DNA of 64,000 bases from Verrucomicrobiia bacterium (lineage in GTDB: Bacteria; Verrucomicrobiota; Verrucomicrobiia; JABWAM01), in contig JADZFN010000020.1 of the NCBI GenBank assembly GCA_020849895.1, positions 18,314-82,313 on the forward strand, given 5' to 3'. Under the pieces are notes generated by a model, which was not told the origin of the DNA, made no database searches, and worked only from the letters and a program-made list of their open reading frames with translations. This document shows, piece after piece, positions 1-64,000 of this stretch. Position 1 is the stretch's first letter; every line of letters starts with the position of its first letter. A program made the position numbers and the translations under genes.

Positions 1-207
1 GAGATGTTCGTCAATCGAGTTGTCGAGCACCTCGAAGACACAATGGTGCAACCCGCGCTCGTCAGGATCCCCGATATACATGCCGGGGCGTTTCCGGACG
101 GCCTCCAGCCCTTCGAGCTTGTCGATTTTCGAGGCGTCGTAGGCCGCCGCGCCCTTCGGCACGTCGGGCAGCGGAGCGCGGTCTTCAGCTATGGATTTCT
201 CGGCCAT
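1..207 (-). CDS. gyrB: Type IIA topoisomerase subunit B, N-terminal fragment (gene runs off the window start). The reverse-complement of nt 1-207 translates to [69 protein letters not shown].
   Basis: My own translation of the minus strand. It contains the canonical GyrB/ParE N-terminal motif ([17 protein letters not shown]...GLHH-VFEV-DNSIDE). The ATG is at 207-205. The ORF track does not list it because the gene is truncated by the window edge. GyrB versus ParE cannot be separated from 69 aa. Confidence 0.6.
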
Positions 208-607
208 CGTTCCAACGAACTCTTCCTGATAAGTCTATCCTGGAATCGTGTTTTGAACAATGATTTTTATGCCAAAAGCACAATAATTTGTAGCAAGCCT
301 TCCGACCATCCCCAAGAAGTCGCCCCTTGACTCAGAAAGCATCTTCCGATCTCGACGACCGTCTCCAAATCAACGATCACACCACCTCCGGTGAGGATTT
401 TGTCGGCCGGTATTTCCAATCTAGGCCGCCTCGCCAACGATCCGCTTCGGGAGAAACGGCGAATCCTTGATGCGAAGAGATCGAATCTCGCGAGGGACGG
501 CGTTTCCCTCCTCCCTGACTTGCGATCTTCGGTCGGGGACCTCTCGAACCTTCGAAATGAAACGCCGGCCGACATTCCCGAACCCGACAGATGCGAGATG
601 ACGGCGA

Positions 608-1756
608 TCAGGGGACGACAAGCTGGACGAACTTGAAACGGCCGTCTTCGATCTTGAGGACGACGGCGCTTTTTCGTGCGTTGCGGTCGGGGCCGAGGGT
701 GATGTTTCCCGAGACGCCCTTGAAATCCATCGTCTTTGCCAGCGCCTCGCGGATTGCCACTGGATCGGACGAACCCGCGCGTCGGATCGCGTCATAAAGG
801 ATGTTTGCGGCGTCATAGCCCGTCACCGCCATGGCGTCGGGCGAATGCCCCTGGTGGAGCTCGCGGAATTTCTTTACGAAACTCTGAACTTCCGGACGCG
901 GATCGTCCTGATGGTAATGGTTGCTGAAATAGACCCCTTCCACCGCCTCGCCGCCGCTCTGAAGAGTGACTTCTGAATCCCAGCCGTCACCGCCGAGGAG
1001 CGGGACTTGGATGCCCAACTCACGCGCCTGCCGGGCGATGAGGGCGCACTCGGTATAATAGCCGGGGACAAAGACCACCTCGGGATTGGCGGCGCGGATG
1101 TTGGTGAGCTGCGGTTTGAATTCGCGATCGCCCGCCTGATACCCTTCGTCGGCAACCAACTGCCCGCCGCGCGCAACAAACTTCTCCTTGAAGAACTTCG
1201 CCAGCCCCACGCTGTAGTCGTTTTTTCGGTCCGTAAAGACCGCTGCCGTCTTCGCCTTGAGCGTGTCGAGAGCGAACTTCGCCATCACTTCCCCCTGAAA
1301 CGGGTCAATGAAACACGCGCGAAAGATGAAATTCCCCATCTCGGTCACCTTGGGGTTGGTCGAGGAAGGCGAAATCATCGGCACGCGGTTCTGCTGGCAA
1401 ACCGGCGCCGCGGCGATGCTCAATGAACTGGCCACGTCGCCGAGCACGGCGACCACCCGGTCCCGTTGGATGAGCTTCAGGACGGCGTTGACCGCCTCGT
1501 TCGGTTTGCCCTGATTGTCCTCGACGATAAGGCGCACTTTTTTTCCGAGAAGGCCTCCCGCGGCGTTGACCTCGTCCGTCGCGAGAGTCACGCCGGCTTC
1601 CGTGCTCTGTCCGAAAGTGGCGGTGGCGCCGGTCAGCGACCCGTAAAGGCCGATGGGGATCTCATCGCCGGCGGCGGAAGCGCCTCGAGGAGGCGGGCGA
1701 CATCCCGCGAGCGCAAGGGCGACAACCAAAACGGGGAACGCGCGGCGAAGGATCAT
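608..1756 (-). CDS. ABC transporter periplasmic substrate-binding protein of the branched-chain amino acid family (LivK/LivJ-like, Peripla_BP_6). Start reassigned to the internal Met that begins a lipoprotein-type signal peptide (MILRRAFPVLVVALALAGC).
   Basis: The ORF 608..1897 translation shows the typical Leu/Ile/Val-binding protein fold signature (GDEIPIGLYGSLTGATA..., VAVLGDVASS, PMISPSSTNP). A signal peptide plus lipobox sits 47 codons into the ORF. No cognate permease or ATPase is adjacent. Confidence 0.75.
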   Translation of the reverse strand: MILRRAFPVLVVALALAGCRPPPRGASAAGDEIPIGLYGSLTGATATFGQSTEAGVTLATDEVNAAGGLLGKKVRLIVEDNQGKPNEAVNAVLKLIQRDRVVAVLGDVASSLSIAAAPVCQQNRVPMISPSSTNPKVTEMGNFIFRACFIDPFQGEVMAKFALDTLKAKTAAVFTDRKNDYSVGLAKFFKEKFVARGGQLVADEGYQAGDREFKPQLTNIRAANPEVVFVPGYYTECALIARQARELGIQVPLLGGDGWDSEVTLQSGGEAVEGVYFSNHYHQDDPRPEVQSFVKKFRELHQGHSPDAMAVTGYDAANILYDAIRRAGSSDPVAIREALAKTMDFKGVSGNITLGPDRNARKSAVVLKIEDGRFKFVQLVVP

Positions 1757-1767
1757 CGAGCCGGAGT

Positions 1768-2142
1768 TCAATTGTTCGGCGGCGTAAAGAAAATCTGGCC
1801 TGTATGCGGGCACCGCACCGGGCTGTCCGGCGGAAAGCGGCTGACGTCCACCATCTGCTTGTCTTGGGCGTAGGGGCTTTTCACCAGACCTGGCCACTTC
1901 GAGCGAAGCGCCACGGGATAGCCTTTGCGCTTCGGAAACAGGTCGAGCGGGAGGATCTCTCCGTTGGTGCTGCGTGCTTCAAGCTCCGAGACGGAAACGG
2001 CCGGCGCCGGCGCCGGTTCCGAGGTAGTCACGGGCGTGTCCGAGGCGCCCACGGTGGCCGTGCTTTCCTGAGGTCGGCTCGAAGCGCAACCGAGAAGCAC
2101 GAAAACGGCGGCGGCGAATGAAAAGAGAAGGGCGGGTTTCAT
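1768..2142 (-). CDS. Small hypothetical lipoprotein (signal peptide MKPALLFSFAAAVFVLLGCASS, lipobox LLGC)
   Basis: Internal Met of ORF 1768..2265 followed by a hydrophobic stretch and a Cys lipobox. The mature part is Ser/Thr/Pro-rich. No recognisable family. Confidence 0.4.
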   Translation of the reverse strand: MKPALLFSFAAAVFVLLGCASSRPQESTATVGASDTPVTTSEPAPAPAVSVSELEARSTNGEILPLDLFPKRKGYPVALRSKWPGLVKSPYAQDKQMVDVSRFPPDSPVRCPHTGQIFFTPPNN

Positions 2143-2269
2143 CAAGGACGAGCCTAACGCAGGCGGCGCGGAGATCAAGCGACAACCGGCATGGGGGAAA
2201 ACCTGCCGGGAATTCCTCCAGGGGTTCTGCTCCTCCGGAGACGCGCGCGGCGTCGCCAAGAGCACCGAA

Positions 2270-4171
2270 TTATCGCGGCGGAGGGAGGGGCGACTCGATT
2301 TTTCTCAGGGCCACATAGAGCGCCCAGAACCATGACCAGTGAATTCGCCCCGCGGAGTAGCCGTTCCGGACATCGCGGAGCCCGTCGGCTGACAGCCATT
2401 CCGTCCACGCCCCGCGCTCCGCGAGCCGGCGATCGAAGTCGGCAAGCGCGCGTCCGCGGAGCCACTCTTCCCAGGGAAAAACGAACCCCTGTTTCGGGCG
2501 TCGCGCCACCTCTTCCGGTAACGGAGTGCGCAACGCGTCCCGCAAGCGCCGCTTCGGCGCGCCATCGCCGGCGGGTTCCGAGGCGAGCAAGGGCAGCGCG
2601 CGCCGCACGACTTCGACATCCACCAGCGGGGTGCGCACCTCGAGGCCGTGCGCCATCGCCAGCGCGTCCGTGTCGCGGAGCAATTGGCTTGAGAGATAGC
2701 GCGTGAACTCCAACCCTCCGACGATCACACGAGGCGGTTGCGGCCGCTCCACGGCCCAGGCCGTTTCGGAAAAAAAGCGCTCGTGCGCCGCCGCCACGAG
2801 GGCGCGTCGCTCCGGGCGTAGGACGTGCGCCATCGCCCGCGCCGAGAAAAGCCCCCGGCACGCGAGATACGCGCCCCGTTCGTCCGCAGGCGCGGAGCGC
2901 AGCAGCCCGGCCAGTCGTTCTCCACTCGTTCCGCCGCGCAGGGCCGCCGTCGCGAGCGCGGCGGCCGCGCGACCCGCGCCGCCGAGAGCCGCCGCCGCGC
3001 GCATCCATCCCGCGAGGCGCGGCACGCGAGCGAAGTTCCCGTAGCCCGCGAAAAGCTCATCTCCGCCGACGCCCGAGAGGGCGACCGTCAACTCAGCATC
3101 CCGCGCCGCGCGGGAAACCACATATGTGTTGAACCCGTCAATGCTCGGTTGATCGAGATGCTCCAGAAAACGTTCCAGCATCCCTTCGAAGTCGGCCTGC
3201 GCGAGCGGCACGTCGCGGTGCCGCGTCCCGTAGCGCTCCGCCGTCCGGTGCGCGAGCCCGCTTTCATCCAGCGCATGGCCCGCGAGGGAAACGGAAATCG
3301 TATGCACCGGCGCCGGGGAAACCTCCGACGCCAGCCCCGCAAGGGTCCCGCTGTCAATGCCGCCGCTGAGGAACAGCCCGATCGGCGCGTCGCTCACCAG
3401 ATGCCGGCGCACCGAATCGCGGAGCGCTTCCGCCATGCTCGCCTCGTCGGGCGGTTCGTCCGCGTCGGCCGCGGCGCACCACCCCGGCACGGGGCTCGCG
3501 CCGCGAAACGCAGCCCGCCCCTCCCGCACCTCGACACGTTCACCCGGCGCCAACGCCCGAACGCCCCGCGCGAACGCGCGCGGCGCGGGCACGGAACCGA
3601 GCAACAGGAAGTCCGCGAGCGCGTCGCCGCTCGTCGCGCCGTCGAATCCCGGCAGGCTGCGAAACGCGCGCGCCTCCGAAGCGAAAGCCAGCAGTCCGTC
3701 CGTTTCGAAAAGATAAAGCGGTTTGATCCCGAGCGGGTCTCTCGCGAGATGCAGGATTCCCCGGGTCGCGTCGTACGCCGCCGCCGCATACATCCCTCGC
3801 AGCGCGTCGAACGCCGCCGCGCCGCGCTCCTCGAACAGGTGAACGAGCACTTCTGCGTCGCTCGATGAGGCGAAGCGGTGCCCTCGTGCGAGCAGGCCTT
3901 CCCGAAGCTCGCGCCAGTTGTAGAATTCTCCGTTCACGAGAACGCATGTGGAACGCTCCTCGTTCCACATAGGCTGGCGGCCCGCAGGCGAAAGGTCGAG
4001 GATCGCCAGCCGGCGATGGCCGAGAAAGACCCCCGCCGGGCCGTCGGAAAAATATCCTTCATCGTCCGGCCCGCGATGCCGCATCGCATCGGCCATCGCG
4101 CGGACTACGGCCTCCGCCGCGATCGTTTCGAGCACGGGTTGCTTCAGAACGATGCCGCAGATGCCGCACAT
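2270..4171 (-). CDS. asnB: Asparagine synthetase, glutamine-hydrolysing (AsnB family amidotransferase)
   Basis: N-terminal MCGICGIV (Ntn Cys2 glutaminase). The synthetase domain carries the SGGIDSG PP-loop. Full length is 633 aa. Confidence 0.9.
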   Translation of the reverse strand: MCGICGIVLKQPVLETIAAEAVVRAMADAMRHRGPDDEGYFSDGPAGVFLGHRRLAILDLSPAGRQPMWNEERSTCVLVNGEFYNWRELREGLLARGHRFASSSDAEVLVHLFEERGAAAFDALRGMYAAAAYDATRGILHLARDPLGIKPLYLFETDGLLAFASEARAFRSLPGFDGATSGDALADFLLLGSVPAPRAFARGVRALAPGERVEVREGRAAFRGASPVPGWCAAADADEPPDEASMAEALRDSVRRHLVSDAPIGLFLSGGIDSGTLAGLASEVSPAPVHTISVSLAGHALDESGLAHRTAERYGTRHRDVPLAQADFEGMLERFLEHLDQPSIDGFNTYVVSRAARDAELTVALSGVGGDELFAGYGNFARVPRLAGWMRAAAALGGAGRAAAALATAALRGGTSGERLAGLLRSAPADERGAYLACRGLFSARAMAHVLRPERRALVAAAHERFFSETAWAVERPQPPRVIVGGLEFTRYLSSQLLRDTDALAMAHGLEVRTPLVDVEVVRRALPLLASEPAGDGAPKRRLRDALRTPLPEEVARRPKQGFVFPWEEWLRGRALADFDRRLAERGAWTEWLSADGLRDVRNGYSAGRIHWSWFWALYVALRKIESPLPPPR

Positions 4172-4236
4172 GACGGCCTGCTTTTCCCTCTTTCCGCGCC
4201 CTCATGCAATCCCGTTCGCTTGCCTCCGGGCCGCCG

Positions 4237-4276
4237 CGCCAGCAACAGAGGGCAGGCCAATTTTCAAACACCCTCT
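4237..4276. repeat. 40-bp repeat copy (cgccaGcaacagagggcaggccaattttcaaacaccctct). It matches the loop plus right arm of the hairpin at 11134-11191 with one mismatch.
   Basis: Direct comparison with 11152-11191. It lies in the divergent asnB/MFS intergenic region. The left hairpin arm is absent at this site. Confidence 0.8.
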
Positions 4277-4342
4277 CAGGCGCGCCTGTTGTTCCGGCAC
4301 CGCGAATTGCATTCGGAGGGAGAACTGCTGAAACTGGCTCGC

Positions 4343-5677
4343 ATGAGGCGCCTCGCCTTTCCTTTCGCGACCGTCAGACGCGGGGTGCCGCCGCCGCGGA
4401 CACCCCTCGACGAGAAAGAGGCCCGGGCGGCGATGAACGCCGCGGTCCTCCTGCAGTGCGTCGGCATGCTGATGATGCTGATGTTCACGAATGGGGTGCT
4501 CCTGCTCTACTTTTCGGCACTGGATCTTAGCGTGGAGAAGGTGGTCTTTTACCTCTCGTTGCCGCGGCTGCTCCAGGCCGTCGCCACCGTGCCCGGCGCC
4601 TGGTATTGCACCAGCCACGGAAAGAAGCGGATCGGCCACCTGGGCCGTATGCTCATGGGGATCGGCGGCGGATGCTTGGTCGCCGGTGGATTCGTCGGCG
4701 ACTGGAGGCGCGAGGCGTGCATCGCGCTCGGCGTCACCCTGTGCGGGGTGGGGGAAGCGATGTTCGCGAGCGGCTGGTTCGCGCTTCTCGATGGGATTGT
4801 TCCTCCGGCGATGAGGGGGCGGTTCTTCGGGCGGTTGCGGTTTTCCTGGCAACTCGTGGGCTTTGCGGTGACGGCCGTCTGCTCTCTTTGGCTGACGGAT
4901 CGCTCCCCGCTCGTCGTGTTCTACGGGATTCTCGCGGTCGGGATCTTTGGCGTCTTCGCGAGCGGCACCCTCTACAGCCTGAGGATCCCGGAGATCGAGG
5001 AGGAGGAACCGGGAAGGGAGGGGCCGATGGCGACGCTTCTGCGCGTACTGCGCGCGCCGGGGTATTTGCCGTTCTGCGCCTACGTATTCCTGGTCACGAC
5101 GTTCACGGCGACGCTGCCCGCCATCTTCGGCTTGTTGGAGCGTAATGCGCTGGGGATGGGAGACCGGACGGTCGTCTGGTTGGGAAACTTCGGGATGCTG
5201 GGGTGCGTGCTGGGCTTCTACCTCGGAGGCCTCGCGGTGGACCGATGGGGCACCAAGGTGGTCTTCCTCGCGGCGCACTTCGGCTACGCCCTTACGCTCG
5301 TGCTGTTCCTTCTCCGCGGCCTCGTGCCGGTAGCGACACCGGTATGGCTGGGAGCGCTTCACGCCCTTTTCGGTCTGGTCTTCGCGTCCTCCAGTGTCGC
5401 CATCTCGGCCGAGATGCTGGCGCTGGCGCCTCCGGGCAACAAGCCGCTGGCGACCTCCGTTTGCTGGTCACTCTTCCAGGGAGGCACGGCAATCTGCGGG
5501 ATGCTCGGTGCCGGGCTGCTCAAGAGCGGCATGCTTCGGGACTCATGGCGCTTCGGAGGCCTCGACCTTTCCGCGTACGACGGGATCCTTCTCATCGCCG
5601 CCGCACTGGTGGCGCTCCTCACCGTCACTCTCGGTCTCGTGCCCTCCGTGATCGGCAGGGCCGAGAGCGCGCCATGA
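4343..5677 (+). CDS. MFS-family transporter (about 12 predicted TM helices). Start reassigned to the ATG at 4343 (MRRLAFPF...) downstream of the asnB divergent promoter.
   Basis: The translation of ORF 3878..5677 is dominated by hydrophobic helices with MFS-like GxxxDRxGxR-type loops (GGLAVDRWGTK). The first 155 codons of the tracked ORF overlap asnB on the opposite strand and are unlikely to be coding. Confidence 0.6.
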   Translation: MRRLAFPFATVRRGVPPPRTPLDEKEARAAMNAAVLLQCVGMLMMLMFTNGVLLLYFSALDLSVEKVVFYLSLPRLLQAVATVPGAWYCTSHGKKRIGHLGRMLMGIGGGCLVAGGFVGDWRREACIALGVTLCGVGEAMFASGWFALLDGIVPPAMRGRFFGRLRFSWQLVGFAVTAVCSLWLTDRSPLVVFYGILAVGIFGVFASGTLYSLRIPEIEEEEPGREGPMATLLRVLRAPGYLPFCAYVFLVTTFTATLPAIFGLLERNALGMGDRTVVWLGNFGMLGCVLGFYLGGLAVDRWGTKVVFLAAHFGYALTLVLFLLRGLVPVATPVWLGALHALFGLVFASSSVAISAEMLALAPPGNKPLATSVCWSLFQGGTAICGMLGAGLLKSGMLRDSWRFGGLDLSAYDGILLIAAALVALLTVTLGLVPSVIGRAESAP

Positions 5678-6035
5678 GCATTGCCCATTGCGGAATCGGG
5701 GAGAGGAATGAGGGCAAGGGATCCGTCCTTTGGATTTTGGATATTAGGATGTCGGACGTAACGTGAGCGGTGGCAACACGGCTCGAGTTTGCCGGGGCGA
5801 TCTGCCCTCTGATGAACAGGAGGACTTCCGCGTGTCGCTGGCACGAAGCTTGGTGCAAGCAGGGAGCCAAGGCTTTGCGTGGAGCCGGACGTGCTGGGCG
5901 CAAGCCCCGTTTGAGCGAGGCGCAGGTCCGGTAGCTTGAGGAGGGGCTCAAGCGCGGCCTCGAGGCTCGTCACCTTCCTCAAACATCTGCGCCGCCATCT
6001 TCGCAGCCGGCGGCTGGTTTCTTCCCGAATAGGCC

Positions 6036-6818
6036 TCAAGTGGCGGCTGGTGGGAGCGACTGAAAAGGAAGGCGGACGGTGAGGGAAAGTCCCGGCGAGC
6101 GGGAGGCTTCAATGGTGATCCCGAACAGCCTTCCAAGATGCTCCTGAACAAGGACCTCGGCGGGTGGTCCGTCGGCCGCCAATCGCCCGCTCTCGAGGAG
6201 GATCGCGCGGTCGAGGAAGAGCGGCGCAAGCAGCAGGTCGTGGCACGTCATCAACACCGTACGTCCTTCCTCTGCGAGGGAACGCGTCAGCCGGTAGACT
6301 TCCAATTGATGCGCCATGTCGAGATGAGTTGCCGGCTCGTCCAACAGCAAGACAGGGGCATCCTGAGCCAAGGCCCGTGCAATGATCACGCGTTGGCGCT
6401 CTCCTCCACTCAGCTCGTCGAAGCGACGGTCGGCCATGTCATCCGCCCCTACGCGGGAAAGGGCGGCAGCGATGCGGGCTGGATTCTCATCCCCTGACGC
6501 AAAACGCCCGAGCGCGACCATCTCCCTTGCCGTCAATGCGATGCCACGGGGAGTATCTTGAGGCACAACCGCGATAGAGCGGGCCACCTCACGCGGAGAA
6601 AGCGCGTTTACCCGGAAGTTGCCATACCACACCGTCCCGTGCTGCGGTGACAGGGCGCCGGTCAAGCAGCGCAAGAGGGTGCTCTTGCCGCTGCCGTTGG
6701 GCCCAAAGATGCCGGTGACGGTTCCTGGGAAAAACCCCGCGTCGATTCCCTCGAGAACCAGTGTGCCGGGGCGGTAGGCGAAGCTGAGTTTCTCTGCGCG
6801 AAGATTCATGATGGGCAT
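6036..6818 (-). CDS. ABC transporter ATP-binding protein, FecE/BtuD/HmuV family (iron-chelate/corrinoid type-II importer)
   Basis: Walker A GPNGSGKST, signature LSGGERQRV, Walker B LLLDEP. Length 260 aa. Confidence 0.85.
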   Translation of the reverse strand: MPIMNLRAEKLSFAYRPGTLVLEGIDAGFFPGTVTGIFGPNGSGKSTLLRCLTGALSPQHGTVWYGNFRVNALSPREVARSIAVVPQDTPRGIALTAREMVALGRFASGDENPARIAAALSRVGADDMADRRFDELSGGERQRVIIARALAQDAPVLLLDEPATHLDMAHQLEVYRLTRSLAEEGRTVLMTCHDLLLAPLFLDRAILLESGRLAADGPPAEVLVQEHLGRLFGITIEASRSPGLSLTVRLPFQSLPPAAT

Positions 6819-7816
6819 CCCGACACGTCACGTCGCCGAAGAAGCCAAAGAAAAACTGGCGCACCGAGCATGGCCGTGAGGATCCCGACCGGGATTTCCG
6901 CGGGCGCGGCGAGCGTCCGGACCAGCGTGTCGGCCATGAGGAGGAGCAGCGCCCCGCCAAGCGCTGTTGTGGGAATCAGTCGCCGATGATCCCCACCGAT
7001 CACCAGCCGCAACAGGTGGGGCACGATGAGGCCGATGAAGCCGATGACGCCGGTCAGGCTTACCGCGACGGCTGAGGCCAAGGCGATGAGCAAGAGCAGC
7101 TTGCGCTGAAGGTGGGGAACATCCACCCCGAGATCGCGGGCTGCGGTTTCTCCCGCGAGGAGGACATTGAGTGGTCGCGCGAGGGCGAGGAGGGAGAACA
7201 ACAGTCCAAGCGCAACCCCCAGCAGCACGAGGGCCATGTGGCCGCCGGCCTGCCAGAGCCCGCCCATGAGCCAGAAAACGATGGCTTGGAGACGTTCCCC
7301 AGCGAGATAGAGCATTCCTGTCGTCATGGCAGAACAAAGAGCGGCGATGGCGATCCCCGCCAAAAGGAGGCTGTGGCCGAAGAAGGCGCCGCGTTTCCCC
7401 AACGCAAAAACAACCGTCACCGCGCCGAAGCCCCCCAGGAATCCTCCGATCGGCACCACGATTCCATCCCAACCCCGCGCGCCGGCCACAAGCATGGTCG
7501 CCACTGCACCAAGAGCCGCCCCATTGGAAACACCCATCACGGAGGGCGTGGCAAGGGGGTTTCGAAACAGTGTCTGCGAGGCCAGGCCGGCGAGGGCGAG
7601 GATGGTTCCGACCGAGGCAGCAGCCACCATGCGCGGGAGTCGAATCTCAAAGAGGACCCGGTCGCGCGCGTCCCACCCGCTATGCCCCGTCATCGTCCTC
7701 CACGCGCGCATCAGGACTTCGCTCGGGGGCATGCGCACGCTTCCCAACAGCAGGGTTCCGCCCGCCGCGCCGAACAGTGCGATGGCGAGAAGCAGCGTCA
7801 GTGCACGAGGTTTCAC
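6806..7816 (-). CDS. ABC transporter permease, FecCD/BtuC family
   Basis: 336 aa, about 9-10 TM helices, C-terminal GxxxxxxWLL motif typical of FecCD. Overlaps the ATPase start by 13 bp. Confidence 0.85.
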   Translation of the reverse strand: MKPRALTLLLAIALFGAAGGTLLLGSVRMPPSEVLMRAWRTMTGHSGWDARDRVLFEIRLPRMVAAASVGTILALAGLASQTLFRNPLATPSVMGVSNGAALGAVATMLVAGARGWDGIVVPIGGFLGGFGAVTVVFALGKRGAFFGHSLLLAGIAIAALCSAMTTGMLYLAGERLQAIVFWLMGGLWQAGGHMALVLLGVALGLLFSLLALARPLNVLLAGETAARDLGVDVPHLQRKLLLLIALASAVAVSLTGVIGFIGLIVPHLLRLVIGGDHRRLIPTTALGGALLLLMADTLVRTLAAPAEIPVGILTAMLGAPVFLWLLRRRDVSGCPS

Positions 7817-8559
7817 AGGCCTCCGGCGACCTGGCGGGAGGCAAAGCGATCATCCCGCTCGGTCAGATCGAGGGCCTGCGCCGAGGTGAGGTGAGAGAAG
7901 CCAACCTTCCGAAGATGCCGCTGGCAGGCCTCAACGGTGCGCGCCATCTGCTCCTCGGTGGGACGCGGGTAAGGCTGTCCTGGCACCGGGATGTAGCCCA
8001 TGATGTGGAAGGGGATGTCCACGCTGAGCGAGGCGATCCATGACGCAATAGCCTCCACCTGATCAAGGTCCACCCAACCGGGAACGAAGACCACGTTGGC
8101 TCGCATCTTCAATCCCGCCCGAACGGAATTCGCGAAATTGTCGAAGATCCGGCTCTTGTCGCGGCCCGTATAGGCGAGGTGCACGACGGGATCCCACGCC
8201 TTGAGCCCAACGTTGGCGCCGTCGAGGTTGGGCAGGGGGAGCTGCCAGCCGTTGGTGTGGCCGAGGAAGGTTCCCAGCCCAAGCGTGTTCTTCGCGAAAT
8301 CGAGCAGACGGGGAAGCTCGCGCGCGGTGGTCGGCTCGCCTCCCATGAAGAACACCCTCTCGATGGGAAGCGATCGAAGTGTGGTTTCGACATCTTCGGC
8401 CGAGAGGAAGCTCGCAGGTTTTGGCGTAGAGAAGCCGGGGGGTCCATTGGCGCCACTTCGCAGACGATAGCTGCAGACGGGGCACTTGAAGGTGCAACCC
8501 CAGTTGTGCACCGTCGCGAAACGGTGTTTCTCGTTCCAGGTGATTCGGTGGATGGGCAT
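7813..8559 (-). CDS. Small radical SAM protein (CX3CX2C: GCTFKCPVC; GGEP SAM-binding motif), embedded in the ABC-importer operon
   Basis: CTFKCPVC cluster 19 residues from the N-terminus and FFMGGEPT downstream. 248 aa, a size typical of the QueE/PFL-activase/NrdG-like minimal radical-SAM fold. Start and stop overlap the neighbours by 4 bp and 1 bp. Confidence 0.65.
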   Translation of the reverse strand: MPIHRITWNEKHRFATVHNWGCTFKCPVCSYRLRSGANGPPGFSTPKPASFLSAEDVETTLRSLPIERVFFMGGEPTTARELPRLLDFAKNTLGLGTFLGHTNGWQLPLPNLDGANVGLKAWDPVVHLAYTGRDKSRIFDNFANSVRAGLKMRANVVFVPGWVDLDQVEAIASWIASLSVDIPFHIMGYIPVPGQPYPRPTEEQMARTVEACQRHLRKVGFSHLTSAQALDLTERDDRFASRQVAGGL

Positions 8560-8560
8560 G

Positions 8561-9367
8561 TCAGTTGTCTTTGTGAATGGCGGCTCGAAGATGGGCCACC
8601 GCTTCCGGGAGACGGCTGCCGGCGATCAGCCATTGACGGTCGAGAGCGACCACCGCTCCGCGTCTCACGGCAGGAAGGGCGAAAAGCCTGGGGCGCCTCG
8701 CGATGGCCTCCGGAGTCGCGAAGCCCCGGACGAACAGGATGACGGATGGGTTGGCAACGAGCAGTTCCTCTTGAGAGAGCAGAACGCTGCTCCGGGTCGC
8801 TCCCCCCGCGATGTTGATGCCCCCAGCGAACATGATCAGATCGTTGAGGTAGCTCTCGGTCCCCATGGTTCGAGAAAGACTGTAGAGTTCGAGGTAGACA
8901 CGCGGCGCATCGGGCGCCGGAGTGGTGGGACAATCGCGAAGAAAGACCGTCAGTTGGTCTGCAAGGCGGTTTGCCTCAACTTCGCGTCCAACGCGCCGAC
9001 CAATGGTGCGTACGGTGGCTGGCAACTCACCCGCTCGTCCGCAGCGAATGCGCTCCACCGGCACGCGGAGTTCTCGCAGCAACTTCGCGGCATCGTCCTG
9101 ATACCACCAGACAAAGGCGAGATCCACCTTCCGAGCGAGCACCTCTTCCTTGGAGATCGCGCTGCCTTTCACGATCACGGGCACCTTGGACGCCTCGGGG
9201 ACTGCCGTCCCGTATTCGTCTATGGCGGAAAGCCGCTCCCCCGCGCCAATGGCGCAGAGAACGTCGGTTGCCGTCGTGCAGAGGCTCAAGATGCGTTGAG
9301 GCGGCGCCGCATGGACCGAGCCCATGAGAAGGCCTGCAGCCGCGAGCAGGGTCCACCGACTAGGCAT
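8561..9367 (-). CDS. ABC transporter periplasmic binding protein, BtuF/FecB/HmuT family (cluster 8). Start reassigned to MPSRWTLLAAAGLLMGSVHA (signal peptide).
   Basis: ILSLCTTATDVLCAIGAGERLSAIDEYG and later DLAFVWWYQ motifs are typical of BtuF-like binding proteins. The ATG at 9367 is 5 bp downstream of the PEP-CTERM gene stop. Confidence 0.75.
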   Translation of the reverse strand: MPSRWTLLAAAGLLMGSVHAAPPQRILSLCTTATDVLCAIGAGERLSAIDEYGTAVPEASKVPVIVKGSAISKEEVLARKVDLAFVWWYQDDAAKLLRELRVPVERIRCGRAGELPATVRTIGRRVGREVEANRLADQLTVFLRDCPTTPAPDAPRVYLELYSLSRTMGTESYLNDLIMFAGGINIAGGATRSSVLLSQEELLVANPSVILFVRGFATPEAIARRPRLFALPAVRRGAVVALDRQWLIAGSRLPEAVAHLRAAIHKDN

Positions 9368-10427
9368 GGAAGGCCCTCCGACGAACCACGCCGATAAGGC
9401 CGATGCCGAGCACGACGAAGACGCTGGCGTTCGGTTCTGGAATCGCGGTGATTTCAAGAACGGCGATTTGCGCGCGAAGCGAAGTCTCCCTGGTGCCCGG
9501 CACATCTGGGCCGACGCTGAACGTTGCGGAGTTGGTGATCTCCACGAGAGAGAGGACATCGTAGTTCACCGCATCGGGACCGTAGCTGAGACCAGTCGGG
9601 TTGGGTGCCCAATGCGCGACATTATTGCTGCTGCTCCCACCAAGGGCGCTCCCGTTGAAGTAGAGGCGGTCGTTCTGGCCGGCGTCTCCGTAGGTGTAGA
9701 CGGCGTGCAGAGTGGCGCTCGTGAGATCTGTGAGGGCCAAGGCGCCCAAGGAGACGGACCATGCATTGGTTTGGCTTCCCGTGGGAGCCCGGTAGATGTC
9801 CGCGCTGCCCTCGGCGATGGCGTACTGGAAGCGGTTGTTCAGACTGGCGGCCTGATACACGGATAGGAGCGAGATCTGGCTGATTCGCCCGTCGAAACTG
9901 TCGGGCGTGGTCACCGTGATGCTTACCGAGTTAGCGCTGCCGTTGGTGTTGAGCCAGGCGGGATTGATGGGCAATCCGATGAGCCAGACGCCCGAGCCGC
10001 TGCCATAGACCGAGGGCGCCATGACGCTGAAGGTTGCGTTGGTATCGCTGGCCTTCCCAAAGGCGAGACCGCCACTGACCAGAGGGTTGCCGTTCACGGT
10101 GACGTCGAGGTTGGCGGTGTAGTTCGAGGTCCCGCCCCACGCCGTGAGGACCAGACGACCGTTCACGATGTCGTCCGCCGAGGGCATGGTGAAACTCGTG
10201 TTGATGGTATAGGGCTGCCCGACGGCCGGATTCGCGCTGTTGGTCCAGGTCGCCTGTGAGCTCATGTAGAGCGCGCCATCGCTCACGGTGCCGCTGATCA
10301 CCGTCTGCAAACCAACGCCGGCGTGGTTATAGGCCGCGAACGCCGCAGGGCCCGCAACGCCAAGGGCGAAGGCGAGGGTGAGTGCAGTCAGTTTTCGGCG
10401 AGGGGCGGACGGAGTGGCGGTTTTCAT
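9360..10427 (-). CDS. PEP-CTERM sorting-domain surface protein (secreted, Ser/Thr/Asn/Gly-rich, C-terminal PEP-TM-RRR). Start reassigned to MKTATPSAPRRKLTALTLAFALGVAGPAAFA.
   Basis: C-terminus ...ITAIPEPNASVFVVLGIGLIGVVRRRAFHA is a canonical PEP-CTERM/exosortase sorting signal. N-terminal signal peptide present. No exosortase gene lies in this window. Confidence 0.75.
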   Translation of the reverse strand: MKTATPSAPRRKLTALTLAFALGVAGPAAFAAYNHAGVGLQTVISGTVSDGALYMSSQATWTNSANPAVGQPYTINTSFTMPSADDIVNGRLVLTAWGGTSNYTANLDVTVNGNPLVSGGLAFGKASDTNATFSVMAPSVYGSGSGVWLIGLPINPAWLNTNGSANSVSITVTTPDSFDGRISQISLLSVYQAASLNNRFQYAIAEGSADIYRAPTGSQTNAWSVSLGALALTDLTSATLHAVYTYGDAGQNDRLYFNGSALGGSSSNNVAHWAPNPTGLSYGPDAVNYDVLSLVEITNSATFSVGPDVPGTRETSLRAQIAVLEITAIPEPNASVFVVLGIGLIGVVRRRAFHA

Positions 10428-10437
10428 AAAGGAAAGA

Positions 10438-11058
10438 TCAGCGGGAGGCGTCCCAGTCGTCCCGTGTGGTCCGAGAGCGAGTCTCCGCGTGGCCGTCGCA
10501 AAACAGGGCACAGAACATTTTGCCGGTGTGGCGGTAGGCGACGTCCACCACGGGTTCGGCGAAGACGCCTCCCCCGCCACAGTAGTACTTCCCGGGGGTG
10601 CAGTCGGCTGCGAAAATTGTGGCTGAAGGCCGCCGCACGTTCTCCGGGCGGACCCCGTACCAGAAGCAGGTGGCGTTCCCCCCAAAGTTGAAGCAATTGA
10701 GCCCGTAGCTCAGGTGGATTTCCGGATCCCAAGCGACGGCCAGACGCTGGGTGTCGGAAGGGCAAAGGAACACCTCGGACTTCTTCGAAATGACGCCTTT
10801 GAGCAGATCCATCCAGCGGGCCTCCGATGAAACCCATGCCGGCGGATAAACCCCGTAATCATTGATGTAGAGCTTCGCGGCGATTCCGATCTGGCAAAGG
10901 TTGGAGGCGCAGGCGGCCTGCTTTCCCCGGGCCCGTGCTCGGGAGAGGGCCGGGAGGAGCATGCCTCCAAGCGCAGCGACGATGGCCAAAGTGACGAGCA
11001 TCTCAACCAGCGAGAAGCCGTGTTGCCTGGAAGGCCGAGTGTAACGACGTGAACGCAT
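10438..11058 (-). CDS. Prepilin-type N-terminal cleavage/methylation domain protein of the DUF1559 family (H-X9-DG C-terminal motif)
   Basis: N-terminus MRSRRYTRPSRQHGFSLVEMLVTLAIVA (type IV pilin-like class III signal). C-terminal ...FCDGHAE (H-X9-DG). This family is hugely expanded in Planctomycetota/Verrucomicrobiota. Confidence 0.8.
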   Translation of the reverse strand: MRSRRYTRPSRQHGFSLVEMLVTLAIVAALGGMLLPALSRARARGKQAACASNLCQIGIAAKLYINDYGVYPPAWVSSEARWMDLLKGVISKKSEVFLCPSDTQRLAVAWDPEIHLSYGLNCFNFGGNATCFWYGVRPENVRRPSATIFAADCTPGKYYCGGGGVFAEPVVDVAYRHTGKMFCALFCDGHAETRSRTTRDDWDASR

Positions 11059-11100
11059 GTATTACGATTTTATATTTAGTCATACTCTTCTCATAGATGT
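11059..11100 (-). promoter_or_regulatory. AT-rich island immediately upstream of the DUF1559 start (minus-strand sense ...gacatctatgagaagagtatgactaaatataaaatcgtaatac-ATG). Candidate promoter for the six-gene operon.
   Basis: Local AT content is far above the genome background. It contains a TATAAAAT -10-like element. No other intergenic gap exists inside the operon. Confidence 0.35.
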
Positions 11101-11133
11101 CAAGCCCCAGACGAGGAATGGGTCGGATCTGTA

Positions 11134-11191
11134 AGAGGGTGTTTGAAAATTCGCCAACAACAGAGGGCAGGCCAATTTTCAAACACCCTCT
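11134..11191. repeat. Perfect hairpin element. The 18-bp arm agagggtgtttgaaaatt and its exact reverse complement aattttcaaacaccctct are separated by a 22-nt loop (cgccaacaacagagggcaggcc).
   Basis: Read directly from the sequence. The loop plus right arm (11152-11191) recurs at 4237-4276. The hairpin abuts the stop of the IS3 remnant. Confidence 0.85.
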
Positions 11192-11600
11192 AACGTCTCC
11201 CGGGTCAATGGCTGATGGCAGAGCCGATGGACCTGCCGCTTGCCCGCCAACCAGCCCTCCCATCGCAACAGCGCTGCGATCCGCCGATGGCCATAGCGCG
11301 GATGTTTCTCCGAGAGTTCCTTCAGCCGCTGGGTCAGCGCTCCTGCCGCGGGGACATCGGCCTTCTCCGATGCCAGAAGGTGGCCCGGGAAAGGTCCAGG
11401 ATCCGACATGCCGCACGCCCGGAGCACAGCCCCGCCTGGACCGCCTCCACCGCCATCTGCCGACGATTGGAACGTCATCTCCGAGATGTTCCTCTCCTGG
11501 CACACCTCCACGATCGACTTCCTGCTGTCGGCTTCCCGCAAGAGGCGGATCTTCTCCTCCGGCTCAAAAGGCGGGGTCGCGTCACCCTCGGGGCAGTATT
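11179..11600 (-). pseudogene. Degenerate IS3-family transposase remnant. It carries an OrfA HTH region and an OrfB N-terminus fused in one short frame. There are no terminal inverted repeats, no integrase/DDE core, and no intact partner ORF.
   Basis: The minus-strand translation contains ...EEKIRLLREADSRKSIVEVCQERNISEMTFQ (IS3 OrfA HTH, cf. SVxEVCRELGVSExTFYRW). It also contains LKELSEKHPRYGHRRIAALLRWEGWLAGKRQVHRL (IS3 OrfB N-term, cf. HPRYGYRRITALLRREGWxVNHKRVxRL). Only about 50 aa separate the two, against about 100 in intact elements. Confidence 0.6.
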
Positions 11601-11656
11601 AATTTTCCTTTTTAAGATTTTTGCGTATAGTTTGCGTTCCAAACCGATCTGTTTTG

Positions 11657-12943
11657 TTGAATCTTTTTTTTCAAAAATCCTGTCGAAGGATCAGGGACGT
11701 TGTGTGTCTCTGCGCGTTTTTCGCGATCGGCACGCGTGTGTTTGGGCAGTTCGACCCGTCAATTTCCATGACCGGCGTGGAGGCCGCCAACCTCGAGCGG
11801 GACGCACGCCAGCAGGTGGATGACACGCAGGCCACGGTGCGCGTGGGGAAGGTCAACTTCCGCATGGCTGCGGGGCTTCGCCAGGAATATAACGACAACA
11901 TCGGGCTGACGCCGAAGGCGCGGGAGCATGACTTCATCACCACGCCGCACCTCACGCTCGGCGCCCACTGGCCGATCTCCCAACTCAACAGCCTCGATCT
12001 CGTCCTCGGGCTGGCCTACTCCAAGTATTGGGAGCATCCGGCGCTCGACACGACCGGTCTCCTGATCGAGCCGACCTCCATGCTCGATTTCAACGTCTAC
12101 GTGGGCGACGTCCGGATCAACGTGCACGACCGGATCGGGATTCAGCAGGACCCTATTTCCGCGGGTCAGTTGAGCAACATCACGACCTTCCGCCGGCTCA
12201 ACAACACGGCCGGCATCGCCGCCGATTGGGACCTCAACAAGGTGATCCTCACCGGCGGTTACGACTACTCGATCTTTCGCACGCTCGAGGACGGCTACAG
12301 TTATCTGGATCAGGACTCGCACGAGTTTTACGGGCGCATCGGCTACCGCTACGCGCCGCAGCTCACCCTGGGCCTTCAAGGCTCCTACATCATCACGGAT
12401 TACCTGGAGAACGTGCAGAACGACGGCACGACGTGGAGCGCGGGCGTCTACGCGGACACCATTTTCAGCGAATACCTGCGCGGGGGCGCCTCAGTGAGCT
12501 TCCAGGGATCGAGATTCGACAGCAACGGCACGATCGGGGATACGAGTTCGTTCAATTCGGTGGTCTTCACGGCAACGCTCAACAATCAGCTCAACCGGTG
12601 GCTTAACCACTCGCTGACGCTGCGCCGCTTCACCACCTTAGGCATCGGGACGAATTTCACCGAGACCTATCGCGTGGATTATTCGCTGAATGCCGAGGTG
12701 GTCGAACAGGTGACCACCTCGCTGAATTTCTTCCACGAATGGTTCAGGGATTCCTCTTCTGCGGGCACCGGTTATTTGGCGCAAAAGGGAATGCGCTGGG
12801 GCGTGGGGCCGATGATCGGCTACCAAATCACGCCAGCCTCGCGTCTGTCCATCGGCTACCAGCGGACCGAACGCGACGCGAATTACAATCTGTATGACTA
12901 CACGCAAAACGTGGCGTTCATTGATTTCAATCATCAATTCTAG
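11657..12943 (+). CDS. Outer-membrane beta-barrel protein ending in a C-terminal Phe (EpsL-like, polysaccharide-locus associated). The exact start is uncertain: TTG 11621, TTG 11657 and GTG about 11700 are all possible.
   Basis: Alternating amphipathic beta-strand pattern, Tyr/Gly-rich, terminal ...FIDFNHQF*. Signal-peptide-like RRIRDVVCLCAFFAIGTRVFG. The first about 25 codons of the tracked ORF lie in an AT-rich noncoding-looking stretch. Confidence 0.6.
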   Translation: MNLFFQKSCRRIRDVVCLCAFFAIGTRVFGQFDPSISMTGVEAANLERDARQQVDDTQATVRVGKVNFRMAAGLRQEYNDNIGLTPKAREHDFITTPHLTLGAHWPISQLNSLDLVLGLAYSKYWEHPALDTTGLLIEPTSMLDFNVYVGDVRINVHDRIGIQQDPISAGQLSNITTFRRLNNTAGIAADWDLNKVILTGGYDYSIFRTLEDGYSYLDQDSHEFYGRIGYRYAPQLTLGLQGSYIITDYLENVQNDGTTWSAGVYADTIFSEYLRGGASVSFQGSRFDSNGTIGDTSSFNSVVFTATLNNQLNRWLNHSLTLRRFTTLGIGTNFTETYRVDYSLNAEVVEQVTTSLNFFHEWFRDSSSAGTGYLAQKGMRWGVGPMIGYQITPASRLSIGYQRTERDANYNLYDYTQNVAFIDFNHQF

Positions 12944-13636
12944 GTGTTTGTGAAGGCGCATCGTTTTCTCACCGTCCAGGCTTTCTACCTAGGGAGCTTG
13001 CTGCTTGCAGGTTCGTTGTGCGCGGAGGATCCGTCCACGAATGCGCTCGGGGCAAGTCCGATGCGTTCGGCGTCCCCGATCGTCCAACCGGAGACGCACG
13101 TCCTGCAGGTGGGGGACCGCCTCAGCTATCGCGTGGTGGAGGATCGGGAGGACACGCGGCTTCTGCCGGTCACCGCCTCCGGAGAGATCGAAGTCCCTTA
13201 TCTCGGCAAGGTGGTGGTGGCGGGGAAGACAGTTGCCGCCGCCGCTAAGGAGATCAAAACCTTGTTGGAGAAGGATCTCTATTACAAGGCGACCGTGGTG
13301 CTCTCGGTCGAGGAGGTGGCGCCCAAGCCTTTTGAAATGCCGTCCATGGGGCGGCTGAAACAGATTTCGGTGGTCGGACAGGTTCGGTCCCAGGGCGTCC
13401 AGGATATGCCCCGCGACGAAAGATATACGCTCAGCCGGGCGATCATCAAGGCGGGCGGTTTCAGCTCATTTGCCAACGGCCGAAAGGTGCAGGTGGTGCG
13501 GAAAGATGCGGAAGGCAAGACCGTGAAACTCGTGGTTGACATACTCTCCGTTCTCAAAGAAGGAAAAATCGAGAACGATATCGAACTGTTGCCGGACGAC
13601 ATGATCATCGTCCCCGAAAAACTCATCAACTTCTGA
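12944..13636 (+). CDS. Polysaccharide export protein, Wza/KpsD-like (Poly_export + SLBB domain)
   Basis: VQVGDRLSYRVVEDRE...IEVPYLGKVVVAGKT (Poly_export motif) and C-terminal ...IENDIELLPDDMIIVPE (SLBB). 230 aa. The start is 1 bp after the beta-barrel stop. Confidence 0.8.
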   Translation: MFVKAHRFLTVQAFYLGSLLLAGSLCAEDPSTNALGASPMRSASPIVQPETHVLQVGDRLSYRVVEDREDTRLLPVTASGEIEVPYLGKVVVAGKTVAAAAKEIKTLLEKDLYYKATVVLSVEEVAPKPFEMPSMGRLKQISVVGQVRSQGVQDMPRDERYTLSRAIIKAGGFSSFANGRKVQVVRKDAEGKTVKLVVDILSVLKEGKIENDIELLPDDMIIVPEKLINF

Positions 13637-13643
13637 TGCGGCC

Positions 13644-15866
13644 ATGGCTCCGCCCGCGCAAAACGATCCTGTGGCGCCGCCGCCGCCGCCACTCAGTACG
13701 AACGTCATTGATCGGATCAACTTCGCGATCCAATTCGAGAAGTATCGGGACATCATCCTCAAGCGCTGGTGGCTGATCGCGGTGTGCGTGGTCGGGACCC
13801 TCCTTTACGGGGCTTACAAGGCCTACCGCCAGCCGGACATTTACAAGGCGGCGGGGAGCATGATGGTGCGTCCGCGGGTGAATGTCGCTGTCAATGACGT
13901 GGTGAACGAGGAGTTGAGCAACTTTTACGGCACGCAGGTGCAGCTCATGCAGAGCCGCGCCGTGATCGAGTCGGCGCGGCGCAAGCTGGCGGATTTCGAG
14001 AAGTCCCTCACTCTCGATCCGTCGCCCTCCCTTCAGGTCTTCCAGGTCCGCAACACCTCGATCTTCAGCCTTTCGGTGACGAGCACTTCGGCGGAGTTCG
14101 CCAAGCGTTTCCTCGACCAGGTGATGCGCGAATACATCGCCTCCAAGAAGAAATCCCACGACGAGGTGACGGAGAACGTCGCCTCGAACATTCTGCGCGA
14201 AGTGGAGCGCCTCGACGCGGAGCGGCGCAAGACGGAGAAAGAGCTTTTCGATTTCCAGAAAAAATACAACGTGGCGTATTTCGAGGGGCAGGGGAATTTT
14301 TCGACGCAGTATCTCGTGGACCTCAAGCGGCAGCTCGCGGAAAAGACCACCGAGCTCGAACTGCTCGATGCGGAAACCGCCGAGCAACGGCTGAGCCGCC
14401 TCGCGGCGCCCGGCGCGGCCGAGAGCGCCCGCGCGGCGGAGGGAGGCACCAACCATTCTCCGGACAACATCAACCTGCCGAGCGGCGTGAAGACCGCCGA
14501 GAACAGCAGCAATCTCCGCGGCACCCTCGCCCTTCTCGAAAGCGAGCGCGCCGATCTGAGCAAGGTCCTCAAGCCGAAGCATCCCAAAATCCAGCGCCTC
14601 GACGAGGAGATCAAGCGCAAGCAGCAACTCCTCGACATCGCCCTCAAACAGACCCGGGAACAGATCGCCGCCTACCGCCAGTCGCTCGTCAAACAGAAGG
14701 AGGCCCTCCAGAAAAGCATTGCCGACGCCGAGAAGCAGGCGCTCGAGGCGAACCAGAAGGCCGCCGAATACGGCCAGCTCAAGTCGAACGTCGCCCGCAC
14801 CACCGAGCTTTACGACGTGCTCCTGAAGCAGCTCCAGACCATTGACACTGCAGGCGGCATGGAGCAGGAGCTGATCCAGATCCATGAACCGGCCACGGTC
14901 GGCGGCGCGCCCGTCGGTCCGAACCGCTCGCGCCAACTCCTCATGTCGGGCCTCTTCGGCCTCGGCATCGCCGCGCTCATCATCTTCCTCCTCGAGCGTT
15001 TCGACGACCGCGTGAAGACCGTCGAGGAGCTCCAGGATCTCGTGCCGGAGACCGTTCTTGGGCAGATCCCCTTGATCGCGGGCCGCAAGGACGACTCCGG
15101 GCCGCTCCTCATGGCGAACCTGCCGGAGCACAACAATTTCTCCGAGTCATTCCGCAACGTCCGCTCCTCGCTCATGTTCTCCCCGCTCGGCGGGCAGGCC
15201 AAGACGATCGCCGTGACCAGCGCCATCCCGAACGACGGCAAGACCACCTGCTCCGTCAACCTCGCCTGCTGCCTCGCGCAGGTTGAAGGCGGACGCACCC
15301 TGCTCATTGACGCCGACATGCGGAAGATGAACGTTCATCATTTTTTCGAGATGGAGAACGGAAACGGCCTCTCGGAAGCGCTCAGCGGCCAGGCCAGTCT
15401 CGATTCCTGCGTGATCGAGACGCGCATTCCAAACCTGCATCTCCTGCGCGCGGGGAACGCCCCGCCGAATCCCGGCGAGCTGCTCCTCAGCGAGAACTTC
15501 CGCCAGCTCCTGACGCAGATGTCTCAGTATTATCACCGGATCGTGATTGACACGCCGCCCGTACTGGCCACCGACGACACCCTCTCGATGGCGCCTTCGC
15601 TCGACGGGCTGATTTTTGTGGTGAAGGCGAATCAGACCTCCCTGCGGTTCGTGAACCGCTCCATGCATTTGTTGAAGCAGCGCGGAGCCAAGATCTTCGG
15701 TCTCGTGCTCAATCAGATTGATACCACATCCGCTCACTACTACTACTACTACTACTACTCGACGTACTACTACGGGCGGGATGCGCGGAGAAAAGGCGGA
15801 TCGCGCGCGGCCGGCGAGGCCGTCGCGGCGCCGGCACCGCCGGAGACCCCCGCTCCGACGGTCTGA
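13644..15866 (+). CDS. Polysaccharide co-polymerase/tyrosine autokinase (Wzc/ExoP/GumC-like PCP-2a). N-terminal Wzz chain-length domain with long coiled coils, plus C-terminal BY-kinase domain and Tyr cluster.
   Basis: Two TM segments flank a roughly 400-aa coiled-coil periplasmic region. The kinase domain has Walker A AIPNDGKTT and Walker B LLIDAD. C-terminal ...SAHYYYYYYYSTYYYGRD. 740 aa. Confidence 0.85.
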   Translation: MAPPAQNDPVAPPPPPLSTNVIDRINFAIQFEKYRDIILKRWWLIAVCVVGTLLYGAYKAYRQPDIYKAAGSMMVRPRVNVAVNDVVNEELSNFYGTQVQLMQSRAVIESARRKLADFEKSLTLDPSPSLQVFQVRNTSIFSLSVTSTSAEFAKRFLDQVMREYIASKKKSHDEVTENVASNILREVERLDAERRKTEKELFDFQKKYNVAYFEGQGNFSTQYLVDLKRQLAEKTTELELLDAETAEQRLSRLAAPGAAESARAAEGGTNHSPDNINLPSGVKTAENSSNLRGTLALLESERADLSKVLKPKHPKIQRLDEEIKRKQQLLDIALKQTREQIAAYRQSLVKQKEALQKSIADAEKQALEANQKAAEYGQLKSNVARTTELYDVLLKQLQTIDTAGGMEQELIQIHEPATVGGAPVGPNRSRQLLMSGLFGLGIAALIIFLLERFDDRVKTVEELQDLVPETVLGQIPLIAGRKDDSGPLLMANLPEHNNFSESFRNVRSSLMFSPLGGQAKTIAVTSAIPNDGKTTCSVNLACCLAQVEGGRTLLIDADMRKMNVHHFFEMENGNGLSEALSGQASLDSCVIETRIPNLHLLRAGNAPPNPGELLLSENFRQLLTQMSQYYHRIVIDTPPVLATDDTLSMAPSLDGLIFVVKANQTSLRFVNRSMHLLKQRGAKIFGLVLNQIDTTSAHYYYYYYYSTYYYGRDARRKGGSRAAGEAVAAPAPPETPAPTV
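15738..15773 (+). repeat. In-frame trinucleotide microsatellite (TAC)7-TCG-ACG-(TAC)3 encoding the C-terminal tyrosine cluster of the BY-kinase
   Basis: Read directly: cac tac x7 tcg acg tac x3. All Tyr codons are the same triplet. Confidence 0.9.
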
Positions 15867-15883
15867 GACGCTCCGATTTCGCC

Positions 15884-16738
15884 ATGCGATCTTCATCGGC
15901 GCTGTCCGAGACCGTGGTCTCCGCGGATGTTCGTGTTCGCTTCCTCCAGTATCTCCGGGATCTGTGGCACTACCGCGACCTCTTCCGCGCGCTCATCGAG
16001 CGCGACGTGAAGGTCCGTTACAAGCAGACGGCGCTCGGCGTGATGTGGGTGATCCTCCAGCCCCTGTTCATGGCGGGGGCGTTTTCCCTCATCTTCGGAC
16101 GAGTGGTCCAGATGCCCAGCGCGGGGCTTCCCTATTCGATCTTTTACCTTGCTGCCCTGATTCCGTGGACATGTTTCTCCAACGGCCTTTCCCAGGCGGC
16201 CGGCAGCATGGAGGGCAGCGCCGGGCTCATCAGCAAAGTATATTTTCCGCGTCTCATCGTTCCCTCGGCGATGGTTCTAGGCACCGTGGTGGATTTCGCC
16301 ATCGGCTGGCTCTTGTTCAACGGCCTGGCTATTTATCGAGGATTCTGGACCTGGTGGTTCATCCCCTTCACACCGGTCCTGCTGGTGCTGCAGCTCTTCG
16401 CAGCGATGGGGATCGGGTTGGTGCTTGCCGCGCTCAACGCCCAGTATCGCGACGTCCGTTACGTGACCCCCTTCCTTCTCCAGGCCGGCATGCTCTGCAC
16501 GCCGGTCATCTATCCGCTCGAGCGCCTCCTCAGCACGCGCTTTACCGAGCAACTCGGCGTGCTGATCTATCTGAATCCGATGGCGGGCGTGATCGAAACT
16601 TATCGCGCCCTTTGCTTCTCCGCTTCCTACGTTCCGTGGAAGCTTCTTGCGGGAAACAGTGTCACGACCGCCGCGCTTCTCGCCTTCGGAATCTGGTTCT
16701 TCCGCCGCCGCGAACAGGCCATTGTGGACCTCCTATGA
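15884..16738 (+). CDS. ABC-2 type polysaccharide/O-antigen exporter permease (Wzm/KpsM/TagG family)
   Basis: 284 aa, 6 TM helices, ABC-2 signature region (…YIPWKLLAGNS…). Immediately precedes a Wzt-like ATPase. Confidence 0.85.
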   Translation: MRSSSALSETVVSADVRVRFLQYLRDLWHYRDLFRALIERDVKVRYKQTALGVMWVILQPLFMAGAFSLIFGRVVQMPSAGLPYSIFYLAALIPWTCFSNGLSQAAGSMEGSAGLISKVYFPRLIVPSAMVLGTVVDFAIGWLLFNGLAIYRGFWTWWFIPFTPVLLVLQLFAAMGIGLVLAALNAQYRDVRYVTPFLLQAGMLCTPVIYPLERLLSTRFTEQLGVLIYLNPMAGVIETYRALCFSASYVPWKLLAGNSVTTAALLAFGIWFFRRREQAIVDLL

Positions 16739-16832
16739 GGATCGCCGATCACCGATTGCCGATCGCCGATGGCGCTGGAAAGCGCGCTTCGCATCCCGTG
16801 GGCCGCCCCTCGCCCTCCGCCTGTTGTCTTTC

Positions 16833-18104
16833 ATGAGCTGGGCCATCCGCATCGAAAACGTGGGCAAAACGTTCCGCCGGGGCGAGCGCGGGCCGATCAG
16901 CCGCAATTTCCGAGAATCCCTCCAGCGTCAGGCCGGCAAATGGATCCGCGCGGTGAATCCCGCCTCGTGGGTCCATTCTCGCAACGAAGAAGAGAGGATG
17001 TTCTGGGCGCTCCGCGAGGTGAGCGCCGAGATTGCCGAGGGAGAGATCGTAGCGATCATCGGTCCCAACGGCGCCGGCAAGTCCACTCTCTTGAAAATCC
17101 TTTCCCGCATCACGCCGCCGGCCGCCGGCGTCATCCGTTACCGAGGCCGCCTCGCCTCGCTTCTCGAGGTGGGCACCGGCTTCCACCGCGAGCTTACCGG
17201 CCGGGAGAACATCTATCTCAACGGCTCCATCCTCGGCATGACGCGCCGAGAAATTACCGGCAAGCTCGACGAGATCGTCGAGTTCTCCGGCGTCGGCAAG
17301 TTTCTCGACACGCCCGTAAAGTTCTATTCGAGCGGCATGTATGTGCGTCTCGCGTTCGCCGTGGCCGCACATCTCGAGACCGACATCCTCCTCGTGGACG
17401 AGGTGCTCGCCGTGGGCGACGCGGAGTTCCAGAAGCGCTGCACACGACGGATGAGCGACGTCGCGAAGGACGGACGCACCGTGCTCCTCGTCAGTCACAA
17501 CATGGGCGTCGTCCAGACCAATTGCGCCCGGGGCATCCTCCTCCGCGAGGGGCGGATCGTCCACGACGGCCCCGTCCAGGACGTGGTACGCGACTATCTT
17601 GCCTCGTTGAGCCCCGTCGGCGCCGGCCTCGACATCTCGGAGGCGCATCCACGCGCCGGTTCGGGCGCCTTTCGTGTGAGAGGCGTGCGCTTCTCCGACG
17701 CGAAAGGCGACCTCGCTCAGCTCGTGTGCGGCCAGGCCGGGCGCATCCGCCTCGAGATCGAGGCGAAGGAGAGCGCCCTGCCGATTCGCGACGCCAACAT
17801 CGCGCTCACCCTCTACACCATGGACGGCTTCCGCCTCTGCAACCTCTGGAGCCGGGCCAGCGGAGGCTCCTTCCGCATCGACCGGACGTGCGTCATCTGC
17901 GAGGTGGAACTGCCACGCGTACCGTTTCGAGCCGGCGAGTATCGTCTTGAGATTTTTGCGGACGGTGGAGGCGAGGTCTGCGACTGGATCGAAAACGCCG
18001 GCAGCATGGAGATCGCCGAAGGCGATTTTTACGGTACGGGGATAACCACCCATTCCGATCAGGGGCCGTTTTTCTGCGAGCACCGCTGGAGAACAATCTC
18101 CTAA
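16833..18104 (+). CDS. ABC polysaccharide/O-antigen exporter ATP-binding protein (Wzt/KpsT/TagH family) with an extra C-terminal domain of roughly 180 aa (Wzt_C-like). Start reassigned to ATG 16833 (MSWAIRIENVGKTF).
   Basis: Walker A GPNGAGKST, signature YSSGMYVRLAF, Walker B LLVDEVLAVGD. The tracked ORF start at 16647 overlaps the permease, while the internal ATG gives a canonical NBD N-terminus. The C-terminal extension (...RVRGVRFSDAKGDLAQ...RLEIFADGGGEV...) resembles Wzt carbohydrate-binding domains. Confidence 0.8.
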   Translation: MSWAIRIENVGKTFRRGERGPISRNFRESLQRQAGKWIRAVNPASWVHSRNEEERMFWALREVSAEIAEGEIVAIIGPNGAGKSTLLKILSRITPPAAGVIRYRGRLASLLEVGTGFHRELTGRENIYLNGSILGMTRREITGKLDEIVEFSGVGKFLDTPVKFYSSGMYVRLAFAVAAHLETDILLVDEVLAVGDAEFQKRCTRRMSDVAKDGRTVLLVSHNMGVVQTNCARGILLREGRIVHDGPVQDVVRDYLASLSPVGAGLDISEAHPRAGSGAFRVRGVRFSDAKGDLAQLVCGQAGRIRLEIEAKESALPIRDANIALTLYTMDGFRLCNLWSRASGGSFRIDRTCVICEVELPRVPFRAGEYRLEIFADGGGEVCDWIENAGSMEIAEGDFYGTGITTHSDQGPFFCEHRWRTIS

Positions 18105-18119
18105 TCCGAGCCCGCGTCC

Positions 18120-18818
18120 ATGCCGGTCAGCAACCCTTATCAGCTTCCCTTCGTGCTGGACGCCGCCGCACGGAGTGCGCCGGCGCGCGTGCTCGATGTC
18201 GGCATCGGCCTCGGCCTCGTCGGCGCTGCTCTACGCCAGTATCTCGAAGTCTGCGCCGGACGCCTCGAACGCCACGAGTGGCGCTGCCGGATCGAGGGGA
18301 TCGAGATCCATCCGCCCTACCGGACGCCTCTCTGGGATTGGGCCTACGATGCCGTGCATCTCGGGGATGCCCGGGAAATTCTGCCGCGACTCGGCAAGTT
18401 CGATCTCCTCCTCGCCTGCGACGTGATCGAGCACTTCCCGAAAGAGGAGGGGCGGGCGTTTCTCGAGACCTGCCTGACCGCTGCCCGTTTTGTCATCGTG
18501 ACGTCGCCGGTCGGACGTTACGAGCAGGGGACCGTATTCGGGAACCCGCACGAGGCGCACCTGAGCGAATGGAGCCGCAAGGATTTTCGCATCTGGCCGA
18601 ACCACTACGTCGAGGCGCGAGGCACGTTCATGGCGACGCTCGCGCGGGAACGCGGCGACCTCCTCCGCCTCGGCTTGCGGACGTTGCCGCGCCTGAACCG
18701 ATCCGCCTCCCAGGCCGCGCGCGACTTCGCCGCTGCGGCGGGGCTCGGCCCGTTCGCCCGCCGCGCGCGCCGCGCCCTCCTCGCGTGCGCGGGGCGGAGA
18801 CGCGCGGCACCCCCATGA
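18120..18818 (+). CDS. Class I SAM-dependent methyltransferase
   Basis: VLDVGIGLG (motif I) ... LLACDVIEHFP (motif II/III region). 232 aa. Confidence 0.7.
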   Translation: MPVSNPYQLPFVLDAAARSAPARVLDVGIGLGLVGAALRQYLEVCAGRLERHEWRCRIEGIEIHPPYRTPLWDWAYDAVHLGDAREILPRLGKFDLLLACDVIEHFPKEEGRAFLETCLTAARFVIVTSPVGRYEQGTVFGNPHEAHLSEWSRKDFRIWPNHYVEARGTFMATLARERGDLLRLGLRTLPRLNRSASQAARDFAAAAGLGPFARRARRALLACAGRRRAAPP

Positions 18819-20017
18819 AGCCGTTTCGGATCGGCTTGCTCACACATTCGTTCCACCGCCGCTCCGCCGCGGGGCTTCGGTGCTGGCACCTTGGACGCGC
18901 CCTCGCGCGCGAAGGCGCGGACCTGCGCGTCTATTGCACGGAGGGCGAGACGCCCTCGGACCTTGGCGAGGCATCCTGCGCGGTGCGTGAAATCGGCGTC
19001 GTTCCCCGAGGTTTTGCCGACCGTGCGGACACGCTGGCTCGAGTGCTCCACGCGCGGTTCGGCTGGACGCCGCCGCTGGTCGTCACCTTTCACGCCAAGC
19101 TGCGACGGCGTGCGCCGATTCTCCGCGCGGCGTTCGACGCGGTCCGGCGCGCAGAGGAGAGACGCCCGCACGATTTTCTGCTCGCCGTCTGGCCGGACTT
19201 CGAGTGGGCGGACGCGGCGCGGAGCGTCGCGCGCGTGTATCGGATGCCTTTCGCAGTGGAGTTTCAGGACCCCTGGATGCACTTCTATCCGCCGGGTGTG
19301 CGCCCGCATGCGCTCGGCGCGTTGCGGCGCGTTCTCGACGGCGCGGCCTTTACGCTCAACGTGTGCGAGGCGTGGTGTGCGAGAGACACCCGCGACTTCG
19401 GCCTGCGTTCCGTCTGCATCCCGACCGGTTTTTGGGAGCGTCCGCGTCCCTCCCGCGACGGAGACCCCCGGCGCTCCCTCCGCCTCGCCTACGCCGGCTC
19501 CCTCTGGTACTTCGACCTCGCCCCGCTGGTGAAAGGATTGCGTCTCGCCCGGGACGCGGGCGTGGACTGGCGCTTCGCGTATGCCGGAGACGATGAGGCG
19601 CTCGTGCGCGGCGCCTTCGAGGCCGAAGGGATCGCCGACCAGCTCGAGACGCGCGGACGGGTGACGCCCGAGGACGCCCTCGATGCCATCTCCGCCGCCG
19701 ACGCTCTCCCGCTGTTCACGTTGCCCTCCAAGCCCTCCACATTCGGTTTCAAGTTCGCCGAAGTGGTGTCGCGCGGTCTGCCGGTGCTGCTCATCGGGCC
19801 GGACGATCCCGTGCTCCGCGAGGCGATCGCCGCGCGCGCGCGCCTGCACGCGTGTCCGGACGCGGCTGCAGTCGCCGCGGCGCTGGCCGAGCTGGCGCGC
19901 GCGCGCCCGATCCGGCCGCAACCGCATCCTTCCGTGGCCGAATGGACCTGGCCGGCGCTCGCGCGACGGCTGCTGGGAGAAATGCGGGTGGCCGCCTTCG
20001 ACCGGAAAAAGGCGTGA
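18815..20017 (+). CDS. Glycosyltransferase (GT-B fold, GT4-like). Start reassigned to ATG 18815 (MKPFRIGLLTHSF...), which overlaps the upstream stop (ATGA).
   Basis: The N-terminal MKPFRIGLLTHSFHRRSAAGL is a typical GT4 N-terminus. A C-terminal ...PSKPSTFGFKFAEVVSRGLPVLL EX7E-like region is present. The tracked ORF start at 18278 lies inside the preceding gene. Confidence 0.65.
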   Translation: MKPFRIGLLTHSFHRRSAAGLRCWHLGRALAREGADLRVYCTEGETPSDLGEASCAVREIGVVPRGFADRADTLARVLHARFGWTPPLVVTFHAKLRRRAPILRAAFDAVRRAEERRPHDFLLAVWPDFEWADAARSVARVYRMPFAVEFQDPWMHFYPPGVRPHALGALRRVLDGAAFTLNVCEAWCARDTRDFGLRSVCIPTGFWERPRPSRDGDPRRSLRLAYAGSLWYFDLAPLVKGLRLARDAGVDWRFAYAGDDEALVRGAFEAEGIADQLETRGRVTPEDALDAISAADALPLFTLPSKPSTFGFKFAEVVSRGLPVLLIGPDDPVLREAIAARARLHACPDAAAVAAALAELARARPIRPQPHPSVAEWTWPALARRLLGEMRVAAFDRKKA

Positions 20018-20856
20018 GCACGCTTTCGGTCATCATCCCGGCCTACAACGCCGCGCCATTCCTGGCGCAGGCGGTCCTCAGCCTCGTCGCCCAGCGTCGC
20101 CGGCCGGACGAGGTGGTGATCGTGAACGACGCGAGCACCGACGGGACGCGGCGGGTACTGGAACGGCTGCGGCGGAAGACGAAGCAATTCGCGATCATCG
20201 CCGCCGAGAACGCGGAGAACCTCGGCGGCGGCGCGACGCGCAATCGCGCGGTCGCCCTCGCGAAGGGCGACTATCTGTTTTGCCTCGATGCGGACAACCT
20301 TCTGCTTCCCGACACACTGCACCTCTTTCTGGAGCGCGCGGAACAGGCGCGCGCGATGGAGGGACGGCCCGCCGTGATCTGTTCCGAGGCGCTGCAGTTC
20401 TTCCGGGACCGGTTCCTCGTGCCCCGCCTGAATTGGGTTCGGATCGGCAAACGGCTCGGCGAACGGTGGGAGTTTTTCAACCTTTCGCGCACCGCCATCC
20501 TGACGAACCCGGTCTCGCCAGCCTCGAGCGGCAACTACCTCTACCATCGCGAAATCTTCGAACGATCGGGCGGCTACGCGGAGGACTGTGGCGCTTACGA
20601 CGCCTGGGTCTTCGGCGTCCGCAATTGCCTTGCGGGATATCCTTTCCTGGCCGTGCCCGGGGTCAGCTACCTTCATCGTCTGCATCCGCGAAGCTACTGG
20701 GAGCAGGACATCCTGAAGGACAACCGCCGCGATCATATGATGAGAGCTTTCGGCAATTTCCGCCACGTTTACACCGAGGAGACGTTTGACTACCTTCAGG
20801 CGGTGAGGCGGATCGGCAGACTCGATTGGTCGAGGCTCAAGCTTCGCGTCTCCTGA
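20014..20856 (+). CDS. Glycosyltransferase family 2. The GTG start at 20014 overlaps the upstream stop (GTGA).
   Basis: VSTLSVIIPAYNAAPFLAQAVLSLVAQ...VIVNDASTDGT (GT2 DXD-containing Rossmann N-terminus), then ...CLDADN. Confidence 0.8.
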   Translation: MSTLSVIIPAYNAAPFLAQAVLSLVAQRRRPDEVVIVNDASTDGTRRVLERLRRKTKQFAIIAAENAENLGGGATRNRAVALAKGDYLFCLDADNLLLPDTLHLFLERAEQARAMEGRPAVICSEALQFFRDRFLVPRLNWVRIGKRLGERWEFFNLSRTAILTNPVSPASSGNYLYHREIFERSGGYAEDCGAYDAWVFGVRNCLAGYPFLAVPGVSYLHRLHPRSYWEQDILKDNRRDHMMRAFGNFRHVYTEETFDYLQAVRRIGRLDWSRLKLRVS

Positions 20857-20869
20857 AACCGTCCATTCC

Positions 20870-21532
20870 TTGGAAACCTCGCCTCAGATTCCCCGCGGCG
20901 CGCGCCTCCACCTCGGCTGTGGAGGACAGCCCCTGCCGGGTTACGTCAACATTGACACGCAACCGTCGGACCGCCAACCGCGACCCAAGGCCGACATATT
21001 CACGGATTTTACCCGACTCTCTCTCTCCGCGGGCCACGTCTCCGAGATCCGCCTCCACCACGTCTTCGAACATTTCCGGAAGGGAGAGGCCGCGGCGCTG
21101 CTCGCGCGGTTCAACGAGTGGCTCCAGCCCGACGGCGCCCTTTGTGTCGAGGTGCCGGATTTCGGCGACACGTCCCTCTATTATCTCCTTACCGGCGACC
21201 TTCGCGCCATCCGTCATCTCGCGGGGTCTCAGGAGGCCTCGTGGGCCACGCACCATGAGCTGTGGGATGCGCGCCAGCTCCGTCGCGCACTTGATCTTTT
21301 CGGTTTCGGGCGCATCGCGTTGCGGCGGAACCGCGCGTGGTTCCGGCGGTCGCGGCGGAAATGGTGGTGCAACCTCACCGCTCTGGCACGCAAGGAGCGC
21401 TCTCTCGAGCCGGAGGAGGCGCGTCGGGCCGCCGAGGCGTTCTTCGAGCCGTACCTCGTCAATCGCGAGATCGAGCTTTCCGCCTGGCTCGGACACTTCG
21501 ACGCGATGATGGGGCGAGGACGCGGACCGTGA
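20870..21532 (+). CDS. Class I SAM-dependent methyltransferase (Methyltransf_11-like). TTG start.
   Basis: LHLGCGGQPLPGYVNID (motif I) ... LCVEVPD. 220 aa. Confidence 0.65.
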   Translation: METSPQIPRGARLHLGCGGQPLPGYVNIDTQPSDRQPRPKADIFTDFTRLSLSAGHVSEIRLHHVFEHFRKGEAAALLARFNEWLQPDGALCVEVPDFGDTSLYYLLTGDLRAIRHLAGSQEASWATHHELWDARQLRRALDLFGFGRIALRRNRAWFRRSRRKWWCNLTALARKERSLEPEEARRAAEAFFEPYLVNREIELSAWLGHFDAMMGRGRGP

Positions 21533-22716
21533 GAGTCCTGCTCTGCTCGTTCAGCCGGCCGTTCCCGCAGAGCGACGGTCCATGGCCTCTCTGGACGCCC
21601 CCCTTCCGCGAAGGCCTTGAGGCCTGCGGATGCGAAGTGGTCGAGCCGAAGACGGTGGATCTCATCGAGCCGTTTTTGCGCCGCGCGGACACGGACTGGA
21701 TCCTCCGGAATCGTTCTGCGCTCGCGGGCCGGCTCCTCGACGAGGTCCGTCGCCTTCACCGGGAGAAGCCTCTCGATCTCATCTTCACCTACTTCTGGGA
21801 GTTCCAGGTGGATGCCGCGGGGATGCGCGCGATCACCGACCTCGGGATCCCCACGGTGAATTTCTTCTGCGACAACGTGCGCGAGTTTTCGAGCGTCGAA
21901 CCGCTGGTGCGCAGCTTCACCCTCAACTGGGTTCCCGAAGTCGGCGCGCTGCCTCTCTACCGGCGGGCCGGAGCCCCGCACGTCCATCTCCCGATGTCCG
22001 CTTCGCCCTCGCGGTTCCCCTTCGAGGAACGGCCCGAGAAACGGCGCGTGGTCTTCATCGGCTCCGCCGATGTGGTGCGCCGCCATCTGCTCGACCAGGT
22101 GCGCGACCGCCTGCCGCTCCGCGTCGGAGGAGAGGGATGGGCGCCCGCGGCGACGGGCGAGGGCGCGCCCTCCGGCGCGCCGCGGCGTTCCTTCGCCGAT
22201 CTTGCCGGGACCCTTGCGAGCCACGCAGCCAGGGTCCTGCGTCACGGGCCGCGTGCGGAATGGAACCATTTCGAGCAGAAGCGCGTGGAGCTCCGTCTGG
22301 CCGGCCGCTTCGCCGATCTCGCCCTCGACACGCGCAAGTCCTCTGCGATGCTCGAGGCCTTCTGGGACAGCGCGGTGACTCTCGGCATCAACCGTTTCCC
22401 CACGCCCGAGGCGCCTCTCGAACGACCACGCTGCTACTCGCGGCTGCGCGACCTCGAGGCCCCCATGGCGGGCGCAGCCTACCTCACCGAGCGGACGGAG
22501 GACCTTCCGCATCTGTTCGAGGAGGGGAAAGAAGTGCTCGCGTATCGGACCGCCGACGAACTCGTCGCGCAGGCGGAACGCATGCTGGAAGATCCCGCGC
22601 TCCGTCGTCGCTTGCGGCGGGAAGGCCGCCGCCGCGCCCTCGCAGAACACACCTGGGAACGGCGCTTCCGCGACCTCTTCCGCCATCTCGGCCTGAAACC
22701 TCCCCGCGTTCCGTGA
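21529..22716 (+). CDS. Glycosyltransferase family 1 / CgeB-like (DUF3880 + Glyco_trans_1_2). The GTG start at 21529 overlaps the upstream stop (GTGA).
   Basis: Central ...RRVVFIGSAD... and C-terminal ...EVLAYRTADELVAQAERMLEDPALRRRLRREGRRRALAEHTWERRFRDLF, characteristic of the CgeB/GT1 C-terminus. Confidence 0.6.
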   Translation: MRVLLCSFSRPFPQSDGPWPLWTPPFREGLEACGCEVVEPKTVDLIEPFLRRADTDWILRNRSALAGRLLDEVRRLHREKPLDLIFTYFWEFQVDAAGMRAITDLGIPTVNFFCDNVREFSSVEPLVRSFTLNWVPEVGALPLYRRAGAPHVHLPMSASPSRFPFEERPEKRRVVFIGSADVVRRHLLDQVRDRLPLRVGGEGWAPAATGEGAPSGAPRRSFADLAGTLASHAARVLRHGPRAEWNHFEQKRVELRLAGRFADLALDTRKSSAMLEAFWDSAVTLGINRFPTPEAPLERPRCYSRLRDLEAPMAGAAYLTERTEDLPHLFEEGKEVLAYRTADELVAQAERMLEDPALRRRLRREGRRRALAEHTWERRFRDLFRHLGLKPPRVP

Positions 22717-23675
22717 AACATCTCCGTCACGCCATCGTCGCTGCGGCTTGGGCCGTTTCCCGGGCGTTCCTTCGCGTCCTGCCTGCGCGCGCGTTGCGGG
22801 CGTTCCTCACCGAGTGCGCGCGAAATCCCGACGCGGCGGACCGTGCGGGGTTTCATGTCCGCCGCGCCGGATTCAGCGAACCGCTGCCGGATTTCACCGC
22901 GCTCGAGGCGCGAGACTTCGAGAGCCCGCGTTGGGCGCATGGATTGGACTGGAGGGACGCGACGCAAGAAGCCCTTCTGCGGAAACTGGCGAAGCGCGTC
23001 GAGGAACTCGACGCGCTCGAAACCGAGGCCGCGCCCTTCCGCTTCGACAATGGGTTCTACGGTGGCGCCGATGCCGCGGCGTTCTTCCTCCTCCTGCGCG
23101 ATCTGAAGCCCCGCCGCCTTGTCGAGGTGGGTTCGGGGTTCTCGACGCGCGTGGCGCAAGCCGCCCTTCGTCGCAATGCGCGCGAGGGCGCGCCGGCCGA
23201 GGAGCATGTCTGTCTCGAACCCTTTCCGAACGAACGCACGGCCGGACTCTCTGAGGGCGTTCGCTTTCTGAGAAGCGCCGCCGAAGACGCGCCCGAGGAG
23301 CTTTTCCTCGGTTTGCGGGGCGGAGACGTGCTCTTTGTAGATTCCTCGCATACGGTTCGTCCTTTCGGAGACGTCCCGCGCCTCGTCCTCGATCTTCTGC
23401 CTCGCCTGCATCCCGGGGTATGGGTCCATTTTCACGACATCTTTCTTCCATGGGATTACCCGAGAACGTGGGTGGTGCGGGAGCGACGCATCTGGACGGA
23501 GCAATATCTGCTCGAAGCCTTCCTTTCCGAAAACCCGAACTTGGAAATCGTGCTGGCGATGTACCGTCTCCATCGAGCGGCCGATATGCCGCTGCGCGCC
23601 CTTGGATTCCGTGACGGGATCGGCCATCCTCCCTGCGCCTTCTGGATGAGGCGCCGCGAAACCGCAACCTCATGA
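22713..23675 (+). CDS. Class I SAM-dependent methyltransferase of the TylF/MycF/CmcI-like group (Methyltransf_24). The GTG start at 22713 overlaps the upstream stop (GTGA).
   Basis: ...LVEVGSGFST... , ...DVLFVDSSHTVRPFGDVPRLVLDLLPRLHPGVWVHFHDIFLPWDYP (the macrocin-O-methyltransferase-like metal-binding region). Confidence 0.65.
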   Translation: MKHLRHAIVAAAWAVSRAFLRVLPARALRAFLTECARNPDAADRAGFHVRRAGFSEPLPDFTALEARDFESPRWAHGLDWRDATQEALLRKLAKRVEELDALETEAAPFRFDNGFYGGADAAAFFLLLRDLKPRRLVEVGSGFSTRVAQAALRRNAREGAPAEEHVCLEPFPNERTAGLSEGVRFLRSAAEDAPEELFLGLRGGDVLFVDSSHTVRPFGDVPRLVLDLLPRLHPGVWVHFHDIFLPWDYPRTWVVRERRIWTEQYLLEAFLSENPNLEIVLAMYRLHRAADMPLRALGFRDGIGHPPCAFWMRRRETATS

Positions 23676-24505
23676 CCCTGTCCTCGGTCCCGAGGCGTCT
23701 CGCCCTCGCCCTGCTCCCGCGCCGCCTCTGGTTTGCGCTCCGCGGCGTCCACCGCGCGTGGACCGGGAGGCTGTCCGGGATCTGGCACCGTCGCCTTCTC
23801 GCGCGCCTCGGAGGAACGGTGCAAAGCGGTCCCTTTCGCGGAATGCGCTACGTGGAGGAGTCGGTGGGGAGTTCGTTTCTCCCGAAGCTTCTCGGCACTT
23901 ACGAGCTCGAACTGCATCCCGCCCTCGAGAAGCTGCGCGTGAACGATTTCGACCTCGTCGTGGACGTCGGCGCGGCGGAGGGTTGGTATGCCGTGGGAGC
24001 GACGCTCCTGTGGCCGAGCGCGCGCGTGATCGCTTTCGAGACCCACGCCGTGGGCCGCCTCCTCTGCGCCGAGCTCGCGTCGCGCAACGGCGCGAAAAGA
24101 CGCGTCGAGATCCATGGTTTCGCTGACCTTCTCTCGTTCCGCGCCATCCTCAATGGCGCGGCGGCGGAGCGGACGCTGGTGATCATGGACGTCGAGGGCG
24201 CGGAAATCGTCCTGCTCGATCCCGTGGCGGCGCCCGAGCTTTCCCACACCGCGATCCTCGTGGAGTGCCACGACGAGAAGGGGAACCCGGTTGCCGCGAC
24301 CTTGCGTTCCCGCTTCGCCGCCTCTCACGAGGTGGAAACCGTCCCGAGCCGGGCGAGGAGCGTCGGGGACTTTCCCCTTCCGGATCGGCCGCCGCTCGGG
24401 TGGGCTGTGCCGCTGCTCACCGCGATGGCGGAGCATCGCCCCCGCCGGATGGAATGGCTCGTGATGCTTCCTCGCGCCGGGGCCGCGGAGAGGAGGAGCC
24501 CATGA
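23672..24505 (+). CDS. FkbM-family methyltransferase. The ATG overlaps the upstream stop (ATGA).
   Basis: ...VVDVGAAEGWYAVGA...RVIAFE...VIMDVEGAEIVLL... matches the FkbM domain pattern. Confidence 0.7.
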   Translation: MTLSSVPRRLALALLPRRLWFALRGVHRAWTGRLSGIWHRRLLARLGGTVQSGPFRGMRYVEESVGSSFLPKLLGTYELELHPALEKLRVNDFDLVVDVGAAEGWYAVGATLLWPSARVIAFETHAVGRLLCAELASRNGAKRRVEIHGFADLLSFRAILNGAAAERTLVIMDVEGAEIVLLDPVAAPELSHTAILVECHDEKGNPVAATLRSRFAASHEVETVPSRARSVGDFPLPDRPPLGWAVPLLTAMAEHRPRRMEWLVMLPRAGAAERRSP

Positions 24506-25161
24506 GCCGGCTCGGGCGGCTGCTGTGGGGGAAGATCACCCCGCGGCGCGTCCTGCTGCGGCTGGTGGAGGCGACGAACGCCCGCCTCGGGCGGCGCGCC
24601 CAAGGGAGGCTCTACTTCGAAGATCTCTACCGCGAACGCGACCCATGGAACTACGAAGAGAGCGCCTACGAGCAGGTCAAATACGCGAAGACGCTGGAAC
24701 TGCTGCCCCAGCCGCGTTTCCAGCGCGCCCTCGAAGTGGGATGCAGCATCGGGGTCTTCACACACCAGCTCGCCGCGAAGGCGGACGAGGTGATCGCCCT
24801 CGACATTTCGGCGCGCGCCTGCCGCCGGGCGCGGATGCGTTGCGCCGACCAGCCTCAGGTGCATATTCGCCGCGGCGACCTCGTCCACTTCGTGGACGCA
24901 GCCGGCTTCGACCTCATCCTCTGCGCGGAGATGCTTTACTATCTCTGGGATCGTCCGCGCGAGCGCGCGATCGTCGGCTCTCGACTCGGCGCACTCCTGC
25001 GCCCGGGCGGTTGGCTCGCACTCGTTTTCGGCGGGAGCGGCGTAGGACAGGACTGGGAAGGCGAACTCGAACGGCGCGCTGGATTGGTCCGCCACGAAAC
25101 CCGCTTCTTCGACGACCCCGTTCGCTCTTGGCGCTTCTCCCTCCTCCGCAAACCGGGTTGA
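24502..25161 (+). CDS. Class I SAM-dependent methyltransferase (NodS/Methyltransf_23-like). ATG 24502 follows the AGGAGGAG SD and overlaps the upstream stop (ATGA).
   Basis: ...ALEVGCSIGVFTHQLA...VIALDIS...FDLILCAEMLYYL... The tracked ORF start at 24265 lies inside the preceding gene. Confidence 0.7.
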   Translation: MSRLGRLLWGKITPRRVLLRLVEATNARLGRRAQGRLYFEDLYRERDPWNYEESAYEQVKYAKTLELLPQPRFQRALEVGCSIGVFTHQLAAKADEVIALDISARACRRARMRCADQPQVHIRRGDLVHFVDAAGFDLILCAEMLYYLWDRPRERAIVGSRLGALLRPGGWLALVFGGSGVGQDWEGELERRAGLVRHETRFFDDPVRSWRFSLLRKPG

Positions 25162-25176
25162 GCGGTGTGCGATCCT

Positions 25177-26481
25177 TTACTTTCGTTCGCCTCGGACCAG
25201 GTCGGCGAAAGTCTCTCGCCGTCGTACGAGAAGGGAGCGTTTTCCATGCACCAGCACTTCTGCGGGGCGCGGCCGGCTGTTGTAGTTCGAGGCCATCGTG
25301 AACCCGTAAGCCCCCGCGCTCATCACCGCAAGATGGTCGCCCTCCTGAAGCTCCGGAAGGATGCGGTCCTTCGCGAGGAAATCGCCCGATTCGCAGACCG
25401 GCCCCACCACGTCCACCGCCGTGCCTCTGCCCGGCATGCGTTCCCTTAACGGCACGATTTGATGGTAGGAGTCGTAGAACGCAGGGCGCAGAAGATCGTT
25501 CATCGCGGCATCCACGATCACGTAGTTCTTTCGTCCCAGGTGTTTGAGGTATTCGACGCGCGTGAGGAGCACGCCGGCGTTGCCCACGATGAAGCGGCCC
25601 GGTTCGAGAAGGATCCGCATCCCGAGAGGGCGGAGGAGGGGCACGAGGGTGCGGGCGTAGAGCTCGATCGTCAGCGGAAGCGCGGTGCGCCCCGCGCGGC
25701 GGGCGCCTCCGGGCCGCCACCAATCAGGCGAACCGCTTTCCAAAGCGGGGCGATACACGATCCCGATCCCGCCACCGATCGAAAAGTAGCGGATGCGAAA
25801 GCGGTCGCGCAGCGCGCGGACCAACGGCAGCAGCCTTCGGACCGCCTGCGCAAACGGCGCCACCGTGGTGATCTGCGACCCGATATGCATCTGCACGCCC
25901 ACCGTTTCGATCCAGGAGAGTTTCGCTGCGGCTTCGTAAATCGCCAGCGCCCGCTCCCACGGGATGCCAAACTTGTTCTCGTAGGTTCCCGTGGTGATCT
26001 TCGCGTGACCTCCGGCGACCACGTCCGGATTGACGCGCAGTGCGACCGGCGCGCGACGACGCAGCGTGGCGGCCACGGCGTGGATGCGGCGCAGCTCCGC
26101 CACGCTCTCGACGTGAAAGGCGAGAATTCCGAGGCGCAGCGCGTAGCGGATTTCCGCCTCCGTCTTGCCGACTCCGGCGAAGACGCAGCGGGAGGCCTTT
26201 CCTCCGGCGCGCAGGGCTCGGTAAAGCTCGCCCGCGCTCACCGTGTCGAACCCCGATCCGAGCCGGGCGAGGCGGGAGAGTACGGCGAGGTTCGAGTTTG
26301 CCTTCATTGCGTAACAGAGGAGCGTATCGAGAGGGTGGAGGGCGGCCATCAGACGGCGACAGTGGCTCGCGAGGGTCGCCTGCGAATAGACATAGAGAGG
26401 CGTTCCGTATCGGCGGGCGAGCATTTCGAGATCCGTCCCCTCACAGACGAGGCGGCCCCGGCAGTAGCGAAACTCGTGCAT
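25177..26481 (-). CDS. lysA: Diaminopimelate decarboxylase
   Basis: PLP fold-III decarboxylase. N-terminal ...TPLYVYS..., ...YAMKAN..., and C-terminal ...CESGD... motifs. 434 aa. Confidence 0.9.
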   Translation of the reverse strand: MHEFRYCRGRLVCEGTDLEMLARRYGTPLYVYSQATLASHCRRLMAALHPLDTLLCYAMKANSNLAVLSRLARLGSGFDTVSAGELYRALRAGGKASRCVFAGVGKTEAEIRYALRLGILAFHVESVAELRRIHAVAATLRRRAPVALRVNPDVVAGGHAKITTGTYENKFGIPWERALAIYEAAAKLSWIETVGVQMHIGSQITTVAPFAQAVRRLLPLVRALRDRFRIRYFSIGGGIGIVYRPALESGSPDWWRPGGARRAGRTALPLTIELYARTLVPLLRPLGMRILLEPGRFIVGNAGVLLTRVEYLKHLGRKNYVIVDAAMNDLLRPAFYDSYHQIVPLRERMPGRGTAVDVVGPVCESGDFLAKDRILPELQEGDHLAVMSAGAYGFTMASNYNSRPRPAEVLVHGKRSLLVRRRETFADLVRGERK

Positions 26482-26589
26482 GCCGGCATTTCTAGCAGAG
26501 GGCCTTCCTCGACGGAAGTGCTGCGTTAAATCGCCCGATCAAGGGGCGTCTTGCGAAGAAGTGGGAAAAAGCCCTAACCTTGACGCCTG

Positions 26590-29583
26590 ATGCTGAATTG
26601 GCTGCTCAAGAAGATCGTCGGGACGAAGAACCAGCGGGAGCTCCGCCGGATGCTGCCGGTCGTCCAGCGGATCAACGAGATGGAGGCGTCCTACCAGTCC
26701 CTGACCGACACCCAGCTCCAAGCCAAGACCGCCGAGTTCCGCGAGCGTCTCCAGAAGGGCGAAACCCTCGACAGCCTTCTTCCCGAAGCTTTTGCAGCGG
26801 TGAAAAATGCCTGCCGCCGCCTCTGCGGCTCGACCGTGAACGTCTGCGGGCACGAGCTGAAATGGGACATGATTCCCTTCGACGTCCAGCTCCTCGGAGG
26901 AATGACCCTCCACCGCGGGCGGATCTCGGAAATGGCGACCGGCGAAGGCAAGACGCTCGTCGCCACACTGCCGCTCTATCTGAACGCGCTGGCGGGAAAC
27001 GTGCACCTTGTGACGGTGAACGACTATCTCGCTCGCCGCGACTCGGAGTGGATGGGCGCCGTCTACCGATTCCTCGGCCTGACGGTGGGCACGATCCAGC
27101 ACGACCAGCCTTCCGGCGTCCGTCGGGCGCAGTATGCCTGCGACATCACCTACGGGACAAACAGCGAGTTCGGATTCGACTACCTGCGCGACAACGGGAT
27201 GGCGACGCGGCCCGAGGACCAGGTGCAGCGCGGGCATTACTTCGCGATCGTGGACGAGGTGGACTCGATCCTCATTGATGAGGCGCGCACGCCGCTCATC
27301 ATCTCAGGCCCGTCGCCGGTGGCAGGCCGCCATCAGTATGTAAAATGGAAGCCGATGGTCGCCGAGCTGGTGCGGAAGCAGACGCTCCTCTGCAATTCCC
27401 TCTGCGCCGAGGCGAAGAAGCTTCTCGAGGAGAACGGCGACCTCGGACGCGCCGGACGATTGCTCTATCAGGTGAAGCTCGGCCAACCGAAGCACAAGCA
27501 GCTCATGCGGCTGATGGAGACTCCGTCCACGCGAGGCCTTATTGACAAGAGCGAACTCGACGTCCTCGGCGACACGAAGCGCGAGGAGATGCATCTCCTC
27601 AAGGAAGAGCTGTTCTTCGCGATGGATGAGAAGAGCCACGAGGTCGAGCTTTCGGAAAAGGGGCGGACCTTTCTGCGCCCCGACGACTCGCAGGCCTTCG
27701 TGCTCCCCGACCTCGCGGTGGCCTACCACGAGATTGATGCGAACGCCGCGCTCGAGGCGCCCGAGAAGGCCCGCAAGCGGCAGGAAATGCAGGAGCTCTT
27801 CGAGGAAAAGAGTGAGGTGCTCCACAACATCGCCCAGCTCCTCCGCGGCTACTGCCTCTTCGAGAAGGACGTCGAGTACGTCGTCCAAGAGGGCAAGGTC
27901 ATCATCGTGGACGAGTTCACGGGGCGCCTCATGCCGGGACGTCGTTGGAGCGACGGCCTGCACCAGGCCGTCGAGGCGAAGGAGGGTGTGGACCTCGAGA
28001 AGGAGACGCAGACCCTCGCGACGATCACAATCCAAAACTATTTCCGTCTCTACAAAAAACTCGCGGGGATGACCGGCACCGCCGAGACCGAGGCCAACGA
28101 GTTCTTCGACATCTACAAGCTCGCGGTGAACGTCGTTCCGACGAACCGGCCGTGCGTGCGCGCCGATGCGAACGACGTGATCTACAAGACGCGGCGCGAA
28201 AAGTTCCAGCGGATCGTGCGCGAAATCCAGGAGCGCCACGGACGCGGCCAGCCGGTCCTCGTCGGAACGGTTTCCGTCGAGACCTCCGAGTTGATCAGCC
28301 GGATGCTCAAGCGCGCGAACGTGCCGCACTCGGTCCTCAACGCGAAATACCACCAGCAGGAAGCCGAGATCGTCACGCGCGCCGGCCAGCGCGGCGCGGT
28401 GACCATCGCGACGAACATGGCGGGGCGCGGCACCGACATCAAGCTGGGGGAGGGCGTATCCGCCCTCGGCGGCCTGCACGTGATCGGCACGGAACGCCAC
28501 GAGTCGCGGCGCATTGATCGTCAGCTCCGCGGGCGCTGTGCGCGCCAGGGCGATCCCGGTTCCTCGCAGTTCTTCATCTCGCTCGAAGACGACCTGATGC
28601 GCCTTTTCGCCTCCGGCAAGCTCGGGGCATGGATGGAAAAGTTTGGTTTCACCGAAGGGCAGGAACTCGAGCACCCGTGGCTCAATCGCTCCGTCGAATC
28701 CGCGCAGAAACGGGTCGAGCAATTCAACTACCAACGCCGCAAGCACACGCTCGAGTACGACGATGTAATGAACAAACAGCGCGAGATCATCTACGGAATG
28801 CGCAACGAGGTGCTCCGGGGAGAGGGCATCCACGAACGGATTCGCGAGGCGCTCGAACAGGCGATCGGCGTGAAGGCGACTTTTCATCTCCCCGACAACA
28901 AACCGGAAGAGCAATGGGACCGCGATGGACTCGTGCGTTGGGCGAACACGGCCTTTCCGGTGGGCTTCACCTTCGAAGAGGGTCGGAAAGAATTCGTTTC
29001 CTCCGAGGCCGCGCGCGAGCGGATCGTCGCGCGTGTCGTGAGCCTTTACGAACAGAAGCGCGCTTCCGAGGACGCCGAGGGATTCCAGCGGCTGGAGCGG
29101 GCGATCCTGCTCAGCGCGATTGACCGCCTCTGGCAGGAACATCTCTACGGGATGGACGGGCTTCGCACGGGGATCGGTCTGCGCTCCTACGGCCAGCGCG
29201 ACCCGCTCGTCGAATACAAGCAGGAAGCCTACAAGCTCTTCGAGGAGCTCATGGGAAACATCAACCTCGAGATCGCCTCCAACCTCTTCCGAAGCGCGAC
29301 GAGCCTGGAGGCGTTCGAGCGTTTCCTCGCCTCGCTCCCGCAGCAGCTCATCCACGCCGAGGCGTCTTCCGGATTTTCGGAAATTCGTCAGAATCGTTCT
29401 GCGGAGGGGCGCGCGGCGCAGGACGGCAACGACGAAAACTCCGCGGTGGACGAAGCGATCAAGAAGGCGTCGGTTCCCCTGAAACGCGACGCGCCCAAGG
29501 TGGGTCGCAACGACCCTTGCCCCTGTGGCAGCGGCAAGAAATACAAGAACTGCTGCGGCCGCGTCGCCGCCGCGTCCGCATAG
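26590..29583 (+). CDS. secA: Preprotein translocase ATPase SecA
   Basis: [20 protein letters not shown]... N-terminus, DEAD-like motor, C-terminal zinc-binding tail ...[16 protein letters not shown]. 997 aa. Confidence 0.95.
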
Positions 29584-29615
29584 GCGCCGCGCCGTCTCGT
29601 CGGGTTCGCGGTTTC

Positions 29616-30707
29616 ATGGTTCACGACCTCTCAACGGTCGAATCCGCATCCAGCCTCCGATTCTCTGAATCCTTGACTGTGAACCTAGGAATCCAGGGTC
29701 CATTGACTTCTTCCCTCCTCAATTCCGAGGAAGCCCTCCTGCGCGCCTTGATCGCCGCCGGAGCGCAACCGGTCGCGCCGCTCGATCTGGCCGTGCGCGC
29801 CGCGCTTGATTTTGAAGCGCTCGCCTCCCGCCTCGACGCGTTGGAAGATCTAGGCTTCGAGCTCGAACGCCATCCCGCCTTCGGCATTCGCCTTGTCGGA
29901 TTCCCCGAAAGGCTGATTCCCGAAGAGATCGGAGCGCGCCTTCCGAGGGAGCGGACAGTCGGGCGTTCGATCCTGATCTTTACGGAAACCACCTCGACTC
30001 ACGACGTGGCTGCGCGGCTTGCCGCGCAGGGAGCGAAAGAGGGGAGCGTCATCCTTGCGGAAACGCAGACGGCCGGCCGCGGCCGTCGGGGGCGCGTCTG
30101 GGCTTCGCCCGCCGGCAAGGGCGTGTGGTTCACCGTCATCCTGCGCCCTCATCTGCCGCCTTCGGCCGCCTCGAGGATCACCGTGATGGCGGGCGTGGCC
30201 GTTGCCCGCGCGCTCCGCCGCACGACGGGCCTGCCTCTGCACATCAAATGGCCGAACGACCTCCTCTGCCGGGGACGGAAACTCGCCGGCATCCTCACCG
30301 AGATCGGCCTCGAAGAGGGTCGCCTCGCCTACGCGCTCCTCGGCGTGGGGGTGAACGTGAACCTCGTCGCCGACGATCTTCCGGAGGATCTTCGCGGTTG
30401 CGCCACCTCGCTCAAGCAGGAGGCCGGACGGGCGTTTTCCCGCGCAACGCTCGCGGCGGAGATGCTCGGAGAAATCGAGCAAGGGCTTGTTCGTCTCGAC
30501 GATACGGGTTTCCCCGCCGTCGCCGACGAGTGGATCGCTCTCGACGACACGCTCGGCAGGCAGGTGAGCGTCGCGGGGCCCGACGGCCGCCGCCGCGGCC
30601 TGGCTGCCGGTCTCGATACCGACGGCGCACTGTTGCTGCGCCTCGACGAGGGGCGCACTGAGCGCATCCACGGCGGTGACGTGGAGGTCGAGAAGATCCG
30701 AGAATGA
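29616..30707 (+). CDS. birA: Biotin--[acetyl-CoA-carboxylase] ligase (BirA family). Start reassigned to ATG 29616.
   Basis: ...ETQTAGRGRRGRVWASPAGKG... (the GRGRRGR biotin-binding loop), ...KWPNDLL... The upstream part of the tracked ORF overlaps the secA 3' end. Confidence 0.85.
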   Translation: MVHDLSTVESASSLRFSESLTVNLGIQGPLTSSLLNSEEALLRALIAAGAQPVAPLDLAVRAALDFEALASRLDALEDLGFELERHPAFGIRLVGFPERLIPEEIGARLPRERTVGRSILIFTETTSTHDVAARLAAQGAKEGSVILAETQTAGRGRRGRVWASPAGKGVWFTVILRPHLPPSAASRITVMAGVAVARALRRTTGLPLHIKWPNDLLCRGRKLAGILTEIGLEEGRLAYALLGVGVNVNLVADDLPEDLRGCATSLKQEAGRAFSRATLAAEMLGEIEQGLVRLDDTGFPAVADEWIALDDTLGRQVSVAGPDGRRRGLAAGLDTDGALLLRLDEGRTERIHGGDVEVEKIRE

Positions 30708-30860
30708 AACAGCCGGAGGGCATCGCAAGATCGCGAAAGGCGGGGCCGCAACTTGCCAATTGAAGGCCTGTCGCCCTAGTCTGTCCCGCGTTCCTCCATG
30801 GATCATGGTTCTTCGGCGCACTCCTGATTTTCGGATCAGCCCTTCCCCGTTTTCCTTCTC

Positions 30861-31625
30861 ATGAACTCCTTCTTTGTGATCGACGTCGGCAACACGCATA
30901 CCAAGTGGGCGATCTCGAATCGCGGCCGCATCCTCAAGGAACACGAATTTCCGACAGCGAAGTTCGCGGAAATCCGCGGACGCAAGATCCCGAAGCTCGA
31001 CCTGCCCGAACGCCCTCTCGGCGCCATCATCTCCTGCGTGGTTCCGCCGGCGCTTCCGGGCGTGAAAGCCTGTCTGGGCAGCCTCGGCATCCACAGGCCG
31101 CAGGTGGTTTCCGCGAAGCTCGATCTCGGCATCAAGATCGGGGTGGCTTCACCCGCCGCCGTCGGCGCCGACCGACTGGTGAACGCGGTCGCGGCGGCGG
31201 AACTTTACGGCGCGCCGGCGGTCGTCGTGGATTTCGGGACCGCAGTGACCTTCGACGTCCTCTCCGCAAAAAAGGAATATCTCGGAGGGGCAATCGCTCC
31301 GGGCGTGAGCGCGATGACGGACTATCTCCACGAGCACACGGCGCTGCTCCCGAGAATCGCTCTCGAGGAACCGGTTTCAGCCATCGGCAGGGATACCGTT
31401 TCCGCGATGCGCGTCGGCGCGGTGATCGGCTATCGCGGGCTGATTCGCGGTGTCCTTCAGGCGATCGCGCGCGCTCTCGGAAAACGCCTCGGACGCGGCG
31501 GGCTGAAGGTCGTCGCCACGGGCGGCGGCGCAAAGCTCATCGCCGCGAAGATGCCGGAAGTCACAGCCGTCGCGCCTCGTCTGACGCTCGACGGGCTGCG
31601 CCTGCTCTACGCGCGAAACGCGTGA
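30861..31625 (+). CDS. coaX: Type III pantothenate kinase
   Basis: MNSFFVIDVGNTHTKWAI... and ...GADRLVNAVAA... 254 aa. Classic birA-coaX adjacency. Confidence 0.9.
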   Translation: MNSFFVIDVGNTHTKWAISNRGRILKEHEFPTAKFAEIRGRKIPKLDLPERPLGAIISCVVPPALPGVKACLGSLGIHRPQVVSAKLDLGIKIGVASPAAVGADRLVNAVAAAELYGAPAVVVDFGTAVTFDVLSAKKEYLGGAIAPGVSAMTDYLHEHTALLPRIALEEPVSAIGRDTVSAMRVGAVIGYRGLIRGVLQAIARALGKRLGRGGLKVVATGGGAKLIAAKMPEVTAVAPRLTLDGLRLLYARNA

Positions 31626-31759
31626 GCACCGCGGGAGGAGCCGGGAAAAGCGACGGGGCGGCTGACCCTTCGGGGTGAACGAGATCGCACGCGGCGTGTC
31701 CTTGGAATTTTTGCCGTTGCGCGGCCGCTTGCGCGCGACTAGAGTGCCGCCGTTTCCAT

Positions 31760-31835
31760 GGGGCAGTAGCTCAGTTGGTAGAGCACCACAATGGCATTGT
31801 GGGGGTCGTGGGTTCAACTCCCATCTGCTCCACCA
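31760..31835 (+). tRNA. tRNA-Ala (anticodon GGC), with the CCA end encoded
   Basis: Manual fold: acceptor ggggcag/ctgctcc with the G3:U70 Ala identity pair, D-arm gctcagttggtagagc, anticodon stem ccaca/tgtgg with loop atGGCat, T-arm ggttcaactcc. A TTTTT run follows the CCA. Confidence 0.85.
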
Positions 31836-31860
31836 TTTTTCGCGTTGAAGGGAGCCTCGG

Positions 31861-33570
31861 TCAGGGCGGCGAGATCCCGAGCTGCGCCAGGACTGCCCGG
31901 ACCGGGGCGCAGAAGCTTTTCCTGCGGAAATCGAGCGAAAGCCCCGCCGCGCGGAAGAGGGCCTTCAACCCGACCGTCCCGCCGAGCGTGAGCGCGCGGC
32001 GATACGCCGCGAGCGTCCCGCGGGGATCGCGGAGCGATTTCCGCCACAGCCCCAACGCCCCCATCTGGGCGATCCCGTATTCGATGTAGTAGAACGGATA
32101 GTGGAAGAGGTGGAGCTGCCGGTGCCACAGTGCGGCGCGCTCCTCTTCCAAGCCGCTCCAGTCGCCGCCGTCGTCGAACCTCCGAAGGATCTGCAACCAC
32201 GCGGCGCGCCGCGCGCGCCGCGCATGATTGGGGTGCGTGTAGAGCCAGTGTTGGAAGGCGTCCACCGTGGCGATCCAGGGCAGGATCCTGAGCGCCTCCT
32301 CGAAGAGCATCCGCTCGCTCCGTTTCCGGTCTTCGGGTTTCGGATAGATTTCCGCCGCGTGGCGGTTTGCGAGGAATTCCATCGTCATCGAGGCGACTTC
32401 GCAGAACTCCATTGGCGCCTGGCGGTCTTCCAGCACCGGCTTGTCCCGTGCGGCGAGCATGTGGAAGGCGTGCCCCGCTTCGTGGAACAGCGTCCGCACG
32501 TCGCCGTCGCGCCCCACGGCGTTCATGAAGATGAACGGCACGCGGCTCTCGTCGAGGGTGCATTGGTAACCGCCCGGTTCCTTGAAGGGACGGTTGTCGA
32601 GATCGAGCAGCCCGCGGTGCATCAGACCGCGGAACTGTCGCGCCAGCGTGGGATCGAGACGGTCGAAGACGCGCGCCGCCTTCGGGGCGAGCTCCCGCCC
32701 GTCCGCAAACGGTTTCAGCGGCGGACGCCCCTTCGGATCGCACGCGAAATCCCATGGACGAAGGCGGGCGAACTCCATCTCCCGCGCGCGCCGCGCATGG
32801 AGCGCCCGCACGGCGGGGAGGACGACCTTTTCCACCGCCGCATGAAAGCGGAAGCAATCCTCCACGCGGTAATCGAACCGGCAAAACTTTGCGTGCGCGT
32901 AGTCGCGGTAGTTCTCGAACCCGGCGTTCCGCGCCACGCAGTGGCGCAGTTTCAGCAGCGCGTCGAAGGTCGTCTCGATCTTCTCCGCCTCGCGGCGCCG
33001 GCGCTCCGCCACGGCGCGCCACGCGCGCTCGCGCATGCTGCAATCGGGACGCTCCAGATAGATCCCCATCCGGGAAAGGGTCTGCTTCCGCCCGTCGAAT
33101 TCCACCTGCAATCCCGCCATCAATCGGGCGTAGCCGTCGGCCTTTTCCTCGATCTCGCGTTCGAGCGGGACGTTCTCTTTCCGGAAGAGGTCCACGGACA
33201 CCTGCTTGCGGCGGAGCATGAGCGCCCAGCGTTTCGGGAACCGTGCGCGCTGCGGGTGCGCCAACAGGCGGCGGCTGAGGCGGTCCCACCACGGCGCCGC
33301 GGCGGGCTGGAGTTTCCGGACGAGGCGGAGATAGGCGTTCCGCGCCTTTGCGTCGCGCGTGTTCACGGACTTGCGGATGTGGCAGAGCGCGGCATGTTCA
33401 CCGGTTGCGGCGGCGAGTTCCTGAGTTTCCTCGAACCAGCGGAGCACGGACGGAAGATCGGGAAGGGGACGGCATTCCAGTTCTCGGAAGCGCGCTACGA
33501 GCGCGTGGAGGTCGGCGGGATCGAATTGTTCCGGGAGGAATTTCCGTCGTGGACGAGGAGGGAGTTTCAT
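31861..33570 (-). CDS. M3-family oligoendopeptidase (PepF-like). Start tentatively reassigned to the ATG at 33570 (MKLPPRPRRKF...).
   Basis: HEAGHAFH zinc-binding HExxH and downstream E. About 570 aa from the reassigned start. The first 80 codons of the tracked ORF are low-complexity. Confidence 0.75.
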   Translation of the reverse strand: MKLPPRPRRKFLPEQFDPADLHALVARFRELECRPLPDLPSVLRWFEETQELAAATGEHAALCHIRKSVNTRDAKARNAYLRLVRKLQPAAAPWWDRLSRRLLAHPQRARFPKRWALMLRRKQVSVDLFRKENVPLEREIEEKADGYARLMAGLQVEFDGRKQTLSRMGIYLERPDCSMRERAWRAVAERRRREAEKIETTFDALLKLRHCVARNAGFENYRDYAHAKFCRFDYRVEDCFRFHAAVEKVVLPAVRALHARRAREMEFARLRPWDFACDPKGRPPLKPFADGRELAPKAARVFDRLDPTLARQFRGLMHRGLLDLDNRPFKEPGGYQCTLDESRVPFIFMNAVGRDGDVRTLFHEAGHAFHMLAARDKPVLEDRQAPMEFCEVASMTMEFLANRHAAEIYPKPEDRKRSERMLFEEALRILPWIATVDAFQHWLYTHPNHARRARRAAWLQILRRFDDGGDWSGLEEERAALWHRQLHLFHYPFYYIEYGIAQMGALGLWRKSLRDPRGTLAAYRRALTLGGTVGLKALFRAAGLSLDFRRKSFCAPVRAVLAQLGISPP

Positions 33571-33830
33571 GCGAAGGGCAAACGATTCGAGGTGATTGCC
33601 GAGGGGCCGGGGTCTTTCCGGTGGCTGTGCGGCGCGAGACCTTATCGCACAAAAAGCGCGCAGTGGGAAATCTCGCGAACAGCATCGTCGGAAGATGGGA
33701 GGCGGCGCCAGGAGGTTCTCTCCTCCGTGTGTCGTAGAGAGAACCTCGAACGCGGAGCGGGACGCAGCCGTTCTTTGGGATGGAGATTCTTTCATGACTT
33801 CGCGCAATATTTCCGAACCGATTTCCCGCC

Positions 33831-34550
33831 ATGAACGAACCGTACGTTTCCGTCGTCATGCCCGTCTACAACGAGGAAGCGACGGTCGCCCGCGTTGTCG
33901 GGCGCGTGCTCGCCCAGCCGTGTGTGCGGGAGCTGGTGATCGTGGACGACGGTTCGCGCGACCGCACGGGAGACCTTCTTGCTGCGCTGGCCGAGAAAGA
34001 ACCGCGCCTCCGCCTCTGCCGCCACGTGCAGAATCAGGGTAAGGGCGCCGCCATGCGTACGGGCTTTGCCCACGCCTCGGCGCCGATCGTCATCGTGCAG
34101 GACGCCGACCTCGAATACGATCCCGCGGAATACCCCGCGCTCATCACCCCGATTCTCGAAGGCGTCGCCGACGTCGTCTATGGCTCGCGCTTCATCGGTT
34201 CGGAGGCGCACCGCGTCCTTTTCTTCTGGCATTATGTGGCGAACCGTTTTCTCACTACGGTTTCCAACATGTTCACCAACCTCAACCTCACGGACATGGA
34301 GACCTGCTTCAAGGCCTTTCGCCTCGACGTGCTACGGCGTATCGAGCTGGAGGAAGCGCGCTTCGGATTCGATCCTGAGGTCACCGCCAAGGTTGCCCGC
34401 CTCCGCGTCCGCATTTATGAGGTCGCCGTCTCCTACCGCGGGCGCACTTATGAGGAGGGCAAGAAAATCACCTGGCGCGACGGGGTGTCGGTCCTCCGGT
34501 GTATCTTCAAATACAACCTCTTCCGCCGCGCGTCGAAGCCGTCTCGATGA
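33831..34550 (+). CDS. GT2 glycosyltransferase, polyprenol-phosphate mannose/glucose synthase-like (DPM1 family)
   Basis: VSVVMPVYNEE...VIVDDGSRDRT...VVIVQDADLEYDP... Confidence 0.8.
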   Translation: MNEPYVSVVMPVYNEEATVARVVGRVLAQPCVRELVIVDDGSRDRTGDLLAALAEKEPRLRLCRHVQNQGKGAAMRTGFAHASAPIVIVQDADLEYDPAEYPALITPILEGVADVVYGSRFIGSEAHRVLFFWHYVANRFLTTVSNMFTNLNLTDMETCFKAFRLDVLRRIELEEARFGFDPEVTAKVARLRVRIYEVAVSYRGRTYEEGKKITWRDGVSVLRCIFKYNLFRRASKPSR

Positions 34551-35452
34551 ACGCGTTTCCTGAAGACGGCTGGATCCTGCCTGGCGCCGCGCGACTCGAA
34601 GCGGGCGAGGGCGGTCTGTCGCGCATCGTCGTCGCCACGCCGCGGACCGAAGGACAGATTTATCTTCACGGTGCGCATATCGGCTATCACCGTCCGCTCG
34701 AAGGGCCTTCGCGCGCGCCGACCCTTTTCATGAGCCGGTCGAGCTGGTTCGAAGAGGGAAAACCGATCCGCGGCGGGATTCCCGTCGTCTTCCCCTGGTT
34801 CGGGCGGCGCGCCGACGATCCCACGGCGCCACAGCACGGGTTCGCGCGCCTCCGTTCATGGACGTTGCGCAGCGCGGAATGCCGGCCCGACGGCACGGTG
34901 GCCGTCGTGCTCGGGCTCGAAAGCGATCCGGCGACGCGCGCGCTCTGGCCGCACGACTTCGCTCTCGAGCTCCGCGCAGAGTTCGGCGTTGCGCTCTCTG
35001 TTGAGCTGGCGGTGACGAATCGCGGCGCCGCGCCGTTCGTTTTCGAAGAAGCCCTGCACACCTACCTCGCCGTTGCCGACGCGCGCCGGGTGGTCGTCGA
35101 AGGGTTCGGCGGACCTTACGTGGACACCTCGGGCGGCGCCCGGACGGCGCGCAAAAGTCCCGCGGGACCGATCCGCCTTGCGGGAGAGACCGACCGCATC
35201 TATTCCGGACACCGTGCGCGCGTGACCGTGCGCGATCCCGAAGGGAAACGCGCGCTCGTCGTCGAGCGCGAAGGATCGGATTCCGCGGTGCTCTGGAACC
35301 CGTGGATCGCGAAGGCAAAAGCCATGCCCGACTTCGGGGACGACGAATGGCCGTTGATGCTCTGCGTGGAAGCCGGCAACGTGGCCGACTGCGCCGTGAC
35401 GCTCGCGCCCGGCGCGACCCATCGTCTGCGGACGCGGATTTTCGCGGAATGA
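34547..35452 (+). CDS. Aldose 1-epimerase family protein (D-hexose-6-phosphate mutarotase / glucose-6-phosphate 1-epimerase-like). The ATG overlaps the upstream stop (ATGA).
   Basis: ...GGIPVVFPWFG... and ...ALHTYLAV... motifs of the YeaD/aldose-epimerase superfamily. Confidence 0.7.
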   Translation: MNAFPEDGWILPGAARLEAGEGGLSRIVVATPRTEGQIYLHGAHIGYHRPLEGPSRAPTLFMSRSSWFEEGKPIRGGIPVVFPWFGRRADDPTAPQHGFARLRSWTLRSAECRPDGTVAVVLGLESDPATRALWPHDFALELRAEFGVALSVELAVTNRGAAPFVFEEALHTYLAVADARRVVVEGFGGPYVDTSGGARTARKSPAGPIRLAGETDRIYSGHRARVTVRDPEGKRALVVEREGSDSAVLWNPWIAKAKAMPDFGDDEWPLMLCVEAGNVADCAVTLAPGATHRLRTRIFAE

Positions 35453-35519
35453 CGGAGGTTCACTCCGAGCGCGCGCGAAGGGCCGCAACGCGCCATTCTT
35501 CTCGAGGAGAGGCGGTGCG

Positions 35520-37967
35520 TTACTTCGATCCGCTCGCGATGCGCATTCCGTAGAAGGAGCGCAACACGAACGCGAGGCCGATCACGAGAAAGACCACCGC
35601 GATCTTGTGCTTGTAGGGCGCGAAGCTGTGCGAGATCGCGATCTCCGCAGCGAGGATGCCGAAGAGGGTCGTGAATTTAATGATCGGATTGAGCGCCACC
35701 GAGGAGGTGTCCTTGAAGGGGTCGCCCACGAGGTCGCCTACGACCGTCGAGTCGTGGAGGGGGGTGCCCTTCTGCTTGAGCTCGACCTCGACCACCTTCT
35801 TCGCGTTGTCCCAGCAACCTCCGGCGTTGGCCATATAAATGGCGGCGAAGAGGCCGAAGAGCGCGATCGAGATGAGGTAGGCGGCGAACATCTGCGGATT
35901 GACGAACGCGAAGGCGAGCGCCAGCGCGAAGACCACGACGAAGATGTTGATCATCCCCGCCTGGGCGTATTTCGTGCAGATGCGCACGACCTCGTTGCTG
36001 TCCTTCTGCGAGGCCTTGGTCGTGCCGTCGAGCTTGATGTTCTTCTTGATGTAATCCACGGCGCGATAGGCGCCGGTGGTCACCGCCTGCATCGAGGCGC
36101 CGCAGAACCAGTAGACCACCGCGCCGCCGGCGAGCAGGCCCAGAACGACCCAGGGGTCCACGATGCTGAGGGGTTCGAGGCTCGCCCAGCCGAGCTCCTT
36201 TTTCAGGAGAAGGACGAGCGAGAAGATCATCGTGGTGGCGCCGACGACGGCGGTCCCGATGAGCATCGGTTTGGCGGTGGCCTTGAAGGTGTTGCCGCAA
36301 CCATCGTTCTCCTCGAGGTATTCCTTGCCCTTCGCGAAGTCGGGCTTGAAGCCGAACTGCTTTTCGATCTCGGCGGAGGCGTTCGGGAGCGCCTCGATGG
36401 TCGAAAGCTCGAACACCGATTGGGCGTTGTCCGTCACGGGGCCGTAGCTGTCCACGGCGATGGTCACGGGTCCCATCCCGAGCATGCCGAAGGCGACGAG
36501 GCCGAAGGCGAACACGGCGGGGTAGATCATCAGGTCGGCGGAGATGCCGCGGCTGGCGAGGTAGGCGATGAGCATCAGACCGAGGATGGTCAGCCCCTTC
36601 CAGAAGGCGGAGAAGTTGCCCGCCACGATCCCGGAAAGGATGGTGAGGCCGGTCCCGCCTTCCTTGGTGGCGTTCACGACCTCCTTGCAGTGGGCGCTGT
36701 GCATGCTCGTGAAGATGCGGGTGAGCTCGGGGATCACGGCGCCCGCGATCGTACCGCAGGAGATGATCACCGAGAGCTTCCACCAAAGGTCGCCGAAGTC
36801 GGCCTTCAGCATGCTGTGGCTGAGCACGAACGTGGCGGCGATGCAGAGCAGCGAGGTCACCCACACGAGCGAGGTGAGCGGATGCTCGAAGTTGAACTTC
36901 TTGCCGGACTTCGCGCCCGCCATTGAGGGGACGAGGAAGCTGTTGATCTTCCAGCTGAGGATCGAGATGACGACCATCGCGATGCGCATCGTGAAGATCC
37001 AGACGATGAGCTTCCAGGCATTCTCGGCGCTGATCGGCGCCACGGCGAGAAGGATGAAGCTGATGAGCGCCACACCCGTGACGCCGTAGGTCTCGAAGCC
37101 GTCGGCGGTCGGCCCGACGGAGTCGCCCGCGTTGTCTCCCGCGCAGTCGGCGATGACACCGGGATTTCGAGCGTCGTCCTCCTTGATCTTGAAGACGATC
37201 TTCATCATGTCGCTGCCGACGTCGGCGATCTTGGTGAAGATGCCGCCGCAGACGCGGAGGACGGCGGCGCCGAGCGATTCGCCGATGGCGAAGCCGATGA
37301 AGCAGAAGCCGGCGAGCGCGGGTGGGACATACATCAGCACGATCGTCATCATGATGAGCTCGATGCTCACGAGGCAGACGCCGATGCTCATGCCCGAGCG
37401 GGTCGGAATCTCGTGGAGCGGCATCGGGTCGCCGCGGAGGGCGGCGAAGGCCATGCGGCTGTTGGCGATGTTGTTGATGCGGATCCCGAACCAGGCGACG
37501 GAGAAGGAGCCGGCCATGCCGACGAACGCCCAGAAGAGGATCAGGGCGACCTCTTTGCCGGTGCAGGCGGGTTGGGAGAGCTTTCCGAAGTAGAAGGCCA
37601 TCACAATGCCGATGAGCACGAGCAGGGCGATCAAAAGTTTGGCCTGCTGCATCAGGTAGGTGCGGCAGGTGCCGTAGATCATCTCGGAGACGTCGAGCAT
37701 GCTCTTGTGCGCGGGCAGGCCTTTGAGGTGGCGGTATTGGAATGCGCCGAAGATGAGGCCGAGGGCGCAGATGACCAAACCGATCTCGAGAATCCGGTGG
37801 CCGCTCATCAAGGAACCGAAGATGTCGAACGAGATCGGCTGGCGCACCTCCAGCGCCGGCAGAGCGAGACTCGCCTCACTGGCGAACGTGGGCAGCGCGG
37901 TGAACGCCAACAGCGCGAGAACGCCGAGGGCGCGAAGGGAGGTGAATCGGGTGCGGAGGTTGCTCAT
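35520..37967 (-). CDS. hppA: Membrane-bound proton/sodium-translocating pyrophosphatase
   Basis: ...GGIFTKIADVGSD..., ...DCAGDNAGDSVGP..., about 16 TM helices, 815 aa with an N-terminal signal-like extension. Confidence 0.9.
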   Translation of the reverse strand: MSNLRTRFTSLRALGVLALLAFTALPTFASEASLALPALEVRQPISFDIFGSLMSGHRILEIGLVICALGLIFGAFQYRHLKGLPAHKSMLDVSEMIYGTCRTYLMQQAKLLIALLVLIGIVMAFYFGKLSQPACTGKEVALILFWAFVGMAGSFSVAWFGIRINNIANSRMAFAALRGDPMPLHEIPTRSGMSIGVCLVSIELIMMTIVLMYVPPALAGFCFIGFAIGESLGAAVLRVCGGIFTKIADVGSDMMKIVFKIKEDDARNPGVIADCAGDNAGDSVGPTADGFETYGVTGVALISFILLAVAPISAENAWKLIVWIFTMRIAMVVISILSWKINSFLVPSMAGAKSGKKFNFEHPLTSLVWVTSLLCIAATFVLSHSMLKADFGDLWWKLSVIISCGTIAGAVIPELTRIFTSMHSAHCKEVVNATKEGGTGLTILSGIVAGNFSAFWKGLTILGLMLIAYLASRGISADLMIYPAVFAFGLVAFGMLGMGPVTIAVDSYGPVTDNAQSVFELSTIEALPNASAEIEKQFGFKPDFAKGKEYLEENDGCGNTFKATAKPMLIGTAVVGATTMIFSLVLLLKKELGWASLEPLSIVDPWVVLGLLAGGAVVYWFCGASMQAVTTGAYRAVDYIKKNIKLDGTTKASQKDSNEVVRICTKYAQAGMINIFVVVFALALAFAFVNPQMFAAYLISIALFGLFAAIYMANAGGCWDNAKKVVEVELKQKGTPLHDSTVVGDLVGDPFKDTSSVALNPIIKFTTLFGILAAEIAISHSFAPYKHKIAVVFLVIGLAFVLRSFYGMRIASGSK

Positions 37968-38082
37968 GGGATGGTTGGGTGCGGGTTGGAGAGGAAAAAG
38001 GAGCGCGAAGTCTGTCCGGAGCCCGTCGGGTTGTCAAACCCTTCGTGGGCATCGGCGCGGAGGCGGACGGGAACCGCCGGCT

Positions 38083-38778
38083 TCAGGCGCTTCCGATCAC
38101 CCCCATCTGCTTGAGGCTGACGAAGCCGGTGGGGTTCATCGGGGTCGGTGCGCCGAGGATCACGTGATCGAGGAGCGGGATGCCGACGACGCGGCCCGCT
38201 TCCACCATCTCGCGCGTGGCGCGGATGTCGTCGGCGCTGGGTTTCGGGTCGCCGCTCGGGTGGTTGTGAACGAGCACGAGGTGGGCCGCTCCGCATGCGA
38301 TCGCCGGCTTGAAGACCTCGCGGGCGTGGATGAGCGTCTGGTTCGCCAGCCCTTTGGTGACCGCGTAATGGCGGATCGCCCGGAGCTGCGCGTCGAGAGC
38401 CACCCCGTAGAGCGCCTCCACCGGCAGGTCGCGCATGAGGGGATGCATATATTCCACGATGCTCTCCGGACGATCGAGCAGCGCGCGCTCCCGCTGCGCC
38501 TCCAGGATCCGCTCATGCAGCTTGAAGGCCGCAAACAAAGCCGTTGCCTTGGCTTTCTTGATGCCCTTCGTCCGCATGATCTCCTCGAGCTCGCAGCGCG
38601 CGAGCTGGGCGAGGCCGCCCTTTTCGTCGAGAAGCCGCCGGGCCAGTTCCATGACGGTTTCCCCTTTTCGGCCGATACGGAATAGGATGGCGATGAGGTC
38701 GGCGTTGCTGCAGGCGTCTGCGCCCCGCGCGATCAGTTTCTCGCGAGGGAGTTCGTCGGCTGGCGTCTCCCGGAGCAT
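38083..38778 (-). CDS. radC: RadC-family protein (JAB/MPN domain). Start reassigned to the ATG at 38778 (MLRETPADELPRE...).
   Basis: ...HLVLVHNHPSGDPKPSADD... (JAMM-like HNHPSG motif), N-terminal HhH region. The first 178 codons of the tracked ORF are Arg/Pro-rich low-complexity. Confidence 0.8.
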   Translation of the reverse strand: MLRETPADELPREKLIARGADACSNADLIAILFRIGRKGETVMELARRLLDEKGGLAQLARCELEEIMRTKGIKKAKATALFAAFKLHERILEAQRERALLDRPESIVEYMHPLMRDLPVEALYGVALDAQLRAIRHYAVTKGLANQTLIHAREVFKPAIACGAAHLVLVHNHPSGDPKPSADDIRATREMVEAGRVVGIPLLDHVILGAPTPMNPTGFVSLKQMGVIGSA

Positions 38779-38807
38779 CCGACCCCATCTCCGGTCGCCG
38801 GGCGCGT

Positions 38808-39455
38808 TCACGGCTGGCGGGATGGCGGCGTCGCCCCGGACGCGAGGCGGTCGGATTGAGGCGTTCTCTCCCGCTCGAATGCGGCGTCCATCGCTTTCCA
38901 GAGCCGTTCCCAGGCAAAGTTTTTTCCGGGGCAGTCGCTGTCCTCTCCGAAATACTGGCCGTGTCCGTGGATATGGTCGTCGGGGATGTTGAACTCCCGC
39001 TGAAGCCGCAGCGCGAGCTGCGCGAGGGCGCGCCACTGCGCGTCCGTGGGTGAGGTGCGATTGAAGTTCCCCACGAGGCAGATGCCGATGCCGACCTCGT
39101 TGAGCTCCGGCTGATGCGTGTGGCCGCCCTGGAGTTGATACCGCCAGCGCCGTCCTTCGGCGACTTCGCCGTCGCGGAGTCCCGCGCTCCCGTTGCCGAT
39201 GAGGAAATGATACGCCAATCCGTTCTCCATGCCTCGGCGCAGGTGTTCCGCCTGGAGCATCGCCACATTGCCCACCGAAGAGCCGCTGTGGTGAATGACG
39301 AGGTAGCGCCATTCGCGAAACCCTTTCGGCTCAGGAACCGGAACCGGAGCGGAGTAGAAAGGCGCCGACGGCCGAGCCGGCGCCACTCCGGCGAACGCGC
39401 TTTCGCCGATCCACGCGGCAAACGCGAGACTTGTCAGGGCGGTCAGGAAGTTCAC
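38808..39455 (-). CDS. N-acetylmuramoyl-L-alanine amidase domain protein (Amidase_2/PGRP fold). Start tentatively GTG 39455, preceded by GGAGAAG.
   Basis: ...WRYLVIHHSGSS...AYHFLIGNG...GHTHQPELNEVGIGICLVGNF... The N-terminal VNFLTALTSLAFAAWIGESAFA is a signal peptide. Confidence 0.65.
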   Translation of the reverse strand: MNFLTALTSLAFAAWIGESAFAGVAPARPSAPFYSAPVPVPEPKGFREWRYLVIHHSGSSVGNVAMLQAEHLRRGMENGLAYHFLIGNGSAGLRDGEVAEGRRWRYQLQGGHTHQPELNEVGIGICLVGNFNRTSPTDAQWRALAQLALRLQREFNIPDDHIHGHGQYFGEDSDCPGKNFAWERLWKAMDAAFERERTPQSDRLASGATPPSRQP

Positions 39456-39604
39456 GGGGGCGTTCTTCTCCGGGAATTGACGAAAAACGAAGGGGGAGGG
39501 AATTCCGAAAGTTCGGATGGGTGCGCTTGCCTTCGAACCGTCTGATTCTCGCCTCCTCGCGCGTCCGAGACAAGACGGAATTCTGAACCCTCGTGCCACG
39601 CCGG

Positions 39605-40510
39605 TCACGCCAACTTCTTGAGGATCCGCTCGGCGATTCGAGCGGCCGGCTCGTCCTGCGCGCAGGGGATCCACACCAGGCCCTTCTCTTTTCGGAGCCA
39701 CGTCATCTGCCGCCGCGCATACTGCCAGGTCCGCCGTTGGACGGTCGTCACGAGATCCTTTTCGGGAAGGTTGCCCGAAAGAAAACGCAGGATCTCGGCG
39801 TAGCCGATGGCCTTCGAAGCCGTCGGGCTCGCGGCAAACCCCCGTGCGGCGAGCCGCCGCACTTCGTCCACCCACCCTTGGGCGAACATCCGCGCGACGC
39901 GCGCCTCGCATCTCCGCCGCAGGTCTTCCCGATCGCGGGCGAGGGCGAACATCGGCACCGTTGCCGGAGCGTCCCACTGGGTTTGCGCCTCCGAGATCGG
40001 CCGCCCCGTCAATTCGAAGACTTCGAGCGCACGCACCATGCGGCGCCGCGGGCGTTCCGCCATCTTCGCTGCCGTTTCGGGATCGGCGTTCCTCAGACGC
40101 GCCCACAACTCCTCCGAAGGGAGCGCCTCCAATCGGGCGCGGATCGCGTCGTCGCGTCCCGGCCCCTCGAACAGCCCGCGCGTGAGGGCGCGCAGGTAGA
40201 GACCCGTCCCGCCCACCACGAGGGGCGTGTGACCGCGCGCGGCAATTTCGCGGATCGCCTCGGAGGCGGCCTTCACAAACCACGCGACGTCGCCGCGCTC
40301 GCCGAAGTCGAGCGAGTCAATCAGATGGTGCGGCACGCCGCGGCGTTCCCCACGCGCGAGTTTGGCCGTGCCGAGATCCATCCTCCGGTAGATCTGCATC
40401 GAATCGGCGGAAACGATCTCTCCGCCGAGGCGAAGGGCCATCTCGAGGCCCACTTCGCTCTTGCCGACGGCCGTCGGCCCGGCGAGGCAGATCATGCGCG
40501 CGCTTGGCAC
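39605..40510 (-). CDS. miaA: tRNA dimethylallyltransferase
   Basis: ...ICLAGPTAVGKSEVGLEMA...IVSADSMQIYRRMDLGTAK... 301 aa. Confidence 0.9.
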   Translation of the reverse strand: MPSARMICLAGPTAVGKSEVGLEMALRLGGEIVSADSMQIYRRMDLGTAKLARGERRGVPHHLIDSLDFGERGDVAWFVKAASEAIREIAARGHTPLVVGGTGLYLRALTRGLFEGPGRDDAIRARLEALPSEELWARLRNADPETAAKMAERPRRRMVRALEVFELTGRPISEAQTQWDAPATVPMFALARDREDLRRRCEARVARMFAQGWVDEVRRLAARGFAASPTASKAIGYAEILRFLSGNLPEKDLVTTVQRRTWQYARRQMTWLRKEKGLVWIPCAQDEPAARIAERILKKLA

Positions 40511-40623
40511 AGCGGCGATCCTCGCCTTTCATCCTCCGGTTCGCGATTCCGAAGTTCACAGCAAGGCGCGCATTGACAGGGCGCCCCTTTCGGGGCGAGG
40601 CTGCCGCCTGGAGGAGGAGGCGG

Positions 40624-41685
40624 ATGCGCGACGCGGGAATCCCCTTGGCGGAAGCGCTCGACCGTCGCACGGTCGAGGCGGTCCTCGCGCGTCCCGAGAA
40701 GGAAAAGGTGCGCTGTTTCGCCTGCGGGCATCGCTGCCTCATCGCCAAGGGACGCCGCGGGATCTGCAAGGTCCGCTCCAATCGAGACGGAAAGCTCCGC
40801 GTGCCGTTCGGTTACGTCGCGGGGTTGCAGGCCGATCCTGTCGAGAAGAAACCGTTCTTCCATGTCCTTCCGGGGAGCATCGCGCTGACGTTCGGGATGC
40901 TCGGCTGCGACTACCGCTGCGTCTACTGCCAGAACTGGATGACCAGCCAGGCGTTGCGCGATCCGGCGGCGACGGCGTCCTTTCGCGAGATCGAGGCGGA
41001 CGAGATCGCGGCGCTCGCGAAACGCCGCGGCGCGCGCCTCGTCGTGTCGAGCTACAACGAGCCGCTGATCACCGCCGAATGGGGCGCGGCGGTCTTCGAT
41101 GCCGCGCGGCGCGAGGGGCTGCCTGGCGCGATCGTATCCAACGGCAACGGCACGCCGGAGGCGCTCGATTTCCTCGGGCCGCGGCTCGTCGCATGCAAGA
41201 TTGATCTCAAGGGTTTTCATTCCGCCCGCTATCGCGAGCTGGGAGGAAACCTCGACCGCGTCATGGAAACCATCCGCGAGGTCCACGTCCGGGGGATCTG
41301 GCTCGAACTGGTGACGCTTCTCGTGCCGGGGTTCAACGACGATCCGTCGGAGTTGCGCGATCTCGCCGGCTTCATCGCCTCCGTGAGCCGGGACATTCCG
41401 TGGCACGTGACCGCCTTCCACCGCGATTATCGGCTGACCGACGGGCGCGACACGGTCCCGGAGGATCTTCTGCGGGCGGCCGCGATCGGATCGGCGGCGG
41501 GATTGCGCTTTGTTTACGCGGGGAACCAACCCGGCCGCGTGGACGACCTCGAGGACACCCGCTGTCCATCCTGCCAGAAGATCCTCATCCGCCGGCGCGG
41601 CTATTCCGTGTCGGCGGAGGGAATGAAGGAGGACGGGTGTTGCGCCGGCTGTGGACGGGAGATTCCGGGGAGATGGCGCGCGTGA
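40624..41685 (+). CDS. Radical SAM protein of the AmmeMemoRadiSam-system/PFL-activase-like type (N-terminal Cys-rich motif plus CX3CX2C). Start reassigned to ATG 40624 after the GGAGGAGG SD.
   Basis: ...KVRCFACGHRCLIAKGRRGICKVRSNRDGKL... followed by ...GCDYRCVYCQNW... No AMMECR1 or Memo partner genes are visible in the window. Confidence 0.65.
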   Translation: MRDAGIPLAEALDRRTVEAVLARPEKEKVRCFACGHRCLIAKGRRGICKVRSNRDGKLRVPFGYVAGLQADPVEKKPFFHVLPGSIALTFGMLGCDYRCVYCQNWMTSQALRDPAATASFREIEADEIAALAKRRGARLVVSSYNEPLITAEWGAAVFDAARREGLPGAIVSNGNGTPEALDFLGPRLVACKIDLKGFHSARYRELGGNLDRVMETIREVHVRGIWLELVTLLVPGFNDDPSELRDLAGFIASVSRDIPWHVTAFHRDYRLTDGRDTVPEDLLRAAAIGSAAGLRFVYAGNQPGRVDDLEDTRCPSCQKILIRRRGYSVSAEGMKEDGCCAGCGREIPGRWRA

Positions 41686-41712
41686 GAGGCGCGCCGCGCC
41701 TTTTCAGATCCG

Positions 41713-42807
41713 TCAAAAACGCTTGGGCGTGCACGCTTCCGCAGCGAGGTCTTGCGCGTCGCGGACGAGGGTGGCGACGTCGTCGCTCGTGGTATCCCAC
41801 GAGCACATGAAGCGCGCCCCGCCGCCTGCGATGAACTCGTAGAAGCGCCAGCCGCGGGCGCGGAGGCCCTTGCCCACCTTCGAGGGGAGCTCGGAGAAGA
41901 CCGAGTTGGCCTGGCGCGGATAAAGGATGCGGACGCCAGGCACCTTGCGCAGCCCGTCCTCGAGCTCGGCGGCGCGAGCGTTCGCCTCGCCCGCATGGCG
42001 GAGCCAGGCGTCCCCCTCGAGGAGTCCGATCCACGGCGCAGCGATGAACCGCATCTTCGAAGCGAGCTGACCCGCCTGCTTGCAGCGGTAGTCGAATTCG
42101 CGGGCGAGCTCCTTGTCGAAGAAGATGATGGCCTCGCCGACCGGCATGCCGTTCTTCGTTCCGCCGAGGCAAAGGACGTCCACGCCCGCCTTCCAGCTCA
42201 TCTCGGCGGGGGAAACGCCGGTGGAGGCGAGCGCGTTGGCAAATCGCGCGCCGTCCATGTGGAGGCGCAGGCCGAGCTCGCGGGCAACGGCGCCGGCCGC
42301 GGTCACCTCGCCGCGGGTGTAGACGGTGCCGAGCTCGGTCGCCTGGCTCACGGAGAGGACGCGCGGCTTCGGATAGTGGATGTCGGTGCGCTTCTTCACG
42401 GTGTGGCGCACCGCCTCGAGGTCCACCTTGCCGTCGTTGCCGGGGACGAGGAGGATCTTGGTGCCGCTGGAATAGAACTCGGGGGCGCCGCACTCGTCGG
42501 TTTCCGCATGGCTGCGCTCGTGGCAGATCACACTGTGGTAGGAACGACAGAGCGAGGCGAGGGCGAGGGAGTTGGCGGCGGTGCCGTTGAAGACAAAGAA
42601 AATTTCCGCGTCGTGCTCGAACACCTCGCGCAGGAGGCTCGAGGCGCGCGCGGTCCATGCGTCCTCGCCGTAGGCGGGCGCGTGCCCGCAGTTGGCGTCG
42701 GCGAGCGCTTTCCACGCCTCGGGGCAGATGCCGGACCAGTTGTCGCTGGCGAACTGACGGCGGGGCGCGGGCGCGGGGCGAGAGTCGGGTTTCCTTGAGG
42801 AGGACAT
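41713..42807 (-). CDS. ltaE: Low-specificity L-threonine aldolase
   Basis: ...FASDNWSGICPEA... and ...LCLGGTKNGMPVGEAI... (PLP-Lys region). 364 aa. Confidence 0.85.
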   Translation of the reverse strand: MSSSRKPDSRPAPAPRRQFASDNWSGICPEAWKALADANCGHAPAYGEDAWTARASSLLREVFEHDAEIFFVFNGTAANSLALASLCRSYHSVICHERSHAETDECGAPEFYSSGTKILLVPGNDGKVDLEAVRHTVKKRTDIHYPKPRVLSVSQATELGTVYTRGEVTAAGAVARELGLRLHMDGARFANALASTGVSPAEMSWKAGVDVLCLGGTKNGMPVGEAIIFFDKELAREFDYRCKQAGQLASKMRFIAAPWIGLLEGDAWLRHAGEANARAAELEDGLRKVPGVRILYPRQANSVFSELPSKVGKGLRARGWRFYEFIAGGGARFMCSWDTTSDDVATLVRDAQDLAAEACTPKRF

Positions 42808-42815
42808 GGCGAGGA

Positions 42816-44666
42816 TCAGGCAGGCGCCGGAGGAGATTCTCCGGCCGGGGCGTTCGCTTGGAAACCGTTATGCGCGAGCGTGAGGAGGACGTCCTTCTTA
42901 GAGACCACACCGAGAAGCTTTCGGCTTTTCGGATCGAGGACGGGAATGCGTTCCCCCACGTGCGTGGTAAAAACCCGCATCGCGAGTTTCATGGAGGTGT
43001 CGGGAGTCAGGGTCGGAAAACGCGGCCGGATGAGGTCAATCGCAATGATGCATCGCGCGCGCTCGAGGTCCGGATCGTTGAGGACCGACTTGATATCGTG
43101 CAAACCGATCACGCCGCGAAACACGTTCTCGCGGTTGACTACGTAGAGGAAGTTGTACTGGTATTTGGCGAACATCCGGGCCACCTCGATGAACGGAGCG
43201 GTTTCGAGGACGACGGGCGAGCCGGGCTTCATCAACGCCGAGACCTTGATCGCCTCCAGCGAGACGGTCCCGGTCTCCTTCCTTTTTCGGTCCAAGGAAT
43301 CGGAATAGATCGAGCGCGCCTGGAGCCCGCAGGAAACGTAGTACGCCGTGACGCACGCGAGCATGAGAGGCAGGACGATCGCGTAATCAAGCGTCATCTC
43401 AAAAAGGATGAGGATCGAAGTCAGCGGCGCGTGGGTGGTGGCGGCGAGGAAACAGCCCATCCCGACGAGGGCGTAGGCGGGCGCGGACGCCGTCCATTCC
43501 GGCTGCCAGGCGTGCAGCGGGATGCCGTAGAGAGCGCCCAGCGCGGCGCCGCAGAAGAGCGTCGGGGTAAACACGCCGCCGACCGCGCCCGAGCCCACGG
43601 TGGCGCCCGTCGCCAGCAGCTTGTAGAGCAGCATCAGCGCCAAGGCGTGCCAGACCCAGGCCGAATGGAGAATCGAGGTCACCACGCTGTAGCCGTTGCC
43701 GCACACCTGAGGGGCGTGGATCGAGAGGGCGCCGACGACAAGCCCGCCGAGGGCAAGGCGGGCGTAGAGGGCCGCGTTGATCTTGGAAAATTCGTCCTCG
43801 CTCTTCTGGAGGAAACGCAGGAAGACCGGAGCGACGCTCCCCGCGAGAAGCCCGAGCCCGAGATAGGGGATCAGTTCCCATTTGGAAACCATCTCGAACG
43901 GCGGGATTTCATAGATGGGTTTGTCTCCGAGAATTTCGCGGGTCGTGATCGTGGCGAGGACCGACGAGACCACGAGCGGGCCGAAGCTTTCCATCGAGAT
44001 GGAGCCCAGGACGATCTCCGCCACAAACAGCGCACCGGCGATCGGGGCGTTGTAGGCGGAAGCAATCCCGGCGGCAGCACCGCAAGCGACCATCAACTGG
44101 CGACGCGGCGTCGTGAAGCGCGCCATGCGCCCCACGAGAGAAGCCACCATGGCCGAGAGCTGCACCATCGGGCCTTCCCGTCCGATCGAACCTCCGGAGG
44201 CGATGCTGAAGAGCGAGGAAAGGCACTTGACGAGCGTCGAGCGGACCCGAATCACACCGTCGCCCAGCACGACCGCTTCCATGTAATCCGTGGAACGCTG
44301 ACCGCGCAGCAGGCGCATCCCGAAGTAAAGGGTCGCGCCCGCCAGCAGGCCGCCGAGAGTCGGCACCAGCACCCGGTGTGCGAGAGGCAGCTCGGAGATC
44401 ACCTGGACCACGCCGCCTGAGCGGCCGGTGAGCAAGTGCTGAAAGACGCGGATCCCTTCCCGGAATAACACGGAAGAGAATCCGCCCGCCAAGCCGATGA
44501 CTCCGGCCCAGCACAAGGTCGCCTTCGTCTCCTCGAGACGGAGCCGGTCCAACAACCAGAGCCGCAGCCTGAGCAGCTGAAACAGGATAGGACGGGTCAC
44601 GCGCGGCAACCGGTGCTTCGCTCGCGGGCGGGCGATGCCTCCGGTTCTCCAATCTCGCGTAAGCAC
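42816..44666 (-). CDS. ClC-family voltage-gated chloride channel / H+-Cl- antiporter with tandem C-terminal CBS domains
   Basis: GREGP selectivity motif (SGGSIGREGPMVQLSA), GxFxP (GVFTPTLF), C-terminal CBS pair. 616 aa. Confidence 0.9.
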   Translation of the reverse strand: MLTRDWRTGGIARPRAKHRLPRVTRPILFQLLRLRLWLLDRLRLEETKATLCWAGVIGLAGGFSSVLFREGIRVFQHLLTGRSGGVVQVISELPLAHRVLVPTLGGLLAGATLYFGMRLLRGQRSTDYMEAVVLGDGVIRVRSTLVKCLSSLFSIASGGSIGREGPMVQLSAMVASLVGRMARFTTPRRQLMVACGAAAGIASAYNAPIAGALFVAEIVLGSISMESFGPLVVSSVLATITTREILGDKPIYEIPPFEMVSKWELIPYLGLGLLAGSVAPVFLRFLQKSEDEFSKINAALYARLALGGLVVGALSIHAPQVCGNGYSVVTSILHSAWVWHALALMLLYKLLATGATVGSGAVGGVFTPTLFCGAALGALYGIPLHAWQPEWTASAPAYALVGMGCFLAATTHAPLTSILILFEMTLDYAIVLPLMLACVTAYYVSCGLQARSIYSDSLDRKRKETGTVSLEAIKVSALMKPGSPVVLETAPFIEVARMFAKYQYNFLYVVNRENVFRGVIGLHDIKSVLNDPDLERARCIIAIDLIRPRFPTLTPDTSMKLAMRVFTTHVGERIPVLDPKSRKLLGVVSKKDVLLTLAHNGFQANAPAGESPPAPA

Positions 44667-44746
44667 TCTCTCCTGGGCTTCACGTTTTCGTCAAGGAACA
44701 TCATCTTGAGCCGCTGAAAATATTTTCTGAATTTTTTAAAAAAGAG

Positions 44747-44790
44747 TTGACGACTTTTAGTCAGTTTGGTTTATTTTGGGTCGCTTTGGA
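44747..44790 (+). promoter_or_regulatory. Candidate dcw promoter (TTGACG-17 nt-TTTATT) overlapping three direct TTTGG repeats at exact 10-bp phase (44765, 44775, 44785). Putative MraZ operator.
   Basis: Read directly: agTTGACGacttttagtcagTTTGGtttatTTTGGgtcgcTTTGGaataaaaagggg. Located 30-70 bp upstream of the mraZ ATG, in an AT-rich island. Confidence 0.4.
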
Positions 44791-44818
44791 ATAAAAAGGG
44801 GAATCTATTCTGCCGTTT

Positions 44819-45259
44819 ATGGAATCTGCGCCTCGATATTTTACCGGTGAATTCGAGCACGCGCTCGACCACGCCCATCGCGTCGTCATTCCCGCCAAGT
44901 GGCGCACGGGAGAGAGCGAGGAGCTTTTTCTGATCGCGACCGAAGGGCGCGTCACCGCGCTCACGCGTGCCGAATTCGGGCGGCTCTTGCAGGACATCGA
45001 GCGCGATTCCGCGCTCGATCGAAAAGAAAAAGTCGAACGCGGCATCCATCTCGGGGCGCAGTTCCAGCAGGTGACCTGCGACAAACAGGGGCGCATCACC
45101 CTGCCGGAGCAGACGGTGCGCAAATCGGGCGTCAAGGGCGACGTAGTGGTGGTGGGTTCGGGAAGCCTTTTCACGATCTGGGCGCCCGTCGTATGGCGCG
45201 CGTTCTCCGCGCGGCGGGATGCGGAAACGCGAGGCACGGCGCGCGACCTCGGCTTCTAG
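44819..45259 (+). CDS. mraZ: Division/cell-wall cluster transcriptional regulator MraZ
   Basis: Two tandem MraZ/SpoVT-AbrB half-domains (…HRVVIPAKWR… and …GRITLPEQTVR…). 146 aa. First gene of the dcw cluster. Confidence 0.9.
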   Translation: MESAPRYFTGEFEHALDHAHRVVIPAKWRTGESEELFLIATEGRVTALTRAEFGRLLQDIERDSALDRKEKVERGIHLGAQFQQVTCDKQGRITLPEQTVRKSGVKGDVVVVGSGSLFTIWAPVVWRAFSARRDAETRGTARDLGF

Positions 45260-45501
45260 CATGAACGCGCGACTCCATTCCGACAAGCCTGCAGCCTCGA
45301 GGGCGTTCATGCCTTCGCCACCGGGCGCTCAGATGGAGTTTGCCTTCGCACGCGCCGTGGGGATGACCGTCGAGAATTTAAAACGGATGCGGGCGCTGCG
45401 GCGCGCGCCGTCGAGCACGAAGCTCCGTGCGGCGGGGCTTGCCACAACGGCCGCAAGTGGTGGCTAGGGGCGAACATGTTCTTTGAGAAAGACGGCGTTT
45501 C

Positions 45502-46428
45502 GTGAGCGGCGCTCATCGGCCGGTCATGGCGACGGAGGTTGTGATGGCGCTCACGCGCGAGGGGACGCGCGGAGGGCGGTTCCTCGATGCGACGCTCGGA
45601 CTGGGCGGCCACAGCGAGGCGCTGCTGGCTTCGCGATCCGATGCGCGCGTGGCGGGACTCGATCAGGACGGGGAATCGCTCGTGCGCGCGCGAGCGCGGC
45701 TGGCGCCTTTCGGCGAACGGTTCCGCGCGACGCGGGGGAATTTTCGTGACGCGTGCGCCCTGCTAGCGGGCGAGGCTTACGACGGGGCCGTGATGGACCT
45801 CGGCGTCTCCTCGCCGCAACTCGACACCGCGGCGCGCGGGTTCAGCTTCCAGCACGACGCTCCGTTGGACATGCGGATGGACACGGAAAACGCGCGGACA
45901 GCCGCCGACCTTGTGAACCACGCGGCGTGCGACGAGCTCGAGCGGATTTTCCGCGAATATGGCGACGAACGGCGGGCGCGGAGGATCGCGGAAGCGATCT
46001 GCGCGGAGCGCCGCGCGGTGCCGGTCCGCACGACGCTGCAGCTTGCGGAGATCGTGACGCGGGCTGCGGGCGGAGCGCGGCCTTGGGCGCGTCTCCATCC
46101 CGCGACACGCGTCTTTATGGCGCTGCGGATGGCGGTGAACGACGAGCTCGGTGCGCTACGGGAGGGTCTCGAGGCGATCGGCACGCTTCTGGCGCCCGGC
46201 GCCCGGCTCGCGGTGATCAGCTTCCACTCCGTCGAGGACCGCGAGGTGAAGGCCAGGTTTCGGGAGTGGAAGCGAGTGGGGAAGGCCCGGGTGCTCACGC
46301 CGAAGCCCCTGGGGCCCGGGGAAAAGGAGACGCGGGAGAACCCGCGCGCGCGAAGCGCCCGTCTGCGCGTGGCGGAGATGACGGGCGGACAATTTCAACA
46401 ACCACAACAAGGAGGAATCCATGGCTAG
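45502..46428 (+). CDS. rsmH: 16S rRNA (cytosine1402-N4)-methyltransferase
   Basis: ...HRPVMATEVVMAL...FLDATLGLGGHSEALL... (RsmH/MraW). GTG start. 308 aa. Confidence 0.9.
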   Translation: MSGAHRPVMATEVVMALTREGTRGGRFLDATLGLGGHSEALLASRSDARVAGLDQDGESLVRARARLAPFGERFRATRGNFRDACALLAGEAYDGAVMDLGVSSPQLDTAARGFSFQHDAPLDMRMDTENARTAADLVNHAACDELERIFREYGDERRARRIAEAICAERRAVPVRTTLQLAEIVTRAAGGARPWARLHPATRVFMALRMAVNDELGALREGLEAIGTLLAPGARLAVISFHSVEDREVKARFREWKRVGKARVLTPKPLGPGEKETRENPRARSARLRVAEMTGGQFQQPQQGGIHG

Positions 46429-46807
46429 AAATCGAAGAAGGGCGGACGGCGAATTGACACTCCGCGTCATGCTGCGGCGGCTGGTGATTTTCATCGTCAT
46501 CGTCGGCCTGCTGCTCGGCCTCGTCGCCATGCATCGGCGTGCGATGGCGCTCGGCCAGATCCTGGGCCAGCTCGAACAGGACCTTCAGAAGGAGGCCACG
46601 GCGGTGGCCCTGCTCAAGGCGAGTCTGGATCGCGCGGTCGCTCCGCGCGAGCTCGAGCAGAAGATGGCGGCGCTGCGGATCGTCTTGGTGCAACCTTCGG
46701 AGGCGCAGATCCGCCGATTGCGCGATCCCGTTTCCGGAGATCCGTCGTCTCGGGCGCATATCCTGGCCCAGGCGGATCCGCGCCGTCCGGACGCGCGCAC
46801 GCCCTAA
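46421..46807 (+). CDS. ftsL: Cell division protein FtsL-like (single TM helix plus coiled coil)
   Basis: RRLVIFIVIVGLLLGLVAM TM then leucine-rich heptads. Position between rsmH and ftsI. Weak family-level conservation is expected for FtsL. Confidence 0.55.
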   Translation: MARNRRRADGELTLRVMLRRLVIFIVIVGLLLGLVAMHRRAMALGQILGQLEQDLQKEATAVALLKASLDRAVAPRELEQKMAALRIVLVQPSEAQIRRLRDPVSGDPSSRAHILAQADPRRPDARTP

Positions 46808-46810
46808 TTC

Positions 46811-48631
46811 ATGCCGACGCGCTGTCATCGCTTTCGCGTGCTGTTGTTGGCCGCGGCGGGGCTGTTGGTCCTCGCCGCGTTGGGGGTCCGCCTCTACCGG
46901 CTTCAGGTGGTCCACCACGAAGAGCTGAAGCGCTTGGCGGACCGCCAGATTGGCCGCCGCATCCTCCTTCCCGCGCGCCGTGGAACGATCGCCGATTGCA
47001 ACGGCAATGTGCTCGCCCATACCGTCGCCCGCCGTCTCGTGTCGGTCGACCCGAAGGCGATCGCCGAAATCGAGCGGGCGCGGGAAAAGAAGAAGCGGCC
47101 TTCGACGCGCGCCGCGTTCGCACGCATCCTGGCCGATCAGTTGGCCCTCCCATATGCCGAGGTGGAGGAGAAGCTCGCGAGGGATTCGCGTTACGTGGTG
47201 CTTGCGCGCAAGGAACCGGCGGACGCCGTCGAAAGGCTCCAGGCGGCGCTTGCGCCCACGGGACTCCTTGGCGCACTCGGATTCGCCGACGATCCCGAAC
47301 GCCTCTATCCCAACGGTTCGCTCATGAGCCACGTCCTCGGCTATGTGGACGCGGAGCAGCGCGGCGTGAACGGCGTGGAGCGGGTCATGCAGGCGGACCT
47401 TCGCGGCGAGGACGGTTGGCGCGCCGGGGAAACCGACAATCGCGGACGCGAGATCGTCGCGTATCGCAGGGAGGACTTTCCCTCGCGCGACGGCTACACC
47501 GTGGTCCTCGCCCTCGATCAGGCGGTTCAGGACCTTTGCGAGCAGGAGTTGGACCGCGCGGTGGCGGCCTATCGTCCCGACTCGGCCGTGGCCATCGTCA
47601 TGCGCCCCGCCACGGGGGAGATCCTCGCCCTCGCAAGCCGTCCCACCTTCAACCCCAATGATCCCGACAAGCAGGTGGACAGCCTGCGCAACCGGGCCGT
47701 TTCCGATCTGAACGAACCCGGCTCCACGTTCAAGGTGGTGACCGTGGCCGCGGCGCTCGATCAGCGTCTTGTGACCCTCAACGACGTCATCTTCTGCGAG
47801 AACGGGAGGTTCGAATACGCGGGCCGCGAACTCACCGATCATCAAGCCTACGGAAACCTCACCGTGGCCGAAATTCTCGCCCATTCGGTGAACATCGGCG
47901 CCGCGAAGATCGCCCTCAAGCTGGGCAAGGAACGCATGTACGCGGCGATGCGTTGCTTCGGCTTCGGCGAACGGGCGTTTGGGGACCGCCCCACGGAGGC
48001 CTGGCCGGGCGAGGTGCGCGGGATCGTCCATCCTCCCCGCCAGTGGTCGCAGGTCTCCATCACCCGGGTGGCCATGGGGCACGAGGTGGGCGTCACGCCG
48101 ATCCAGACGATCGGCGCCGTGGCGGCTGTGGCGAACGGCGGAAACCTGATGCAACCGCTGATCATCCGCCGTGTGCTCGACGAGAAAGGGGTCGCGGTGC
48201 GCGAATTTTTTCCGAAGGTGCGTCGGCGCGTGATGGACCCCAGAGCCGCGCGGGAGCTCACCGAGGCGTTGAAGCGCGTCGTGAGCCAGGAGGGCACGGC
48301 CGCGAAAGCCGCAATCCCCGGCTTCCAGGTCGCCGGGAAAACGGGCACTGCGCAGAAGCTCGTCAACGGCCGTTACGTGCACGACCGCCACGTCTCTTCT
48401 TTCGTTGGATTTTTTCCCGCGGAGGATCCCGAGATTTGCATTTACGTAATGCTCGACGCCCCGAAGGGCAAGGTGCAGTACGGCGGCAGCGTCGCGGCGC
48501 CCGTCTTTCGTGAAATCGGCCTCCGGGTCGCTTCGTATCTGAACCTGCGCCCGACGGTGCCGGTCCCGGTCGGCGCTCCTCCGGCCGCGGGCGCCTCGCT
48601 GGCCGTTTCTTCGGAAGGAGACGCTCCATGA
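46811..48631 (+). CDS. ftsI: Peptidoglycan D,D-transpeptidase FtsI (class B PBP)
   Basis: PBP dimerisation domain plus transpeptidase with SxxK (…STFKVV…), SxN and KTG(T) (…AGKTGTAQ…) motifs. 606 aa. Confidence 0.9.
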   Translation: MPTRCHRFRVLLLAAAGLLVLAALGVRLYRLQVVHHEELKRLADRQIGRRILLPARRGTIADCNGNVLAHTVARRLVSVDPKAIAEIERAREKKKRPSTRAAFARILADQLALPYAEVEEKLARDSRYVVLARKEPADAVERLQAALAPTGLLGALGFADDPERLYPNGSLMSHVLGYVDAEQRGVNGVERVMQADLRGEDGWRAGETDNRGREIVAYRREDFPSRDGYTVVLALDQAVQDLCEQELDRAVAAYRPDSAVAIVMRPATGEILALASRPTFNPNDPDKQVDSLRNRAVSDLNEPGSTFKVVTVAAALDQRLVTLNDVIFCENGRFEYAGRELTDHQAYGNLTVAEILAHSVNIGAAKIALKLGKERMYAAMRCFGFGERAFGDRPTEAWPGEVRGIVHPPRQWSQVSITRVAMGHEVGVTPIQTIGAVAAVANGGNLMQPLIIRRVLDEKGVAVREFFPKVRRRVMDPRAARELTEALKRVVSQEGTAAKAAIPGFQVAGKTGTAQKLVNGRYVHDRHVSSFVGFFPAEDPEICIYVMLDAPKGKVQYGGSVAAPVFREIGLRVASYLNLRPTVPVPVGAPPAAGASLAVSSEGDAP

Positions 48632-50115
48632 CCTTGCGCGACCTCCTCCGCGTGGTTGCTCCGCTCGAGGCGAGCGGAGATCCTCTCGTCGAGATTTCCG
48701 GCATACGCGGCGATTCGCGCCGGGTGCGCCAAGGCGACATCTTCATCGCCATGCGCGGCGAGGGCGCCGATGGACACGAGTTTATCGCCGACGCCGTTGC
48801 CGCCGGCGCCGCAGCGGTGGTTTACGAGAAGCGGGGCGCCGTTCCCCAAGGCGTGCCCGCCGTCCGCGTGGCGGACGGCCGTCGCGCGCTCGCGCGGCTC
48901 GCCGACGCCTTCCACGGGAACCCCTCTTCGCGCCTCACGATGGTGGGGATCACGGGGACGAACGGAAAGACGACCACCAGCCTGCTCGTCGCTTCGATCC
49001 TGGAAGCCGCAGACCGGCCGACGGGGATCATCGGAACGCTCGCCATCCGGTTCGGGGGCCGGGAGATCCCCGCGGCGAATACGACGCCGCCCGCCGACGA
49101 CCTTCACGAGGCGCTCGCCCGAATGGAACAGGCGGGGATGAAGGCGGTGGCAATGGAGGTGAGTTCCCACGCGCTGCATCAGGGCCGCGTTGAAGGCGTG
49201 GCGTGGGACGCGGCGGTCTTTACGAATTTCACCCAGGACCATCTCGATTACCACCGCACGATGGACGCCTATTTCACGGCGAAGAAGCGCCTTTTTGAAA
49301 AGCTCGGCGCCGGCGGAAAAAAGGGTCTTGCGATCCTGAACGCCGACGATCCCCGCGGCGAAGAAATGCGGCGTGCGGTGCGCGCCGGCGTGCCGGCGCT
49401 CTTTTACGGTGAAAGCGCGGACGCGCAGGTCCGCGCCTCCTGCGTCGAGACGGGCCTTGACGGGAGCCGTTTCACTCTGCGCGCGCCGCAGGGCGAAACT
49501 GAAATTCGGACGCGACTGTTTGGCGCGCACAATACGGCCAATTGCCTTGCCGCCGCCGCCACCGGCCTCGCCCTCGGCGCGGACCTGCCGGCCGTGGCGC
49601 GGGGAATCGCCGCCGTGACGAGCGTTCCGGGGCGTCTCGAACGCGTGGGCGAACGCCCTGCGGTCTTCGTGGACTACGCGCACACCGAGGATGCCCTGCG
49701 CCGCGCGCTGGCCACGCTGCGCCCGTTCGCACGCGGACAGCTCCTCCTCGTCTTCGGTTGCGGCGGGGGGAGAGATCGTGCGAAACGCCGCCTGATGGGC
49801 CGTGCGGCAGCGGAGCTTGCGGACTTCAGTTTCGTGACGAGCGACAACCCGCGTTTCGAGGAGCCCGCAGAGATCGCCGACGAGATCCTCCAAGGCTTCG
49901 GAAAACAGGAAGGCCGCCGCGAAAAAATTCTCGACCGTCGCGCGGCGATCTGCGCCGCGCTCGCGCGGGCGGGTCCGGAGGACGTGGTGCTCGTCGCCGG
50001 CAAAGGACACGAGACATATCAGGAGGCGCGCGGGGTTCGGAACCCCTTCGACGATCGTGCCGTCGTGCGCGAGCTGATCGCCGCGGCGAAGGGAGGAGGG
50101 AACGGCCATGGATGA
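48628..50115 (+). CDS. murE: UDP-N-acetylmuramoyl-L-alanyl-D-glutamate--2,6-diaminopimelate ligase
   Basis: ...GITGTNGKTTTS..., DNPR motif (…TSDNPRFEEP…) indicating meso-DAP specificity. 495 aa. Confidence 0.9.
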   Translation: MTLRDLLRVVAPLEASGDPLVEISGIRGDSRRVRQGDIFIAMRGEGADGHEFIADAVAAGAAAVVYEKRGAVPQGVPAVRVADGRRALARLADAFHGNPSSRLTMVGITGTNGKTTTSLLVASILEAADRPTGIIGTLAIRFGGREIPAANTTPPADDLHEALARMEQAGMKAVAMEVSSHALHQGRVEGVAWDAAVFTNFTQDHLDYHRTMDAYFTAKKRLFEKLGAGGKKGLAILNADDPRGEEMRRAVRAGVPALFYGESADAQVRASCVETGLDGSRFTLRAPQGETEIRTRLFGAHNTANCLAAAATGLALGADLPAVARGIAAVTSVPGRLERVGERPAVFVDYAHTEDALRRALATLRPFARGQLLLVFGCGGGRDRAKRRLMGRAAAELADFSFVTSDNPRFEEPAEIADEILQGFGKQEGRREKILDRRAAICAALARAGPEDVVLVAGKGHETYQEARGVRNPFDDRAVVRELIAAAKGGGNGHG

Positions 50116-51487
50116 AACGCCTCTCCGGGAGCTTGCACGAATGAGCGGCGGAAAGATTCAAGGGTCCGCGACGGTCCGCCGCGTGACCACCGACAGCCGC
50201 GACGCCGGGCCGGGCGACCTCTTCGTCGCCCTGAAGGGCGAACGGTTCGACGGCCATGATTTCGTGGCCCAGGCGCTCGAGCGCGGCGCGTCGGCGGCCA
50301 TGGTTTCGAGGCCGCTGGCCGTGGGCCCGCGCCTGGCGCCGATGATCTTCGTGGACGACACGCTCACGGGCCTTCAGGCGATGGCGCGGGCTTACCGCGG
50401 GGAGCGGCCCGTGAAGACGGTGGCGGTCGCCGGATCGAACGGCAAAACGGGCACCAAGGAACTCGTGGCCGCGGCGCTCGGTGTGAAATACGCGGTGCTC
50501 AAGAACCGCGACAATCTGAACAACCACATCGGCGTGCCGATCAGCCTCTTGCAGCTCGAACGGCGACATCAGCTCGGGGTCTTCGAGGTCGGCACCAACC
50601 ATGCGGGCGAACTGATCCCTCTGCTCCAGATGGTTCGCCCCATGGCGGGCGTGATCACGGTGATCGGAGAGGAGCATCTGGAATTTTTTCGCGATCTCGA
50701 GGGGGTGGCCCGTGAGGAGGGCGCGCTCGCCGAGATCCTTCCGGCGGAGGGATTGCTCGCGTTGAACGCCGACGACCCCTGGAGCCCTTCCATTGCGAGG
50801 CGCTGTCGCGCACGCGTCGTCACCTTCGGGTTCACGCGCGCGGCGGATTATCGCGGCCTTGCCGTCGAGGTTGCCGCGGACGGGGTGCGTTTTAGGGCCG
50901 CCTGCCCTTCGGGAGAGCACGATGTGGCCCTGCGGCTGCTCGGCCGCCATCAGGCTTCCAACGCGCTCGCGGCCCTCGCGATCGCCGATTTCTTTGGAGT
51001 GGATCTCGCCGCCGTCGCGGACGCCTTCGAGACGGTTTCCCCCGCGAAGATGCGCATGGAGCGCAAGGTCACTCCCAACGGCGCGCTGCTGATCAACGAC
51101 GCCTACAACGCGAATCCGTCCTCCGTGCGCGCCGCGTTGTGCGCGGTGGCGGAGATCTCGATCCCCGGCCGGCGTTACGCCGTGCTCGGCGAGATGCGCG
51201 AGCTCGGCGCGGCGGCGGAGGACGGACATCGCTCGGTGGGGCGCGCGGCCGCTGAGAACCACTTCGATTTTCTGCTGCTGGTCGGCGAGGGCGTGGACGC
51301 CGTCGCCGAAGGCGCGCGAGAGGGCGGCGCGCCCCCGCCGCGCATCGAGCGCTGCGCGGGTCCGGCGGAGGCGGCGGCGTTTCTCCGCGCACACGTTGCG
51401 CGCGGCGACGCCGTCTTGATCAAGGCTTCCCGCGGCGTCGCGCTCGAACGCATCGCCACTGAATGGCTCGGCCCGGACGCCAAGTGA
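50108..51487 (+). CDS. murF: UDP-N-acetylmuramoyl-tripeptide--D-alanyl-D-alanine ligase
   Basis: ...VAGSNGKTGTKE... Mur ligase three-domain pattern. 459 aa. Confidence 0.9.
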   Translation: MDETPLRELARMSGGKIQGSATVRRVTTDSRDAGPGDLFVALKGERFDGHDFVAQALERGASAAMVSRPLAVGPRLAPMIFVDDTLTGLQAMARAYRGERPVKTVAVAGSNGKTGTKELVAAALGVKYAVLKNRDNLNNHIGVPISLLQLERRHQLGVFEVGTNHAGELIPLLQMVRPMAGVITVIGEEHLEFFRDLEGVAREEGALAEILPAEGLLALNADDPWSPSIARRCRARVVTFGFTRAADYRGLAVEVAADGVRFRAACPSGEHDVALRLLGRHQASNALAALAIADFFGVDLAAVADAFETVSPAKMRMERKVTPNGALLINDAYNANPSSVRAALCAVAEISIPGRRYAVLGEMRELGAAAEDGHRSVGRAAAENHFDFLLLVGEGVDAVAEGAREGGAPPPRIERCAGPAEAAAFLRAHVARGDAVLIKASRGVALERIATEWLGPDAK

Positions 51488-51585
51488 GCAATGAATACTG
51501 AACAAAGAACACGGCGGATTGCCCGGTCGCCAGCCCTCCCTCTCGCGCAAGCCTTCCGCCCCTAACCTCCCGCTTCCGTTTCACC

Positions 51586-52686
51586 TTGCTCTACTACCTC
51601 CATTTCCTGAGTGCCGAGTGGTCGCCTCTCCGGATTTTCCGGTATATCACGTTTCGCGCGCTGATGGCGGCGATCACCGCGCTCGTCGTTTCGTTGATCC
51701 TCGGCCCGTGGGTGATCCGCCGGCTTTCGGAACTGAAGCTCGGCCAGCCGATCCGCACCGCTGAAGAGGTCCATCGCCTCCACGAACTCCATCGTCTGAA
51801 AAAGGGAGTCCCGACGATGGGCGGCGTGCTCATCCTCCTCTCCGTCATCCTCGGCAGCGCCCTCTGGGCGCGCCTCGACGTCATGTTTGTCTGGGCGACC
51901 CTCGGCGTGATGCTGGGGCTTGGCGCGCTCGGGTTCGCCGACGACTGGCGCAAGGTGGCGCGCAAGGAATCCCAAGGGATCAGCGCGCGCGCCAAGATTG
52001 CATGGCAGATCCTGATCGGACTCGGGATCGCGCTCCTGTTCCTCTGGCATCCCGACACGCGCGAGACGGCGCACAAGCTCATGGTGCCGTTTTACAAGCA
52101 CCCGGTCACCGCGCATCTGGGACTGCTTTTCCCGGCGTTCGCCTGCCTCGTTCTGGTGGGCGCCTCCAACGCGGTGAACCTCACCGACGGCCTCGACGGC
52201 TTGGCCATCGGCTGCACGATCATCGTGGCGCTCGTCTACACGGTCCTCGCCTACCTCTCGTCGAACGCAAAGTTCTGCGCCTATCTCCAGATTCCGCACG
52301 TCCCGGCCGCCGGCGAGCTTTCCGTGGTCTGCGCCGCGCTCGTCGGGGCCTCGATGGGGTTTCTCTGGTACAACTGCGCGCCGGCGCGCGTCTTCATGGG
52401 AGACACCGGTTCGCTGGCCCTCGGAGGGCTCTTGGGGGCGGTGGCGCTCGCTCTGAAGCAGGAGCTTCTCCTTGTGGTCGTGGGAGGCGTTTTCGTGCTC
52501 GAAGCCCTCTCGGTGATCCTTCAGGTCGCCTCTTTCAAGCTCACGGGGCGACGGCTCTTCGCTATGGCGCCGCTCCACCATCATTTCGAACTCAAGGGCT
52601 GGAGCGAGACCACCGTGGTGGTCCGCTTCTGGATCCTCTCGATCCTCTTCGCCCTCGTCGGCCTCAGCTCCCTCAAACTCCGCTGA
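51586..52686 (+). CDS. mraY: Phospho-N-acetylmuramoyl-pentapeptide transferase
   Basis: ...NAVNLTDGLDGLA..., ...FMGDTGSLALGG... 366 aa. Confidence 0.92.
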   Translation: MLYYLHFLSAEWSPLRIFRYITFRALMAAITALVVSLILGPWVIRRLSELKLGQPIRTAEEVHRLHELHRLKKGVPTMGGVLILLSVILGSALWARLDVMFVWATLGVMLGLGALGFADDWRKVARKESQGISARAKIAWQILIGLGIALLFLWHPDTRETAHKLMVPFYKHPVTAHLGLLFPAFACLVLVGASNAVNLTDGLDGLAIGCTIIVALVYTVLAYLSSNAKFCAYLQIPHVPAAGELSVVCAALVGASMGFLWYNCAPARVFMGDTGSLALGGLLGAVALALKQELLLVVVGGVFVLEALSVILQVASFKLTGRRLFAMAPLHHHFELKGWSETTVVVRFWILSILFALVGLSSLKLR

Positions 52687-52758
52687 TCCGAACTCCCCGA
52701 CCCCGCGCCATGCGAAACACCCCATGCACCATTCCCGAATCTTCCCCGGAGGACCGCC

Positions 52759-54129
52759 GTGATCCCGGTCGTCGGTCGCCACTTTCTTGTCGTCGGCTTT
52801 GGATCGAGCGGAGAGGCCGCCGCGCGGCTGCTCGCCCGGAACGGAGCGCAGGTCACCGTCATTGATGAAACCGAGACCGAAACTATGAAACGACGCGCGC
52901 GCAGAAAAAAGAACGCAGGAATCCGCTTCGCCTTGGGAACCGCGACGCCGCCGGCCGGGCCTTTTGCCGCGGCAGTGATGAGTCCGGGCGTGGACCCGCG
53001 GGGCCGCCTCGGCCTCGCCGTGTCGAACCTCGCCGCGCCGCGCTTCGGTGAGATCGAGATGGCTTCCTGGTTCTGCTCGTGCCCGATGGCGGCCCTGACC
53101 GGCACGAATGGGAAAACAACGACGACCGAACTGGCGACGCGCGTCCTCCGCGCGGGGGGGCGTCGCGTTCTCGCGGCGGGCAATATCGGCCTGCCGCTTT
53201 CCGAGGCGGTCCTGCGCAGTTCGGAGCTCGACTGGCTCGTCGTGGAAGCCAGCTCCTTCCAGCTCGAGGGCGTGGATCGTTTCCGTCCGCGCGTGAGCGT
53301 GATGATGAACATCACGCCCGACCACCTCGACCGCTACGCCTCTGTGGAGGACTACGCGCGCGCCAAGGCCGCCCTCTGGCGGAATCAGGGCGAAGGCGAC
53401 GTTTGCGTGGTGAACGGCGACACCGAGGTCGCGCTCGCCCGCCTCGGGTTTCGTCCGCCCGGCCGCGTCCTGCGTTACAGCACGCGCGGGGCGGAGGCCG
53501 ATTTCAGCTTCGACGGGCGCGCGATCCGCGGGCCTGCGGTGGATGGGCTCGATCTGCGCCTGGAGGCCACGCGCCTGCGGGGCGCGCACAACGCCGAGAA
53601 CGCGATGGCGGCGCTCGCCGTCGCCGCCGCCGCGGGCGTGGACCTTCGCGCCGCGTGGGAAGCCATCCGCAGCTATGTGCCGCTCCCGCATCGCCTCGAA
53701 CCCGTGGACGCCGCGGGCGGCGTCGAGTTTGTGAATGACTCCAAAGCGACCAACCTTGACGCCATGGAGAAGGCGGTCGCCGCGTTCGATCGCCCCGTGG
53801 TCCTCATCGCTGGAGGAAAGGACAAGGGCTTCGACTTTGCCGACGCGCTTCCCGCCCTGCGCGGCCGCGTCCGTGCCTGCGTCCTCATCGGCGAGACGCG
53901 CGAGCGCATCCGCGAGCGATGGGGCGCGGAGCTTCCGTGCCACCTCGAGGACACGCTGGAGGCCGCCGTGGTCCGAGCCGCCGCGCTCGCCGCGCCTTCG
54001 GGCGTCGTACTGCTCTCTCCGGGGTGCTCCAGCTTCGACATGTTCGCGAACTACGAACGCCGCGGCGACGCCTTCCGCCGCGCCGTGAAACGTTGGGTCT
54101 CCGCTGCGTGCCGAACCCCTTCCTCTTAA
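52759..54129 (+). CDS. murD: UDP-N-acetylmuramoylalanine--D-glutamate ligase
   Basis: ...VVGFGSSGEAAARLL... N-terminus, ...GTNGKTTTT... 456 aa. Confidence 0.9.
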   Translation: MIPVVGRHFLVVGFGSSGEAAARLLARNGAQVTVIDETETETMKRRARRKKNAGIRFALGTATPPAGPFAAAVMSPGVDPRGRLGLAVSNLAAPRFGEIEMASWFCSCPMAALTGTNGKTTTTELATRVLRAGGRRVLAAGNIGLPLSEAVLRSSELDWLVVEASSFQLEGVDRFRPRVSVMMNITPDHLDRYASVEDYARAKAALWRNQGEGDVCVVNGDTEVALARLGFRPPGRVLRYSTRGAEADFSFDGRAIRGPAVDGLDLRLEATRLRGAHNAENAMAALAVAAAAGVDLRAAWEAIRSYVPLPHRLEPVDAAGGVEFVNDSKATNLDAMEKAVAAFDRPVVLIAGGKDKGFDFADALPALRGRVRACVLIGETRERIRERWGAELPCHLEDTLEAAVVRAAALAAPSGVVLLSPGCSSFDMFANYERRGDAFRRAVKRWVSAACRTPSS

Positions 54130-54156
54130 CCCATTCACCTCCAACCCGAAAACTCC

Positions 54157-55002
54157 ATGCAAACCATCCTCGATATGGAACCCATCGAAACTCCGTCGCC
54201 CAAACGCCCGCGGGGGCGCGCGTGGCGCATCGTCGCCGTCGTGCTGGCCCTGCACGCCGTCGCTCTTGGAGGTTTTGTCGTCTTTCAGGGCTGCCACCGC
54301 GGCGAACCTGCGGAGCGCTCGGAGGAATCCGCCGACGTCGCGGCGCCCGCTGCGCCAGAAAACGTCTTTCCCGCGCCGGTCGCCGCTCCAGCCGAAGGTC
54401 AATCTGCAGCCGTGGCGCAGCCGGGAAGCCTCGCGCTGACGCCGGAAGAACGGATGCCAGGCGAGGTCGCGCCTCCGGCGCCTCCCGAACCAATCGTTTC
54501 CACCGAAGGTGCGCCCGCCGAAGATGCGCCCGCCGCGCCTGCTGCGGCGAAGGCTGTGAAACCGACCGGCGCCGTGACTCACATGGTGAAATCGGGTGAA
54601 ACTCCGGCCCTGATTGCAAAGAAATACGGCATCGCTGCAGACGCCTTGATGCGCGCCAACGGCATCGTTGACGCCACGAAACTCAAGGTCGGTCAGAAGC
54701 TCACGGTTCCCTCCGCGAAACTCAAGGCCTCCGCGCCGACACCCCGGGGAACTGTCGCCTCCAAAGCGGCGGCGAAACCCGCGACGAGAGCGACGCATGT
54801 GGTGAAATCGGGCGAGACGCTGACCTCGATCGCCAAACAGCACGGCGTGTCCGTGGATGCGTTGGTGAAAGCAAACAAAATCACCGACGTGTCGAAGCTC
54901 AAGATCGGGCAAAAGTTGAAACTTCCGTCGGGACGCCCTTCCACCGGCGCGCCGGGCGCCTCGAGCGATTCGCGCCATTCGTTGCGCCGGCTGCCCGCCT
55001 GA
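54157..55002 (+). CDS. Membrane-anchored tandem LysM-domain (peptidoglycan-binding) protein inserted in the dcw cluster
   Basis: N-terminal TM (WRIVAVVLALHAVALGGFVVF), Pro/Ala-rich linker, two LysM repeats (HMVKSGETPALIAKKYGI...VGQKLTVP and HVVKSGETLTSIAKQHGV...IGQKLKLP). Confidence 0.8.
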   Translation: MQTILDMEPIETPSPKRPRGRAWRIVAVVLALHAVALGGFVVFQGCHRGEPAERSEESADVAAPAAPENVFPAPVAAPAEGQSAAVAQPGSLALTPEERMPGEVAPPAPPEPIVSTEGAPAEDAPAAPAAAKAVKPTGAVTHMVKSGETPALIAKKYGIAADALMRANGIVDATKLKVGQKLTVPSAKLKASAPTPRGTVASKAAAKPATRATHVVKSGETLTSIAKQHGVSVDALVKANKITDVSKLKIGQKLKLPSGRPSTGAPGASSDSRHSLRRLPA

Positions 55003-55022
55003 AGCCCGCATCCGCCGAAACC

Positions 55023-56171
55023 ATGAACCGCTACCTTTCCGCCGTGCTGGTTGTCCTGACCCTGGCCCTGACGGGGCTTGGGCTTGTGATGATTTCCAGC
55101 ACGACGGCGACGGTGGCGGCAGGCGGCTCGGCCTCGAAGCTCGTGCGACAGCTCTCCTGGTTGGGGGTGGCGATCGCGGTCTTCGGGATCACGGGCTGGA
55201 TCGACTACAAGGCGTGGCGACCGATGGCGTGGGCGATCTTCGGGATCACCCTCTTCGCGATGCTGATGGTGCACATGCCGGTCCTCGGGATGAAAATCAA
55301 GGGGTCGTCACGCTGGGTGAGACTCGGGCCCGTTCAAGTGCAGCCTTCGGAAATCATGCGCCTCGCCCTGACGATTCTGCTCGCGGACGGTTTGGCGCGT
55401 CACCAGACGCGCATCCGGGAGATGAAATGGGGGCTCGTTTGGCCGCTGGTGGTGCTCGCGCCGGTCGTGGCGCTCCTGTTGAAGGAGCCGGACCTCGGCA
55501 CGGCCGCGCTGGTCCTGGCTTGCACGCTGGCCATGACGTATGTCGCGGGGGCGCGCCTTCTCCCGCTCCTCGGAGTCGGCGTGGCAGGAGCGGCCGGCGT
55601 GGCGACGATGGTGGCGTTGTTGCCGGAACGGCTGGATCGGTTCCAGGCCTGGTGGAACGCGGTCCTCCATCCCGAGTTGCAGCAACACGACGGCAAGTAT
55701 TATCAGATTTGGCAGAGCCTCCTGGCGCTGGGGAACGGAGGCCTCGAAGGGCTCGGCCTCGGCAAGAGTCGTTTCAAGATGCGCCATCTCCCCGAAGCCG
55801 CCACCGATGCGATCCTTCCCATCATCGGTGAAGAGCTCGGCTTTTACGCATCGCTGGCGATCCTCCTCGCCTATGTGACGATCCTGATCTGCGGCATCCT
55901 CATCGCGCGTCGCGCGCGCGAGGTCTACGGGCTTCTGCTCGGCTTCGGACTGGTTTTCGGACTTTGCCTTCAGGCGGCGATCAACGTGGGGACCTTCACC
56001 GGCTGTTTCCCTCCGAAAGGCATGCCGCTTCCGTTCATCAGCTATGGCGGATCCAATTTGGCGCTCTGCTACGCCTCGATCGGATTGCTTGTAAGTATTC
56101 ATCGCCAGTCTCTCCGCGCGCACCGCTTCCGCGCCGGTCTGCCTGCCGATGAGGAGACGCCTCTCATCTGA
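55023..56171 (+). CDS. ftsW: SEDS-family peptidoglycan glycosyltransferase FtsW
   Basis: 10-TM SEDS fold with ...PEAATDAILPIIGEELG... 382 aa. Position between murD/LysM and murG. Confidence 0.88.
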   Translation: MNRYLSAVLVVLTLALTGLGLVMISSTTATVAAGGSASKLVRQLSWLGVAIAVFGITGWIDYKAWRPMAWAIFGITLFAMLMVHMPVLGMKIKGSSRWVRLGPVQVQPSEIMRLALTILLADGLARHQTRIREMKWGLVWPLVVLAPVVALLLKEPDLGTAALVLACTLAMTYVAGARLLPLLGVGVAGAAGVATMVALLPERLDRFQAWWNAVLHPELQQHDGKYYQIWQSLLALGNGGLEGLGLGKSRFKMRHLPEAATDAILPIIGEELGFYASLAILLAYVTILICGILIARRAREVYGLLLGFGLVFGLCLQAAINVGTFTGCFPPKGMPLPFISYGGSNLALCYASIGLLVSIHRQSLRAHRFRAGLPADEETPLI

Positions 56172-56189
56172 CGAGCGGAAAGGCCGATC

Positions 56190-57293
56190 ATGAACGCGAT
56201 CGTGGTTTGCGGAGGCACCGGTGGACATCTCTTTCCCGGCATCGCTCTCGCCGAAGAGCTTCGGGCAAGAAGCCATGACACGATGCTCGTCGTCTCCGAG
56301 AAACGCATTGACCGCGTGGCGGCGGCGGGCGCGCCCGGCTTCCGGATCGAGAGCCTGCCCGGCGTGGCGTGGGCCGGTTGGCGGCCGGACCGCGTGCTGC
56401 GGTTCGCCTTGCGCCTGGCACGCGCACGGAGCACCGCCGGGCGCCGGATGGACGAATTCAGGCCCGGCGTCGTCGTCGGCATGGGAGGCTTCAGCACGCT
56501 GGCGCCGTTGTGGGCCGCGCGGCGGCGCGGGATTCCGACGCTGATCCACGAATCGAACGCGGTGGCCGGCCGGGCGAACCGCCTCCTCTCCTCGTGGGCG
56601 GACCGTTGCGCCGTGGGGATGCTCGAAGCGGAACGCTGGTTCCCGAAGGAGCGCACAGTGTGGACTGGCACGCCGGTGCGCGCGGCGCTCCGCGCGCTGC
56701 CCTCGCGCGCCGAAGCCCGGAAGCGCCTCGGTCTGCCTTTCGATCTTCCGGTCGTGCTCGTCATGGGCGGCAGCCAGGGCGCGCGGGTCCTGAACCGCCT
56801 TGCCGTCGAGGCGGCGGCGCGCCTCGGCCCCGGCCACGCCGCGTGGATCCATCTCGCGGGAGAATTGGACGAAATTCCGATGCGCGAGGCTTACGCAAAG
56901 GCCGGCGTCGCCGCCCGTGTGGAGATGTTCTCCCACGACATGGCGGCGGCCTACGCCGCCGCGGACCTGTTCCTCGGGCGATGCGGCGCCGCCTCGCTCG
57001 CGGAGATTGCGTCGGCGGGCCTCCCCTCCGTGCTTGTGCCTTTTCCCTATGCGGCCGACCGCCACCAGTCCGCGAACGCCGCCGTCTTCAAGCGCGCGGG
57101 CGCCGCCGTTGCGGTCGAGGAAAAAGATTGGACGGGTGAACGCCTTGCCTCCGCGCTCGGCGACCTGTTGACCAACCGCGGGAAGCTCGCGGCGATGGCC
57201 GCCGCCGCGCGCGGCCTGCGTCAGGACGAGGCGCACCGACGCCTCGCGGATGAAGTCGTGGCGCTCGGGACGCGGGGGAGGGACGCGCCATGA
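56190..57293 (+). CDS. murG: UDP-N-acetylglucosamine--N-acetylmuramyl-(pentapeptide) pyrophosphoryl-undecaprenol GlcNAc transferase
   Basis: MNAIVVCGGTGGHLFPGIALAEEL... GT28 N- and C-domains. 367 aa. Confidence 0.9.
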   Translation: MNAIVVCGGTGGHLFPGIALAEELRARSHDTMLVVSEKRIDRVAAAGAPGFRIESLPGVAWAGWRPDRVLRFALRLARARSTAGRRMDEFRPGVVVGMGGFSTLAPLWAARRRGIPTLIHESNAVAGRANRLLSSWADRCAVGMLEAERWFPKERTVWTGTPVRAALRALPSRAEARKRLGLPFDLPVVLVMGGSQGARVLNRLAVEAAARLGPGHAAWIHLAGELDEIPMREAYAKAGVAARVEMFSHDMAAAYAAADLFLGRCGAASLAEIASAGLPSVLVPFPYAADRHQSANAAVFKRAGAAVAVEEKDWTGERLASALGDLLTNRGKLAAMAAAARGLRQDEAHRRLADEVVALGTRGRDAP

Positions 57294-59644
57294 CCGAAAT
57301 CGGCCGAGAGGATCTGAGGCTGTTGCTCGCGAGTGGAGCGCGTTGCGCGCACCTTGTAGGGGTGGCGGGTTCCGGCATGAGCGGTCTTGCGCATCTGCTC
57401 GCACAGCGCGGGCATCGGGTGACGGGCTCCGACATCGGGGAGGAATTCGACGCGGAAGCGCTCCGCCGCGCCGGCATCGTCCGCTATCGCGGCCATTCCG
57501 CGGCTCACGTCGAGAACCCCGACTTCGTTTGCTATTCCTCCGCCATCCCCACGGACAACGATGAATTGGTCGAGGCGCAGCGCCGGGGCATCCCACTCGT
57601 CCGGCGGGCGCGCGCCCTCGCCGCGCTCGTGCCGCCGCAGAAGGCGATGCTGGTCGGTGGCACGCACGGGAAAACGACGACCACCTCGATGATCGCCCAC
57701 ACGCTCGTTCACGCGGGCGTGGATCCCTCGTTTTACGTCGGCGCCTTCGTGCCCGATCTCGGTGGCAGCGCCCGCCATGGAAAAGGGGAAAACTTCGTGA
57801 TCGAGGCCGACGAGAGCGACGGAACGATGAGCGAGTTCGCTCCGCACGACCTGGTTCTCTTGAACGTGGAAGCGGAACACCTGGATTTTTACGCGGACCT
57901 CGCTGCGATCGAGCGGGCCTTCCGGGCCCTCGTGTCGTGCGCGACGGGGCGCGTGATCTATTGCGCGGACGATCCTGTCGCCGCGCGCGTCGCCGCTGCG
58001 GCGCGGGACGCTTCGGCCTGGTCGGCAGCCCCGTCGCTCGCCGCCGGCGCCGAGTGGATCGCCGTGGACGTGCGCCTCGAGGCTTCAGGTTCCCGATTCA
58101 CGCTGCGGCGCGGCGCAGAAACGCTTGGCGAGGTCTGCCTGCGCGTGCCCGGCCGGCACAACGTCTCGAACGCAGTCGGGGCGATCGCCGCCGCCATGGG
58201 CGCCGGCGTCTCCTTCGCGAAGGCGGCGGAAGCCCTGACCTCCTTTTCCGGAGCGCGTCGGCGGTTCGAACGAGTGTTCGAAAGTGCGCGGTTTCGCCTC
58301 GTGGACGATTACGCGCATCACCCGAGTGAGGTGCGTGCCACGTTGCGCGCCGCGCGCCAGGTGCGGCACGGGCGGCTTCTCGCCGTCTTCCAACCTCACC
58401 GCTATTCCCGCACGCGCGCCCTCCACGAGGAGTTCGGCGCCGCGCTCCACGAGGCGGACCGCGTCTTCATCACCGAGGTCTACGCCGCCAGCGAAACCCC
58501 CATCGAGGGCGTGAGCGGAGAGCTCGTGGCGCGCGCGCTCGCCGCACAGCCCGGACGGGACCCGGCGAGCGTGACGTGGGAACCGAACATGTGGCGCCTG
58601 AAAGACCGGCTCGCCGCGGAGCTGCGCGACGGCGATACGGTCCTCGCGATGGGCGCGGGAAACATCCAGGACATGACGCGCCGCCTGGCGTCGGAGCTTC
58701 GCGCGCATAACGAGCTCGCGCAATTGCTCGATCCGGGGGCGGATGTGCGCCTCTGCGAACCGATGGCGAAACGCACTTCGATGCGCGTCGGCGGCCCCGC
58801 ACGGTTGTGGATCGAGCCCGCCGGGGAACGCGATCTCGTGGCCGTGCTGCGGCGCTGTTCCGAAGCCCGTCAGTCGGCCGGCGATGCCCCCGAGGTCCGG
58901 CGGCTCTACGCAGTGACCGTGGTGGGCCGAGGTTCGAACCTCCTCGTGCGCGACGCCGGCATCTCGGGGGTGACGCTCCACTTGGGTCGGGAGGCTTTTC
59001 GCGGTGTGGAGGCTCGGAGGGAGCGCCTCCGCGCGGGCGGCGGCGCGCGCCTCAAGCAGGTCGTCGCCGCGGCACGCGCCGCAGGCCTCGAGGGACTGGA
59101 GTTCCTCGAAGGCATTCCCGGCAGCGTGGGAGGCGCGTTGAGAATGAATGCCGGCGCAATGGGGTCGAGCGTCTTCGAAGTCGTCGAGCGCGTGCGGTTC
59201 GTCACGCTGCACGGCGAGATTGTCGAGCGCGCGCCGGAGGAACTGCATCCCGTCTACCGCCATTGCCCCGGGCTCGACGGTTGTCTCGTATTGTGGGCCG
59301 AGTTTCGCGGAACTCCGGCGCCGGTTGCGAAGATCGATGCGCGTCTGAAGGCCTTCGAGGAGAAACGCCGCGCTTCCCAGCCGGCCGCCGCCTGCGCCGG
59401 ATGCATCTTCAAAAATCCACCCGGCGATTCGGCGGGAAGGCTCATTGACGCATGCGGCCTCAAAGGGCTTGCCTTTGGCGCCGCGCGCGTTTCCGAGGCC
59501 CATGCGAACTTCATCGTGAACGATGGCGGAGCGACCGCTTCCGACATCCTGACGCTGGCCGGCATGGTGCGCGACCGGGTGCGCGCCGCGCGCGGCATCG
59601 AATTGGAGATGGAAGTCGTCGTTCTCGGCGACGAAGGCTGGTGA
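57290..59644 (+). CDS. murC-murB: Fused UDP-N-acetylmuramate--L-alanine ligase (MurC, N-terminal about 470 aa) and UDP-N-acetylenolpyruvoylglucosamine reductase (MurB, C-terminal about 310 aa)
   Basis: N-terminal ...HLVGVAGSGMSGLAHLLAQRGHRVTGSD... , ...GTHGKTTTTSMIA... (MurC). C-terminal ...KRTSMRVGGPARLWIEP..., ...GRGSNLLVRD..., ...RMNAGAMG... (MurB FAD-binding and substrate domains). Single uninterrupted 784-aa frame. Confidence 0.85.
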   Translation: MTEIGREDLRLLLASGARCAHLVGVAGSGMSGLAHLLAQRGHRVTGSDIGEEFDAEALRRAGIVRYRGHSAAHVENPDFVCYSSAIPTDNDELVEAQRRGIPLVRRARALAALVPPQKAMLVGGTHGKTTTTSMIAHTLVHAGVDPSFYVGAFVPDLGGSARHGKGENFVIEADESDGTMSEFAPHDLVLLNVEAEHLDFYADLAAIERAFRALVSCATGRVIYCADDPVAARVAAAARDASAWSAAPSLAAGAEWIAVDVRLEASGSRFTLRRGAETLGEVCLRVPGRHNVSNAVGAIAAAMGAGVSFAKAAEALTSFSGARRRFERVFESARFRLVDDYAHHPSEVRATLRAARQVRHGRLLAVFQPHRYSRTRALHEEFGAALHEADRVFITEVYAASETPIEGVSGELVARALAAQPGRDPASVTWEPNMWRLKDRLAAELRDGDTVLAMGAGNIQDMTRRLASELRAHNELAQLLDPGADVRLCEPMAKRTSMRVGGPARLWIEPAGERDLVAVLRRCSEARQSAGDAPEVRRLYAVTVVGRGSNLLVRDAGISGVTLHLGREAFRGVEARRERLRAGGGARLKQVVAAARAAGLEGLEFLEGIPGSVGGALRMNAGAMGSSVFEVVERVRFVTLHGEIVERAPEELHPVYRHCPGLDGCLVLWAEFRGTPAPVAKIDARLKAFEEKRRASQPAAACAGCIFKNPPGDSAGRLIDACGLKGLAFGAARVSEAHANFIVNDGGATASDILTLAGMVRDRVRAARGIELEMEVVVLGDEGW

Positions 59645-59660
59645 GCTTCCCGGAGACGCC

Positions 59661-60587
59661 ATGAAACGAACCGAGATCCAAGTGGCCGTATTGAAAGGTG
59701 GTTTTTCGAGAGAACGGGCGGTGTCGCTCCGTACGGGGGCCGCCGCCGCCGCGGCCCTGAGGTCGTCCGGCTGTCGAGTCGAGGAAGTGGACGTGCGCCA
59801 CCGGCGCTGGCGGCTCCCTGCGGGAACCGACGTGGTCTTTGTCGCGCTGCACGGCGCTTACGGCGAAGACGGCGAGCTTCAGGACACGCTTGAAAAACGG
59901 GGCCTGCCGTTCACCGGCTCCGACGCCGCGGCTTGCCGACGCGCGTTCGACAAGGCCGCGTCCAAGGCGCGCTTTCGCGAGGCGGGACTTGCGACGCCCG
60001 AAGGCATCGTCCTCCGAGGGCGGGAGAAAGCGCCGAAGGCGGAGGAGCTTCCCTTCAGCCTTCCGGCTGTGGTGAAGCCCGCGCGTGAAGGGTCGAGCCT
60101 TGGCGTGCGGATCGTGCGCGCAGCTTCGGAACTGCCAACGGCAGTCCAGATCGCTCGACGGAGCGACGAGATTGTGCTCGTGGAGCGCTATATTCCGGGA
60201 CGCGAATTCACTGTGGGAGTGCTTGGAGAAAAAGCGCTCCCCGTCATCGAAATCTGTCCCAAGAACGGCTGGTATGACTATCGAAACAAGTACACGGTAG
60301 GGAATACCGAGTATCGGGTTCCCGCTCCGCTGAGATGGAATTTAAGGAAAAAAATCCAAAATTTTGGTCTCCGAGCGCATCAGGTTCTTGGATGTCGAGA
60401 TATATCGAGGGCCGATTTTCGTCTGGACGAGACTGGTGAAATCTATTTATTGGAAGTGAACACGATCCCGGGAATGACGAAAACCAGCCTGCTTCCCAAG
60501 GCAGCCGCCGCCGCCGGCATTGCTTTTCCCAAGCTTTGCCGGACGCTGGTTGAATGCGCGTTGAACCGAGGAAAGATCCTTTCATGA
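59661..60587 (+). CDS. ddl: D-alanine--D-alanine ligase
   Basis: ...VFVALHGAYGEDGELQ..., ATP-grasp, ...EVNTIPGMT... 308 aa. Confidence 0.9.
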   Translation: MKRTEIQVAVLKGGFSRERAVSLRTGAAAAAALRSSGCRVEEVDVRHRRWRLPAGTDVVFVALHGAYGEDGELQDTLEKRGLPFTGSDAAACRRAFDKAASKARFREAGLATPEGIVLRGREKAPKAEELPFSLPAVVKPAREGSSLGVRIVRAASELPTAVQIARRSDEIVLVERYIPGREFTVGVLGEKALPVIEICPKNGWYDYRNKYTVGNTEYRVPAPLRWNLRKKIQNFGLRAHQVLGCRDISRADFRLDETGEIYLLEVNTIPGMTKTSLLPKAAAAAGIAFPKLCRTLVECALNRGKILS

Positions 60588-61489
60588 GTGGGTTGCCCTT
60601 CCAATTTCCCGTGCGCCGCCGGAACCGACCGATCCGGGTCGAGCTTCGTGCCCTCCACGCGACCCGGCGCGCGCGGGTGCGCGCCCAGAAACGCACGCGG
60701 TTTGCGGGTTTCGTGTTGCTTGCGGCGGTCCTGCTCGGCGCGGCAGGCTGGATCGCATGGATCGGCGCGCGGGAATTGGCGCGGCGCGTTCTTGCAGAGA
60801 ATCAGGCTTTCCGGATCCGGGAGATCACCGTCGAGAGCACCGGCGAGCTGCTCAAGCCCGAGTTCGTGGTGGACTACCTGCATCTCCGGCGCGGTCAAAG
60901 TCTGCTTGGCGTGGATATCGCGCGGTTGCGACGCGATCTCGAGCTGTGTTCCGAAGTGGAGCGTGCCGAAGTCGGCCTCGCGCTGCCCGACCGTCTCGCG
61001 ATCCGCATCGCCGAACGGACGCCGGTGGCGAGCCTCGTCGCCGGCGCCACGCGATATCAGGTGGACCGCCGCGGCGTGGTGATGGACCTGTTGAGCAGTC
61101 GCCGTCTCTCGGACGCTCAGAGGAAAGCCATCGAGGAGCTCCCCGTCATCACCGGCGCTGCGGTGGCGGATATGCGGATCCAGTGCCCTGTGATCTCCTC
61201 CGAGATCCATCACGCGCTGGCGCTCTTCCAACGCGTCGATCGTGGCGACCTCGATCCCGGACTCGAAATTCGCTCCGTGGACGTTTCGCGGCGCGGGTTC
61301 CTCGCCGTCACGACGGCGGACGGTTGCCGTACGCGGCTGGCTATTGCTGACCTCGACCAACAACTTCGCCGTTGGTCGGCGGTGCTTCGCGACGCGCGCG
61401 CCCGAACGCTGCGCGTGGCCACCATTGATCTGAGCCTCGGAGGGGACGTGCCCGTGACGTTCGTCGCGGCGCAAACGGAGGCGCCATGA
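60584..61489 (+). CDS. ftsQ: Cell division protein FtsQ (POTRA domain). The ATG at 60584 overlaps the ddl stop (ATGA).
   Basis: Arg-rich cytoplasmic N-term, one TM (FVLLAAVLLGAAGWIAWIG), then POTRA-like ...FRIREITVEST... Position between ddl and ftsA. Confidence 0.7.
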   Translation: MSGLPFQFPVRRRNRPIRVELRALHATRRARVRAQKRTRFAGFVLLAAVLLGAAGWIAWIGARELARRVLAENQAFRIREITVESTGELLKPEFVVDYLHLRRGQSLLGVDIARLRRDLELCSEVERAEVGLALPDRLAIRIAERTPVASLVAGATRYQVDRRGVVMDLLSSRRLSDAQRKAIEELPVITGAAVADMRIQCPVISSEIHHALALFQRVDRGDLDPGLEIRSVDVSRRGFLAVTTADGCRTRLAIADLDQQLRRWSAVLRDARARTLRVATIDLSLGGDVPVTFVAAQTEAP

Positions 61490-62739
61490 GCCTTGTCAAC
61501 GCGATTTTAAAAAGAAACCGATCGGATTTCCTCGTGGGTCTGGACATCGGTACCAGCTCCATCAAGCTGGCGATCGGTGAGACGTGCCCCGACGGCTCGC
61601 TCTCGATGGTCGGCAGCCATGTCGTCGAATCTCAGGGGATCAGCAAGGGTGAGGTGCAAAATCAGGAGCGCGCCTGCGAAGCGATCGCGCGGGCGTTCAC
61701 GGAAACCGAAAACAACCTTGGGATTGGAATCGAGGTCGTCGAGCTCGCCATCACCGGCTCGCACATCGCTTCGGGGACCTATACCGGACATGCGAACGTC
61801 CAGAGCGAAGAAGGAGAGGTCGCCGAAGCGGACGTGCGGGCGGCCATGGACAGCGCGTCGAGTTGCGCGCAACTCGGCGGCGACCGCGCGATGATCCACA
61901 CCATGCGCTGCACGTTCGAACTGGATGGCGGCCCTCCCCTCACGAATCCCGTGGGCCATATCGGCGGCACCCTCAAGGCGGAGGTCCACTGCATCCACGG
62001 TCAGGCGACACGCATCCAGAACCTGAGCCACTGTTTGTGCGAGAAGATCGGCGCGAACGTCGAGATTGGCAATTCGGTCTTCAGCGGGTTCGCGAGCGCT
62101 CTCGCCGTGCTTGAGCCTGAGGATAAGCTCGGCGCCATTGTCATTGATCTCGGAGGCGGCATCACCGAATACGCCGTGTATCTCCGCGGGATGCTCCGTC
62201 AATCGGGAACGCTCGGCGTCGGAGGAGGCCATCTCGTGAACGACTTGATGGTTGGCCTCGGCATCCGTCAGCGCCGAAGGGCGGAGAAGCTGCTCCAAAA
62301 AGCCGGTGGCGTGATGGTGGAGCCCGGCGACCGCGACAAGGAAGTGAGCTTCGCCAGCCAGGAATTTCTTGGAGACCGGGAAAAGGTTTATTATCTCGAG
62401 GACATCCAACGCATCCTTCATGCGCGGATGCACGAGACGCTGCGCATCCTCCGCGATCGCATTTTCGCTCGAAACGCGAACGACCTCAACGGCGCGACCG
62501 TTTTTCTGACCGGCGGTTGCTCCCATCTTAAGGGGATGACGACCCTCGCGCAATCGGTCTTCGACATGCATGCGAAGCAGGGAATCCCCGGCGGTTTCGA
62601 AGGGCAGGAAGAACATCTGCGAAAGCCGGAAATGGCGACCGCCGTCGGCCTCGTCAAATACGCCCATGTCCAGCGGCAATACGAATCGAAGCGGGCCGGG
62701 CCCTGGTGGAACCGCATGTGGAGGGCGGTCTCCGGTTGA
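61486..62739 (+). CDS. ftsA: Cell division protein FtsA
   Basis: Actin-like ATPase: ...VGLDIGTSSIKLAIGE..., ...VIDLGGGITE..., ...TGGCSHLKG... 417 aa. Confidence 0.9.
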   Translation: MSLVNAILKRNRSDFLVGLDIGTSSIKLAIGETCPDGSLSMVGSHVVESQGISKGEVQNQERACEAIARAFTETENNLGIGIEVVELAITGSHIASGTYTGHANVQSEEGEVAEADVRAAMDSASSCAQLGGDRAMIHTMRCTFELDGGPPLTNPVGHIGGTLKAEVHCIHGQATRIQNLSHCLCEKIGANVEIGNSVFSGFASALAVLEPEDKLGAIVIDLGGGITEYAVYLRGMLRQSGTLGVGGGHLVNDLMVGLGIRQRRRAEKLLQKAGGVMVEPGDRDKEVSFASQEFLGDREKVYYLEDIQRILHARMHETLRILRDRIFARNANDLNGATVFLTGGCSHLKGMTTLAQSVFDMHAKQGIPGGFEGQEEHLRKPEMATAVGLVKYAHVQRQYESKRAGPWWNRMWRAVSG

Positions 62740-62746
62740 TTTTGCG

Positions 62747-63997
62747 ATGAAGCCGAAGAATTTTATGGCAGGCGGCGAGGAGGCCTCGCGTCCGGCGTCC
62801 GCCCGTCGCGCACCCTCCGAGAAGCGCGTGCGCATCAAGGTCGTCGGTGTCGGCGGCGCCGGCGTGAACGCCATAGATCGCCTCGTGGAAGACGGCTTCG
62901 ATCAGGTCGGCCTCCTCGCGCTGAACACGGACGCCCAGGCCCTCGCCAACTGCATGGTCGCCGACAAGCTCCAGATCGGCGAACGGATCACTCACGGTCT
63001 CGGCGCCGGAGGCGATCCCGATGTGGGCCGACAGGCCGCCCTCGAGGACGCAGAAGCGATCGCGGACGCCGTTCGCGGCTACGACCTTCTCTTTTTGGCC
63101 GCCGGTCTCGGAGGCGGCACCGGCACCGGCGCCTCGGCGGTCGTCGCCCGGACTGCACGCGACCAGGGTACGCTCGTGCTGGCGCTGGTGACGCTGCCCT
63201 TCTCTCACGAAGGCGCCTACCGCGATCGCGTGGCGCGCGGAGGTCTCCTCGCGCTTCAGGATGCTGCGGACGCGGTGATCTGCATTCCGAACGACAAACT
63301 CTACGACCTCGCCGGAGCGGATGCGAGCGTGCAGCAGGGGTTCGCCCCCACCGATGCCTTCCTGAGCGGCGGTGTACGCAAAATCTGGCGGATGCTCGGG
63401 ACCACCGGATTGATCAACATTGATTTCGCCGATCTGCGCGCCGTGCTCAAACGTCGCGGCGGAGAAACGCTGGTCGGTTTCGGTGACGGCGAAGGGCCCG
63501 ACAAGGTGGAGAAGGCCCTCGAAAGCGCGCTCGCAAGCCCTTTGCTGAACGATTCGGAGACGCTCCAACGCGCCGAATGCGCCTTGGTCGCCGTGACGCA
63601 TGGGTCGGATTTTAAGATGGCCCAATTCCGTGAACTGATGAAGAGGGTCAGCGAGAAGTTCGGGCCGCAGACCGCCTGCAAGCAGGGCCCCATCGTGGAT
63701 GAAAATTTTCAGGACCGGATTTCGCTTCTAATTGTCGCCTCCACCGGCAAATCCGTTCTGCCCGCCTCCGGCCGCGCCGGCGCTCGCGTGGCGGACGGCG
63801 AGATTCAAACCTCGACCCTCAATCCCTCGTCGGTCTCCGTGCCGTTCACGGGGAAGGGCAAGATCCGACAAGGGGTCCTCAATCTCAATGAGGTCTTCCG
63901 TGGGTCCTTCGAGGGCGCGGAACGCACCGTGGTGGACGGCGAGGACCTCGATCTGCCCACGTTCATCCGACGCAAGATCCAGCTCCGGCAAAGGTAG
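62747..63997 (+). CDS. ftsZ: Cell division GTPase FtsZ. Start reassigned to ATG 62747 (MKPKNF...).
   Basis: ...KVVGVGGAGVNAIDRL..., tubulin signature ...AAGLGGGTGTGAS..., C-terminal conserved peptide ...DLDLPTFIRRKIQ. The first 59 codons of the tracked ORF overlap ftsA. Confidence 0.9.
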   Translation: MKPKNFMAGGEEASRPASARRAPSEKRVRIKVVGVGGAGVNAIDRLVEDGFDQVGLLALNTDAQALANCMVADKLQIGERITHGLGAGGDPDVGRQAALEDAEAIADAVRGYDLLFLAAGLGGGTGTGASAVVARTARDQGTLVLALVTLPFSHEGAYRDRVARGGLLALQDAADAVICIPNDKLYDLAGADASVQQGFAPTDAFLSGGVRKIWRMLGTTGLINIDFADLRAVLKRRGGETLVGFGDGEGPDKVEKALESALASPLLNDSETLQRAECALVAVTHGSDFKMAQFRELMKRVSEKFGPQTACKQGPIVDENFQDRISLLIVASTGKSVLPASGRAGARVADGEIQTSTLNPSSVSVPFTGKGKIRQGVLNLNEVFRGSFEGAERTVVDGEDLDLPTFIRRKIQLRQR

Positions 63998-64000
63998 GCA

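Follow-up and report, generated by a model that had tools for sequence, protein, structure and literature searches.

A fusion of the peptidoglycan precursor enzymes MurC and MurB, denoted 'MurB/C' (MurCB), was described from Verrucomicrobium spinosum DSM 4136 by Naqvi et al. 2016 (PMC4803751). In E. coli, ts mutants of both murB and murC are complemented by the V. spinosum gene; its polypeptide is not cleaved, and the kinetics of its MurC activity were measured in vitro, while in vitro MurB activity was not detected (PMC4803751). The MurC-MurB fusion is thus no new discovery: it has been published, studied experimentally, found to be essential by Tn-seq in a 2025 study (PMC12283558) and used as a signature of the Verrucomicrobiales and Methylacidiphilales, with an occurrence restricted to Verrucomicrobia lineages (PMC4803751). 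The domain architecture listed in these two studies is PF01225, PF08245 and PF02875, followed by PF01565 and PF02873 (PMC4803751, PMC12283558).

Here we analysed a 64-kb stretch of DNA (hereafter the window), in which a single ORF at 57290..59644 shows the same domain order (all features described below are on the + strand). The ORF starts with ATG, runs for 784 codons without an internal stop in the ORF list and ends with TGA. Its product carries five Pfam domains and two full-length NCBIfam equivalog matches. An earlier note on this DNA had claimed a single-frame fusion of complete MurC and MurB, and this claim was confirmed, with both halves scoring above the equivalog cut-offs. The GC content by codon position was ~0.75/0.52/0.82 in the MurC half, in the MurB half and across the junction, and this unbroken pattern argues against any frame switch within 57290-59644. 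We conclude that the gene is very probably a verrucomicrobial murCB, encoding one uncleaved bifunctional enzyme, composed of MurC and a type IIb MurB, within a dcw operon. No second murB or murC was found within the 64-kb window, where the only other signals were weak cross-matches to murE and murF. Scans of the window for tRNAs and Rfam families returned one tRNA-Ala only, which is unrelated to murCB.

The translation start region (57277..57293) consists of a GGAGG motif (57277-57281), an 8-nt spacer and the ATG at 57290, which overlaps the TGA stop of murG (57291-57293) as ATGA. Both the position of the GGAGG motif and the overlap with the murG stop support the start at 57290. The 784-aa product is 100% identical to MCC7518195.1, a protein of a Verrucomicrobiae MAG. 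We note that the public record of this protein is named as MurC only and starts at Met30, so that part of the N-terminal glycine-rich loop is lost. In an alignment of homologs, L9, L13, H21, L22, G24 and G27 near the N-terminus are conserved, and we therefore favour the start at 57290 over Met30.

The fused gene lies between two blocks of dcw genes, assigned by Pfam. The upstream block (45502..57293) contains mraW (45502-46428), ftsI (46811-48631), murE (48628-50115), murF (50108-51487), mraY (51586-52686), murD (52759-54129), a gene for a LysM protein (54157-55002), ftsW (55023-56171) and murG (56190-57293), and the downstream block (59661..63997) contains ddl (59661-60587), ftsQ (60554-61489), ftsA (61486-62739) and an ftsZ ORF (62570-63997). 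In such a canonical dcw operon, murCB would form a single translation unit, with its ATG coupled to the stop of murG. The published order ftsW-murG-murCB-ddl-ftsQ and the nearby LysM gene are both found in the window, in line with what has been described for the majority of Verrucomicrobiales and Methylacidiphilales. A comparison of dcw clusters, which the earlier note had proposed, recovered the same fusion in the same gene order in related verrucomicrobial loci, and the window shares the arrangement murD-LysM-ftsW-murG-murCB-ddl-ftsQ-ftsA with five of them (L001-L003, L006 and L015).

The same note had stated that murC and murB are separate and adjacent in most bacteria. This holds for many lineages (~33 loci) but is not universal, since in two Planctomycetales loci (L028 and L033) the gene directly after murC is ddl. 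In E. coli, murB is not part of the dcw cluster. Some loci, such as L007 and L018, have murC and murB as unfused neighbours that overlap or are separated by one stop codon; in L007 the two share the same frame. In an ancestor of these Verrucomicrobiota, murC and murB were probably adjacent or overlapping genes that became fused when the stop codon between them was lost.

The MurC module spans residues 21-466 (57350..58687) and matches TIGR01082 with 438.8 bits against a cut-off of 335.1, covering model positions 3-448 of 449. Its three Pfam domains are Mur_ligase (21-114), Mur_ligase_M (122-302) and Mur_ligase_C (324-457). The MurC P-loop GxxGKT and all Mur-ligase invariant residues are present in the window protein: the P-loop GTHGKTT (124-130, with K128), E172, H197, N291, N294, R325 and D340 do not vary among 121 fused proteins. 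We take their counterparts in E. coli to be K130, E174, H199, N293, N296, R327 and D351 (Bouhss et al. 1997 numbering). The predicted MurC half superposes on H. influenzae MurC 1p3d with a TM score of 0.92 and an rmsd of 1.8 Å. The module resembles standalone MurC enzymes (H. influenzae 1P3D, E. coli 2F00 and M. bovis 7BVA) in its three-domain Mur ligase fold, with 34-40% identity and TM scores up to that value. However, the C-terminal helix ends in the standalone enzymes, whereas in the window protein it runs on into MurB. The N-terminal MurC would add L-alanine to UDP-MurNAc in an ATP-dependent reaction.

The junction comprises residues 467-483 (RRLASELRAHNELAQLLD; 58688..58738) and is gapless in 121 homologs. 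In the AlphaFold2 model of the full-length protein (pLDDT 90.6, pTM 0.86), the last MurC helix spans residues 459-477, past the end of MurC, and a short turn then leads to the first MurB strand (485-491). The block-mean pLDDT is 85-96 over residues 451-500 and 94-96 at the junction. Furthermore, most verrucomicrobial orthologs have 47-49 residues between the MurC 'GAGN' and MurB 'R.GG' motifs. The earlier note had called for a domain prediction of what it described as an Ala/Pro-rich linker near residue 470. The prediction returned a confident helix and turn, and the description does not hold: residues 467-483 are not Ala/Pro-rich and form a helix continuation of ~17 residues. For V. spinosum MurB/C, a linker of ~100 residues was suggested from Pfam domain boundaries (PMC4803751). 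Such a length is not valid for the window protein, because full-length models leave only ~17 residues, which are predicted to be helical. Judged from the predicted structure, the published ~100-residue linker is an artefact of where Pfam sets domain boundaries, and the spacer consists of ~17 structured residues.

The conserved length of the junction (47-49 residues between motifs), its confidently helical prediction and the pTM of the whole chain could also mean that the two enzymes sit in a single rigid arrangement, in which UDP-MurNAc passes directly from the MurB site to the MurC site. Alternatively, MurCB could be the core of an obligatory MurG-MurC-MurB assembly, a reading drawn from the finding that some Verrucomicrobiia have MurG, MurC and MurB fused into one 1155-aa protein. 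If true, either would be a structural mechanism new for any Mur fusion, although we consider it unlikely. In MurE-MurF of Bordetella, the only Mur fusion studied structurally, the active sites are ~35 Å apart (PMC6420597), and channelling should therefore not be assumed for MurCB. The fusion might bring physical coupling of steps 2 and 3, as the earlier note had proposed, a kinetic gain (for example if UDP-MurNAc were channelled) or a fixed 1:1 stoichiometry.

It is very unlikely that the fused gene gives rise to two separate enzymes, either through proteolysis at the junction or through internal initiation of MurB, for example at Met493. Cleavage was considered by Naqvi et al. in view of the linker length that they obtained from Pfam boundaries (PMC4803751), and a Met, M493, is present close to where the MurB module begins. 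However, the spacer of the window protein is short and is predicted with confidence to be a helix and turn rather than disordered. In addition, M493 is replaced by Leu in many orthologs (EPLAKHTT, EPLSKHTT), indicating that the internal start is not conserved. A single uncleaved polypeptide is thus the reading that we retain.

The MurB module, an FAD-dependent UDP-N-acetylenolpyruvoylglucosamine reductase by its matches, spans residues 484-784 (58739..59641) and contains the Pfam domains FAD_binding_4 (510-646) and MurB_C (682-778). It matches NF010480 with 292.5 bits against a cut-off of 259 (residues 484-782 on model positions 14-301 of 303) and TIGR00179 with 176.6 against 144.5. Its closest PDB relatives are the type II MurBs 3tx1, 1hsk and 2gqt, with a TM score of 0.91 to 1hsk. 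The type II enzymes 1hsk, 3tx1, 4pyt and 2gqt align over the full length of the MurB half, whereas the type I MurBs 1mbt, 2mbr, 3i99 and 4jay align with its last ~70 residues only. Consistent with type II, the module (~301 aa) has a domain III without the Tyr loop and without the extra beta-alpha-beta-beta insertion.

At the position of the catalytic Ser of E. coli (Ser229) and S. aureus (Ser238), the window protein has Cys705 (59402..59404) in the motif AGCIFKNP. This Cys is invariant in 121 fused proteins and aligns with the Cys of T. caldophilus 2gqt (SAGCAFKNP). The type IIb class of MurB uses Cys instead of Ser as proton donor, and the Thermus structure 2GQT is cited for it (PMC3689657). 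From its sequence, the MurB half belongs to type IIb, with Cys705 as the predicted proton donor, a point absent from the discussion in PMC4803751. We rejected the view that Cys705 is a new catalytic variant, since the class is known (PMC3689657), the same SAGC.FKNP motif occurs in 2gqt, and a Cys likewise occupies this position in 31 standalone MurBs among the nearest representatives. The residues equivalent to Arg188 and Glu308 of S. aureus MurB, namely Arg657 (59258..59260) and Glu775 (59612..59614), are each invariant in 121 fused proteins. The C-terminal MurB would reduce enolpyruvyl-UDP-GlcNAc to UDP-MurNAc in an FAD/NADPH-dependent reaction with Cys705 as proton donor. Thermus caldophilus MurB (2GQT; Kim et al. 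2007, cited in PMC3689657) resembles the module in its type II domain III, in the Cys within SAGC(A/I)FKNPPG.SAGRLID and in the retained Arg and Glu partners, but is a standalone protein of 268 aa, whereas the MurB module of the window sits on the C-terminus of MurC.

The Cys in place of the canonical catalytic Ser, the failure to detect MurB activity of the V. spinosum fusion in vitro (PMC4803751) and the related 'long MurB' proteins, whose ligase part is degenerate, which show that halves of such fusions can decay (PMC4803751) and which were also found among the relatives here, might suggest that the MurB half is a pseudo-enzyme, either degenerate or regulatory, with the true reductase encoded elsewhere. 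We regard this as extremely unlikely. The Cys defines a functional class with a known structure (2GQT; PMC3689657) and is shared by the 31 standalone MurBs; Arg657 and Glu775 are invariant, and the MurB half scores above the equivalog cut-off for MurB. Moreover, the V. spinosum gene complements the E. coli murB ts mutant (PMC4803751), the whole gene is essential (PMC12283558), and the window holds no second murB. As for the missing activity in vitro, Cys oxidation was considered as its cause; this explanation is weakened by the 0.5-1 mM DTT in the purification and assay buffers of Naqvi et al.

The five-domain architecture and the gapless junction recur without exception in the best 120 database relatives of the window protein (46-83% identity) and in the identical MAG protein. 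Where named, these 120 relatives were assigned to Verrucomicrobiae, Chthoniobacterales, Spartobacteria or Verrucomicrobiota. A single-frame fusion was present in every Verrucomicrobiota locus retrieved, including those of Methylacidiphilales, a V. spinosum-labelled MAG, Luteolibacter, Akkermansia and Terrimicrobiaceae. The window protein is ~48-49% identical to the genome representatives, and shares 49% identity with the V. spinosum-labelled ortholog, collinear over 773 residues. In rough NJ trees, built without support values, the MurC and MurB halves both fall in the verrucomicrobial fused clade. Fusions also occur in actinobacteria and may be of independent origin. The earlier suggestion that this fusion may be a lineage marker in PVC bacteria is well founded, given its presence in the best 120 relatives and in all retrieved loci of the phylum, and it has already been published as a molecular signature.

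The window sequence derives from a MAG, and in many other phyla murC and murB are adjacent, sometimes one same-frame stop apart (L007), so that one wrong base could make two genes look fused. Yet the chance that a lost stop or frameshift, which the earlier note had asked to be checked at about 58700, artificially joined two separate genes is negligible, because 121 fused proteins share the conserved gapless junction, down to 46% identity and across many independent assemblies with contigs of 0.7-4 Mb among them, codon-position GC is continuous across it, and DNA of V. spinosum has served to clone and express the fused gene (PMC4803751).

Taken as a genuine fusion, MurCB would most likely act as one uncleaved bifunctional enzyme that provides cytoplasmic steps two and three in the synthesis of peptidoglycan precursors. 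The catalytic function of the window protein is most likely as predicted from its conserved residues, its complete domains and the V. spinosum ortholog. Like V. spinosum MurB/C, the window protein comes from the same phylum and has MurC at the N-terminus, MurB at the C-terminus and the same five Pfam domains, with a length of 784 aa compared with 770 aa. In V. spinosum DSM 4136, however, the gene is not part of the dcw cluster, whereas murCB of the window sits within this cluster and belongs to a different lineage, an uncultured Verrucomicrobiae MAG. The window gene is one more uncultured member of a published fusion family and as such adds little to it. A PDB structure search found no chain covering both the MurC and MurB halves, and the family, being without a solved structure, is a reasonable target for structural biology.

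Two other Mur fusions are comparable. The chlamydial MurC-Ddl (NF011171; McCoy & Maurelli 2005, cited in PMC4803751) is likewise a PVC fusion with MurC as the N-terminal partner, but its C-terminal partner is Ddl instead of MurB, and the window has a separate ddl at 59661-60587. Membership of the window protein in this family was rejected, with 275.7 bits to NF011171 against a cut-off of 1015 and a match to model positions 5-444 of 809 only, that is, the MurC part. MurE-MurF of Bordetella pertussis (PMC6420597; PDB 8F5D) also joins two consecutive cytoplasmic Mur enzymes and is encoded in the dcw cluster. However, it consists of two ligases of paralogous fold in an elongated and flexible arrangement, whereas the window protein combines a ligase with a flavoenzyme through a short junction that is predicted to be rigid.

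The fused murC-murB gene (murCB; window 57290-59644, + strand) is a single open reading frame of 784 aa with an ATG start and zero internal stops in the mechanical ORF list. Its product contains three Mur-ligase domains (residues 21-114, 122-302, and 324-457), FAD_binding_4 (residues 510-646), and MurB_C (residues 682-778), as assigned by Pfam. The NCBIfam model TIGR01082 (murC) matched residues 21-466 with 438.8 bits (curated cut-off 335.1) over model positions 3-448 of 449, and NF010480 (MurB) matched residues 484-782 with 292.5 bits (curated cut-off 259) over model positions 14-301 of 303. Since both full-length equivalog models scored above their cut-offs, MurC and MurB are both complete, which together with the ORF list and the Pfam domains bore out the earlier note's reading of a complete MurC followed by a complete MurB in one frame. 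A GGAGG motif lies upstream of the ATG with an 8-nt spacer, and the ATG overlaps the murG stop codon (ATGA), as is typical of translational coupling. Homologs with 81-83% identity have lengths of 783-785 aa, and G24, G27, S28, and G29 are invariant in the N-terminal glycine-rich loop. The window protein shares 100% identity with MCC7518195.1, encoded on an 89,820-bp contig of a Verrucomicrobiae MAG. We note that the start of this public record at Met30 (region of residues 1-30, window 57290-57379) cuts into the conserved loop, and that the MurB half is missing from its name.

A frameshift or assembly artefact was ruled out by the continuous codon-position GC, the gapless junction, and 120 relatives of the same architecture. 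GC by codon position was ~0.75/0.52/0.82 in both the MurC and the MurB half as well as in sliding windows over the junction, with the frame unchanged throughout. Our search covered 5.8 billion proteins and returned 7807 relatives, of which the best 120 all had the same five-domain architecture, lengths of 730-814 aa, and identities of 46-83%, in addition to the identical MAG protein. These 120 came from many independent assemblies, with contigs of 0.7-4 Mb among them. The check for a frameshift between the two halves, proposed in the earlier note, revealed none in either codon-position GC or the alignment of these 121 sequences.

The junction between the MurC and MurB modules (residues 467-483, RRLASELRAHNELAQLLD) is not Ala/Pro-rich, and the Ala/Pro-rich linker previously placed around residue 470 was not supported by the sequence or the 121-sequence alignment, in which the junction has no gaps. 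The spacer between the full-length MurC and MurB models is ~17 residues (window 58688-58738); the "~100-residue linker" of the V. spinosum enzyme (PMC4803751), in contrast, stems from Pfam domain boundaries. The GAGN...R.GG motif-to-motif distance is 47-49 residues in most orthologs and 59 in locus L001. An AlphaFold2 model of the whole protein, built from a 47-sequence alignment, had a mean pLDDT of 90.6 and a pTM of 0.86. In this model, residues 459-477 form a single helix, and a short turn then connects it to the first MurB strand (485-491). Block-mean pLDDT was 85-96 over residues 451-500, with values of 94-96 at the junction. The sole poorly modelled segment was 697-703, a loop just N-terminal to the MurB proton donor. 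The fusion may provide channelling, or just a fixed stoichiometry, and the predicted rigidity of the junction is suggestive in this regard. For the MurC half of the model, superposition on H. influenzae MurC 1p3d gave a TM of 0.92 (1.8 A); for the MurB half, superposition on S. aureus MurB 1hsk gave a TM of 0.91. No PDB chain spans both halves; the sole solved Mur fusion there is MurE-MurF (8f5d).

In the MurC half, the P-loop GTHGKTT (124-130) and K128, E172, H197, N291, N294, R325, and D340, which are the Mur-ligase invariant residues, were conserved in 121/121 sequences; their E. coli counterparts are numbered after Bouhss et al. 1997. In the MurB half, R657 and E775, corresponding to S. 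aureus R188 and E308, were also invariant. Cys705 (motif AGCIFKNP), found in 121/121 sequences, takes the place of the serine that serves as general acid (S238 in S. aureus; S229 in E. coli, Benson et al. 1997 cited in PMC3689657). It is not a new catalytic feature, as the proton donor is Ser in type IIa and Cys in type IIb MurBs such as that of Thermus caldophilus (2GQT; PMC3689657), whose SAGCAFKNPPGQSAGRLID aligns to CAGCIFKNPPGDSAGRLID of murCB. The MurB half was searched exhaustively with HMMER against 1.84 billion representatives, and the 150 nearest were classified. Among these, Cys was present in 49 full fusions, 35 proteins whose ligase part is partial or degenerate, and 31 standalone MurBs, and Ser in 21 standalone MurBs and 3 full fusions. 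Cys occurs in standalone and fused MurBs alike and therefore characterises the MurB subclass rather than the fusion. Four representative proteins (P0139, P0239, P0246, and P0230) are full MurC-MurB fusions with Ser at this site. Their closest locus is the Cys-bearing Akkermansia locus (41-48% identity), which implies that the donor residue switched within the fused clade.

Using one genome per GTDB species, 80 loci were returned and each was tested for a single stop-free frame with both halves. A true murCB fusion was found in every Verrucomicrobiota locus retrieved (Verrucomicrobiia, Methylacidiphilales, a V. spinosum-labelled MAG, Terrimicrobiaceae, Luteolibacter, Verrucomicrobiae, Verrucomicrobiales, and Akkermansia), and the order murD-LysM-ftsW-murG-murCB-ddl-ftsQ-ftsA was common to them, so the comparison of related clusters suggested in the earlier note yielded the same fusion throughout. 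The window protein and the V. spinosum-labelled ortholog are 49% identical and collinear over 773 residues, and both halves fell inside the verrucomicrobial fused clade in rough NJ trees. Outside this phylum, murC and murB are separate and adjacent in ~33 loci (Planctomycetota L080 among them), often overlapping or standing one stop codon apart. As the two genes of unfused relatives overlap or are separated by a single in-frame stop, murCB probably arose by loss of the stop codon between adjacent genes.

Two Actinomycetota MAGs (Solirubrobacterales and Acidimicrobiales) also carry murC and murB in one uninterrupted frame (L013, 6001-8205; L014, 6001-8349). In the NJ trees, L014 grouped with unfused actinobacterial genes; the layout of L007 is the same except for a single in-frame stop. 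L013 and L014 may represent fusions that arose independently or, alternatively, single-base errors in the MAGs; the former would mean that the fusion is not confined strictly to Verrucomicrobiota.

A complete dcw cluster lies on the + strand of the window (mraW, ftsI, murE, murF, mraY, murD, a LysM protein gene, ftsW, murG, murCB, ddl, ftsQ, ftsA, and ftsZ; Pfam), and no second murB or murC was found in the window. The LysM gene (54157-55002), between murD and ftsW, encodes a 281-aa protein that has two LysM domains and whose N-terminal region is Pro/Ala-rich; L001, L002, L003, and L015 have a LysM gene at the same position, and one beside verrucomicrobial dcw genes is mentioned in PMC4803751. 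GC is 0.55-0.57 at 60000-60750 (the 3' part of ddl and the ddl/ftsQ overlap) versus 0.65-0.73 in surrounding dcw genes, and ddl GC3 is 0.65 versus ~0.8 in its neighbours. The listed ftsZ ORF (62570-63997), which stops 3 nt short of the window edge, has 87 residues ahead of the Tubulin/FtsZ GTPase domain and a 170-nt overlap with the ftsA end; the true start is probably further downstream. Very long antisense ORFs opposite the dcw genes (51562-55011 and 55308-57596, - strand; 1149 and 762 aa) lack the GC3 periodicity expected of genes; such ORFs usually arise as a by-product of high G+C, and these are thus not genes. The sole RNA gene found in the window by ARAGORN and Rfam was tRNA-Ala (GGC; 31760-31835).

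Other Mur fusions were also encountered. Some Verrucomicrobiia have a 1155-aa MurG-MurC-MurB triple fusion (P0123, P0270, P0277, and P0280), whose length is identical in four independent assemblies; in one of these it lies on a 343-kb contig. The murG and murCB genes of the window (56190-59644) are not fused but share an ATGA overlap, so that a minor change would suffice to join them. The published accounts of Mur fusions consulted here mention MurG/MurC fusions; we found neither this triple fusion nor a MurG-MurB pairing in them. The metagenomic proteins P0121, P0130, and P0183 (~700 aa) have MurG domains joined directly to a type IIb MurB without a MurC part. Many representatives (P0140, P0146, P0154, P0158, and similar; ~710-760 aa) are "long MurB" proteins resembling MurC only in the N-terminal ~200 residues, and match the Opitutae-type proteins described by Naqvi et al. 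as without detectable MurC.

The chlamydial MurC-Ddl family was rejected, as the NF011171 score of 275.7 bits is below the cut-off of 1015 and the window encodes ddl separately. The domains, the relatives, and the published V. spinosum enzyme all indicate a genuine MurC-MurB fusion, so the earlier note was correct in its observation and essentially correct in its interpretation. We consider it highly probable that the product is an uncleaved bifunctional enzyme. It would be translated together with murG as part of the dcw operon, with the type IIb MurB module making UDP-MurNAc and the MurC module adding L-Ala to it. Such a fusion is already known: MurB-MurC is named among several Mur fusions in reviews (PMC6420597), and murCB was fully essential in V. 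spinosum in a 2025 Tn-seq study (PMC12283558). The V. spinosum fusion (Naqvi et al. 2016, PMC4803751) is 770 aa, with MurC N-terminal and MurB C-terminal; its MurC kinetics were measured, and MurB activity was not detected in vitro. The window murCB has the same five Pfam domains as this enzyme, and every sequence-level defining feature of the verrucomicrobial MurC-MurB family.
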